Of a DNA stretch of 64,000 nucleotides, positions 1-64,000 are shown piece by piece. The stretch spans positions 2,108,001-2,172,000 of the forward strand of contig NC_089433.1 of the NCBI RefSeq assembly GCF_026210795.1, given 5' to 3'. The position numbers and the translations under genes are program-made. Source of the stretch: Rhizophagus irregularis (taxonomy: Eukaryota). Numbering within the stretch: position 1 is the first letter of the stretch; every line of letters starts with the position of its first letter. Below the pieces are notes generated by a model. It saw only the letters and a program-made list of their open reading frames with translations. It was not told the origin of the DNA and ran no database searches.

Positions 1-112
1 TAGATGTAAAATTAGCAGAATGTAATATTAATACTACTAGTCTAAAATATTCTATATGACTAATATATTATGATAGTTAATTAAATTTTATATAAGAATT
101 TTAATAAGAATT

Positions 113-2055
113 TTATTTGACATTATGGATCCCTTCAACCGATTTTAGTTTCTTTCTTGAATGGTGTCCAATATCATCATCATCATCATTTTCTCTATAT
201 TTCTTTAACTCCCCGGTTATAATCGATAACATCGATCCTTTGTATCCAGATCTCGTCCATCGAGATGCGTTTAATGGAGCAGTTTCCTCTCCCGGAGCAT
301 ACTGAGAATTATCGAAAACTCGTTTTCGTCTTCTTTTATCAACTGTTTGCTGATAAAATAATACGTCCAAATAGTCTCTTAAAAACATTCACAACTAAAA
401 AATACAATCGGATTACTAAAGTAGCTAATATAATGTACAATTTGCGAAAATTATTTACTTACGCAATCGCTTCTCCACTTGATATCTCGTATTACAATAC
501 GATTTTCATTTGAATCATTGTCCGAATTAACTTCAGACTCCTCCGGACTATGATACGCATTTTCTAACATGATTGGATTGAGTTCCGATTTCTTTAACTT
601 TGAGACAATTGGATTGTCTAATAGTTGTAAATGTCTGACCATGTTCGTTCGTCTTATTCGTTTCTATTCTCTCAATTTTAATGGCTAATTAGCTAATGTT
701 TCATAAATAAACTCAATTAATATAATATTACCTCGCTTCAGCGTAAATTGCCATGTTTTCTTTTGGTTTCTTCAGTTCGCTCAGATTCAGATTTCTCTTT
801 TTTTAATAAATCTTCTCTCTGATGGTGGTGGCGCTGATGAATCATTTCGTATAGCACGCCTTCGCTAACCAGATACGCGTTGGTATCTAACACTTTGAAT
901 AGAGCGGGAATGATTATTTTCGTTACCAGATCCTTCTGCGACTCGAAAGTTTTATTGATGTCGAGTTGACTGCCTGTAGGCATTCGTTTGATATTCCATT
1001 TTACTTCTCGCTAAATATTTATTTGTGTTAGTTTCATGCATTTAAATAAATTCGAAATTAAATAATTACTTACACGCAAGTTATCTTTCGTATCTTTTGG
1101 TAATTCTGTTAAACTGTGATAAGTTACTTTCCTGGGAGCAGCTGGACTAGAATCAGTTTCCAATCCGCTAGTTCTCTCTGAACTTGAATTTGACCGAGAA
1201 TCTGATCGAGAAGTTGATTGTTTTCGTTTTCTTTGCTTCTGGACTTCTTAGATTTGGATTTCTTTTTGCTATTCTTGCTATTTTTTTTTGGTTGGTGGCT
1301 TTCATCATCGGAAGAAACGACCTCAGTAGATTTGTTAGAAGCTTTAATGGAAGATGATTTCTTAGACTTCTCGGGCATCTTGGATTTCTTTTTACTTGGT
1401 TGATGATTTTTTTTACCGCTTTCATCATCAGAAGAAACAAATCCGGTGGGTTTTTTCCTAAAATCTTTAATAAATAATGATGATGATGTATCCTGGAGTT
1501 TGGCGCTCGATTCTGGTACCTTTGATGTTTGCTCTTTACCGCTCTCATCATCAGAAGAAACAAATCCGGTGGGTTTTTTCCTAAAATCTTTAATAAATAA
1601 TGATGATGATGTATCCTGGAGTTTAGCACTCGATTCTGGTACCTTTGATGTTTGCTCTTTACCGCTCTCATCATCAGAAGAAACAAATCCGGTGGGTTTG
1701 TTGGAAGCTTTAACAAATAATGATGATGTATCCTGGAGTTTAGTATTTAATTTGATATCTTTGATGTTTGCTCTTTTTTACCGCTCTCATTACTATCAGA
1801 AGAAACAATTTCAGTGGGTTTGTTTGAAGCTATAATGGATGATAATGATGTATCCTGGAGTTTGGCGCTCGATTCTGATATCTTTGATGTTTGCTCTTTA
1901 CCGCTCTCATTACTATCAGAAGAAACAATTTCGGTAGGTATGTTGGAAGCTTTAATGGATGATGACGATGTATCCTGGAGTGTGGCACTCAATTCTGACA
2001 TCTTAGTTTGATTATCTTCATCATATTTCCTCAAACATTCTAGCAAATATGTCAA
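113..2055 (-). pseudogene. Fragmented Ser/Lys/Glu-rich repetitive gene divergent from the CACTA transposase (probable accessory ORF of that element)
   Basis: Successive minus-strand ORFs 1747-2055, 1124-1378, 738-983, 451-642 and 113-388, separated by frameshifts or AT-rich intron-like gaps; built partly from the ~120-bp repeat. Confidence 0.45.
1417..1990. repeat. Tandem repeat, ~120-bp unit, ~5 diverging copies
   Basis: Recurrent 'tcatcagaagaaacaaatccggtggg...gatgatgtatcctggagtttggcgctcgattctg' at ~120-bp spacing. Confidence 0.9.
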
Positions 2056-2124
2056 CCGATTGCTTTCACTAGTAGAAATTTTTGAATTTTTTTCTTAAAT
2101 GAAAAATTGGTAAATAGTTAGTTC

Positions 2125-2363
2125 GTTAAATAGTTTCATATCGTTAACGAATAGACGATAAAATTGTTAAGGTTTCGTTAAATACTCAGATAATCGTTAA
2201 CAAACAGACGAAAAAGCGTTAAATAGTTTCATATCGTTAACAAATAGATGATAAAATTGTTGAGGTTTCGTTAAATACTCAGATAATCGTTAACAAACAG
2301 ACGAAAAAGCGTTAAATAGTTTCATATCGTTAACAAATAGATGATATAATTGTTGAGGTTTCG
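2125..2363. repeat. Tandem repeat, ~93-bp unit, ~2.5 copies
   Basis: 'gttaaatagtttcatatcgttaac' recurs near 2125, 2218 and 2311. Confidence 0.85.
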
Positions 2364-2919
2364 TCATTATACATAAATATGTTACACAGTACAGAATGTA
2401 ACCGATTGGAATGAAGCTTACCAATTTCGTAGGCATGCTCCAATTCAGGGGGCAAAACCAAATGGAATGGACCATTCTCCCTTTCATTGGTATGACTTTG
2501 AGTGCGACTTTTGGTATTTGATCTGGTACGGCTTCTGCCAGTTCGATGATGTGATCTGGTTCAGCTTCTGCTGGTTCGATGACTTTTAGTATGTGATCTG
2601 GTACGGCTTCTGCCAGTTCGATGATGTGATTTGGTTCGGCTTCTGCTAGTTCAACGACTTTTAGTATGTGATCTGGTATGGCTTCTACCTGACCTATCAC
2701 TTTTATGACTTTGTTCCATAATAAAAGATTATTGTAAAAGAATTATTATTGTACCAAAAATTAACAAACGAGAAAAAGGGAGAATTTTTTTTTTAAGAAA
2801 AAATGGCCTTTTTATGTCTATTTTTTTGATCAGTTTTTATTTTGATCAATTTAATTACTCCGGATATACTATTAAGCTAACTTATACTATTAAACTATTT
2901 AACTTATACAATTAAACTA

Positions 2920-3190
2920 TTTTCCAAACAAATCGAGTGATATAATCTAATATTATACTAAACTTTGCCAATTTCAAAAAAAATGGAATAATTAATCCAA
3001 TACTATACTGAATTTTGCTTAATTTTCCAAACAAATCGAGTGATATAATCCAATACTATACTAAATTTTGCTTAATTTTCCAAACAAATCGAGTGATATA
3101 ATCCAATACTATACTGAATTTTGCTTAATTTTCCAAACAAATCGAATGATATAATCCAATACTATACTGAATTTTGCTTAATTTTGAATA
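2920..3190. repeat. Tandem repeat, ~53-bp unit, upstream of the transposase
   Basis: 'ttttccaaacaaatcgagtgatataatccaatactatactgaattttgcttaa' repeated 4-5 times. Confidence 0.9.
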
Positions 3191-3375
3191 AATCGGAATA
3201 ATTAATCTAATACTATACTAAATTTACTTAATTAATATGAATTTTATACCGATTGATTAACGTAACAGTGAACTTTCAGTATTAAGAAAAATTATTGAGT
3301 CAATTCCGATATAACGTGTACCGATTCTATCTTGAATAATAAGTTATAATCTGATATATTGCAATTGATAATAAT

Positions 3376-6300
3376 ATGCCACCAAAACCTGCAATCAAAC
3401 CCAGAAAAAAAGTCTCGTGTCATTGTGATGAATTTAACGGAAAATTAGTTGATCCAAGAACAAAAGTAAAACACGAGGCTGAATATGAGCAGATGAATCG
3501 TTCATCAAGATCTACAAAGGTCAGTAAATCAGTATCAAAGCGAGTTCAAATAGACAATAATGATGATGAAACTTCAAACGCATCCTCAAGTTCATCGGGT
3601 TCATCAAGTTCATCAACATCTGAATCGCAAGAACCAATTCACATCCCGACTAAACGAGAAAGAAAAGAGAAATTTAAAGCAGTGGAATCGGCTGTTAATG
3701 ATGTATTGATTGATGAACTTGATAACGAAGATACTGGCTTCAGCTCACCGATTGATGACGACCAAAGTGAAGACTTGAATGATGAAACTTCTGATGATGA
3801 ATGATTCGCTGCTCCTGAATTAGAGGATTTTGGCGATGATGAAGATTTCATGTGTGCTGATTCAGATGTAGAATTTTCTGAATCTTGGATACTTATATGG
3901 ATATTTAAGTATCAATCAAGATTCCGTCATTCCGAAGTTTCCATATCTTCCTTGATTGGATTCTTTAGCCAAGTATTGAAAGATGCTGATCCAAAAAGAT
4001 TTGCTAATTTCCCATCCTCATCCTATTCTGCAAAGAAATTGCTACGCATTGACAAGGCAACAAAAACATATGCTGTGTGCCCGAAATGTAACAATCTGTA
4101 TAAAATTGGGGAAATTTTAGGACAAAATGAACAAGTAACGGAAGCGTTACCAGGACTCAAGTGTAGTCGAGTTGAGTTTCCTAAACATCCGATGAAAAAG
4201 TATAGGGAGGTTTGCGGAGAGGAATTGCTAAAGAACATTCCAGTAAATAATGGTTATATAAAGCGTCCTCGCATAGTATTCTCTATGCCAGATTTAAAAA
4301 CACAAATTTTTACTATGTATCAACGTCCTAATTTCGAACAAAATTTAGCAAAATGGGCAAATCAGCATGTTAACGGAGATATATTAGCAGACATTTATGA
4401 TGGAGAGGTTTGGAAAACATTCAAGTCAGATGATACCTTATTTTTTACGCCCGAACTCGCTGATTCCAATCTAGGAATAATGATTAACCTCGATTGGTTT
4501 CAACCTTTCGATCAAACAATATATAGCACGGGTGTGATTTATGGGGTAATATGCAATCTTCCTCGTGAAATCCGATTTAGACAGGAGAATATGCTAATCC
4601 TAGGACTACTTCCAGGACTGCACGAAGTACATGCAGATAACATAAATCATTTTTTATCGCCAATTGTTATGGAATTACTCGAATTTTGGACAGGAGTTAT
4701 TATAAAAACGCCGAATAATCCAACTGGCAAAACAGTACGAATGGCAATTATCTGTTGCAGTAGCGATATTCCTGCTGCAAGAAAATTATGCGGCCATATA
4801 TCAGCGTTGGCAGCTTGTCATCGGTGCTACAAACGAGCTAACAATGGTAATTTTGGTAATTTCGATGATATGACTGATTGGTTTAAACCAAGGGATTTAG
4901 AAGATTTCCGACAAAATGCTATTGCATGGCGTAATTGCAAAACAAAAGATGAAAGAAATCAGCATGTTTCAAATAATCTTGTTGGGTGGACAGAATTGTT
5001 AAGATTACCCTACTTCAATCCAATCAGACATTGCGTCGTAGACCCAATGCATAATTTATTTCTCGGAATTGCCAGCTGGATTGTAAAACGTTTATGGATT
5101 GATGGAGGAAAAATATCTAAGGACGATCTTAAAATTATGGAAAAACGAGCGGAAGCTATTAAACTGCCAGCCGACATGGGTCGAATTCCAAATAAAATAT
5201 CGACAGGGGAAGGTTTTTCTGGATTCACTGCTGATCAGTGGAAAACCTTCATTTTGGTGTATTCAACACCAATAATGTGGGATTTGCTATCAGTGAATGA
5301 TCGTGAAATTTTAGGAAATTTCGTAAGAACCTGTTCCTTGTTGGTTTGCCGAATCATTAATACCAATGAAATAAATGAGGCCCATAACAGATTGCTCAAA
5401 ATTGGTCAACTCATTGAAAAACATTATGGTGAAAATTTAATTACACCAAATATACACCTTTCTTTGCATATAGCCGAATGCTGTCGTGACTATGGTCCAA
5501 TATACTCTTTTTGGTGTTATTCGTTTGAACAAATGAATGGGATCTTAGGTAAATATTTTAACAATGAATGTCTCGGATTTTAATTAATATATCATAAATT
5601 TGCCCTTTAGGTTCCTATCCCAATTCAAAACGATATATTGAACCGGAATTGCTAAGAATTATTGTGCAGAATTGCAGAATCAATGATCTTATATCTATTC
5701 AATCGGGCAACCAGAAGCTTGTTAATGGTCTTAAGTTAATTGAACCTCGGCAAACAACTGGTTCATTAGCGGCATATGATGACCTCAGATCATAAAAATT
5801 GGTGCAGTTCAAACGGATTTTCTGCAGCGAATTAGAAGATACGATCACTGGCAGTGAAATTTATCCGGGCAATTTATTAAGTCCAATTAAAAACCGTGTT
5901 GATTTACCCGACAATTTGTATGAACAGTTGATTACTTATTATAATGAAGTTTATGGTGAAAAGATGGATGTTGAATTCGGCTCCATGTCAAATCTGATCA
6001 GTCGAGGTTTACAGAATGATTCGTATGTAGTTGTTCAACCAATAATTAATCAATGCGGAAGAATTCGAGTGGCAGCTGAAATTTTTGGAGCGCGACCTCG
6101 ATATAAGAAAAATTCTTATATTTTAGCAAAATTTACCCAAGATAACGAATCGATAGAATTATACCCAGGAATGGTGCAATTTTATTTCGAGCATGTATTG
6201 CGACTTCCAACTATTGGTGAAAGAACGCACAAACTTGCTTACGTCAAATAGTACCTACCGGTTAATGATCATCGAATTAGATTTTACTGCCGAGCTGAAC

Positions 6301-6446
6301 AGGACGATGACCGCAGTGTTAATATTGAACTCTGGAAACTTAATGAATTTTATGAAATGTCTCGTGATAGTATAATTCCAATTCATAATATTTATAGCCG
6401 GTTTATTCCTACTAATTTTACAATCGGAACAAATAAGTTTTCTTGA
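3376..6446 (+). pseudogene. CACTA/EnSpm (CMC) superfamily transposase, disrupted
   Basis: Motifs IYDGEVW, NLDWFQPF, CNLPREIRF, SDIPAARKLCG, CHRC, DPMHNLFLG, FTADQW, YGPIYSFWCYSFE. The 3376 ORF is in frame with the 3850 ORF across a TGA at 3802. A GT-AG intron at 5549-5610 restores GSYPNSKRYIEPEL. Further stops lie downstream. Confidence 0.85.
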
Positions 6447-8099
6447 GCAACATAAAATTCATAAGCAATTTGTTCAATATTTTTTAGAAAAATTGAATAT
6501 GACAAGCAATGTTCCTAAAAGTTATCTTCAAAAATGGAAAATATTTGAAGAATAATTAGATGATATACAATTAAATTTACAAATAAAATGTCTTGTCAAA
6601 TTTGAAGAAGTATTTTATGAACCTATTTATCAGTTTTTAACTAATTATGATCCAGTACCTTGAATTTATAGTTCAGATGGATTGGAATGTCTTTCTTTTG
6701 GCAATTAGGCACATGAAATGCCTGATAATATGACACTAATGTGAATAGAAGAACTTCAAAATAATGTAGAAAACATCTTTGATCTTTTTGGTAAAGAATT
6801 ATATGCATGAGACAGAAAACTTCATGTCTTCAGATGATTTTAATAATTTATGTAAATCTTTACAAACTGGAGTTAAAAAGGCATTAGATGGATTTATAAA
6901 ATGGATGGGTGTTTGGATTCATTTGCCATTAAGCATTTGCAGTCTAGAAGGTAATTATGGATTAGAATATGCTAGTGCATTTTTACAAGTATTTTATTCT
7001 TATTCCAAATCATATTCTCTTACTTTGTAAGAATCATTATATATAAATATTTGTAGCAAAATATAATGGACTAAAATCAAAATACTTTCAGTTTACTTGA
7101 AGCATTGTTCAATCAAAATTTCTTTGACCAGTTTAATAACTTTGCAAATTCAGATGGACAAGAACCATGAAAATTTTCATTAGTTTATGAATTTATAAAA
7201 TGTCAAATTTACAGCATTGTAAATTTGTAATCCACTAACAACAACTCAAAGGTTTATTTAATTGCTATAATATTAAAATACACCTGAATATGGGTATAGA
7301 ACTTTAACAAGTACGAATCCAAATTTCTGGTATTAACAATAGAATTGAAAAAGTAACTCAAGATGAACTTCATCATATTCAGAAAGAAATAAGAAATTCT
7401 AATAAAAGAAATAATTCTTTAGAAAGAATGCACAAAATATCTTAAATACTTTCTTAGTTTGGCGTAAAAAATAAATTTGCAAATATTAAATATAACTAAA
7501 ATTTGCTTTTCTAATTAAATAAAAACACGTTCAAAGAATTATATTCAATAAGGTTAAAAGTAATAAAAATTTGTCAGATCACAAGAAATAAAATTTTCAC
7601 AAAAGTAATTTTTAGCAGTATTAAATTTATTAGTAAAAAAAATTTTGAAATTTTATCACGAAAAATCTTCACTAATGATTTTTATTACGCAGCTACTAAT
7701 ATATTTATGGTTAGCTTGATATTAAATACTCACTTCATATGAAAAAATTATAAATGTTTGGTAAATTTGCATCATTGCTTTATTGATCAAATTACTTGAA
7801 ATATTTACATTGCTTATAAATTCCTTCTGCAACCTTCTTACACCTTTTGCAATATAGATGTGAGTAATGATCAAATTCCTTATATACCTTATATCTATGC
7901 TTTCATCTCCTAAATATATACCATTTTTTAAAGTAGTTCTACTTTAGCAAAACGTCTTTCAGCTCCTTATAAGCTGCACTATTTTAATTATTTGGTAAGA
8001 AATTTGGCATGATATATATAGTTATAAAAATTATTGTATAACCAAAATTTCATTTACCTAATTTTGACATTCTGAATACTATGCATTTAGAATAATAAC

Positions 8100-9201
8100 T
8101 AGTGTTCTGAATGGGTTAGGTCAATTCAGATGACCCGTCAGGTTGACCTGAAAATTTTGGGTCAGGTTATCAAATTCATGACTTGACCTCAAGTCAGATC
8201 ACAGTTTGACCCAACCTGTTAACCTGTTTGACCTGACATAATATTTCTAGTCAGATGGATCAAATATGTAACAAAAATGCTGAAAACATTTTTTTATTGC
8301 ATTACTATTAAGAAAAAATGTTTCAGCATTTTTTCATATAAAAAAATGCCAAAATGTTTTTTTTTGTATTAATTATATTATAAAAAAAACGTTTTAGCAT
8401 TTTTTCATATAAAATTACTAGAAAAAAATACCGAAACGTTTTTTTTGTATTAATTATTATAGAAAAAACATTTTGGCATTTTTCATATAAAATTATTAAA
8501 AAAAATGCCAAAACGTTTTTTTTTGCATTACTATTAAGAAAATCGTTTTGGCATTTTTTCATATAAAATTATTAAAAAAAACACTAAAACGTTTTTTTTG
8601 CATTATTATTAAGAAAAATGTTTTGACGTTTTTTCATATAAAATTTAAAAAAAAAATGCCAAAATGTTTTTTTTTATATTAATTATTAAGAAAAAACATT
8701 TTGGCATTTTTTCATGTAAATTATATTAAAAAAAATGCCAAAAACGTTTTTTTTTGTATTAGTTGTTAAGAAAAAATGTTTCGGTATTTTTTCATATAAA
8801 ATTATTAAAAAAAAATACCGAAAATGGCATTTTTTTATGTAAAATTATAAAAAAAAATGTCCAAAATATTTTTTTTGTATTAATTATTAAGAAAAAACGT
8901 TTCAGTATTTTTTCATATAATAAATATTAAAAAAATGCTGAAATATTACTTTTTTAACAGAAAAACATCAAGTTTAGCGTATTTTGTTTTTTTTTTAACT
9001 AAAAAACGTCAGATTTAACATTTTTCATTAAAAAAAAAACTTTTCTTTAACTAAAAACATCGGGTTTGATATTTTCAATTAAAAACCTTGGTTTTTTTAT
9101 TTTTTTAATCATTTTTGATACACAGGTTAAACAGGTTAATGGGTTAGGTCGGGTAAGACAGGTTACCTGACTCGACCTGACCTGATCTATTTGGAATACT
9201 A
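8100..9201. mobile_element. Non-autonomous hAT-type element with an internal AT-rich tandem array
   Basis: 8-bp TSD ATAATAAC (8092-8099 / 9202-9209); imperfect TIRs TAGTGTTCTGAATGGGTTAGGTC vs TAGTATTCCAAATAGATCAGGTC; subterminal GACCTGA motifs. Confidence 0.75.
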
Positions 9202-9599
9202 ATAATAACTGCACATTTTTTTAAGTGATTATACTTCTCTACGAATTAAAACTTAGAATGCTAAAATATTATGGCATAGATGCTGAAACTGAATTAACGT
9301 AACTGTAATTATTTTTATAGGCGTAATGTAATTTGATGGACATATGTATTATAACAGACGTATTGCATTATGATAGATGTATTATATTTTAACAGATATA
9401 TTGTATTTTAACAAGAGAAAATTTATATTCCGCCCCCCGTGATTTCTTTAAACATCACTTTATGGGTGCGAAACCAATAAATATCATCTTATAAAAAAAT
9501 ATATTCCGGTGATGCAATAAAATATCACTTTATTAAAATTATTAAAATTTATACATATTATTAAAGATTTTATTATACAAGATAATTAATTGCTTACAC

Positions 9600-12412
9600 G
9601 TTCCTTAAGTTTGTTATTTTTATGATATGCTGCATTATGACCAGCCTGACCACATATACGACATTTATAAGTATTTCAGCTTGAAGATCCACCATTTGCA
9701 TTACGATCACTTTTTTCAATTTTAACACTACTTTTGAACTGTTTTGTTAGAGGCCGACCTTTTGTTTTTATTTTTAATAGATTTTGAATGTTTTTAAGTT
9801 CATGATGTTCATATTCTTCATTATTAATTGGTGTATTATTATCTGATTGCTCTTCTTGAATGTTATCATCATTATTTATCAAATTTAATCCTCTTTGTCT
9901 TTTTCTCTTATTAATATATTCTTTTAATAGAACTTCCATTTCATTGTCATTAGATTCCAAAGCAAGTAAAGTAGCTTCCCGAGCCATTCCCCATAACCTC
10001 CCATATTTTGTCTTTTTATCAATAGCTTTCTTTAAAATTGAAGCACATTTTGGAATAGTGATTTCTTTGCGTAATAGAAGAATATTATCTGAATCAGTAT
10101 TATTAATAGTTTCTTTTTCATATGCGAACACTAAATTATTTTCTTGAGATAAGTCCATTCCTTGATAAGCATCTTGATACCATCTTTCTGGGATCATTAA
10201 AATATGAAAACCTGCAATTTTTGAAGACATCATTATGTGAAAATAATGACAGCAAATAACCCCCTTTGAAATTGTAGTTAAACATGAACATAAAAAAGAG
10301 ATTTCATTAGAAATTGCAATGTAATGAAAAAACGTCTCTTTTCAGGTCAGATATCACAAATTTTCCAGATCTCCTTAATATCCTCTTTACCAATCTCATC
10401 AATAATTGATTGTAATTTAATCATCTGTACATTATAGTTATCTTCAATAAACCCGACATGTTCTTCCATTTTCTAAAAAAAAAAAAGAAATATGATTAAT
10501 GCATTATGAACTATAACAAATAAAACCTTAACATTCACCATAATCCAAACCCTAATCCTAATCCTATCTAATCCTAATCCTAATCCTAACCCTAATCCTA
10601 ATCCTAATCCTAATCTAAATTCTAACTTTTTAATTCCAACTCCTAACTCTAAAAATTACTTACTTGATCTTGAATAAAATCTACTTCAGAAAAAGAAATT
10701 ATGGTTACTTGAAGATATAATAAACATTGTAACATTTCTTCTTTAATAGTAGTTGCTATATTTATTGTTAAATACTTTTCTAATATCTCAGTTATTGAAG
10801 GAAAAAGATCATCTCCCGTTGATAATAAAATTGAATTTGTAGTTGCAGATCGATATTCATAAAATCTCTTCCATTGAAGTTCTGAAGTAAGCCTTTCAGA
10901 TAAACTATCAACAAGATGACATAAGGTTGAATTGCTTCTGACTGTTTTTTTAATAATTGCATTCATTCCTTCAACTCGTGAAGTAGATTCAATATTAGCT
11001 GTAAATATTTTTCGCAAGTAACAGCGTGCCCATGATTTCTTTGATGGCCATTAGTACTCTAAAAAGATAATCTTTAGCTAATGGGAATTTTTCTAGTAAA
11101 TCATTCCATCATGCAATAAATAAAGCTTCACAAAGACTATTACGACATTTGTAAAAGTTTTTAATAAAGTCACTATAATGGTCCCATTCACTCTCACTAA
11201 TAGGTTGAATGTTGTCCTAATTTGCCTTTCAAATTTTTTGGTAAATTCTGTCCAATATGGTATATACAATGTGCATGATAACTATTTGGAAATTGAACAG
11301 GTATAGTAGCATCTATAGCTGGGTCGGCATCAGTAAAAAATACTAGAGGTTATTTTTCAGTAGCTTGCAATACACATTGTAATATCCATTGGTAAGTTTC
11401 AAATGTTTCATCGCTAATAACAGCTTGTACAAGTAATCTTGTACGTCCATTATTATCCACACCAACAAATACACTTAAAGGCATACTATATATATTTGTT
11501 TTTGCCGTATTATCATTGATGATAATGTCATGATATTTAATTCAGAGTACTACTTGTTCAGGAGTCATCCAAAACAGATGGGTAAGCTGATTATCATTAT
11601 CAAGTTCAAATTTAACAAACAAAGGATCCTCCTGCTTCTTTTGGACAAGATTGATAAGAAGATCAGATGCATCATTATGCATATTACTACGATCAAGTGA
11701 CTTGAACTTTTGTATAGCATTTGACAAGTCCGAATCTGAACAATTCATTTTTGGAAATCTTGCTTTTAGAAGATTTCGTTGTAAAGTAATTGAAAGATTG
11801 CCATATCTGGTCATTATTTCAATTTTGTCTATCATTTCTTTTGTAAATTCTCTATATTTGCTATTAAATTCAAAAGCATCTGGTCTTAATTCATGATTAT
11901 GTTGATTTGCGAATAAACTAACAGTGATACAAGTAGCACGTTCTGGAAAAGTAAAATTTATATGCTAAGGACATTAACATTTTTTGGTTCTAGTATTCCG
12001 CTGTTTTCCTGCTTGCAAAGCAGATTCTGATTTTTTTGATTTAAATTTACCACTAAATTCACATACAAATGTCCTTTTTGTAATTAATTGCGTAGATCTG
12101 TTTTTTTCTATACGATATTTAGTTATTGCAAATCCATTACGTTGGCCATAGTCTTTTAGAAAATCTTCCACTTCTTCCCTAGGAAAGGAAAGTTGTATTA
12201 AAACTGATATTCTCACTAGCAATTTTCACTCGTGTTTCATCAGTATCTAGTTGATCTTGGATGTTATCAGGAATTTTATCATTAATATTTTCATCTTTAT
12301 CTTTACCAATAGTAATAACAGGATTATTGGAAATATCATCATCAGTGAGAATAGGGGTATTAGAAATGTCTTCAGACACGAAAAGTATGTTATGACGATG
12401 TAATAATTCCAT
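9600..12412 (-). pseudogene. Mutator/MULE (FAR1-like) transposase remnant
   Basis: FAR1-like N-domain (DYGQRNGFAI...KRTFVCEFSG), MULE core (NDNTAKTN...PLSVFVGVDNNGRTRL), STSRVEGMNA, SWIM-like CSC...ICCH and a C-terminal knuckle-like CRICGQAGH; many stops. Confidence 0.8.
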
Positions 12413-14977
12413 AACTAAAGAGAAAGTTACAGAAAGGTGAAAGTCTTACGTGAAATAAAGATGCTTACATGAAAAGAATAAGGTTTACAAAAAAAAGGTA
12501 AAAAGTTTAGTAAAAAGGAGAGTTTACATGGAAAAAAAGGTAAAAAAGAAAAAAGTTTTGTAAAAAGGAAAGTTTCGCAAGGAGTAAATAAATCAAATCA
12601 GTTTATTACATAATCACATCAGCGATTTAATTAGTAATCATCGCCTAATAATAATTTTTTGAGAGAGCGATGCATGATAAATTTCATATGGTAATACAAT
12701 ATATTTATTATAAAGCAGTATATAAAACTATCACACTCTGCGATATTTACATTTATTCTTTTAACAAAATGTATTATGAAAAATTTGAAAATTTTACAAA
12801 TTTATATAGCTGATAGCTTTTTATTATCAAAAAAATATTTATATTTAAAAATTAAAAATCTGTTCCTACTTCCTACTATAACTGATAATGTTAAACTCTG
12901 AAATCTACAAAATGAAAAGTTAAAGAATATTAGTAAACGTTCTTATATAAAAAACCAAAATCTGCTTCCTTCCATCCTCTTTAGAAACATTTATTCATTT
13001 CAAATTCTAAGTTTTAATCTAAAACTTACAAAAAGAGAAGTAAAAGAATATTAGTGAACGTTCTTAATATATAAAAGAAATAAATTCCGCTTTCTCCCTC
13101 CTTTAGAGATACTTACTTATATTTAAGTTCCAGTCTGAACCTTATAAAAGAAATTAAAAAATGTTAATAAATATTTTTACAAATCCTGCACCCCTCTCTT
13201 TTAAAAACATTCGCTACTTAGATGTCTTTAATGTTAAGTTTCAATTCAAAATCTACAAAAGTAAAGAACGTTAATATCATTCTTATATAATTCTACTCAC
13301 TTACTTACTCTTTATAAATATTTACCATATCAATTCCTACAAACTGGAATCTTTAAAAAATATTATAAACATTTTTAATAAAAAAAATAAATAAAAAATC
13401 AGTTTACTTAAAAACTGGAAAAAAGTAAAAACCAAAATAATATTAAAAAAATTCAGTTTAAAAAAACTGAAAAAGAAATAAAGAAAATAAATTTTGGTTT
13501 AAGAAACCAAAAAGAAAATAAAAAAATAAATAAAATTTTAGTTAAACCTGTATCTACTGTATAGAATTTCTAAATAATGCGTAGAATTTCTGTTTTTCTA
13601 AATAAAAATTTTTTTAAACAATTTTTTTTTATCTTTAAAAAAAAAGATTGATAAATAATAATTCGATCTCTAAAAAATTTTTAAATAATAATTGGATCCA
13701 ATCAAACCCAATCAAGTTTGATCACTAAATAATAATTCAATAAATCAGTAAAAATAAAATACAGCACTATATCAAAAAAAAGGCTAGTAATGCTAAAATT
13801 GTAATTAATTCGCAGCAAAGTATAAACTGACAAAATAAACAATATTCAGTTTTATTCAGTTTATTTTTAGTTTATATGGTAATTATTCATATTATTTTCA
13901 CGTAAAAAAAATAAATCGAATTTCAAATATTAACTACTTAATATTTTGTCAACAGTAGCTTCAACATCAAATACATTTGAACCATGGTTAATAACAGGTA
14001 ATAAATGTAGTTCAATAACTACATTTACTTCTATATTAAGTAATTTTTTTAATTCCAAATTATTTATATTGACCCATTTTTCGATTTCTGTAACATCTCT
14101 TTAATTAGGAATATTTGAATCACTATTACTCTTTTCTATACATGCCACCCAAATTATTTTGGACTGCCGTAATTATAAGTAAAATCCCAAATTCAATTAT
14201 GACATCCCAAATTATTTTGGCACTTTACATAGTAAATTATATATAAATTAAATGAATTACGACATTCCAAATTATAATTATGGCAATTATGGCATCCCAA
14301 AATAATTTGGGCAGCATGTATACTCTTTTCGTCATTATCGTTATCATTGTTATTGTCGTCATCATCATTGTTATCATTATTGTTATCATCATTATCATTA
14401 TTATTATTGTAATCATTATCCCCATCATTCCCATTACTATCATCACTATCATCAAAAAAAATCATTTCCTTCATCCTTGTCTAAACCATCACTTGCATTA
14501 GCTTTAGATAACGCTTCTCATATAGAAGATTGAAAATCGTTTTCTGATACACCTACATAAGCATACTTTAGTTCTTTTTGGGCATTTGTAATATAATATC
14601 TATAAAGCTTGACCATAGCTTCCAGTTTTTCAACTTTTAATTTAGATCTTCTTTGATTTGCAAACTATCCCAATACTGAAAAAACTCTCTTACATCTAGC
14701 ATTGTAAGGAGTTATTGCTAATATTTTTAATGCTAATTTTTGTATATAATTTTCTTCACTATGGACAGAATTGTATAAAATCCACCAAGTAAGAACATCA
14801 CCCCTACTTGCACTATATGGAATATTGTATTCTTTTTTTCTTAAATAAAAGGATTGGATCTGAAAAATCAAATCAGCAGAAGAAAGTTTATCACCACCCA
14901 TATTGATCCATATTTTCATGACCAAAATATACACATTACATAAAATAGTTGATTGTAAACTTATTTCTAAATTAATA

Positions 14978-16322
14978 CACTGCCCTACAATAAATTACCG
15001 GATTTGACAAAATTTGCATAGCAATTTTCACGTTGCATATAAGTTTATGAATTTTTAATAAAATTCAGCCAGAATTTTTTTATTTGAAAGCTGATCATAG
15101 ATAGTTTTTATGTATCAAAATAAATAAATATGATTAATTATAAATATAAAAAAGTTTTCTCATTGCAAAATAATACAAAAAATTATGAAATTCTCACTTT
15201 TTTTCAGTAATGGATCAACTCTTTAAAATTTTAGAAAATTTTCTTTATTTTTTAATACAAGAAAGCTACAATTGATTGGCTTTCAAACAAAAAAAGTTTG
15301 ACTGAATTTTGTAGAGAATTCGTTAAGTTTCATATAGACTAAAATTTGTCAATTATTGTTAATTTTACTATGTAATTACAAATTTTTATAAGATTTACTA
15401 GTAAAATTGTTGATTTTCGGGCTATATGAAACTTTATGAATTCTCAATAAAATTCAGTCAAAATTTTTTTATTTGAAAGCCAATAAATTGTAGCTTTCAT
15501 GTATTAAAAAGTAAAGAAAATTTTCTAAAATTTTAAAGAGTTGACACACCCTATAAAAAGTATTATACTTAAAATATACTTAAAATATACTTAATTTAAA
15601 AATTGCAAAATACTTATAATATATTTTTAATATATCTAAAATATACTTAAAATTATCTTAAAATATATGTCTAATATATTTAATTTTTGCTCATATATTT
15701 AAAATATATTTAAATTATATTTAAATTAAAATTTAAGTATATTATAAGATTATTATAAGTATATTTTTTATATACTTAAAATATACTTAAAATATATTAT
15801 AAAATATATTATAAGAATATTTTAAGTATGTAAAAAATATATCTATAATATACTTAAATTTTAATTTAAATATAATTTAAGTATATTTTAAGTATTTGGG
15901 CAAAAATTAAATATATTAGAAATATATTTTAAGATAATTTTAAATACATTTTAAGTATATTATAAGTATTTCGCAATTTTTAAATTAAATATATTTTAAG
16001 TATATTTTAAATATATTTTAAGTATATTTTAAATATATTTTAAAAAGTTTTTAATTATATTTTAAATATAAATACTTTTTATAGGGCCATTGCTGAAAAA
16101 AAGTGAAAATTTCATAATTTTTTGTATTATTTTGCAATGAGAAAACTTTTTTATATTTATAATTAATCATATTTATTTATTTTGATACATAAAATCTATC
16201 TACGATCAACTTTCAAATAAAAAAATTCTGGCTAAATTTTATTAAAAATTCGTAAACTTATATGCAACGTGAAAATTGCTATGTAAATTTTGTCAAATCC
16301 GGTAATTTATTGTAGGGGAGTG
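14978..16322. mobile_element. Fold-back MITE with TA TSD (Tc1/mariner-like), containing a nested element
   Basis: Long inverted arms starting CACT(G/C)CCCTACAATAAATTACCGGATTTGAC; TA on both sides (14976-14977, 16323-16324). Confidence 0.8.
15549..16086. mobile_element. AT-rich fold-back element nested in the previous MITE
   Basis: 16-bp TIR CCCTATAAAAAGTATT / AATACTTTTTATAGGG; internally palindromic; splits the right arm of the host MITE; no clear TSD. Confidence 0.65.
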
Positions 16323-16674
16323 TATTAAAAAAATTGTAAAAAATTCTTAATAATTATAAATCCCAATAAAAAATATTTACCTCTATAGTGTGGATGAAGT
16401 AAGTATGCTAAAAGATAAAGTTGGATATTGAATTCTTGCCAACATTTATTAAAAAGTTTAATACATTGATATTTAAAGTTATAATCAGAAATAGGTGGAA
16501 GTGATTTAATTTTTCATGTAAGTTTAATTAATTTAACAAAACAATCTGCAAGAATGCAAGTGTTGTTGTTTTAAATTCTAATGATTTAACAACTGATTTT
16601 ACAGGTTCTAAAAGGATATTTACAGCTTTTACATCGGTAAAAAAAGATTGACTTCAAATAAGTTCTGAAATATT

Positions 16675-16919
16675 TAAGGTTGCCTACCTAAACCTTTCCA
16701 AATTTCTACAATTAGTTTCTCCAAAATTTTACTATAGTTTTATTATAGTTTTGGTAAAGTTTTGGCAGTTTTGGCATTTATAGTAAGTTTCATCAGGTTT
16801 CACTTTTCTCCAGAGTTTTGCCAACTTTTTAATAAGACCTTCATATAGTTTCAGCAAAGTTTCGCTATTTCAGCATTTCGCCAACTTGCCAAAACCCTTT
16901 AGTTTCTCCAGCAACCTTA
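16675..16919. mobile_element. Small degenerate hAT-like MITE
   Basis: TIR TAAGGTTGC / GCAACCTTA; degenerate 8-bp TSD GAAATATT / GAAACATC. Confidence 0.45.
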
Positions 16920-19900
16920 GAAACATCAGTACTTAACTTTTTTGGAGTTTCATTTAAAATCTTGATTATTAAAAAAAAATTAGTAAACAAATATATAATG
17001 CAAAAATAACATACTATCCTTTCTTAATCCTTACATTTTTAAGTATTTGTTCTAATTACAAAATAGAATCTGTGCAATCCCAAGCTGTAGTCCACCTAGT
17101 TATAACATAAGTTTTTAGTCTATCTCTTTTTATTTCATTTGTTATCTTTGAACGTAACTCTTCACCAGTTTGATAAGATTGCTTAAAGTATTTAACTATT
17201 TTTTGACATTTTGAAATAACATCCTTTGCAAATATTGTTTGCAAATATCAGTCGAAATCAAATTTACATGATAAGTGATGCATCTGATTGGTAATATGTG
17301 TTTGTACTTTGTATCGTTCAGCAATTCTTTTTTAGTAGCTGTACAAGCAGATGCATGATCTGATACAACTGCTGCAAAATTTTCTGCACCAACTTTAGTG
17401 ATTACTTTATTCAATTAATCAGCAAGAAAATTTACCGTTATCACCGGCATCTGCTATATACCGATAGATGAAGTCCTAATATTTATAAATATATATATCC
17501 TTGTTTGGTTTAGATTTTATTATTTCAATTTATTCAAAATTTCAAACTGTGATAATTTCCTTTAATATCTTCATAATATCATTATTTTTGTTTTATTAAT
17601 TTTTATTTTAAATATTAATTTTATCAATTATTAAACGTTTTCTAATATGAAGCCATATTAGTAACTCTATATTAACAACTAATACAATTATTAATAACCA
17701 TTAATTTTCCCAGTTCCAATCTGAAGATTGGTCTTTAACCATTAATAATTTCAATTTCAATCCGAAGATTGGTAGAGTTCAATCAACTCCAAAACCTCGA
17801 TCTTAAATATCTTTTCAAGTTACAATAATAAATTGATTATCTCTCGATTATCCATCTAAAACTCAACATTTCCCATCACAATTTATCAATTTATCATTAT
17901 CCATGACTTTGTTCAAACTATCCATCATAATTTGTTATTATCCATAATTTGTCTAAACTGTCCATAATTTTTATTGTCCATAAATTGTCCATTCTATTGT
18001 CAAAGTCCTCCTAATATTATATCATTTCATTAACGTGATAATAATCTATTTATACTAAACTAATAATAACTAATCTAATAATATAAATAATTATAAATAA
18101 CTGAACTATAAATAAATATTACTATAAATAACTATCTATTGTACAATTATAGTAATGTATTTTCTAATTATTTCAGTTAAATATTCTTCCATCAGCTGAA
18201 TGTTTATCCATATTCCATTTGGTATATTATTCATCCTTCAGGTAATTATTCTTCTGATTACGTGATTATCTTGATATCAAGGGTTATACCATATAAGAAT
18301 TTGCTGAAAGATTTTTTATGCAATATCAGATATATAATCTCTTTTCGATTAGATGTTATAATTACAAATGCATATAACAATTGCCCTAAAGGACTTGTTC
18401 AACCATCAAAACCTATTTAAAAATAATAATAATTAATAAATTTGTTTCTAATAATAAAAAAAAAAATATTTTTTATTTTATTACCCAACATTAAATTTTT
18501 TGTTCTCTTCAGTTCTAAATGCTGATCAACTACAATGTTAGCTAATTCTTCATATAAAAAATCTTGTGAAAGTGTATTTGCAGATGAAGGATCATATTCT
18601 AAATATAAACTTTTAACCATATCAATAAAAAATGGATGTTCAATAAGACGAAAGGAGACTCCACAGCAAATAAAAAATTTTACTACTGTACGATCACAAA
18701 TTTGCTTTTTAATTAGTTCTATTGTATTAGATTCACTGTATTTTATAATTAATTGCTGATGTCCTATTTTTTTTAGATGGTACTTCTGCTGCTTCTAATT
18801 GAAAAGTTCGACTTTCACCACGTGTTTTAACCATAAATAAAAATTTTTCTTTGATATCTGAGGGTACTTTATTATGACAACTAAGCGCTAAGTGTACTTT
18901 TATACTATTAGGTTCACTATATGTTTGACTTCATGAACAATATTTACACTTGCAATCTTGATGTCCTTCTTTTTTTTCTTCAATAGCTGTAAAAAAATTC
19001 TAAATTTCTTTTAGTTTTTAACCTGGCTTAGCATTTAGCTTTTTTTAGTATAAAAGATATTGGATTTTCACTTTCACTTATTTTTACTTGTTTTATTTTA
19101 TAAAAGAAAAGCAGCAAAACAAAGAAAACTTCAACATTTGAATAAAGAATATCAAACAAATATGCATTATGTATAATTTGATGTACAAAATGTAATATAA
19201 TATACTATGACGTTATTGACATAAATCATTTTGGCAATTTCAGCAATTATGTCTGTAATTTGTATAAATTCAATTTGGCTGTAAAAATAAATATGGCAAT
19301 ATGTCAAAAAAAATGGTCATGCTAAAATTATTACGACAGATTTTTACAGACATAATGCCAAACTGTAATTAATTCGCGGAGAAATATATACTAAGTGATT
19401 GATCTCACATAACTGGTCTATACTACAATAGTGAATTTGAATTTATTGCTTGAAGTGAAGCAAGTAAAACAATATTCTGCTCTATTTCTATAGTACTATT
19501 CACTATATAATCTATAATTTCCATGTTTTCTATTACAAATAGGATACAGTGAGCTCTATGGCTGAGATGATGCAAAAATATAATTATCAATCTCTCTAAA
19601 ATTCAAAATATAGAAAGTGCTCTAAGACGAATTTGATAATTAATTCTTGATTAGATTTGACTTCGAAAGTAATAGGCCCTTTTTCTTCACATTGCTCAGA
19701 AAAAGATAAATCAGATATTTTATTTTCTGGTTTTGAATTTATGAAAAGGTGATCATCTGATAATTATCATGGCTTAAGTTCTGTTTCTCTTTTATATTTT
19801 TTGTATAAATTGGAGCAAATCTTATTTAATAAAATATTTGGCAAACTAGTTAATTTAGTATGCCAATTCAGATATTCAGGGATTAGTATTTTATCAGATT

Positions 19901-20127
19901 TGATTATTTTTTTTTTTATATTATTGCAAACAATTTAAATCCCTTTTTTCTTATAATTCAAAAATTTTCAGATAGAAAGCTGTTTAATAATATTTCATTC
20001 TTATCATATTTTTAAAAAATAGTTAAATAAATCATTTCCTGTTGTCTAAAAGATCAGAAAGGAGTAATTAGATTATGCAGTTATCTCAATTTTACGCTGT
20101 TCACATTTAATAAAATAATATTCAGCT

Positions 20128-21287
20128 TTATACCTGGTACCTTCTATATATACTTTCTTCATCATCATGATCTAATTTACATAATGGATATGATGTTCCA
20201 TCAGTAATTCCATAATAATCAAAATTTTCACTATTAAATTCTCTATATAGATTAGAATATTGATCTAATATCTTGTTGCAAAAATAGATGTGATTATAAG
20301 TTGGATTATTTCTATTTGCTTGATGTGTGATTAATGAAATTATTTCTGGTGTCATGATTTTTTTTTCATGTGATGAAAACTGATACTTAATATAGTAAAA
20401 ACCTTTTATACATCGGCCAATTACCTTTCCTTTACTATACTCATTCTCACACCCTAAACATAAACCTGAACTCTTAAATTCATACCCATCATTACATTCA
20501 TCATTATAATATAGTAATGATAGATAAGGATATTCTTTTAATGTCATATTGATATAAGGAGTACAAGCATCATATGGGATGATCGGTGAATTATCTGAAC
20601 TGATTACAGAGGAATTATTTGAAAAATTAGAGTCATAAGATGGAGTAATAGATGTGGTTGAAATGTTTATCTCAACTAAATCTAAGTATTACCTTTGTGT
20701 TTCAGATGCATTATTCTAATTATTTTTTGGGGTCTGATAATTACCAGTGATCAGCATAAAATCTATAATATTTTGGATTTGAGTATTATTAAGGCTTAAA
20801 ATTGCATTTGTATTATAGGTAATTTGCTTTATTTTTCACATCTACTGCATTAAATAATTTATATAATTTTCTTGCCTTAGATAGTTATTAACGTAGATTA
20901 ATATTACTAATATATCTGGAAGTAGTTTTTTAACTTCTTGGTATACTTGTTGTTTCATAGTATTAATTTTAACTTTATTGATAATACGAATTTCATTAAT
21001 TCTTTTATCATAACTTTCTGCAAAACCATATTAGTATAAAATCTCCTCATGTTCAGAATGAATAACTTTTCAAAACTTATAGATTATACTCTTTGCTGTA
21101 ATAAAAAATTGCTATTTTTTATTGATTACTGGTGAATTAAGCAAAATTTTTATATCTATATTAATGGATAGAACAGATAGTTGTTGCATTAAGTCATATT
21201 CCACTTCCTGTTTAGAAGGAACAGTGAAATTGCCATCTTCAAATAAATTCTTTCTGAAGGATAAGTTATAGTCCAACTAGTTACCCT
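20128..21287 (-). pseudogene. 3' part of a decayed gene into which the 42-kb element inserted
   Basis: ORF 20128-20547 has Cys-rich repeats (YPYL...CLGC; ...PLCKLDH). Degenerate coding-like sequence runs up to the TSD; the matching 5' part appears to lie beyond the right TSD. Confidence 0.45.
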
Positions 21288-21337
21288 AGCCGTTTATTAC
21301 TAAATAATATAATTATATTATTTAGTAATAAACGGCT
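21288..21337. repeat. Perfect 50-bp terminal palindrome (left)
   Basis: AGCCGTTTATTACTAAATAATATAA|TTATATTATTTAGTAATAAACGGCT is its own reverse complement. Confidence 0.98.
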
Positions 21338-22791
21338 TAGATTAGGTTATTTAAGTAGGTAACAGTCTAACAATAAGTAGGTAATAATCTAAAATAATGT
21401 TACTTAGTTATTGTTAAACTGTTGCCTAGTTATGACTAGGTAATAATCTAAAATAATGTTACTTAGTTATTGTTAAACTGTTGCCTAGTTATGACTAAAT
21501 AATTTAAATAATCTAAATAATCGAAATATACCTATTTTTATTTAGTTCTATGCATCAATAATCATTTTCTAATATAATTTATGATATTGGGATTCTATGG
21601 TTGATTGGTTGTTGAATTCTATGTTGGAGGTCTGGTTTGTCTGCAATTATTTGGATTCTAAGTTTTATGATGAAGTTTTTGCCATTCTGCGCCTCTTTGG
21701 TTGCCTGTTAAGGATTCGAGAGTGCTTCCTTCTTCACCTATTTTGTTATCCATCAAAATGCTGAAATATGGTAAAAAAATATCATGTCAGGTGGCGCAGT
21801 GTATAATTTCTGGCCGATCTTTGGGACACATGATCTAAGTTGGCACTATGATAGTAACCTGGTAGTGCCCGGAACTCTCCTGGAACTGTCGTGGAACTGG
21901 CAGGGGAATCTGAGTGCTTATTAGTTCGCCAGTTTCAGGCCAGCTTGGATGCCGAAATATTATGCCCAAAGATCTGGCCAAAATTGTGAAATAGTGCTGG
22001 CCGATTTTATACTGCGCCTTACTGCGCCAGTCACGTGATACTGTTCGGCACCGGAACACCCTCACATAAGTTACTTGATCAGCCATAGATAAAAAATCGG
22101 TTAAATTTGGCCGGCACTATGGTATGTAATTCTAGCGGGCTAGTGATAGGGTATTCTTCTTCTAATATTTTATATAATGATTACGCAGAAGAATATCTAA
22201 ATATCACCTATTAGGAATATGTTTATTCGCGATTTGCTTGTCTAGAAAGATGAAGGCTTCTCCCAATATTTTATATAATGATTACAGAGTTACCTTCACT
22301 TGTTGATACATATCAGTTGCCTATTTGTTGCCAGTACATGTATGCCAATTTCGATTACCGGTATAGGCGGTATATATTGATTCTGACCAGGCCTTCCATA
22401 CCCAAGTACATATCTAGAAAAGTGTACCCTTCTGCCATTTTTATATAATAGATTACGCGGAGGCTATACCATATCCGAGTACATATCTAGGAAGATTAGG
22501 GTATGGAAAAGTTCAGGTCCAGGACTTTAGGACTGAGTCTTTGAACTCAGTCTTGGTAAGACCTAGTCCTAATTTTGGGACTTAATTTGGACGGTCCCAA
22601 ATCGGTTTTTATAATAAACAATATAAATAAATTTAGAGATTAATTTCGCAGATCTTTACTGCAATTTAATAAGTCATGTGAAATATGTAAATCATGACAC
22701 GTCTCTTACCGTCAAAATTTTCGCGTTTTGCATTTTACTTTACTTCACTCTTCCCATTGTTTTTTCCTTCCCATTAAATTTTTCAGTAAAA

Positions 22792-25109
22792 ATGTCTTAT
22801 TCGAATTATGATTTTGAAGATTTTAACAATTTTGATGAATTTGAACCTTTTGAACAAGATGCACCTCCTATAGAAGATGAAGAAAATGATGATAATGATG
22901 ACAGTGAAGAAGAAACCTCACCTCAATCTCGCCGAACTTCACCAACATGGAAGTATTTTAACGAACAAACAACTCAACATCCAGGATATCCAGTTTGTTG
23001 CAAATGTCAATGTGTTTTTGGAAAAAAAACTGGAATTTCAACTTTAAAACGACACTTAGAATCTATACATAAAATAAAGATAGGAAATGTCAAAAATACA
23101 GGAAAGAATCAAAGTATTTTGAATTTTAGGCAAACTGATCCTTGGCCTGAAAAAGAAAAAAAATGAACGAGATATTGCAGTAGTAGAGTGGGTAATTGGA
23201 GATGCACAACCCTTCCGTTCTGTTGAAAATTTGCGATTTAAAATTATGATCAATAAATTTGATTCTCGATATCAAATTCCAGATGAAAAAACAGTAAAAA
23301 CTTTGGTAGTTGATTATTTTAAAGAAAAACGTAAAAATATACAAGAAGATCTAAATGCAATTCTGGGCAAATTATCTTTAACAGCCGATATGTGGACTTC
23401 AACATGTAATAATGATGCATTTCTTGGCCTGACAATTCATTATGTTGACAATAATTGGAACCTAAAAAACTTTTTATTAGATATTATTTCTTTTACTACC
23501 CGTCATACTGGAAATAATATAGCAAATGCAATAAAATCAGTTTTAACAGAATTTAATCTACTTGAAAAAACTTTGGCTTTAACTACTGATAATGAATCGG
23601 CGATGGTAGTTTGTGGAAGAATAATTGCAGAAGAACTTACAAGAGAACTTAATGATCAGTCTTTTCGACATTATAGGTGCTCTGCACATATTTTAAATTT
23701 GGCCGCGCAGCAAGGAATTAAAATTATTGATGATGAGGTTGTTAAAATTCGTGAGTTAATGAAAAAAATTAAACACTCAACTCTAAGGTGTGATAGATTA
23801 CGAGAATTGTGTTCAATAGAAAATTTAACATATTACAAACCACAATTAGATGTTGAGACCAGGTGGAATAGCACCTATTACATGATTGTAAAATTCCAAA
23901 AAATGTTGCGACCTATTGAAATGTTAGCTGCAACAGATCAAGACATTAAAAAATTCGTACCGGACGCGCAAGGATGGATAAAAATAAATGTAAGTGTTAG
24001 CTATTCTTCATTAATAACGATATTAACATTAATTAATAACATAACTAATCCAAAAAATAAACTACATTATGACTAATTTACAATATAAATAGGATACACT
24101 TACGTTACTGGAACCATTAGAAAAAGCAACAGTATTGCTTTCAGCTTCCTCCTATCCCACCATTTCTGATGTAAGGTTTTTGTTTCTTGGAATCCAACAA
24201 CATCTAAACGATTATATTGGAAAAGAAGAATTTAGTCAAAGTGAAGTAGCATCATCAATACTTCAAAAAATTGATCAGTATTGGGAAGTAGTGGATTCAT
24301 CTACCTTAGCGTCTACGGTACTAGATCCACGCACAAAACTTACTTTGTTTTCTGCTGGAGAAGAATCAACAAATGCAATTAATGCAGTAAAAAGGCGTTT
24401 TTCTGAATATCATACACCAATGTCTCAACCAGCTGTAATTAATCATGATAATGGTGAAATAGCAAGCACTCGTGATTACTTTCATCAATTAAAGAGGAGG
24501 CGATTAAATAATAGTACCGCATTAAATATTACAAGACCATCAACTGGAATTTATGAGGAGATTGACCGGTATCTTGCTTTGCCATGTGATGATAATGTTG
24601 CGCCATTGCTATGGTGGCAGGTTCATTTTCGAGAGTTTCCAGCATTAGGTGCAATGGCACGAGACTATTTATCCATTCAGGCTACTAGTGTTACGTGTGA
24701 GCAAGCATTTTCTGTGGCGAGTAATACTCACTGGTAAAAAAATGGTCTATCCTACACATATCCTACACATATCTTACATATATCGGGTACTCAAAATGTA
24801 GAAAATCATACACAAATAATACACATATCATACACATATCGGGTACTTATATATATAGTATACCTATCAGGTACCTGATATATGTATGATATATATATTA
24901 GTACCCGATATGTGTATGATATGTGTATTATTTGTGTATGATTTTCTACATTTTGAGTACCCAATATGTGTAAGATATGTGTAGGATAAATCATTTTTTT
25001 ACCAGTGACTATAACTCGCACAAGAAATAGATTGCAACCAGATACGTCTTGTGCATTATTGTGTTCAAAAAGTTGGCTTGAAAAAGGAATAGGAAAGAAA
25101 AGAAATTAA
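22792..25109 (+). pseudogene. hAT transposase (BED finger, DDE core, dimerisation domain)
   Basis: WKYF...CCKC...LKRHL...H BED finger; LTADMWTS, TTDNESAM, RCSAHILNL, TRWNSTY, WW...ATSVTCEQAFS. Frameshift in the A-run at ~23160, intron 23990-24092, MITE at 24729-25007. Confidence 0.9.
24729..25007. mobile_element. CACTG-type (CACTA/CMC) MITE inside the hAT transposase
   Basis: TIR CACTGGTAAAAAAATG / CATTTTTTTACCAGTG; 3-bp TSD ACT; removing it restores ASNTITRTRNRLQPDT...KSW. Confidence 0.92.
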
Positions 25110-25976
25110 GAGTAATGGGTAACGTTTAATTGTTTATAGTAATATAATCACTGTATATACTTTTATTAATCAAGTTCAGAAAAATTTTTTTCAACTTACA
25201 AAATAAAAAATGTGGCTTTGGTGGGAATTATTACAACGCCATTACTTAAATGGTTAGCATTTTGATTATCGACGAATTAATAAATTTTTTTTGTAGCTCG
25301 TAATAAATAAATTATTTAAGTATTTTTTGTTTAAAATTAACCAATCAATTCAATCGGGACTAAGTCCTAACTTAAGTCCTAGTTTCGGTCCTTAAACTGG
25401 GTCCGGTCTGTCCATGTGCCAGGACCTGTAAGTCTTGGGACTTTAACCGGACTGTAACGGACTTTCCATTCCCTAAGGAAGATGGGGCTTCTGCCAATAT
25501 TTATATAATAATTACGCAGAAGGCTTCACTTTTTAGGGTAATACCTGACCACATATCTAGAAAAATTAGGTCCGAAGAAGTCTTCATATCATAAAATAAG
25601 TCTTCCGCCAATATTTTGCGCACTTGCCTACCCTAGATATTATATCATATCTGGGTACATATCTAGGAAGGATAAGTCTTCTGCTATTATTTTGCGCACT
25701 TGCTTACCCTAGATGTCATATCATACCTGGGTACATATCCCTAAGCACTTCTGAAGTTACCTCATATCCGGACACATACCTAGGAAGATTAAGCCTTCTG
25801 CCATTTTTATATAATATAATTCCGCAGAAGGCTTCATTTTTTCAGATACATCTGAGTGTCTTTCTTTTACGTCTTGCTTAATAAGTTCGCTATCGCCTCT
25901 TTTTTCGAAGGACGAAAAAATTAATTAAACATTTCGGAAATATATTGGAGTATATAAAGTTTTACTTACTGACGAC

Positions 25977-28900
25977 ATGCATACCTCAACTATTTCTGAC
26001 CAAACTGTTCGAGGAACTCTCGCCCGCTACAACGGCGCCGGCCTTTTAGCTGGTATCCCATCACATAATGATATTGTGGCAGAATTCGATAATGGGATGA
26101 CCACTATACTTCAACAAAGCCTATCCGGCAAGCAACCCATACATTTCATGCCTACTGAAGTTAGTGATGATATCGAGGGGTATTCCTCCTATATCTTGCG
26201 TATCACTGGTTCTTTGATTAATGGGCAAAAGGTGGTCGTGAATATCACAGGTATCCGACCATTCTTCGATGTTGAAGTACCTGAAAACCATTCCCCCTCT
26301 TCACTTAAGACCACATTAGCACGCATTTTATCAGTTACACTCAAAAATACAACAAAATTTGGGTTTGAGGATATTCGTGCTTTTCCACTTCAGGGCTATT
26401 ATACAGAAAAGAAAGCATATATCCGTATAAGGACGTGGAACCACTTTGATCGGTATAATGCCCTAAAAGCAGTTCGTGAAGTCGGCATTCGTACAGCCTC
26501 AGATGATCTAAACTGCCAGTATTATTACCGCAAAGTAGCTCGTGAAGAACGATTACCTCTTTCAAGCTGGGCCGTATTAAGCAATTATTTATACGAATTC
26601 ACCCCGGATGGTACTTACCTATTTCGACTATCTGTGGATAATTATAATCCAATAAGTGAGGACGATTATAATAATTCATTATTCTCCTCGGCACTTACGA
26701 GGGATCGAACCCTCATACTCACATGGGATATTGAGACATATAGTTCACGAAAAACAGGCGAGGTGCCTAACGCAAAATATGATAAAGACAGAGTGTTTAT
26801 GATTTGTATGACAGTGCATTGGAAAGATGATCCCGAACTGTTAAAACAAATCTGTCTTGTCGATGTTGAAACAGCACCAGAGCCAGGCTGGATCACAATT
26901 GTATGTGGATCCCAGACAGATTTAATAAAAGCATTCACTTTATGTTGGCAACTTCTAGCCCCAGATATACACATAGGATTTAACGATTCTCAATACGATT
27001 GGCGGTTTATTGTAGAGAAAGTTAATAAATTAGGAGTTCTCGAATGGATGTTCAATCATATGTCATTCAAGCCATCGAGCCTGGAAAAAATTATAAAATG
27101 GGAATATCGATATAATATGATAAAAGTAAATGATGGAAAATTCCATTCGAAACATCTTAAAATTCCGGGATGTGTAGCTATTAATGTCTGACCCTGTTTT
27201 ATGGGAATTTATTCTAAGGCTGAAAAGAGTAGTTTAGCATTTTACCTAAATGAATGTGGGCTTGAAAGTAAAATGGATATGCCTATTCACCGCATGAACA
27301 AATATTATGAAAGGGCATTAAAAGAGCCAGATTCCATGTCGGCCGAACAAATGCGTGAAGTGGCCAAATATTGTATTATCGACGCTCTTAGTTGCCAGCG
27401 GTTAATGGTAAAGCATAATGCAATTAATGAGTATAGAGAGGTGGCATCCGTAGCCTTCTTATCATTATTTGATGCACATTATTTTGTGGGAGGTATGAAG
27501 GTTTGCAACCTTTTAAGTGCTAGCGCATGGCAAAGAGGGATCCTAACCAGTATGATTTCAAGCCAACAAACAGAAACTGGAAAATACCCTGGAGCCTATG
27601 TTTTCCCACAAGTAAAGGGTCTCGAAAATAGACGTCCTGTAACTGGCTTAGATTTCGCATCTTTGTATCCAAGCCTTATCATGACATACAACCTTTCGCC
27701 CGATAAAATGATTTTATCTCGAGAACGTGCTGAACAAAGTGGTAAAAAACTCCACGAAATTAGTTTTAAATTCAATAATTAGGATTGTCTCGTATGGTCT
27801 ATCCAACATAATAACATTCCCGAAGAAAAAGGTCTCTATGCCATTGTGTTAGAATATTTATCTAGTAAACGGAATGAGATGAAAAAACGTCTCGCTCCCT
27901 TGAAAGAGAAAAAGGAAAACATGGATCTGGTAATTGGTTTAATGGATAAAGGTTTATCATTACCAGGAGCTATTGAGCAAGTCTTAGCAACTACAGAGGA
28001 AAAAAAGCGTGCCAGCCTTAGCAAAAGTTTACATCATTTTATTAATAAGAAAAAACATGAATTTATAGCAGAATATGATTCTATTTGTTTCGACTGCTCT
28101 TGCTTAGATGCGAAACAATATGCTCTTAAGGTGTACATGAATACATTTTATGGCACTGCTGGAGATAGTAAATCCCCCTTCTTCTTGCGTGAACTTGCTG
28201 GGAGTGTTACTTCGGCTGGACAGAGAAATATCAAATTCGTTGCGGATTTCGTCAAGAGAAAGGGATTTGGAATAAAATATGGTGATACGGATTCCTTGTA
28301 TCTAGTCTGTCCAGAAGAACGCTTCCAGAGGTGTGATGAGGCTTATGATAGTGGCAACGGGATCTCAAAAGAAGAATATTGGTCTCGAATGGTGGAAATC
28401 TCTATGGTGGAAATGGAAAAACTTCGTGATGAAGTTAATGACTTTCTCAAGGAAGATAACGGATCCCCTTATCTTAAAATGGCATATGAGAAAGTCTTAT
28501 TTCCGGTAGTATTTACTGGAAAGAAAAAATACTATGGTATCCCGCATGAAAGCAAGCCGAACTTTAATAAAAAGCTTTTCATTCGGGGAGTTGAGGTTGT
28601 AAAGCGGGGGCAGTCTAAACACTTTCGTGAGGTGGGTAAGAAGGTCATGGGAGAATCTATGAGGCTGGATAATACTCGCACCTTGCGTCGGATTGTGGAG
28701 GACGTGCTCAAAGAGACCATAAATGATATTTCACAGATAGATCTTAATGGGGTGATTAAAACTGCTGTGTGGAAGCCCGATAAGAATAACAAGAGTGTTC
28801 AGCGTTTTATTTCACGAATGCGAGACAGACATACTCGTGAAGAAGCAGACGCCAAACGGCTCATAAAAAGAGGGCTAACATCCGAGCCTTATCTTTATGA

Positions 28901-29783
28901 AATCCCAGAACCGGGTGAGCGTTTTGAGTATGTTGTAGTTGAGAATAATTCATCAGATAAGGTCGGAGATAAAATGGAGTATCCAGAGGTAGTGAGGCGA
29001 TTAGGTAAAAAGATCGATATCAGCTATTATCTGAAAACCGTCGTCGGCCTCTGTGCACGATTTATTAACTATGATGAAAGTTTCCAGCCATCATCTGAAA
29101 TTGTGCTGGAGGCCTTAAAAAAGTTGAAAGATGCTAATAAAGCGGGTGATAATAAAGCGGATGACGGTGGGGTGGATGGAGATGACCTGGATGAAGACGA
29201 AGAAGATAAAGATGAAATGGATGAAGATGAGGTATCAAAAATAAGAGATGTCTTAGCGCAGAAATTGGCTGAAAAGTGGATTAGGGGGTATATCAAAAGC
29301 CTACGTGATGGTCCGAAAAAAGATAAAACCATCATATCTCATTTATGGGAAGGGGCACGCATTTACGTGAAAAAATTATTTGATACTACTTATGCCAACA
29401 AGGGAGAACACCTGACTAACAATGCTTATTACCAATCATTACTCAATGCGCTAGATAAGCAAGAAGAATCCATCCGCTTAAAACTTTCATCATTGCTTAA
29501 AGAAATTTCTGAGGTTGATATAGAGTATAGAGACAGTATGTATAAATTAGTTACTAAGAAGAGACACAGAGCAATGTCCTTAGAACAATATTTAACATCA
29601 TATTATTTGGATGAGTGGGTCCCAAAGGGACCGTGTAAGCTACTAGCAGATTTCTGAAACATATGGTACAAAGTGGTTGGCCTAGAAATCACACGCTACC
29701 GAACATTGTCAAAATTACAGGATAGCAAAAAAGATGATTCATCCGAATCAGATATAGACGAGATTATCGAATTATATGGATAA
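25977..29783 (+). pseudogene. polB: Family B DNA polymerase (RNA-primed, delta/large-DNA-virus-like) with 3'-5' exonuclease; three in-frame stops
   Basis: ExoI WDIETY, ExoII GFNDSQYDW, ExoIII YCIIDA, motif A LDFASLYPS, motif B KVYMNTFYG, motif C YGDTDS, KKKYYG. The three ORFs share one frame, with stops at 27189, 27780 and 29655, and the frame reads on to TAA at 29783. Confidence 0.95.
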
Positions 29784-30056
29784 GTACTCTTAGCGGGATG
29801 TGGAAATTTCAGCTAAGAAACTTAGGCGTTAAGGTGCTTCGCATAATATTATTTATATATTTTTTCTCGTGTAATAATACCGGCTAACTTCAATTCCTAT
29901 ATTCGATCTGGGTTTGCAAGACAAACATCTCTTCCGGCCTCCGATCATACAGCCCGACCTCGGATATGCCTGAAGATAATTATTAGTATTTTGCATATCA
30001 AAGTTTACGATCAGCCGAAAAATCCACATATTTTAAAGATAAGCTTTATTGGTATA

Positions 30057-30356
30057 ATGGCCGAACTACGTGACCAAGTTTCCCAGTACATAGGCTTCGA
30101 ACCCAACAAAATCCATCTCCCGATCACAGAAGATGATAGATGGTTATTTCGCAAAATAATAGCAGATCAGGAAGGGATGAGAGATATCGTAATGGATGAC
30201 TATCAATATTTACTACAACACGGTCATAATGGTAAGGGAGGTAACCGGATCCATATTGGATGGTTGTTTGCATGTACACTGGCCCAAGCTAAAAAGATAT
30301 TAATAAATCCGCCCGAAGATTTATCAAAAAAGGTATTAGCCCACATCCAAAGATGA
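30057..30356 (+). CDS. Small hypothetical protein
   Basis: ORF starting MAELRDQVSQ; no recognised motif. Confidence 0.45.
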   Translation: MAELRDQVSQYIGFEPNKIHLPITEDDRWLFRKIIADQEGMRDIVMDDYQYLLQHGHNGKGGNRIHIGWLFACTLAQAKKILINPPEDLSKKVLAHIQR

Positions 30357-30399
30357 TTCAGAGAAGTCCCGCTCGCGCCAGTACTTATACGGTAGTCGA

Positions 30400-30636
30400 T
30401 TAGGATTTGAGATGATAAATATCTGGCCTATTTCTATATTTTTTGTAGGTAAAGTATCGGTCACTTTCTTTCGACTTGGCACTCCACATATTCCATATTT
30501 TTTTCCCGATCACAAGCCATATAATTGCAATCAGTAGTAAGGTAAGTATGGAATATATTAACATAGGCGACATTAAGGAGTCCGCAACAATAGGAATAGC
30601 CGGTAGTAGAGGTATTGATTGGGCTGATGATACCAT
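30400..30636 (-). CDS. Small single-pass membrane protein
   Basis: Hydrophobic LIYSILTLLLIAIIWLVIG followed by a basic tail; ATG abuts the upstream stop (TAAATG). Confidence 0.55.
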   Translation of the reverse strand: MVSSAQSIPLLPAIPIVADSLMSPMLIYSILTLLLIAIIWLVIGKKIWNMWSAKSKESDRYFTYKKYRNRPDIYHLKS

Positions 30637-31422
30637 TTATGCGCCACCTGCGGAAATAATTTGGGATGAATCATTCATAGGCGGGGGTGGAGGGGATATT
30701 TCATTATTTTCCTTCAATTCTAACTGGTCTCTGAGGGACCTATTTTCTTCCATTAAATTTGATCGCGCCGAATACAAAGCATCTATTTCCCGACTGGTTA
30801 TCTCATGTGTCGTTTCTATCCCTTTTTCCATACATTCTATTGTATATTCTTTTGAATTATGGTCCTCCTTCGCTCGTTCCAATTCAAGCCTGAGGGATTC
30901 TATTTCAGATGAGCTTATTTGGGCTGACTCCCCTCCCGTTACATCCAAATCATGATATGTACGCTCTAGATCTATGTCCTCCAACTTACCTTCCAATTCG
31001 CGTATTTTAGTTTCAAGAGAAAGAATCTGGACCTTGTCAGCGGACGAAGCTTTCTGGGCCAAAGTCGCCTTTCTCTTCAGTGTTTTAATCTCTGATTTGA
31101 GCGATTGGATTTTAGCAGTATATTTGACTTCAAGCTTACGTTGACTTTCGGAATGAGACTTCCGTTCAGAAATAAGTTGGGATCTAACCTTAGTACTGGA
31201 CGCGTTTAACTGGCTAGCTTTATTTTCAAACTCCTTTTTTCGCTCATTGTACTTATCTACCAGCTTTTCGCTGAGATCATTAATTTCGGCTTTAGATTTA
31301 ATAGCGGAATATAATTTTTCTTTAAACTCTTGCTCATATGTACCACCAAGTCGTTGTCCGACCCCCTTAAAGGAATCATTATCTTTATTATTGATATTTT
31401 TCAAGGTATATACATTGGTCAT
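30637..31422 (-). CDS. Coiled-coil protein with a Pro-rich C-terminus
   Basis: Intact 261-aa ORF with E/K/L heptads and SPPPPP. Confidence 0.7.
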   Translation of the reverse strand: MTNVYTLKNINNKDNDSFKGVGQRLGGTYEQEFKEKLYSAIKSKAEINDLSEKLVDKYNERKKEFENKASQLNASSTKVRSQLISERKSHSESQRKLEVKYTAKIQSLKSEIKTLKRKATLAQKASSADKVQILSLETKIRELEGKLEDIDLERTYHDLDVTGGESAQISSSEIESLRLELERAKEDHNSKEYTIECMEKGIETTHEITSREIDALYSARSNLMEENRSLRDQLELKENNEISPPPPPMNDSSQIISAGGA

Positions 31423-31660
31423 AGCCTTTTTTTTTCGGCTTAGTTGCTAATATAAAAAATGTGTCTAAAAATTTCTGGACTGAATCTACCGAAAATATAT
31501 CGATAGTACTGAATATACCAAATATATCGGATGGATCGAATGTACCGAATCTACCGAAAATAAATCGATAATATCGAACAAAAATCGATTGAATATCGAA
31601 ATTATATCGAAAATACACCGATAATTTTTCGAAAGATTTTTTTATATCTATCTGTAAAAA

Positions 31661-32116
31661 ATGCTTCAGTATCTACGTTCAGATGCGACCCCCCTATCAG
31701 CTGAAGATATTCAGGATATTATTAAAGCTAAAAATTCAATGAAGCGAGCATCGGAAGCCATGGCTAACAAGTACAAAATATCATCACGACGGGTATATCA
31801 AATATGGAGAGGAGTCCATCCACAAATAGATCCTAAAGACATAAATCGATTTTCGGAAGAACCTGGTTCGCCTTAGCAAGCAGACCCTGTGGAATGTAAT
31901 GTTATTTCTGGAAGTAAGGTAAAAAAGTTTGGAGGAAAAAAAACTAAGTCTAAATCCGTTCGTATCTCTGAATTACCTGTTATTCAGACACCACTAGCTT
32001 CAATAAGCTCAAAAAGTTTAAATATAAGCAATGAGGAATTAGAAGCATTTTGTGAGAAAGAAGATAAGAGAGGCGAAAAAATCACAGAAGAAATGAATAG
32101 GATACTAGCCACGTAA
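31661..32116 (+). pseudogene. Helix-turn-helix DNA-binding protein (one in-frame stop)
   Basis: SEAMANKYKISSRRVYQIWRG; ORFs 31661 and 31889 are in frame across a TAG at 31874. Confidence 0.6.
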
Positions 32117-33033
32117 AAGATATTTTTCATTTAGTTCATTATAACGTAATAACAACTCCTCACATAATTCATTGAGATTTTCTTTAGACTTAAGAGTGTT
32201 ATATAACATTCTTTCAAGCTCCTCATAACTCACTTTTTTTTTAATGTCACATCTGCATCCAAGTCCTGTGAAATCTTGTCTGGAGCTGGCAGATCATCAC
32301 ATTCGGGAGTAGTCCTCACACAATTCACCTCGAGCTTATTCTTGATCTTATGCATAGTCACTGGGATGATATAATCCTTTCCATTAAGAGGGATCTTTAG
32401 CTCGTTAGTAGCCCAATCCACTGCGCACCTATATTTCTTTAAAAGTTGGTTAGAAAATATTAGCGTCGGCTTTTTATATCTCATGACAACAAAATCTTCA
32501 TGAATGGTAAGTCCAGGGGCTAGAGTAATTGGTAGATTGCGTACGACCCCAACAGATTCAACGGGAACAGTGGAGATGCCTTCAAGATCATGTATCTCAG
32601 ATTTATTGATTTTATCTCCCACGCGTTCAACAATATTCTCCGTTATGATAGGGGTTCAGCTCCAGAGTTGAGAGTCATAGCCGGAATCTTTAAACGCCTG
32701 ATTTTACACTTCACGGTCGCAACACTGGTTTTCGGCTCCTTCTTCTTGACGAAGTCGATCTCCATAGGATCATCTAAAGACTCCTCTTCCAGACTGAACT
32801 CATCCGAATCTTTTGAAGATGATGATACATCATTTTGGGATACTATCTTTGCCTCCGTAGCAGCCACTATCTGTTTGGACGCAATGAGACCAGAATCTTG
32901 GAAAAAATGTGGGGGAAGATTAGTTTAAGCTCACTATGAAGGACTTTACGAATAGTCTCCTCTAGTGGTATTTCTCTCAGCTTGGCACTAGACATCTCTT
33001 TAGAGGATAATTTCTCAGATTCACTCCCCTTCT
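32105..33033 (-). pseudogene. Retropepsin-like aspartic protease downstream of Gag, in the -1 frame
   Basis: CKIRRLKIPAMTL(N)SGAEP at the D-S-G-A position, then EDFVVM...LIFSNQLLKKYRCAVDW...LKIP. Single-base losses in C-runs at ~32911 and ~32651. Confidence 0.75.
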
Positions 33034-35507
33034 TCACTTTTTTTTTGTCTTGGCAATATTAACAGTATTATCGCCTCCAGAATCGGAAGAATCATCTGAA
33101 CTTGAATCAGAATCAGAACTATCGTTAGATGAGGTATTGGAAGAAGAATCTAAATCTGAATCTGGTTCTATAGCGAGATTAACCTTACCCTTTTTAGACT
33201 TCTTACTTTTCTTTTTCTTCTTTACAGAGCACTTACGAGAAGTGTGTCCAAATCTACCGCACTTAGAACATTTCTTAATGGCACTTTTAACGGCGGATTT
33301 GATAGCATTTATTGTAGCACTATTTAGTGTCATGCCAGCCATACTGTCAGTAATATCATCCACAGGATCATAATTATAATCATCGCTAGGGCTACGCTAC
33401 CTTTCCCTCTTAATAGTTCACTTAAAAATCGTCTAATAATAAGGTCTTTCCTCTCTTATTGGCCGATTTTTTACTATTATCTAGAATCTTAGTTGCTCGA
33501 GACATAGTCTCTTGAAAGGATTTAGCTATGGCTTCTTGTAAATCAGCCTTAGTGATATTTTCCTGACCAGAAGAAGATACCGGTGATAGATTTGGCACCG
33601 ATTGTTGTAACGCCTGAATCCTACTATTTACAATTTTATCAATATCTTCTGTAGTAATATTCTGGTGGGCAGGCGCTTTTGGTTTTGTCTTGGTAATTGG
33701 CTGGTTATAAATATCCTCACCCAGAAGCAAATTATTCCTTTCTGTTTCAATCTCTTCCAGTGTCTCAATCAATTCATCATTTAAAGGTCTGTTTAAACCC
33801 AGTCGTTTCATTTCCAACTTGTTTTCAGGAGTCAAGCCACGTATAAATTGTATTCTTTTTTCACGATCAGATATTCGAGCCCAGCTAGCATATTTATTTA
33901 TCTTTCTATAGTAATTTCTAACTGAATCAGATCCTTGAGTCAAAGTGCCAAAGATCAATTCCTGTTGCTCTCAAACAACTGTAGGATAATTCCTTTTAAA
34001 CCAATAGATGACCTGACTAATATTGATATCAGGAAGGACTATATGATTGTTATTATTTAAAGCTCCATTCGGGCATTGGTTGCTGTACCAGCATCGACAG
34101 GACACCCATCAGCAAGAGACCAATCTTCATCTGCGTGAACATTATGTGCTGAGATAACTGTAGCGCCAGTAGCTCCAGCTGGCAATCCTGGTGGTGGAGT
34201 ACCATCAGGCGCATTAATCATGGCGGCCGTTATGTTAGCATTATTTAGGGCCACTACGGCGGCCATATTTGCTAAAGCATTCCCACATCTTACATGATTC
34301 AATCGCCATTTTTTACCTTTAAGCTTATCTTCAGCCCAACGCGATGCCTCATCTGTCAAGCAGGACCAGAATAGCTCTAAAGCTCTCTGTTTACCACCTG
34401 CATTAGCAGTAGTGATATTGGCCGCCGTAAGATAGAGTCTGTAATCTTTTATGAATTCATCTATATCTTCATCCGCTCTACCTGAGAATCTTTTTGGTGC
34501 ATATCCTGCCATCCTTAAATGTGAAAGATTATTTTGTAATGCGAATATTTGTCCTTGCAAATTTAAATTATTCTGGCGTTCTGCTTGGGTCTTATTTTTC
34601 CATTTCTCATATCGCTCATATAACCTGTCTCGATTAAATTCTAACAGACCTATATCCCCTCTACTTAGCTGTAAGTGGTGGGCATTTCGCTGATACAATA
34701 ATTGTAAGGCAAATTTTTCTTGTATCAGTACACCTATACGGGTTTGCTTTCTTGCTATATTACCTATCATTCTATTTACCTGGTTTTGAGCATTGGTCCG
34801 CAACTGATGGAGATCACCAATAACATTAGCCATTCCACCTTCAGCAAGATCTCTTCGCGTAATAGCAAGATCTCGCTCACCTTCTGCATCATAGCGCCTT
34901 CTTTGCTCACGGGCTAAATCCTGATGCAAATTATTCTCTTTTCGACGTATCTGCCTTGTCGCCCTTTTTATTTGGTCTATTAGAATATCTCTGGTCGTTG
35001 TCCTATTATTTAGATAACCATCTATAGCATTTGCTAGCTCTGTGATTGTGGCCATATTATCATCAGAATTATACAAGTCCGGAGAATTACCTCTTTCCGG
35101 TGAATTTTTTCGTGATGAGATAGTTTTGATCCAGCATCGCAATTTCTTTACCTGCTCCTCGGAATTTACTAACAGACTCTCTATACTAGAAATATGTTTT
35201 TCATTATCACGAATATCCTTCTTAGCTTGATATAGTTGCTTTTTTAGGCTGGAGATTTTAGATTTTAGCTCTGCTATCTCCTCTTTCGAAGCATTCTCAA
35301 GACGTTCTATTTCACCGTTAAGAGTTTGGATTTCTTGTTCACAATGGACACATTCACGTTCCAGCTCCCTGATCTGCTTTTCATTTTGGCAGTTACTATC
35401 AACTTCTCTTGCAATTCACTACGAAGATGGTAGTTCTCCTCCTCCAGCTCAGCTTTATATTCTTCACATGTTCTTCTTTGCCTTAGATGGGGCCTCCGAA
35501 ATGCCAT
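33034..35507 (-). pseudogene. Gag-like polyprotein: N-terminal coiled coil, retrotransposon-type capsid domain, CCHC zinc knuckle
   Basis: PKRFSGRADEDIDEFIKDY (capsid N-terminus), LTDEASRW, LTQGSDSVRNYYRKI...QFIRGL (MHR-like), CSKCGRFGHTSRKC (CX2CX4HX4C); split by frameshifts and stops. Confidence 0.8.
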
Positions 35508-35537
35508 TCTTTTTTGTGATTATAAAAGAGAATCAGA

Positions 35538-37187
35538 ATGAGCCAACCACAAATCTTGATAGACCCTATTGAGGCTCAGAGAATTGAAAAAAATATCATA
35601 TTGCGTGGAATATATTATCGCCCAACTGGCTATTATTCTAATCCCAAATCGTTAAGAGATGTATGTAAAAAAGAGGGGCACCAATTCCGCCTAAGTGAAT
35701 GTAAAGATTTTTTAGAAAATCAAGAGTCATACCAAATTAATAAAACCTCTCCAAAATACATCCCTAGAGTCAGCTATGGGCGAATAACACGTCCCAATTG
35801 CGTACATCAGTGCGATATACTATTTCTCACACATGATCGTTATAGAGGTAAAAAATATAAAGCAGTGCTTAATATAATAGACTGTGCCTCCAGATACAAA
35901 GCTTCAGTTCCACTTAGATCGAAGAAAAGTTCTGAGGTTGTTAAAGCATTTAGAAAAATATATGATGACCCTAGTAATTCTCTTACTTATCCTAAATTAC
36001 TTCAAACAGATAATGGGCGAGAATGGATGGGCGAGACTTCCCGACTAATGCAAGAGCACAATGTTATAATTCGAGTGATTGGCCCATATAGTCATAGAGG
36101 ACTTGCTTTTGTGGAGCGTTTCAACCAAACACTCTCAAAAATTCTATACAAAATCCAGTATGCTATTGAATCAATAACTTCCGATCCTCAATTAATAAGA
36201 GCATGGGTTAGATATATACCAGTAGTTATTGATTATCTAAATAATTATCCCACGCGCCTTATTCGAGAACCAGGATCAGAAAAGTGGGGACTCGAGCCAG
36301 TGAAAGCCATTGTATTAGATCGAGTAGAATCTAAACCATCTACAAAATATAAGCGCCCGGTTGGAAAAGATGAAATAGCATTAAAGAAAGATGATTCTAT
36401 CCGCTACCTACTTGCCAATGCAGAATGGGAAGGGGGTATGGAGAATCAGAAAAGAGCAACTGACCCTATATGGTCGCCTTCTATTCATAAAATTCAAAAA
36501 GTTGTTGTTATAAAGAATGAGCCAGTTTTATATTATCTCGATGGTGAATTTGCACTATCTCGCGGGTTTGTGCGAGAAGAACTTATGTTAATAGCTGATC
36601 CAGAAAGGGTTGGTCGTCCGCCTCAAAGCATATTGTCTGTACATATTGCATATGCTTCCCCTACTAATAGCGAGCTAGATCAAGCGAAGAATTATGCTAA
36701 GAAGCGCAATGGTCAATGTTTAGGAAAGACCGGACGAACAAATGGCCATAGCATATATCTTTGGTCTTGTAAGAATGGTGCGCATCAGTGGGAGTATCCA
36801 TTAAAATATATTATGAAAAAATTTGAATGGTGTCCTCTTTGCCATCATACTACCGAAAGAACTGTACGATATATTTTTAAGGATTTGTTAGGCAAGAAAT
36901 TTCCACCATGTAGGGGTAAGTTCTTAGATGGGCTACACTTGGATGGATATAATGAGGAATTGCGTCTTGCATTTGAATTCCAGGGTCCTCAACACTATCA
37001 TCACAATAATTTCTATCACCGGGGGAATGAAAATCTAAAATCACAAAATATGCGCGATCAAAAGAAGCGGGATATATGCAAGGACCAAGATATATGCCTT
37101 ATCGAAGTGCCATACACATGTGACCTTTTGCCTTTCATTAAGCATACACTGATCGAGAAAGGATTCTTGGATAAAGCGAAGGAATAG
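35538..37187 (+). CDS. Retroviral-type (rve/c-integrase) DDE integrase fused to a zinc ribbon and PD-(D/E)xK nuclease
   Basis: HQCDIL (D), LQTDNGREW (D), FVERFNQTL (E); C-terminal [10 protein letters not shown]...WCPLC and [20 protein letters not shown]...DQKKRDIC. Confidence 0.9.
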
Positions 37188-37234
37188 GTCCATCCCAGAA
37201 ATTTTTTGGGCTAAGAAATTCATTTTGGCATAAT

Positions 37235-37987
37235 ATGCAATACTGTATGGAATTCTTTGTGTATAACGTTAATGAGATCCCCAGAAAATCTTTGGATCGA
37301 ATGAAGGGTAATAAATATAGTCCAGATTGGCCTTTTCGCCTTTTAGTGACTGAAGGCTCACATAGTGGAAAAACTAATATGGTTATAAACCTTATTCTTG
37401 GCAACAAACTTCAGCGCATGTTTAAAGGCAAGAAGGGGAATAGATATATTAAAAATGATCACCTCGTATTGGTTGGAAAACATGCTGAGCCTAAATGGGA
37501 GCTGGTTAAAAATGCTTTCCATATTTTTGCAAATAGCCCTGACCCATATCGGGAGAATATCTCATTTCAAACAATAAAGGCCGAAAAAATTCCAGATATA
37601 AGCAAATTCTCCCCAAAAGGAAGCACTGTTATTGTTTTTGAAGATCTTTGCGCTGAATCAAAAAAAATACAAGAACGTATCGTCCCTTACTTTATTAGCG
37701 GTCGGCATCAAAACATCTCACCAATATATGTAACTCAGAAATATCAAGCTGTACCAAAGATAATTCGTGAAAATATCTCACATCTAGTCATGTTCCGAGG
37801 GAGTGGATCTAGAGAAGACATATGTAGAGTTGTGCGTCAATATACGGATGATCCGAAAAAGGCATCCAAGATTATTGACAAGCATTTGCGAAATCAGAAT
37901 TTTATAGTTTTTGATTTTACTAAGATGATAGATGATCCATTAGCGATTAGACTAGGTTGGGATACTCCTTTGAAGCTGGACGAGTAG
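37235..37987 (+). CDS. A32-like (FtsK-HerA superfamily) genome-packaging ATPase
   Basis: PFRLLVT(E)GSHSGKT Walker A, VIVFEDL Walker B, GRHQNISPIYVTQ and PKIIREN motifs typical of Polinton/poxvirus A32 ATPases. Confidence 0.88.
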   Translation: MQYCMEFFVYNVNEIPRKSLDRMKGNKYSPDWPFRLLVTEGSHSGKTNMVINLILGNKLQRMFKGKKGNRYIKNDHLVLVGKHAEPKWELVKNAFHIFANSPDPYRENISFQTIKAEKIPDISKFSPKGSTVIVFEDLCAESKKIQERIVPYFISGRHQNISPIYVTQKYQAVPKIIRENISHLVMFRGSGSREDICRVVRQYTDDPKKASKIIDKHLRNQNFIVFDFTKMIDDPLAIRLGWDTPLKLDE

Positions 37988-38519
37988 AATCTGACTTCAT
38001 GGATGCCAGCTCTTTTTCCGCCTCCTGCACCTGCATCTTCAGATCTTTGATCTCATAGCGCATTTTCTTATTTGCATTAACCCGCTCATTGTACTCTAGA
38101 TTTACATCTCGCATAAACTTCTCAAAAGTTCTTTTATTATAATCGAGCAGGTGCTGGGATAGTACTTTAAGCTCATTCATAACCCGGCGATTATTCTCTT
38201 CCTCGTGATCATACTTTAGCGCCTCCGGCCAAGTGATATTATCAGTTTGAGTATCATTATCTGAGACAAATATAAATGGTATTTTTTTGAACGATGTCGG
38301 GCATTCTGGCCAACTTTGGGTTCATCTCTGGCGCATTAATCTTTTCTGATATCTAATAGCTTCATGTTTTAAAAACGACTCTACAATTGGATTAATTTCA
38401 CTGGCCTCTTTCTCAGATAATGGGTTACGCCTCCGTGATGTGAGACGAATCCATGCCTCATTTATTATGGAAGCTGGTAACTTAGCTAGCAATTCAGAAT
38501 ATGCTTGGTTAAATGCCAT
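37947..38519 (-). pseudogene. Hypothetical coiled-coil protein (one in-frame stop)
   Basis: The ORFs ending at 38322 and starting at 38180 are in frame across a TGA. Confidence 0.55.
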
Positions 38520-38834
38520 TATATATTTATACATGGCGTAAAAAAATGGAATTCCATGAAATTTCAAAAAATTAGACCACTTTATTCTATCAGATTAGTA
38601 CATGGAGGTATATTTGTGAAATAAATCACCAGGGCCAGTTTTATTATAATTCAAATAATAATAGTACACCTATGACCGAAGGCACTTCGGGCTGGACAAT
38701 ATATTATTATTTTATTAAGACAATATTCAGGATCTGGGTCAAGGACTGATCTGGAAAATTCAGCAGGTGATACGATACATAGTGTCGACCAATTTTACTA
38801 GGCGATCATGTATACAGATTATATAGCTATCATA

Positions 38835-40003
38835 TTATTTTAATAAAGAATCTATAGTCCGGAGAATTTCTTGCACATAGTCACAGTTATTGTTAAAATC
38901 TGAGAAATCTATAATAGTTAACCCTCCGTCGAAAGTAGTAATATAGGAAGATTTGAACATGTCAATTTCTAGTGAATTACATGGATATAGTTTGCCTTCC
39001 TTTTTACATTTATATCGCGCATATTCTGAAATTTTAACAAAGTTTGTAACAATATTGTTATAATAGTCTTTAGTAGTATGGTAATGTCCAGGATTTGCTA
39101 GATATTTTAGCATAATAGTCCAATCACTATAACCAACGAATCTATAATCTTGCTGATACGATTTTATAAAAGTAACTATATATGCTACAGTAGTTAGTCG
39201 AACATATAACTGGTATTTCTTCTTTTCTGCCCAGTCATGTGGAGTATAATGATAATACAAACTACGCAAACGAGGTTCATTCTGATGATGTGCAGGTACA
39301 TCTCTGGCTAGAATTCTTTGACCAAAATAGTCTACATATTGATCATCAGGAATTCTTATATCACGAGGAGTTATACCTAAATACTTCTTCTCGTCAGGAG
39401 TATTATCGTTTCTCACCATATTCCAAACTCGTTTTGCCCAAGTTTCAGGTTTCAACTTGAAAGCTCTCCAAGCCCGTTGGATAATTTTTGCATTATTAAA
39501 TATATGATATGCAGTCTTTTTCCACAATTCATAGTCTGCATCACATCTAATTCTAAAACCCCGACTAGGAAAATCAGTAAATTTACCACAAATCTCATAA
39601 ATTTCATCTTTACTTAATTCTAATGCTATTCTTCCTTCTTTTTTCTGAATAGGATTAGAATATGTAAGATGTTTTTTAGTGGATTTAGTAATGCATTCAT
39701 TCAGATGATTATTCGCATATTCAATTGTATTTTCACGAATAGTTCTAAGGAGTCGCATACAGTGCAATAAATATAAACTGAGCGCTCTCTGACTCTAAAT
39801 CTCCCATCCTTATATGATCTTTCAGTCATTTGAATAAAAGCATTCTTGGAGAAGTATTTTGGGTTATTCTCGAGAAGTTTCTTAAATGGATAAGAAATTC
39901 GAAAACACCACATTTCTGGAGTTTCATCACTATACCTATATTGCAGATTATTTAATGCCTGCACTACAACAGGATTTAAACCAGAATAGTTAGTTTTAAC
40001 CAT
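38835..40003 (-). pseudogene. Hypothetical protein with a CxxC pair and IQ-like motif, frameshifted
   Basis: Overlapping ORFs 39701-40003 (YCTVCDS) and 38835-39767 (AKIIQRAWRAFK). Confidence 0.55.
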
Positions 40004-40594
40004 TTTTATAGTTTATAACCGATCTTAGTGATTTACTGTATAGCGTTTTAGCGAATTATAGCAATTTCAGCGAATTCTAGCAATGATTTAGCAACTTATA
40101 CTAGATAATATCATCATTCAAATTTATACAGATTTACTGATTAGCAATTAGATGATTTGTAGCCGATTTGCGAGACTACATGCTAGTAAATCCAAAATCC
40201 ATTTTTATTTGATTACAAACATTTCGGAATTTATATGCTAATTTTATATTTACATGCAGTTTGTGGATCTCTCGTGATTAACAGGGGGATTAGCCAAAGA
40301 CGCTTTGCATGATTTATAACATAAAAATTTGTATCACCTTAGCTCCCAGACAGTTCCCGGCACTTCCTCGCAACCTTCTCGCAACTCAAATCACGGGATG
40401 GGTTACAGATCAGCCAATAAGATTTTGCGCAGTAGCTAAGCCACCATTATTATTCGATTAATCATTATATCGATCATTTTTTAGCCTTAATACAATTACG
40501 ACGCTCATTTATTCACAGCTCAGTCGAACTATGGCACTTAAAGGCAAGGCTTTTTTGCTTGCTCTGTTACCCCACTTTTCTTAAAACCGTAAAA

Positions 40595-41258
40595 ATGTCT
40601 CTCGAGTGGAATGAAGAGCAGACCCGTTTCCTCATTGACGAACGTAAAACTGGTAATGAAGTCTACCATAAAACCCCTAAATGTAGCAAGACAGACTTCT
40701 GGAAGGAGATATCAAACAAGCTTAACGAAAATAATAACACGAATTATTTTACCGGAGAAGCCTGTAATAAGAAATTCCTTTCCCTAACTCGAGCTTATTA
40801 TGTGAGTAAATGATAATTGTTGGCAGACTAGATTTTGCCTGGCCTGTAAGTGGACAATGTCCGGCCGATTTTTTCCCTAACGCTATATATTTTGTATTAA
40901 TCATCGCAAGTGTGATATATTTGGTATATGTAGACGACTAAGGCTTATAAAAGAAGGATCCAGGTATTTACACTGTGCCTTTATTGTGATATTTTTTTAC
41001 GAAAGATACACTAAAAAATGTTTATTATTTCTAGGAGCACAACAGCATCCCAATACAGTAACGCCATCATCATCATCTAACACGCCGAGTAGAAGACAAC
41101 CATCAAGAATTCCTCGATCTCCTAATAGATCACGTCCAACAACACCCTCTATATCAAGACCACCTTCTTCTGGTTCCAGACTCGTGACGCCCTCATTTTT
41201 TCAGAGCGCTGAAACGATTAATATTTATATTAATTATAATGAGCCGGATCGAGAGTGA
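40595..41258 (+). CDS. Myb/SANT-like DNA-binding protein, intron-containing
   Basis: WNEEQTRFLID...FWKEISNKL...TGEACNKKF; GT donor at ~40802; Ser/Pro/Arg-rich last exon. Confidence 0.65.
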
Positions 41259-41618
41259 TTTTATAGTTTGCTATTCTGTATTAAAGCGGGATTTTTTCAT
41301 ATCTGTAAATAGCTATATTAGTTTAGTAAATTTTGTATTTTTTCATGACTGTAAGTGCGATGCAGTAGAATACGAAAGCAAATGTAATTAATAAAAAAAT
41401 AAATATCAATATCACTTGACCGAAGGCGCTAAAGCATAAAACATGAAACATGTTTAAAAAACTCAAAGTACAATCTTTATTATATTTTTGTAAAGTAATA
41501 TGTGAGAAAGAGCCGGCCGGCTAAGTAAAAATGAAAGTAATAAAAGACATTGGAGTAGATCTCGTTTAAAGGGAGGAATCACGCCGGCCTCTAAGCCAAA
41601 TATGGCGGTTCCTTCTCA

Positions 41619-42440
41619 CTACCCCATATTATTTTCGTTATTATTATTTGCGCTACTCGCATTATTATTATCTAAACTAGCAATTTCTTTACTTTCTACC
41701 CATCTCATAATTGACATCATTGTGGTATATTTTGGTTCCCCTTTACCATAATAAAAACTTTCTACAGTACTCTTTCCAATCTTTTCCCCGGTAAGATGTC
41801 GAATTTCACGTCTCACAGTTTCAAGCGCATAGTCATTAGTCTCCCCCACTTCCTTTTCCGAGTCAAAAACTCTCTTAAAACGGTTCCTATTTTTCACAAG
41901 AGATGAATTGGATGAACCGGATGAATTACCGGATAAAGAATTAGCGCTTCCACGTGATCGATTCGAAGCCTCGGATTGGTTCTCACTCAACTGATCAAAT
42001 TCGATCTGAAGTCTTTGGGCAATTGCATAACATTGGATCATTTCATTTCGGAGAGCTTCAATAGAGGCCCTGACCGAATTGAATTCAGATGAAATTTTGC
42101 CAAAATCATTACGGCAGTCTTCTTCAATATTGTTGATCATCGATAAAATGTTCTGCGCCTCAGAGAAGTAGCCAGCATCACGTGAATTGATTTTAGCGAT
42201 TTTTCCAGTAAGTTTCTTATTAAGTTCATTGTTGTTTCTCACAAGCTCCGCAGTGAAGGAAGAATTAACTTCAGAAAGGCGAGTGGAAAATTCATTGGTG
42301 ATTTTAGTATTAATTTCCGCAGTGAGTTTACTGAAGATGTTTTCGATTTCCGGTGTATTATTTTTTGTATTAAGATCATTGACGATTCTAGTGACACGTG
42401 CAGAAAGTCCATCGGAAATTTTTGTTTGAGATTTGACCAC
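41619..42440 (-). CDS. Coiled-coil protein with a possible C-terminal HTH
   Basis: Intact 273-aa ORF; IGKSTVESFYYGKGEPKYTTMMSIMRW. Confidence 0.6.
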   Translation of the reverse strand: MVKSQTKISDGLSARVTRIVNDLNTKNNTPEIENIFSKLTAEINTKITNEFSTRLSEVNSSFTAELVRNNNELNKKLTGKIAKINSRDAGYFSEAQNILSMINNIEEDCRNDFGKISSEFNSVRASIEALRNEMIQCYAIAQRLQIEFDQLSENQSEASNRSRGSANSLSGNSSGSSNSSLVKNRNRFKRVFDSEKEVGETNDYALETVRREIRHLTGEKIGKSTVESFYYGKGEPKYTTMMSIMRWVESKEIASLDNNNASSANNNNENNMG

Positions 42441-44033
42441 ATGGTAGCGATCCCCATGATTAACACTGGACCAATGAACAAAAAAACAGCGGTTAAGGTC
42501 AAAAAAGGCATGACTCCCGAAGAGTTGATCAATGATAAACTGGACATGATTAGGCGTAGTAATTTTATTGAGATTTTATTGGTGGATCAAGTTTTTTAGA
42601 TAATATCGCTTGATTTTTTTAATAGCAATAGTTATCTTGCGTAAATGCGCTGGGAGAAAGGTTTATTTTATACTGTATGCTTACTACGCGTGAAAAGAGA
42701 ATTTAACCCGATTTAATAAAAATTACATTGCTTTATTAATTATTATGTGTATTTGTCATAACTACATTTTTCATAATTACGTTGCTCGTAGATGCCTAAT
42801 TGTTGAAATAACAATACATGACGCGTTAACAGTGTGAAATCGGTATTATGAATACTAATAAAGTACCAAGAAATTTGCTGTTTATTGCTAAGATCATCTA
42901 TTGATATGCTTACCCGCTAGTATTTCTTTTTTCAAATTAATGAGAAAAAAGGTGGCCCCTATTCGTGCTCCATACAAATCTACTAACGATCCGTAAATGG
43001 AAATTTGTTTTATTATGTAGAATGTGGCCAGAGGCATCCCCTTACATTTCATAGGATGAAGATCTGTAAATCGGTAGATTAAGAGGCGCAATTTCCATTC
43101 TTGTCTCATTCTAACAACCGGGACATTGCGTGACACCAATTCAAAGGATCGTAATATATGTATTATGCCAGAACCTTCCGGAAAAAAAGTCAAACATCAT
43201 CATGCATAGCGCCTTAGGCCCGGATTAATTATTTATTGATCTAGACCCACGATCTACTTCCCCATAAATTTGCAAAAATATGACGGTATTTCATGAGATC
43301 TTGGCCCTGGCTTCATTGTTACAAAAATAGCATATATTTTCCATTATTACGAAAATAGCACATCTAAAAATAAAAACACTGCGGAAATAGCATAAACGAA
43401 TTCTTTCTGCGCATTTCAGGTGATCGATCTCACATGACGAAGTTACTCTACTGCGCATAGCATATTCTGCGGATATAATTCACATGAACCAATGACGCCT
43501 TACTGCGGGGCGCCAAAAGATGACGTTTACATGCTATAAGCCACCCACGTTATTCGAAAAAAAGAAAGAAACTATACGGCAATTTAGTCTATGCGAATAT
43601 GCAATTCATCCTAGGGGGAGGTTTTTCTTTCGTATCTTCCATCACGATAATAATAGCCTCTATCACATTCACCATATTCATTATATCCATCGTATCCATT
43701 ATATCCATCATCACATGATGTGGCGTAAAGTTCAGATAATTCTGGAACATCTGGAACATTCGCGATTTTTTTACATAAAAAGGACGACTTCTTACGTGTT
43801 TGTTCCGTGTTTCCTGTCTTCCTGTCTTCCCAACAAAATGAGTGTCGCGACAGAAGGCCTAGAAGAAATACAAATTAAGGTGACCCGGGAAACCAAGCAA
43901 GCCTCATTAATTAATCAGGTATTTTTTTTAGATCGTTTATCAAAAATTGAGTGACGACTACAATACACACAACAATAGGTATTAACGTATATTGAGGAAT
44001 CATTGAAAAAATTGACACCTGAGGAAAAACAAG

Positions 44034-44825
44034 ATGTCGTAACGATCGATCTTTCTGCTTACAAATTGGATAATGTTGTTGTACGTGAAACAATACATGA
44101 TAATTATAACGCTGAGATAATTGGAGAACACATGTTCATTAAAGTAAGTTTAAATTGGTAAACGCGACTTCTTTACTGTAATATAATTTAATTTCGCCGT
44201 TGGTTTATGTAGTATGATAGTAAAAAAAAGGAAAAGATTCATCGCAGATTAGCAAATTCTGCTGAAGCTCATAATCAAAATTGGGATGTAGATGCTAACG
44301 GAATGTGTACAGATAATAATGGTAATGAATTTCTGCCAGATGTCGGCGTGTGGTTCCAAATGCCGACCCAAGCACAACAGACAAGGCCTATTGCTGAACA
44401 ATGTCCCCTCCCAGACGTATGGGTAGAGGTAAATGTATTAAATTTTGCTGGAAAAATATACGATTTAACTTATAAGATTCGGTTTCTATAATAATCAGGT
44501 TTTCTATAATAGAGACCCAGATCGCAGTAGAGCTTTAACTAACATTGCTTTCGTCCAACAACAAAACTTGGGTATTGAATTCATTGGGATTGCCCTCCCT
44601 TATTCAACAAACACTTTCCAGCAAAATCCAAATCCTGGGATAGCTACGACACCTGCAAATCCTCTAGCAAACCAAAACGCAAGACCTTTCATAGCACCGT
44701 ACATTATTCATTGGGACGTGAATAATGTTCCAGTTTACTACAGAATTAATTGGAATGAGCACCTTGTCCTTAGATGTGGTTGGGTCCTTGAGTTTAATAT
44801 CGTTCTTAATGTACTTGCAATGTGA
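44034..44825 (+). pseudogene. Uma2-like PD-(D/E)xK nuclease-fold gene with introns
   Basis: EFLPDVGVWF...PLPDVWVEV motif; GT-AG introns near 44144-44213 and 44429-44498. Confidence 0.55.
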
Positions 44826-45198
44826 TCGTTAATATTATTTTTAAAGCCTTCTATCTTTTTTTCTGATGCTTATATTATTAGAAATGTACTCATTTTATTG
44901 TAAAGTATAAAAAAAAGGTAGTAAAAATCATATGCGCAAATTATGCTAATAAAAATTATACCTAAATCTTAAAAGAACAGTTATGCAATATACGATAGAG
45001 TAAAACAAGTTTGAAATTTCCAATCTAAATTATTATGAAATGTATTGTAATAAATAAATACAACGCATCCCATGATGTCATTGTCGAGCATTCCCAAGCT
45101 CCGTAAATTCTTTATCCGTGACGATATTATCACCAAGACTTTTAAGATGTTGTAAGTGATTTAGGCATATGCAAGAATGCACTTTGGCTTGACACCTA

Positions 45199-46161
45199 CA
45201 GTGCCCGGAAAAAAGTCAGTAACCACGTAAAAAATTAGCAATTAGTTAGTGAAGTTTACCACTAAGTAAACTTTTTTTCATAATAAATAAATCGCCTTTC
45301 ATAGATTAAGTAATATTGTGCGTCATAATGAATTACATTTATCCTAGAATTTTTAAGCTAATTAAATTCAAAATGAATTATATAGTGCAATTTTTATTTG
45401 AAAATTTTGTATTTTTATAATAAATTTTCAATTATAAATAACTGTTAAATTTTTTAGTCTTAATATGTTGTGATTAATTAAGAAAATTTGTTGGCCATGT
45501 TAAAAAACATGGGTCCTTAAAATTTCAGGTTAACTGGATTTATATTCATTAAGTTCGCTTTGTTTAAATGCAAAATTTCGTGATGAATCACGTGATTGAA
45601 GATCATTTCTATTTATTTATAGCTTGTTTGTCGATCATTTATTAAGTAAATTTATGTCTCAATTTTCCCCGTACATTTCAAACTTCTTATTGAAAGAATG
45701 TCAGCAAAATTTAAAAAAAATTTATAGATTTTAAGTGCAAGTTTTATAAAATAACAAAGATAATCAGTAACTAATTACATGATCGATTGTAAAATTTTGA
45801 GCAAACCTTAGTAAGTATGAATCCGATTAATCTTAAATTTTAAAGAACCATGTTTTTTAACATAACCAACAAGTTTGCTTATTCAATTAGAATACTTCAA
45901 GACCAAAAAATTTAATGATTAATTATAACCAAAAATTTTGTTAAAAACACTGAAATATATGGACAAAAATTGTAATAAATAACTCAATATAGATCAAATT
46001 AATACGAAATTTTCAGGATATATATAATTCATTATAATACACAGCTTTACTTATTTCATAAAGAGTAATTTTATTAGTATAAAAAAAAGTTTACTTAATA
46101 GTAAACTTTGTTAATTAATTGCTAATTTTTTAATTGCTTACTGACTTTTTTCTGGGCACTG
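45199..46161. mobile_element. Tc1/mariner-like fold-back MITE
   Basis: TA TSD; TIR CAGTGCCC(G/A)GAAAAAAGTCAGTAA; long imperfect inverted arms. Confidence 0.88.
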
Positions 46162-46831
46162 TACATCTGTCCGTCTATTGTTTTATAGCGTACGAATTCT
46201 ACAGAAAAAACGATCCTACTCCTTGAAGATCGCGGTGATTAGCGTGGAGAATTTCGTTAGCACAGCCTCGGCAAGAATTTTTCTGATATCGTACAAGTGA
46301 TCTGTCCACATGATCGAACTATGATACGATTGCAAACTTAAGTTTTTTGCTTGAAGTGTTGCAGGTAAGACAATATTCTGTTCCATTTTTATACCATTCG
46401 CCATGTAATCCATAATTCCCATGTTTTCCATCACAAATAGGGCATGGTGAGCTCCACGGCTGAGGTGATGCAAAATTATAATTATCAATCCCTCTGAAAC
46501 TATTTCGGAATTTCAAGTATGGGAAGTGCTCTAATTTCAATAGCATTGTGAACAACTAATTTTGTGAGCATGCGAAGCCCTGCGTTATATGATGTTAATA
46601 AAAAATTTTCTAACTACTAGTAATATATATAAGTTCCTCTCCCAATAAAATGTAGCTTTAAAGGATGTTTTATTCAATGCTTTATTTTTACATATAGTTC
46701 ATAGTACTTTTTACATTTTTTACTCTTGATAAATACAATAAAAAAGCTAACTGTTACATTAATAGCAATTATATTAGTAGAAAATCTATTTGTTACAATT
46801 ATTTGTTAATACATTTAACGTTAGGCAGTTT

Positions 46832-48476
46832 TTATGGTTTATCACCAACTGCGACAACTCTTATAATGTGGTTGGCGCCTTTGGGAAATTTAATACCATG
46901 TTCCCATTCCTTTGGGATATCAATAATGGAAGGGACTTTTGGGACGTATAAAATTCCGACTAATTCACACCTATAATCAGCTACTTCGTCACCTTTACTG
47001 TTCAATGCTTCAATAGTGAACCCAAGTGTTGCAAGCCTAATCAGTAGTTGTCGATAACCATGACGTAGGTTCTTGACCGTTAGTTTGATTTCACCTATCT
47101 CGATTGAAACAATTTTCATATCAAGATAACTTGTTGGCCTTCCACGAACGTCCAATTCAAGAACTTCGTAGAATGGTGCCTAAAAAATTATATATAACAA
47201 ACAAGAGTTAGTATATTTTATAACAATTTCAAATTACACTCTCAAAAGTGTATATATAAATACATGATCATTCTCTATGGCTATTTTTGGATCCATGATA
47301 TACGAAGTGATCAACATCACACCCAAGGATCTTGTATTTGCGAGAAATAGACGATTTTCTGACGAACTATGCTCTAATTAGCAAAATTAAGTTAAATTTT
47401 GATTTACTATCAAACTTTAGTCTAAATAAACTTACTCTCTTGATAAGCTTCCCAGACATTGAGAGATTTTTCCGCTCTATTAGCGAGGGCATTGAGATTT
47501 ATAATAAAATTATTGTCTTGAGGTAACGAACGAATATAATTTATTGATTCTTTAAGTTTCATTTTCATATTTATATTCTGTTCAAGAAGTGCAAAAAATT
47601 ATGGTAAATAAGAATCATGTGTAAAAACCATCTCATAATAATTATATTCACTTACATAAATATAGTCTGAAACTTTGTCAGCACGGTATACTTGAACATA
47701 TATCGGAGTTTCAAATTTTGGTTTTTCATTGGAGAGTTTTTTTCGTGGTAAAGAAAGTCGTACAAGACCATTAAGATCTGATATTTCAAACTTAGAAGAG
47801 TATTGGGAACCGCTTATTTTAGCAATTTCAAGCCGAGCGGATGCTTCATAAACGCTTCCAAAGTCAGATCTCATAAGATCCATTTTGTCATCAAGATTTT
47901 TCAGTGCACTATTCAGATCTGCACATATAGTTTAATAAAGGAAAAGGTTATTAGAAGCAATGGATCAAAAAATCAAGTCAGGATAGTTCACTCGCGTTGA
48001 CCAAAATTATTACGGCTCACTTACCAATACCGGGTTGCTCTACGATAACGCGAATGTGTTTTTTGAGCGGGTTTGACAATAAGAAGCAGGAAAGAAAAGC
48101 ACAAGAATAAGTAAGTATTCGGTATTATTGGCGAATATGACAGAAGACGAAAAAAATATTTTATTTTGACTCAAATACCTTGCCCTTTGTCATTAATTCT
48201 CTTAACTAAATTCGCTATTGCTCCAGCCGGTCCGCCAAGAAGATTGTAAGGAGGATTGACAAGCTTTTGTTCGGTCAAGCCGAGGAAGGCAAGACCAGCG
48301 ACTCTGTTATCTTCGATTATCTTGATATCACTAGGCTCAATATCCAAGACTTCTTTATTCTCTTGTAAGAAATCAAGAACCTCCTTCCTCTTCCATTTCA
48401 TAACATTTTCAATTGACGGGAGACTATCTGAAAAAGTACTTGTAGTTGTAACAGGAATACTTGTAACACCAGACAT
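46832..48476 (-). CDS. Multi-exon gene with an N-terminal SAM-like domain
   Basis: VMKWKRKEVLDFLQE...RVAGLAFLGLTEQKL...GGPAGAIANLV; downstream exons 47599-47883 and 46832-47155. Confidence 0.6.
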
Positions 48477-48563
48477 GTTGTACAGTTCAAAAAAGAAATA
48501 ATTTGCTTGAAAGAGTAACACGAATAGAGGATATATTTATGAGAAATCAATTGTCGCACAGAT

Positions 48564-48952
48564 CAGGGACGATGATTTTATGATGTGATAAAACACAAAT
48601 TATTTATGTGCTAAAACAAAATTATGCGATTTAATTTTTTTCAAAAAAACTTCACATTATGTGATATTATTTGACGAAATGTGCATATTATTCGAAAAAA
48701 TGCTTCATCCGTTCATAAAAATGTGAATTTATTTTTGTAATCACGTGGAAATTACAACCATGACATCACAAAATAATTCTGATAACGGCGGAAACTTCAG
48801 AAAAAACTGGTATTTTACTGCGGAATATGCGTTTTTAATATAGGAGGTATAAATTATGCGATATTATGCTGTGATAAAACTAAATTATGCATTATCGCAT
48901 ATATTATTCGTTTTATGTGAAATTATGCAATCACATAAAATCATCGTCCCTG
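48564..48952. mobile_element. hAT-type MITE
   Basis: Perfect 19-bp TIR CAGGGACGATGATTTTATG; 8-bp TSD GCACAGAT. Confidence 0.93.
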
Positions 48953-49276
48953 GCACAGATTGATCTGACTCATCAGTTGATCAGTTACGCAATGACTTCA
49001 TAAAAAAAGTGTTAAACTTTGAGATCGTGACGCGTGTCACAAGTCGTAGTTTTACATATCAGGTGATAAGCGAGAAAAATACTTTATTAATACATGCGAA
49101 AAAAATAAATATCAAAATCTTTCGTCGCACAGAGGTGAGAAAAATAACAATATCTTTCTGCGCATTCAGATGATCGATGCTGGTCGCTTTTTTGAAAACA
49201 TAATTTTATTATATAAGCCACATGCAAACAGGTACTAGCCACATGATGTTAAGTCGTTGTATAAGCCACGTAAAGA

Positions 49277-49690
49277 TTAATCAAGGTTAAAGTCTTTTCG
49301 ATCAATACACTCTTTAAATTTATATATCTTCTGAGGAATCGTAATTTCCGGATTCTCGTCATACCATACTTCAAGAAGATAAATTCCATTAAGCTGACAT
49401 AAGGTTCTTTTTTTCCGATCACGATCAACAATATCTTCGAGTTTTTTGACATCTTTATACCAGCTAGTATTATGAAGCCGATGTTGTGCCCCTTGCACTT
49501 CTAATGCCATTCGATGATGTCGGAAGAAAGCATCAAGTTCTAATCCCCTCATAAAAGATGGTCGGTATTCAACAATGGGTTCCTCTCCAAGCAATACTTG
49601 AGCAATTAGAATACATTTCTCCTGAAATTTACGATTTTTCTTTGATTCCAATTCTTTTTTAAGTTCATCTATATCTTGTTCCAATTTCAC
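49277..49690 (-). CDS. PD-(D/E)xK (Vsr/DUF559-like) endonuclease domain
   Basis: LELDAFF...ALEVQGAQH...RDRKKRTLC...LLEVWY; resembles the integrase C-terminal domain. Confidence 0.7.
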   Translation of the reverse strand: MKLEQDIDELKKELESKKNRKFQEKCILIAQVLLGEEPIVEYRPSFMRGLELDAFFRHHRMALEVQGAQHRLHNTSWYKDVKKLEDIVDRDRKKRTLCQLNGIYLLEVWYDENPEITIPQKIYKFKECIDRKDFNLD

Positions 49691-49844
49691 AACTCTTAAA
49701 AAAATATGTGTTTTTGGGCGAACCGAGTTCGCTGAAATTTGCCAAGAAAATTTTTTATTATTACATGCAAAAAAATAAATACAAAGGTTCGGGACGTAGC
49801 CCGGGATACATGACTAAATTCTATCCTATGACCCGCACGCAAAA

Positions 49845-50473
49845 TCATTCCTTAATAAATTTTTTCGTCCTTGCTCTCTTACTATCCGGAGAATCATCAA
49901 CTTCGACCCTATCCTTCAACAAGCCAACGATTACCCCCATAACCTTTTTAACACCACGGCGAAGTTCCGCATCATCTTTCATTATTTTCTCGTTAAGTGC
50001 TATGTGATAGTCGTCTTTCGAGCAATAGATCCTTTCCGGTGTGTACATGAGGAAGTACCAGTCAGAGGCTAAAACAAAAAAGGCACAAGTTAGTATATAC
50101 GAATGATGGATAAAAAAATCACACAAAGGACTGAAAATCTCTACCCGTAGTCACGATCCCATAGAGATAGTCAAACTCATCATCGAATGCCACGGATGCT
50201 TTCCTTTTTCTCGTGTTTGTATGGTGAGAGCTTTCGAGTTGCATTATGTTCTGCATGAATCCCGCCACCAAATCCTTTTGTTTTCCCTCGGTTATGGCTA
50301 TCAACTCCTCATTGACGACATCTATGACTTTCTTGATTGCGTAATCGACTCGGCCAGATGCTTCTTCGCCTACGACTTCGAACTGAAGTAAAATATAAAA
50401 TTTTATTAAAATTTTAAAAATCTCAAGAAGAAAAAGAAGAGAATTATAATAGTTTCTTTAAAGCGAGGTTTTC

Positions 50474-50508
<35 letters not shown>

Positions 50509-51099
50509 GTCCATGGTAATTCCTTTCTTAGTGATTCTTTTGGCGATATAGATGGATGCATATAATATTGGGGAAATATACTCGCAACGCACAGCCTCAT
50601 TCCTACCAGTTGCAGAACCTATAATTCCCATCCTACGTTTTATCTCTGTTATACACTGCTCCAGCTCCTCGTCTTCATCGTCAATTTCCACAGGCTCTGG
50701 CTCAAAGGGCGGAATTTTTGTTATTTCATTGCTATCGATCCCATACTTGCGCAACACCTCACTCAACTCTTTCTTAGTCTTGTACGAGGAGAACGACCTC
50801 AGCTTTTTCTCCTTGCACTCCCTAGCGAAGTCTACGAGAGCAGTTGCAGGTCCCAATTTCATTCCATGACGCTCAAGCTCTTCTTTGGTTATCTTGAAGA
50901 AGGTACGGCCATTAACCTCTTCATTTTCTAATATTTTAAGAGCTGACTCGCTAAGTCCTAAGTCCTCCTGACCCTTCAGAAACTCTATAAGCTTGGCCGT
51001 GTCATATTTTTTAATTTCGTCCGCGAGCGAGACCGTCTCATTTCCAGCAACAGTAGTAGAGGTGGAAGCTGGAGTATAAGGTGTACTAGTTTCAGACAT
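49845..51099 (-). pseudogene. SAM domain plus Crinkler-type C-terminal nuclease-fold gene, disrupted by a poly(A) insert
   Basis: IKKYDTAKLIEFL...EEVNGRTFFKITKEEL...GMKLGPA; GRVDYAI, ITEGKQ, YGIVTTGRD/WYFL; intron at ~50069-50140. Confidence 0.7.
50387..50505 (+). mobile_element. Short retroposed insert ending in A28
   Basis: ~120-bp AT-rich segment with a poly(A) run at 50478-50505, splitting the codons of ...TMDP|QFEVVG. Confidence 0.7.
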
Positions 51100-51357
51100 A
51101 GTGCTTTTATAGGGATATTTGGCTCGGTAAAAAATAGTGTTACGTCCGGAGGAAAATAGAGTTTTATTTCTAGTGGGAACGCAGGTGTTAGTATAGGTTT
51201 TTATGTAGCACAGGCATTACATCATTACACGTGACCGGGCTCTCATGTACATTCAATAAAATAATAATCCTTTATTTATAAAATAAATCGTTGCCGGAAG
51301 TCGGCCTACAATACATAAAAACTATTACATAGCATGACGTAAATAAAAAAATTCTAA

Positions 51358-51795
51358 TTATTTGTGTGGCACTGTTTCAGTAGGAGGATACACGATAACA
51401 TTGATTCCCTTTTCACCGGAATAGATACGTTGGGGCTGAATGGGAAAATGAATAAAAATTCTATCTTGCGGTTCCATTTCTACTGACCCATCTACTATGA
51501 ATACGTTGTTGTTTCTTAAGGTGTTGATTATAACGCTATCGGCTACAAACCCAACCTTATATAAGGCCAAACTGGTCGAATCAATATCTTGAAATCGATC
51601 TAGACGATGGTTTCTGATTGCCTCCGCAAGAGAAGAAACTCGATTGTTATTGGCATTAGATATTGTTACTTCGAAGATATCGTTCACCCCCTCACCAGGA
51701 ATGAAACAATTAAGAATAATGTCTCCGCCGGCGAGAAACTTTTCAAGCTTGTCAGAAGTCTTGGACTTATCGGGTACTTCAGCCTTATCAGACAT
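51358..51795 (-). CDS. Crinkler (CRN) N-terminal ubiquitin-like domain protein
   Basis: ILNCFIPGE...FEVTI...VSSLAEAI...SLALYKV...INVIVYPP (LxLFLAK- and HVLVxxP-like motifs). Confidence 0.7.
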   Translation of the reverse strand: MSDKAEVPDKSKTSDKLEKFLAGGDIILNCFIPGEGVNDIFEVTISNANNNRVSSLAEAIRNHRLDRFQDIDSTSLALYKVGFVADSVIINTLRNNNVFIVDGSVEMEPQDRIFIHFPIQPQRIYSGEKGINVIVYPPTETVPHK

Positions 51796-52506
51796 CTTGC
51801 TTTCCTAAATACAAGGCCCATGGTGAGAAAAAACTCGCTCCCATTCATAACTGGTCCCAGAGGGACCCTCTCTGGCATATACATACCTTATTTTGCGTTA
51901 TTTTACGGGAATGTTTTTTGCGGAAAGTTGGCTGAACTTCCACATACCTCTACATGCTTTATATCTTGCTGGGAAAAAGAGCGCCAAGCCGAAGTTAAGG
52001 AGGTATGAGGCGTAATTAGTATTGTCGTCTGATGCCAAGAGTTCTATGAAAGCACATGCAAATGAAATCTTCAAACCCTTTCACATGGAGATCTACCGGA
52101 AAGACATAGTTGCTCTTACGCCTGGCGATCTCGGAATTGCGTGTCCCTCAGCCTTTCATAACATATGCTTTTATCGTCACTATTTACTTTTAGAGTTGGT
52201 CCTGTGTTGCATGTAGACCTCCTTTCAAGCGAAGCGCCTGTGAAGCAGGCCATTTTTCTCATGATTGTTCAGGAAAAAATAAAGAATAAAGGTTAATATG
52301 TTTTTTCGATATATATGCAAAAATTATTATGTCGCACAAGACCTGTCTGGTGATCCACTTATTTTTCTGTCGCACAGGAGTGGCCCAGCAAATTCTTCCG
52401 AGCTGATGATCACTATCCCGGGTTGACGATCAGTATTCCGGACTCGGCCATAGGCACCTTCGGTAAAATTTTCCACATTAAATATATTACTTTACTATTA
52501 ACAATC

Positions 52507-53142
52507 ATGATGAATAACAATACTAATAAATCTCCTATGAAAGAATCTCTTGATCAATTATATGAAGTATTTTTATATAAGAAGAAGGATATAATAGCTA
52601 TTCAGAAAAAGCTTGGTATTAATATCAATGCAAATCAAGAGGCAGTGCGTCAAAGCAAGGAAGAGATAACACTTGCCGATTCATATGAGTTGTTGTTAGA
52701 CTTGGTGGGAGATATGTTACCAATACAGGAGGAACTCAACATCGAAGGCAATCCCATTCTAGAGGTGGAACTTAGGAGTTATAAAGCTTCTACGGATATT
52801 TCATATAGAGAAATATATAATTTGCTTTTATACCTGGAAGAGGATATAATAACAATTCAGGATGAACTCAGTATTATTGGTTATTCTAATCAAGAAAGGG
52901 CAGAAGAAGTCGATGAAAAAGCAAGAGCATATCTCCAAAAGTTTGAGGAATTCCACGGTCCATCAGAAGATGTTCCAATTGTGATTTTACAGAAATATGG
53001 TGAAATGGGGGTAAATAAAATTCGGTTTACTGGAGAGGGGCATCCGCTATTTCCAAATCTCTCTCCTCAACAATTACACGAAATTTTTGTAAAAAATTCA
53101 ACTAGCACCGGACAGTGCCCATGTCTAGAACAGGTTAGCTAA
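52507..53142 (+). CDS. Hypothetical acidic helical protein with internal repeats
   Basis: Three LY..L..L..DI..IQ.EL.I-like repeats in an intact ORF. Confidence 0.6.
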   Translation: MMNNNTNKSPMKESLDQLYEVFLYKKKDIIAIQKKLGININANQEAVRQSKEEITLADSYELLLDLVGDMLPIQEELNIEGNPILEVELRSYKASTDISYREIYNLLLYLEEDIITIQDELSIIGYSNQERAEEVDEKARAYLQKFEEFHGPSEDVPIVILQKYGEMGVNKIRFTGEGHPLFPNLSPQQLHEIFVKNSTSTGQCPCLEQVS

Positions 53143-53200
53143 TCTATATTTTTTGTCGTACAGAAGCACTGTACATGCATGTGGCTCAGCAAAAATCTAA

Positions 53201-54111
53201 TTAATGATCATCGCTCCGGACTATTGATCTAGCCAACCCTGGATCGGAATACCACTGCAAGTTACCTCGACCTAAAAGATTCTGAAGACTCCGAGCTAAA
53301 ATCTGTCTACTAGCAACGTTGTTCTGTGTAAGATGATTTCTAACTAGTCCAATGAGATCAGGAGGCGTTAAAGTTTCCATAAAATTCTCTACATGGATAT
53401 TTGGATTAAGAGAAATGAGCTGATCTACGGCTTCTTTGCTAATATAAATACACCCTTCCAAATTGAGATACTTTATGTTAAGACAAGATCTAGCAATTTC
53501 TTTGATAGTTATATCAGTAATTTCACAAAAGCCAAGGTAGAGATGCTGGAGCCTTGGGCAGGAACGAATAATATTGCAAATTGATTGTTCGGAAAATTCT
53601 GTATGGTTAGAGATATTTAGATATTCTAGTTTGTGGCATAATTCTGCGATTGCAGTTAGACCTATATCATTTTTCCCCGTAATCCCCATAAAGTGGATAT
53701 ATTGAGATACTTCAAATTTGGGTATGATTTCGCTATTAGCTTTAGAGTTTTACCAATACAGTCCGTACTTCCTTCAAAATCTAAATGAATTATATTTTGG
53801 AAAGTATGCACAATGCCTTTGATTTTTTTATTTGAAAGTGAATAGTAGTGTGTTATTTTAAGATGGGTTAGTTTTGAGCTATAAACTGGTTTTCTTCCTC
53901 CTCCGGGTACTATTTTTAAAAATCTTTCTAATCGAGTTCGATCTTCTTCTTCCCATCCTTTTAGCTCAATACGCCTCCATAGGATAGGGGCACCACATCT
54001 GTACCAAAGCCGGCTAACAAATAGAGCAGGGTATAGTGACTTATCTATTGCTAAGAAATATAGAATTCGCTCTAATAGTTCCGGTAAATTAAAAATGCTT
54101 GAATGCGCCAT
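53201..54111 (-). pseudogene. F-box / leucine-rich-repeat protein (frameshifted)
   Basis: IFNLPELLERILYFL...VSRLWYRCGAPILW; LRRs [16 protein letters not shown] and [12 protein letters not shown]. Confidence 0.8.
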
Positions 54112-54190
54112 AAATATTCTATTTTATATGTTGTATCTTAAACGAAAAAATAAAATTACGCATATTGATGATCACTACTTCGGATAATCG

Positions 54191-54578
54191 TTATTCTACA
54201 TGGGTTCATACTTTGAATGGGATCGCAAAATTATCGTCTAATAATAGTTTTGAATTGCATATATCCAAAATTGCACCATTTTCTCGAAACTAAGACCCTC
54301 CTAAAATTAAATCAGGTCCCGGCCAATCTGGTCCAACAACTATGAATTCACTGGGTGTGCTTTTATGTTTCTCACCATCATTAAAGCCGATATGCAGATT
54401 AACTTTTCCTATTATGGAATAGGTTGCATCCAGAGTTTTAATGCTATTATTTTCATCATGATATGCAATTCCTAATTCACCAATATGTTTTTTGGCTAAT
54501 GCAATTTACATTGGCGCATGTATCAATTGATGCCTGGGTGGGACTATTTTCTTCGACTACACAATTCACGAATACCAT
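54191..54578 (-). pseudogene. Second stand-alone retropepsin-like protease (absent from the ORF track)
   Basis: Manual translation: MVFVNCVVEENSPTQASIDTCANVNCISQK /fs/ HIGELGI...IIGKVNLHI...EFIVVGPDWPGPDLILGGS*FRENGAILDICNSKL. Confidence 0.7.
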
Positions 54579-54653
54579 TTTTATTATAGCATATATAATA
54601 TCCAAATATAAAAAATAAATTTCTATCACTGCGGACTGGCATTTATCGGATAG

Positions 54654-55407
54654 CTAATTAGCCTTATTTTTTATTATATGCATTTTCTCCTGATCTTTCT
54701 TTTGGGCTAGGCGCTTCCTAATTCTTTGATGCTTAATCATGTTTACTATCTCATCAATATCAGAATCGGATGAACTGGATTCGGATGAACTACTCTCGGA
54801 TGACGAACTATATTCAGATGAACTAGTCTCGGATGAGCTTGATTTAGATGAACTACTCTCAGATGAAGTAGACTTGGGCGGGATATTGGTTAAGGCTGTT
54901 AGATGCTTTTGATCACTTTCCATTTTGATTATTTATATGCTAAACTTAATAACTTTGACTGAAAAAATATGCAAAGTGCCTGATTCGACCCACTTCAAAC
55001 TACAATCTGCTTAACCTTTCTCGGTCGTGCCTTCCTTCGTTGCTTATGAGGGATATCCTCGCTCTTTCTTAACACAGCGCCTCTTGACCCTTTTTTCCAA
55101 TAAGCGAGAGAACTATTTCATGAATTAAGTCGACCACAGTTTCCCTATCCACACATTCATCCAGATCTTCCACTACATATTCGTCCAGATTTTCCAATTC
55201 ATCTTCTAAGGATCCTACATCTCTTTCCAGTCTTTTTGCCGACTTTTTATACTCGGAATAGTAGTTATCCATTTTTTCATCCAGTGCCCCCATCTTTTCA
55301 GAAAGCGCATTATCCATATCTGCAATCCGCTTAGCAATTTTCTCATATCTGGACACTTCCTGCTCAATGGGTGCACTATCGGATGAGTGGTTTTGGTCGG
55401 TTACCAT
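54654..55407 (-). CDS. Two small tandem ORFs (acidic coiled coil 55069-55407; Ser-rich/basic 54654-54923)
   Basis: ATG-started ORFs, each preceded by a TATA-like box. Confidence 0.5.
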
Positions 55408-55532
55408 TTTTACAATACTTTATATATGCTATATCTTGCCTGGGCGAAAAAATAAAATTAATAAATGATACCAGGGTTACCGAAGGTAACGCTCTCCCGA
55501 TCCTAATCATCTAACCCGTTTACAGTATGTGA

Positions 55533-56664
55533 TTAGTTTTCGTCAAAGAACTCGAATGCTTTTGCCTAATCATAAGGTACCCCACGGGGCCTGTAATTGA
55601 CTATAGTATAGTTTTTTGCAGGGGAGACATGGTTGTCTGCACTGTGGCGAAGTGCTTCACTGCCTCTGATAAATTCTTTGAACCATACAATACAACTGCA
55701 AATACCGCCCCTAATTTGCGCAAAGAACTAGGGAGTAGCGGTTTACCTATTTCAGGGAGAAATTCATCCTTTTTTAGGAATGTATTGAACCATAATATGC
55801 CTGGCTTTCCTGGGTCTCGTAACTGTCCAGAAGAAATTGCTTCCTGAATCCATATAAGCAATTGCTTCGCCCGTTCCTCATTCTTCTCTAGTGATCTAAA
55901 TACTCGAGGAATGTCTTGTTGATCTCGATTTTTCCCATACCCAGTTACGTTTCCATTGAATATGTAAGCAAGTCTTTAATTTCGCCAGGGCGAATACAAA
56001 GCATTATCATTACATCGGCTAGGGCTTGTTTATCGGGTATATTTGACACAACATATGAATCCAGTCTTTCCTTAACCGATTCTAATGAGAAGTGGTCTGG
56101 ATAATAGATCCCTTCATTCTCACGTAACAATCTATTCTCCTTTTGAATTTTATTAGCCGAACAAGTTATGTCTGGAATAAATGTAGCCGAGATAATTTTT
56201 TTTGAGGCTCCGAGGGCTTTCAGTTCTCTTCGAAGTCTAGTGAGGCGTGATAGGCCAGCGCTGGCATTAGAGGCCGTTCCAGATAAGGCCTTGGCTATAA
56301 CTTCTACCTCTTTTTCGCTAATATTATCTCGGATAATACGCTCGGCCAAATCTCTAATAGTCTCTTTCGGTGAAATTTGACACACATTCACTGTTCCCTC
56401 TTCTGGTTCTATTTCCTGAGTGGTATCAGGAGTATTGGAAATGGCTCCTTCTTTTTTCCGATCAGCCGTCTGCTTAGGAATTAATGCAAATACCTGTTTT
56501 TCGCTAAAGTTGTATCCTTTCTTGAAACGACGTCGTGCCTGATCCCTCTTAGTTTTATCCGTCAAAAGGATCTCTAACGCCAGTGCGTGTCGACTGAGCT
56601 CTTCGATACTCATCTCGTTATTGAGCTCGTTTTCTGTTACATATCTAGTAGCGATGCCAGCCAT
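55533..56664 (-). pseudogene. Tyrosine-recombinase-fold enzyme, protelomerase/telomere-resolvase-like (two frameshifts)
   Basis: Reconstructed catalytic order: CIRPGEI (R), VTGYGKNR (K), PSSLRKLGA (R), EALRH (H), SPAKNY (Y). Confidence 0.7.
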
Positions 56665-56955
56665 GTTATTATTTGGTAATATGTAGGATATTTGGTTATA
56701 CCTAGGTTGTTTGGTATATACTATGCGGAGAAAGTTCAATTCGAAAAAATAAATAATTGTTCTGACATCCATGGTCGGTGGGCAAAAAGAATATTATAAC
56801 TTATTGCGGGCTCTCTATGAGGTCACAAGCTCCGGCCAGAATATCTTTTATATATATTTGAAAATTGTGGGTAGATATGATATGCGAAAAATATATATAG
56901 TCAAGGAACCGCCATTCCAAGACTATAAACAAATCCATCTGTATCTAATAACATT

Positions 56956-57473
56956 TTAATAAAATGCTCGCGCTAGAGCTAATATTCCTTCCGGTCCTAA
57001 AGCATTTGTCTTAGTGAACGCATCATATAAAGCACTTGGTCTATGCTTCGAAGAAGCTAAATTCGGATGATGGAGGAATTTCATGAGTACCTTATTTCTC
57101 CAAGCTTTCGTTTCTTCATGCCTCCAGCATAATTTTAATAGTTGGCATAAGGTGAGATTGTGCCAATTAGCTTTGAGCAAGATTTGCAATAGACTTATTT
57201 TTCGTTAACTATTGCTAGTAAACTTCTTTCTGATACGATATCCCAAATACGATAGGAAATGAAAGAAAGATATCTTCTTAATATTGGCAATTCATGTAAA
57301 GGCGGGATCAAAAGCCTTTCTTCTCTCCAATGTATATAGCCTTCGAGTAGCAATTTATGATATACTGACCTATTTATAACTACTATGTGATTAGATTTGG
57401 GGTTGTAGATGTTTTTGCGAATCCCATCTGCCGATTGGTCTAATATGTCTATAGCGTTAGTATGAAAAGTCAT
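56956..57473 (-). pseudogene. Hypothetical protein in two pieces
   Basis: Adjacent ORFs 57195-57473 and 56956-57189. Confidence 0.4.
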
Positions 57474-57567
57474 TTATGACTTAACTTAATACCGAATAAT
57501 TTAAATATACATTTTATTATCAAATTAAAAGTGAAAAGGGTTTTATATCCTAAAATACTTACTGTAC

Positions 57568-57843
57568 ATGGATCGAGTTACTTGCCCGTATATTAAGAGA
57601 GATGGTTCCATTTGTGGGAAAATCTGTACTCGTACTACTGGCTGTACGAAGCACTGGATATTACATGAAAAAAATATGGAAAAAAGACCTTACCTTGTTT
57701 GTGGCATACCTACCATTTCCATTACAGAATGCTGTCCCAAACATTCGGCTAGATTTCATTCGCTAAATTATCGGATGAGGCAGAAGTATGGGGTTGGGAC
57801 TCTTCAATCCGGAAAGGTCTCTGAATTATCTACTGAGGAGTGA
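57568..57843 (+). CDS. Small Cys/His-rich (zinc-binding) protein
   Basis: CPY...CGKIC...GCTKH and VCG...CCPKH. Confidence 0.55.
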   Translation: MDRVTCPYIKRDGSICGKICTRTTGCTKHWILHEKNMEKRPYLVCGIPTISITECCPKHSARFHSLNYRMRQKYGVGTLQSGKVSELSTEE

Positions 57844-57929
57844 GAAAAAATATATTATTCCATTCATTAGTTGATTATTATTGGAGTGGCGCAAGGGTAG
57901 AGGCATTTTTTATTAATGTATGCCGATAG

Positions 57930-57978
57930 ATGAAGCCTTCTGCGGAATTATATTATATAAAAATGGCAGAAGGCTTCA
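57930..57978. promoter_or_regulatory. Internal copy of the TIR palindromic unit (candidate origin or binding site)
   Basis: 49 bp identical to 61713-61761: TGAAGCCTTCTGC-[22-bp AT-rich spacer]-GCAGAAGGCTTCA. Confidence 0.6.
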
Positions 57979-58004
57979 CCTACCTGATTCATAATCGAAT
58001 AGTA

Positions 58005-61000
58005 TTAGCAAATATCAAATAAGTCCTGAATATCTTCTGTAATTTGCGCATTATCCACTTTGCTAGAACTAGTAAAATTATCTATTAATTCATCGGGCGG
58101 GAGTTTACTATATCCATATCGAGTATTTTCCCCATTTTCCCAATAAATTTCTTCACCCGTTTGATATAAAGGAAATCTAGGAGCGTCTTTACTATCGAAT
58201 GAACCTACTAGGTGATAATGTCTACGATTCTTATCTATAGCCTTAAATTTCAACCCATAAGTTACATGTAGTGCTGAGTTCAGTAAACCAAGTTTTGCCT
58301 GTTCCGTTTTTAATCCCGATTTTTTAGCTCTGCGAGATGTATCTGAATTATCAAAAACCCGAGCCATTTTTGGTACTAAATTCTGGAGATATGATACCGA
58401 CTCAGGAGAATTCAGGCATGTTTTAACATCATCAGCTTTATATCTTGATCTATTGTCGATATCTTTAGCTGGTGTACAAGTTTTTAACAATTCTAAGCAA
58501 ATCCGATGCTTCTCAGCCCGGGTTATAGTTGTAAGCCTATCTTCTCTGTAATCTTTGCGAGTGATAGCCTCAACAGCCGTTTCATTACTAGTGCCAACAT
58601 CTCGTAATTGCCTATAAGCTCTAAACCATTTCATATGATTGAAATTCCCATATTTTGAGATGAAATCCTCGGTCAACGATTCAGGCGGAATTCCATAACA
58701 ATCCACAATATGGTGCCGATCTAAAGAACGCATTTCTCCTAAAGTCTTTCTTGGCTTATTTTCTAGAAATTCAGCAGTCTCACGATCAAGAATATTAGCA
58801 TTAGTTATATCTGATATCTCCTTCGTTTTAACAACAGAACATTTTGCTTTTACTATCTGCGACAATGAATTTTCATTAGATTTAGGGTCGGATTCTATGA
58901 TGGAAATTATCATACCTGCCTCTCTAAAAAAATCAACCATTCTCCAACCAAATAAGCGCCAGGAACGAAATTTTTCTAACATATATGCTACCCATAATCG
59001 AATGGTTGGTACATCCTTATTCCGGATGATAGAGTCTATGTTAGGAAATATTCCTCTATTCTGAAGTTCTCGGGAAGACATTCTCGTTTGGCATTCAACA
59101 ACCATTGGAATAACCCTTTCTCTGTAATGGGAATATTAGACGATCTTTACTCGATATGACATACATAATCCTTAATACATCGCATGCGGAATAGCATCTG
59201 ATTCGTTCCGGTGTTTGTTTCTATGTAGCTATTAAAGAGACAGAATGCCCGTTCAAACTTAGGATTAATGCAAGATACCCCTATTTTTAGAGTGCTAGTA
59301 TATGCAACAAGGTCTACATCGATCCATGATTCTTCTACATTGCTAAAATCTTGAGCCTTTTCTACTGGATCAGATTTACCATGATATTCCTTGATTCGCA
59401 ATTCTGGAAAATCGGTCTTAAGGGCACGAACAATCCCTTGTACATCTTTTCTAAGATGGCAGATAAGTGAAGCACTTTTCCGATTCTCAAAAGGTAGTGA
59501 AGATATTTGCCTAGCCCAATCCCAAAGTTCGGCTAACACAGTTTCTTTATTAAGAGCCAAGCGGAATGTCTTATTTTTTTGAGGCTGGTAAGTATTATGA
59601 ATAATAGAAAAAGATATATTCTTACGAAGGGCCTTAATCCATTCAATGTTGAGGTCCGTTAGGTCATTATCCATAACAATAATGCGCCTAGCCTTTTGGA
59701 TTAATTTATACAATTTTTCTATTGATTGTCCCGCCAGCTGACTTTGTGCTTGAGCAATTATTGATACTATTTCATCAAGCCATAAATCATATTGGCTCAG
59801 AGGGCATTTACATTTTTTACTGCATTCGCATTTATTAGTAATACGGTGTAAGCTCTCTATCTGACATACTACCCTTTTGTGATCGGGTAGATTTATATTA
59901 CCATCAATATCGCAATATGACTTAAGATTAAGTCTGGTAGTAACAGCATTCGAGTAAGAGTGGCGCGTGGATAATACTAGCAAATTCACGTCATCAGATA
60001 TAGTAAGATGCTCTAGAATATATGTTTTCCCCGTCTCCCAAGGTGAACCTACATAGATATCGCCTTCATTCAGTAATGGTCTTACATATCTCTCCTCATA
60101 TGTTTCTGTTGCTGAAAGGGACTCATTATACTTGACCCAAGATGGCATTTTTATGAAAGCTTTAGGGAAACCTGGACCCTTTATCCTGTGAGATGTGGGA
60201 GATAAAATTTTATTTTCTTGCTGAATTTTTTCTGCAATAGATGGGTCGCATTCAAAAACTTCCCCGCACTCATCACTATTTTGCCGAAAGCATTTTACGA
60301 TGAACCTCCCACTGCTAGCACATACACGACTGAACCACCGCTGATCCTTGTCATGTATACGTTTACATAGTGGGCATTCTAGTAGAACTTTTCGGTTAAA
60401 ATATACGAAGTTTTCTGAATCTTTTTCTTTGATAGTCCAATCCCTAAGATAGTTAGAATGCTTTTGCAAAACTAGGTCCGCGCATTTTTGCAATACATCC
60501 TGACCCACAGATATTCTTAGCGGATTATTATTTTTTTCTGTGCTAAGCATTCGAGGTCTTACTTTAAGTCCTAAGCTAGTAGGTGGTTGAACCCTAGCGT
60601 GGTCGAGCTCATTCCACCCATTATTTAGTGAGAATTGAAGAATACGCTTTACACGACCTTTTTTTGCTGAACCAATAAGGCGAAGGTTAAAGTTTTGACC
60701 AGGTAATATTCTATCAATATACTTGCCGAATTTTTCACCAGTTATGGTATACACTAATTCAGTAAATGCTTTGAGTTCGTGATGATCAATAAGAAGAGCC
60801 GGTGCGTATAAAATATGGTAGCTATACTTGCTAGGGTCCGATGATGTAGCGATTACTAATCCATTGAGAATATCCTCCCAGCTACAATCAAGAATTCGAT
60901 ACAAAGCTCTTATGAAAGATAGGCAGATTCGAAAGAATACTTCTTGCACCTTAACACCAGTTGCTTCCATATCTTCTTGCGAAGCATCTATGTCAATCAC

Positions 61001-61573
61001 GGCTCTTAAAGGTTTTTGACCATTAATACATTCATGGATCCCAGGTAAACCATAAACTTCAGAAATGTCATCGGCAACGGAAAATTTTGGGGCATGATCG
61101 GCATCTTGGTCGATTTTTATAACCAATTTATTTTCCACTTCACTTCGGTCATAGGCATTATACAAGCTAGAGCCTTTTTCATTCGGAAATAAGAATGAAT
61201 AGATTGGGAGGCAATCCAATGACCCTTTGTCATTCGACATATCTCTAGGTGGTGATGAGAGAATTTCCCGAATGGCATTTAGCAAATCCTTAGGGGAAAA
61301 TTTATCATTGAAGTTTTCTTGCCTCAAAGTATATGTCACATTAACCTTTCGTTCTTTCACAGCTTCGGTAGTGCTGGTTGAAGCGCAGGAAGCTTCTTCA
61401 TTATCGGACTCATAATTAGACTCGTAGTTATTATAATCATCTGATCCGCAATCAGAATCATTATCATTATCATTATAGCTATCTGAGTCACTTAAGTATT
61501 CACCGGGGCCAGCGCCGTCATAGCGGGCGAGAGTTCCTCGAACAGTTTGGTCGGAAATAGATGAGGTATGCAT
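58005..61573 (-). pseudogene. AEP primase + Zn finger + UL9 (herpes origin-binding protein)-like SF2 helicase fusion
   Basis: HECI...RAVIDIDA, KYSYHI, NLRLIGSAK, CPLCKRIH; SPWETGKT, LVLSTRHSYS, CQIESLHRI, LDEIVSIIAQ, IIVMD, YTSTLKIGVS, QMLFRMR. One stop at 59147 and one frameshift at ~59072. Confidence 0.88.
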
Positions 61574-63286
61574 GTCGTCAGTAAGTAAAACTTTATATAC
61601 TCCAATATATTTCCGAAATGTTTAATTAATTTTTTCGTCCTTCGAAAAAAGAGGCGATAGCGAACTTATTAAGCAAGACGTAAAAGAAAGACACTCAGAT
61701 GTATCTGAAAAAATGAAGCCTTCTGCGGAATTATATTATATAAAAATGGCAGAAGGCTTCATCTTCCTAGGTAGACAGCTAGTCTGCAGATACGAGGTAA
61801 CTTCGGAAGTGCTTAGGGATATGTACCCAGGTAAGATATGACATCTAGGGTAAGCAAGTGCGCAAAATAATGGCAGAAGACTTATCCTTCCTAGATATGT
61901 ACCCGGGTATGATATGATATCTAGGGTAGGCAAGTGCGCAAAATATTGACAGAAGACTTATTTTATGATATGAAGACTTCTTTGAACCTAATTTTTCTAG
62001 ATATGTGGTCAGGTATTACCCTAAAAAGTGAAGCCTTCTGCGTAATTATTATATAAATATTGGCAGAAGCCCCATCTTCCTAGATATGTACTCAGATATG
62101 GTATAGCCTCTGCGTAATTTATTATATAAAAATGGCAGAAGGGTACACTTTTCTAGATATGTACTTGGGTATGGAAGGCCTGGTCAGAATCAATATATAC
62201 CGCCTATACCGGCAATCGAAATTGGCATACATGTACTGGCAACAAATAGGCAACTGATATGTATCAACAAGTGAAGGTAACTCTGTAATCATTATATAAA
62301 ATATTGGGAGAAGCCTTCATCTTTCTAGACAAGCAAATCGCGAATAAACATATTCCTAATAGGTGATATTTAGGGTATTCTTCTGCGTAATCATTATATA
62401 AAATATTAGAAGAAGAATACCCTATCACTAGCCCGCTAGAATTACATACCATAGTGCCGGCCAAATTTAACCGATTTTTTATCTATGGCTGATCAAGTAA
62501 CTTATGTGAGGGTGTTCCGGTGCCGAACAGTATCACGTGACCGGCGCAGTAAGGCGCAGTATAAAATCGGCCAGCACTATTTCACAATTTTGGCCAGATC
62601 TTTGGGCATAATATTTCGGCATCCAAGCTGGCCTGAAACTAATGAACTAATAGAAGCACTCAGATTCCCTGCCAGTTCCATGACAGTTCCAGGAGAGTTC
62701 TGGGCACTACCAGGTTACTATCATAGTGCCAACTTAGATCATGTGTCCCAAAGATCGGCCAGAAATTATACACTGCGCCACCTGACATGATATTTTTTTA
62801 CCATATTTCAGCATTTTGATGGATAACAAAATAGGTGAAGAAGGAAGCACTCTCGAATCCTTAACAGGAACCAAGAGAGGCGCAGAATGGCAAAAACTTC
62901 ATCATAAAACTTAGAATCCAAATAATTGCAGACAAACCAGACCTCCAACATAGAATTCAACAACCAATCAACCATAGAATCCCAATATCATAAATTATAT
63001 TAGAAAATGATTATTGATGCATAGAACTAAATAAAAATAGGTATATTTTGATTATTTAGATTATTTAAATTATTTAGTCATAACTAGGCAACAGTTTAAC
63101 AATAACTAAGTAACATTATTTTAGATTATTACCTAGTCATAGCTAGGGAACAGTTTCAACTAATAACTAAGTAACATTATTTTAGATTATTACCTACTTA
63201 TTGTTAGACTGTTACCTACTTAAATAACCTAATCTAAGCCGTTTATTACTAAATAATATAATTATATTATTTAGTAATAAACGGCT
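61507..63286 (-). repeat. Right terminal inverted repeat (1780 bp)
   Basis: Mirrors 21288-22496 plus 25484-26043. Confidence 0.95.
63237..63286. repeat. Perfect 50-bp terminal palindrome (right)
   Basis: Same sequence as 21288-21337; directly abuts the TSD. Confidence 0.98.
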
Positions 63287-63291
63287 ACCCT

Positions 63292-63862
63292 CTATAAATT
63301 TGATAATATTTTGATTATGAAAATTGTGAATTTATTTATAAAATTTCTGGAAAGTTTTAATTTTTTTGAAACATTCTGATCACTTGGCTCATCTAAGATA
63401 TTATTGTCACTATCTGTTTCTGCTATGCATGCAGGTTTAGAAGTGGTGTTTTGGTAGTGTTTTGGTTAATTAACTCATACTAGCTGAAAGGCATTGTACA
63501 AAATTTCTTCTCCTTATTGCGTTGCCTTATTTTATCATTAATGCTTTTCTTATGTGCTTTATTCAAGAAATTATCCATCTCTTTCTTCTCCAGTGACTTG
63601 GTAATGACTTCTGGTAACACTTCTGATACCATATCATTTGCTTTACAAATAGATGTATATTACTTAAGCTAATCTTTCACAGATACATCAAAAGCTGATA
63701 TTGTTACCTTTGGTATTGCTTTCTTATTATTCTGTGATTACCCATTAATACTAAAAGCTTGATTCTAAAATTGCAGATCTCAGTATTCTCCTTACTAAGC
63801 TCTGCATTCTTAGCCTCAAGTTTAGTAATATGCTGTTTCAATGATTTAAGCTTAGATGACAT
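63292..63862 (-). pseudogene. 5' part of the decayed gene split by the element
   Basis: MSSKLKSLKQHITKLEAKNAELSKE coiled-coil start reading toward the insertion site; multiple stops. Confidence 0.45.
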
Positions 63863-64000
63863 GATTTATATATAGTATAACTAATACAATTTATATAAGC
63901 ATTCAAAATAAAAAAAAAATATGTGTTTTTAATCGGACTTCTAGCTGAAATTTTTTATTATTATATACAAAAATAAATATAAAGAATTGGGACTTATCCA

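Follow-up and report, generated by a model that had tools for sequence, protein, structure and literature searches.

The question raised by this locus is whether a broken fungal gene belongs to the telomere resolvases, and whether the palindromes at the ends of the element around it are the sites of such an enzyme. The locus was analysed within a 64-kb stretch of Rhizophagus irregularis DNA, which is called the window in the following. Protelomerases such as TelN, TelK and ResT possess an R-K-R-H-Y catalytic set with a G-x-x-K-x-R motif shortly after the first Arg. Telomere resolvases act as dimers, cut with a 6-nt stagger and form hairpins. We consider it probable that the gene is a decayed member of a predicted hairpin-telomere-resolvase family, located in a 42-kb integrase-mobilised element which likely replicates as hairpin-ended linear DNA.

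The gene and its decay

A preliminary description had placed the gene on the stretch given in Table 1, and there it is indeed found, from ATG to TAA on the minus strand, together with all four protein motifs that were quoted. An intact homologue of 380 amino acids from R. irregularis (P0002, cluster of GLOIN_2v1765707) covers the entire gene in three frames with identities of 93%, 95% and 95% (tblastn), so that the intact product is somewhat longer than the approximately 370 amino acids first proposed. The window copy comprises 1132 nt as compared to 1143 nt expected. Three breaks are directly observed. Near 55968 the frame is shifted by a net +2 nt, between 55662 and 55661 a stretch of 13 nt is missing (with the near-identical locus L065 as reference), and an in-frame TAG is found at 55568-55566. 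Both frameshifts that had been proposed are real, but the first had been placed at about 55958 and the premature stop codon had gone unmentioned. Because of these three breaks the gene is a pseudogene. All five catalytic codons are nevertheless retained in the window copy, spread over the three frames. Sequencing error is an unlikely cause of the breaks, since one of them is a 13-nt deletion and since the DNA polymerase (PolB) and helicase genes of the same element carry stops too.

Anatomy of the element

The element is flanked on both sides by the 5-bp duplication ACCCT and encodes an integrase that is assigned to the rve type by Pfam (PF00665), which agrees with the target-site duplication and the DDE integrase of the preliminary description. 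If the nested transposon is set aside, the inverted repeats are 1.77 kb long and identical at 1733 of 1767 aligned bases (98.1%). The PolB and helicase genes both start within these repeats and are both oriented inward, which implies one duplicated promoter driving both replication genes into the element. The first approximately 22 codons are common to PolB (25977-26043) and helicase (61507-61573). As both genes carry stops, the element has to be regarded as decaying; in a related metagenome locus (L042) the helicase frame is stop-free over 888 codons.

Table 1. Position of the features discussed in the text, in window coordinates.
Feature	Position	Strand	Remarks
Whole mobile element	21288..63286		42.0 kb, nested transposon (3 kb) included; ends 5'-AG...CT-3'
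Target-site duplication, left	21283..21287	+	ACCCT (5 bp)
Target-site duplication, right	63287..63291	+	ACCCT (5 bp)
Left terminal palindrome	21288..21337		perfect, 50 bp, centre TAA|TTA; flush with target duplication
Right terminal palindrome	63237..63286		perfect, 50 bp, identical to left; flush with target duplication
Left terminal inverted repeat	21288..26043 (21288-22496 + 25484-26043)	+	split by nested transposon; contains PolB gene start
Right terminal inverted repeat	61507..63286	-	contains primase-helicase gene start
Nested transposon	22497..25475	+	8-bp duplication AGGAAGAT; later insertion into left repeat
RNA-primed family B DNA polymerase (PolB), asfarvirus-like	25977..29657	+	PF03104, PF00136; two in-frame stops
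Decayed Gag-like / zinc-knuckle / aspartic-protease-like frame	32230..35415	-	PF03732 E 5.9e-4, PF00098 E 0.0015, both under cut-off
Retroviral-type (rve) DDE integrase	35538..37187	+	PF00665 E 1.7e-8, above cut-off; open frame
A32-like packaging ATPase	37235..37987	+	PF04665 E 2.8e-10
Telomere-resolvase-like pseudogene	55533..56664	-	ATG at 56664, TAA at 55533; 380 codons when intact
Catalytic codons of the window copy	R225 55992; K244 55933; R315 55720; H344 55646; Y356 55610	-
Replication protein, UL9/CyRepA1-like helicase	58005..61573	-	PF02399 E 7e-17; NF042913 E 4.7e-33; one in-frame stop

PolB matches PF00136/PF03104 and TIGR00592, and its best matches among solved structures are RNA-primed enzymes, first of all 8ywg (E 1.9e-97), which we take to be the African swine fever virus polymerase. 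In Pfam the protein-primed PolB family gave no match. The N-terminal region of the helicase protein is read as a primase on account of its motifs, not of a library match.

In the element frames scanned against Pfam and PHROGs, several of which are unassigned (38835-39767, 41619-42575, 43979-44825 and 52423-53142), neither a double jelly-roll major capsid protein nor a minor capsid protein or cysteine protease was found. A Holliday-junction resolvase was not found among the scanned frames either, and the Pfam scan found no second recombinase in the element. The Gag-like frame might take the place of the capsid and protease that are missing, or be what remains of a retroelement. Its origin from an inserted LTR retrotransposon was considered and rejected, as long direct repeats were not found at its flanks. 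This frame lies beside the rve integrase without LTRs and without reverse transcriptase; L042 (7084-7845) also has a retropepsin-like frame.

Predicted fold

Sequence libraries do not recognize the resolvase-like family. Pfam, NCBIfam and PHROGs gave no match, and neither did HMM searches of solved structures; the Crypton, DIRS and Starship recombinase families gave no Pfam match either. PF16684 matches neither P0002 nor 35 aligned members nor 11 distant members. In the ESM Atlas P0002 is found near ResT-TelK_cat clusters at 0.94 with 142-143 of 256 features, which is fewer than in typical same-family matches, while the distant member P0301 reaches 0.98 with 197 of 256 features. No phage relative of P0301 was found by tblastn, and no relatives were found in IMG/VR when it was scanned with the resolvase-like family, the ATPase of the element and a cyanobacterial protelomerase.

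A first full-length model, made from 35 close sequences, had a pLDDT of 66, placed TelA level with Cre and was uninformative in Foldseek searches against PDB and BFVD. A second model comprises residues 108-390 of an intact homologue (L003, 64% identical to P0002) and is based on an alignment of 72 sequences; its pLDDT is 91.7 and its pTM 0.85. Foldseek gave five matches to this model at E<=0.001, every one of them TelA. In a comparison with 48,161 solved chains a Z of at least 8 was reached by four chains only, all of which are telomere resolvases. TelA gave Z values of 14.4 (258 residues, rmsd 4.5) and 14.0, TelK 13.2 (254 residues, rmsd 4.7) and the catalytic domain of ResT 8.8, as compared to 7.5-7.8 for lambda Int, 7.0-7.4 for Cre, 5.9 for human Top1 and 5.4 for variola topoisomerase.

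The match to TelA (13% identity, rmsd 4.4-4.7) takes in the N-terminal bundle, the linker helix and the catalytic domain, with residues 1-275 of the model on TelA 129-417. A helix of P0002 (164-183) lies within the stretches aligned to TelA 129-218 and 129-417 and corresponds to the long interdomain linker. According to the available text of the TelA study this linker carries hairpin-forming residues (PMC3558466). The fold comparison which the preliminary description had called for therefore ranks Cre, XerA/H, lambda-type integrases and topoisomerase IB, for the model of a homologue, clearly below the telomere resolvases. The family of the window gene is thus predicted to be closer to TelA, TelK and ResT than to the recombinases.

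Catalytic residues

The R-K-R-H-Y set is found in register with R275/K300/R383/H416/Y425 of TelK. In the hhalign comparison to nine annotated or TelN-like protelomerases (E 6.6e-4, probability 27%) it is R225, K244, R315, H344 and Y356 that fall on these conserved residues; with narrower alignments the probability was 0.5% (fungal sequences only) and 10% (another alignment). HMMs of the family scored only marginally against the nine protelomerases, Cre and lambda Int (best score 6.4 bits) and therefore discriminate little.

Among the 72 rows of the alignment R225 is kept in 64, K244 in 70, R315 in 64, H344 in 56 and Y356 in 63. Most departures are gaps or changes from Arg to Cys or His, which would fit decay. 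Gln in place of the catalytic His is found in a Rhizophagus subclade (P0339-P0346, P0351; 8 of 72 rows), in which Tyr is kept.

The position three residues before the second Arg is described in the available text of two studies as His in recombinases, Lys in TelK (K380) and Tyr in TelA (Y363) and ResT (PMC3558466, PMC11317167). In the fungal family it is Ser in 37 rows, Lys in 18, Arg in 11, Asn in 5 and Phe in 1, and the window copy has Ser. None of the 72 rows has His at this position, and the His-x-x-Arg of integrase-type tyrosine recombinases is accordingly absent from all of them. The family agrees with TelA and TelK in predicted fold and catalytic residues but misses PF16684 and is atypical at the third catalytic position, and we therefore prefer to regard it as a new, distant family of the resolvase type.

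Terminal palindromes

The 50-bp palindrome on which the preliminary description was built is perfect and present in two copies, one per element end. Other perfect palindromes of at least 18 bp do not occur in the 64-kb window, and the longest palindrome in 100 locally shuffled windows measured 28 bp as opposed to the 50 bp observed. One strand folds into a 25-bp stem with -20.8 kcal/mol (DNA folding), and the length of 50 bp falls within the range of known resolvase sites, which is 42-92 bp. By their sequence the terminal palindromes may be read as replicated-telomere sites and as the substrate of the resolvase. Between the resolvase gene and the nearest palindrome there are 6.6 kb, whereas in phages the site is no more than a few hundred bases away from the gene.

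Contigs from five of six public runs show at least four outer flanks, besides the two of the window, that join the right end at 63286-63289, and the inner sequence of these contigs diverges approximately 16 bp inside the palindrome. The palindromic end therefore recurs at other insertions and is a trait of the element family. These contigs cover the right palindromic end only and do not link it to the resolvase gene; both together on the same element are seen in the element of this window only. At the right end the contigs of the six runs show no strand-change joint, and neither a fold-back read nor a hairpin molecule was seen. Contig depth over the palindrome is high but does not amount to a copy number. 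A search of IMG/VR with a 16-nt arm gave 47 matches, which are read as chance because every one is single.

Distribution in Glomeromycota

At E<=0.001 a search with the first open piece of the gene gave 365 proteins out of 1330 candidates. Among the 120 matches listed, all that bear an organism name belong to Glomeromycota, and the named hosts are Rhizophagus, Glomus, Gigaspora, Dentiscutata, Diversispora, Entrophospora and Cetraspora. Of 1.84 billion representatives searched with a profile, 545 matched at E<=0.001, with several distant members among the 150 listed. The gene is also found at 80 metagenome loci, at 14 of them in a single frame and stop-free over the match and broken at the other 66.

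Flanks of at least 500 bp are available for 45 of these loci; in 30 they match other sequence of the element and in 15 they do not. As a control, the host part of the window was matched by 3 of the 80 loci. L042 encodes an open helicase frame followed by an intact resolvase copy, in the same order as in the window, and in a Cetraspora gene model the end of the helicase is fused to a resolvase-like gene. As far as these sequences go, the resolvase-like gene is a standing part of the element family with conserved neighbours. The F-box/leucine-rich repeat gene of the element is a repeated neighbour in related loci as well.

Probable link to asfarvirus-like viruses

The distant members matched one of 185,579 representative genomes of prokaryotes, namely an 8.8-kb contig of 70% GC in a bin (G001) which is labelled Elusimicrobiota. 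The family member encoded there is 32% identical to P0002. The same bin contains a PolB which is 46% identical to that of the element, a capsid protein with B646L (E 1e-127) and 5j7o as best solved matches, that is, of the ASFV/faustovirus type, and a weak helicase match (25%), and it lacks an rve integrase. The genes for the resolvase-family protein, PolB and capsid are located on separate, unjoined contigs of 68-75% GC (L139, L140 and L142, the asfarvirus-like contigs of the bin), whose four-letter word use is similar (r 0.91-0.97, compared without a control set). An unrooted tree of 19 selected sequences separates 12 fungal-type from 7 distant rows with full support.

The three contigs are likely those of a mis-binned asfarvirus-like virus, and a virus of this kind is the likely source of PolB and resolvase. 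We regard the origin of both element genes from an asfarvirus-like giant virus as somewhat more probable than not. At its start (30-125) L139 has nested palindromic 32-bp repeats, among them a 39-bp palindrome (62-100) whose centre is 1 nt long, possibly a candidate target site, possibly ordinary viral repeats.

A possible replication and integration cycle

An RNA-primed polymerase cannot finish open linear ends, and in N15 and Borrelia this problem is solved by hairpin ends and a resolvase. As the PolB of the element is not protein-primed, its linear ends need another solution than protein priming. The steps set out here are inferred. The free element would carry a 25-bp hairpin stem at each end. 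RNA-primed PolB and the helicase would copy through the hairpins and produce 50-bp palindromic junctions, which a resolvase dimer would cut near the axis and reseal as hairpins; this is the step in which we have the most confidence.

For integration, which we favour only slightly in this form, the rve integrase would nick the returning strand at ...GGCT, at a distance of 25 nt beyond the tip, and the CT-3'OH would be joined to the target with a 5-bp stagger, whereupon fill-in would unfold the hairpin. The integrase might alternatively cut an unresolved junction at the same place with the same product. A nick after GGCT, a 5-bp stagger and fill-in by the host would leave a full palindrome flush with a 5-bp duplication, as it is found at both ends.

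Since the integrated ends equal replicated telomeres by sequence, the resolvase could also release the element. It would then act on the two integrated palindromes and set free the element in its hairpin form, leaving hairpin-capped chromosome ends. This step is tentative and falls a little short of an even chance. It would break the chromosome, and a fungus with many nuclei per cytoplasm might tolerate such a break.

Other readings of the locus

The strongest competing reading accepts a true resolvase and restricts it to extrachromosomal replication, the element leaving the chromosome by recombination between its inverted repeats or by the integrase. It differs from our preferred explanation in the release step only, its probability is contained in that of the latter, and we consider it a real but clearly lesser possibility. 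The chromosome break that cutting of both palindromes would cause speaks for it, and so do the phaeoviruses, which according to the available text excise by a separate recombinase and linearise by the resolvase (PMC13236599). On the other hand the integrated ends are complete substrates by sequence, and a second recombinase was not found in the element.

It is unlikely that the protein is an ordinary site-specific recombinase or topoisomerase which serves circularisation of the element or resolution of dimers, with the palindromes as its binding or recombination sites. The matches of Cre and lambda Int to the homologue model (Z 7-8) and the atypical third catalytic position would fit such an enzyme, and ResT-type enzymes can carry out fusion reactions. 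These points have to be weighed against a Z gap of about 6 to TelA and TelK across the whole three-part architecture and against the missing His-x-x-Arg. Moreover, lox/dif-type sites possess an asymmetric spacer, which is missing from the palindrome, and integration is already explained by the rve integrase and the 5-bp duplication.

Slightly less probable still is a resolvase without any role, inherited as cargo with the giant-virus PolB, with palindromes made by the integrase or by another hairpin route such as junction resolution of the pox/ASFV type: the 66 broken copies out of 80, the distance of the gene from the palindromes and the abundance of cargo in the element are in its favour, but the position beside the helicase is conserved across genera, the catalytic residues are kept across deep fungal clades, no Holliday-junction resolvase was found among the scanned frames, and the palindrome of the element is perfect, whereas the terminal loops of pox viruses and ASFV are mismatched.

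Comparison with known systems

With a hairpin telomere resolvase as the preferred reading, the closest systems are TelA from Agrobacterium (4dwp), TelK from phage phiKO2 (2v6e), TelN from N15 and ResT from Borrelia (8vs5). Common to these and the fungal family are the three-part predicted fold, R-K-R-H-Y in register, the G-x-x-K-x-R motif and, on the replicon that carries the gene, a perfect palindrome of comparable length. In contrast to them the fungal proteins show only 10-16% identity and are not detected by PF16684, have Ser, Lys, Arg or Asn at the third catalytic position, lack a C-terminal extension of the stirrup type and possess an extra N-terminal domain of 60 residues. The host is a eukaryotic nucleus, and the sites are found at both ends of the element and not beside the gene.

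Maverick/Polinton elements are mentioned from Glomus and Rhizophagus in the available text of two sources (PMC7805220; bioRxiv 10.64898/2026.06.19.733378), and Oliveira et al. include Maverick among their curated orders, the available text giving no detail. With these elements the one described here shares the rve integrase, the A32 ATPase, long inverted repeats, AG...CT ends and a short target duplication. Mavericks have AG...CT ends and usually a target duplication of 6 bp, as compared to 5 bp here. Unlike a Maverick the element has an RNA-primed, asfarvirus-like PolB, a separate helicase gene, the resolvase and the terminal palindromes, and a Gag/aspartic-protease-like frame is found instead of a capsid and a cysteine protease. 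It is therefore not filed as a Maverick, as its PolB is not protein-primed and no capsid was found.

Integrating elements known to carry a resolvase are PAST and the phaeoviruses, both of which, from the available texts, differ in design. In the cyanobacterial PAST (bioRxiv 10.1101/2024.11.13.623437) a telomere resolvase likewise accompanies a DDE transposase on the same mobile element; PAST is one-ended, Tn7-like and located at host telomeres, and the available text describes no polymerase, whereas the fungal element is two-ended, internal and self-synthesising. Endogenous giant viruses of the phaeovirus type (PMC13236599) are, in the available text, likewise integrated eukaryotic DNA with a telomere resolvase and a telRL-like palindrome. 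These are giant viruses that integrate via a circle by a tyrosine recombinase and have one internal site, as opposed to the two terminal sites of the fungal element.

According to Zhao et al., each R. irregularis genome contains 15-33 asfarvirus-like polB copies at scattered positions, which they read as signs of giant-virus infection; the available main text uses none of the words 'integrase', 'recombinase', 'polinton' and 'inverted repeat' and gives no element context (PMC10640383). These copies are probably the same PolB genes as that of the element. In the literature searched we found neither a combination of a resolvase with a polinton/Maverick-type element in fungi, where supplements or Repbase may list the element without the resolvase, nor a description of hairpin-ended linear replication for a eukaryotic transposon-like element.

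Implications

Mavericks solve the replication of their ends by protein priming, and the element appears to use hairpin telomeres instead. The family would then be one of telomere resolvases native to fungal nuclei. If true, the reading would also explain why dozens of asfarvirus-like polB genes are scattered through genomes of mycorrhizal fungi, and it predicts chromosome breaks and palindrome scars in the host genomes.

The element could belong to a new self-synthesising eukaryotic class, in which a replication module derived from a giant virus (RNA-primed PolB, helicase and resolvase) is combined with a Maverick-type integrase and the cycle alternates between hairpin-ended linear and integrated forms, with the resolvase serving as excisionase and the integrase working next to the hairpin ends. 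We put this forward as a suggestion with slightly less than even prospects. If it holds, some asfarvirus-like giant viruses use a telomere resolvase.

The family could also yield a new pair of enzyme and site for the production of closed linear DNA, and the ends of the element are a ready substrate for a one-tube activity test. To our knowledge these fungi lack stable transformation, and a native mobile replicon therefore matters.

Cargo and other inserted elements

The element carries host-like cargo, namely a Crinkler N-terminal domain, an F-box with leucine-rich repeats, a SAM-like domain and a Myb/SANT domain (jointly at 51358-51804, 53201-54123, 50476-51099 and 40436-40813). Two endonuclease-like domains are similar to each other, one at 49277-49813 with PHROG homing/HNH matches and the other at the C-terminus of the integrase (35538-37187).

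The nested transposon (22497-25475) is presumably hAT-like, as judged by its motifs, and holds a 279-bp palindromic MITE at 24729-25007 with CACTG ends and the 3-bp duplication ACT. Two further inverted-repeat elements with CAGTG/CACT-type ends are located at 45197-46163, nested within the large element, and at 14972-16328, the latter with an AT-rich 11-bp satellite. Outside the element, at 3850-5583, a CACTA-type transposase (PF02992) is encoded, a relative of which adjoins the resolvase gene in another locus (L078).
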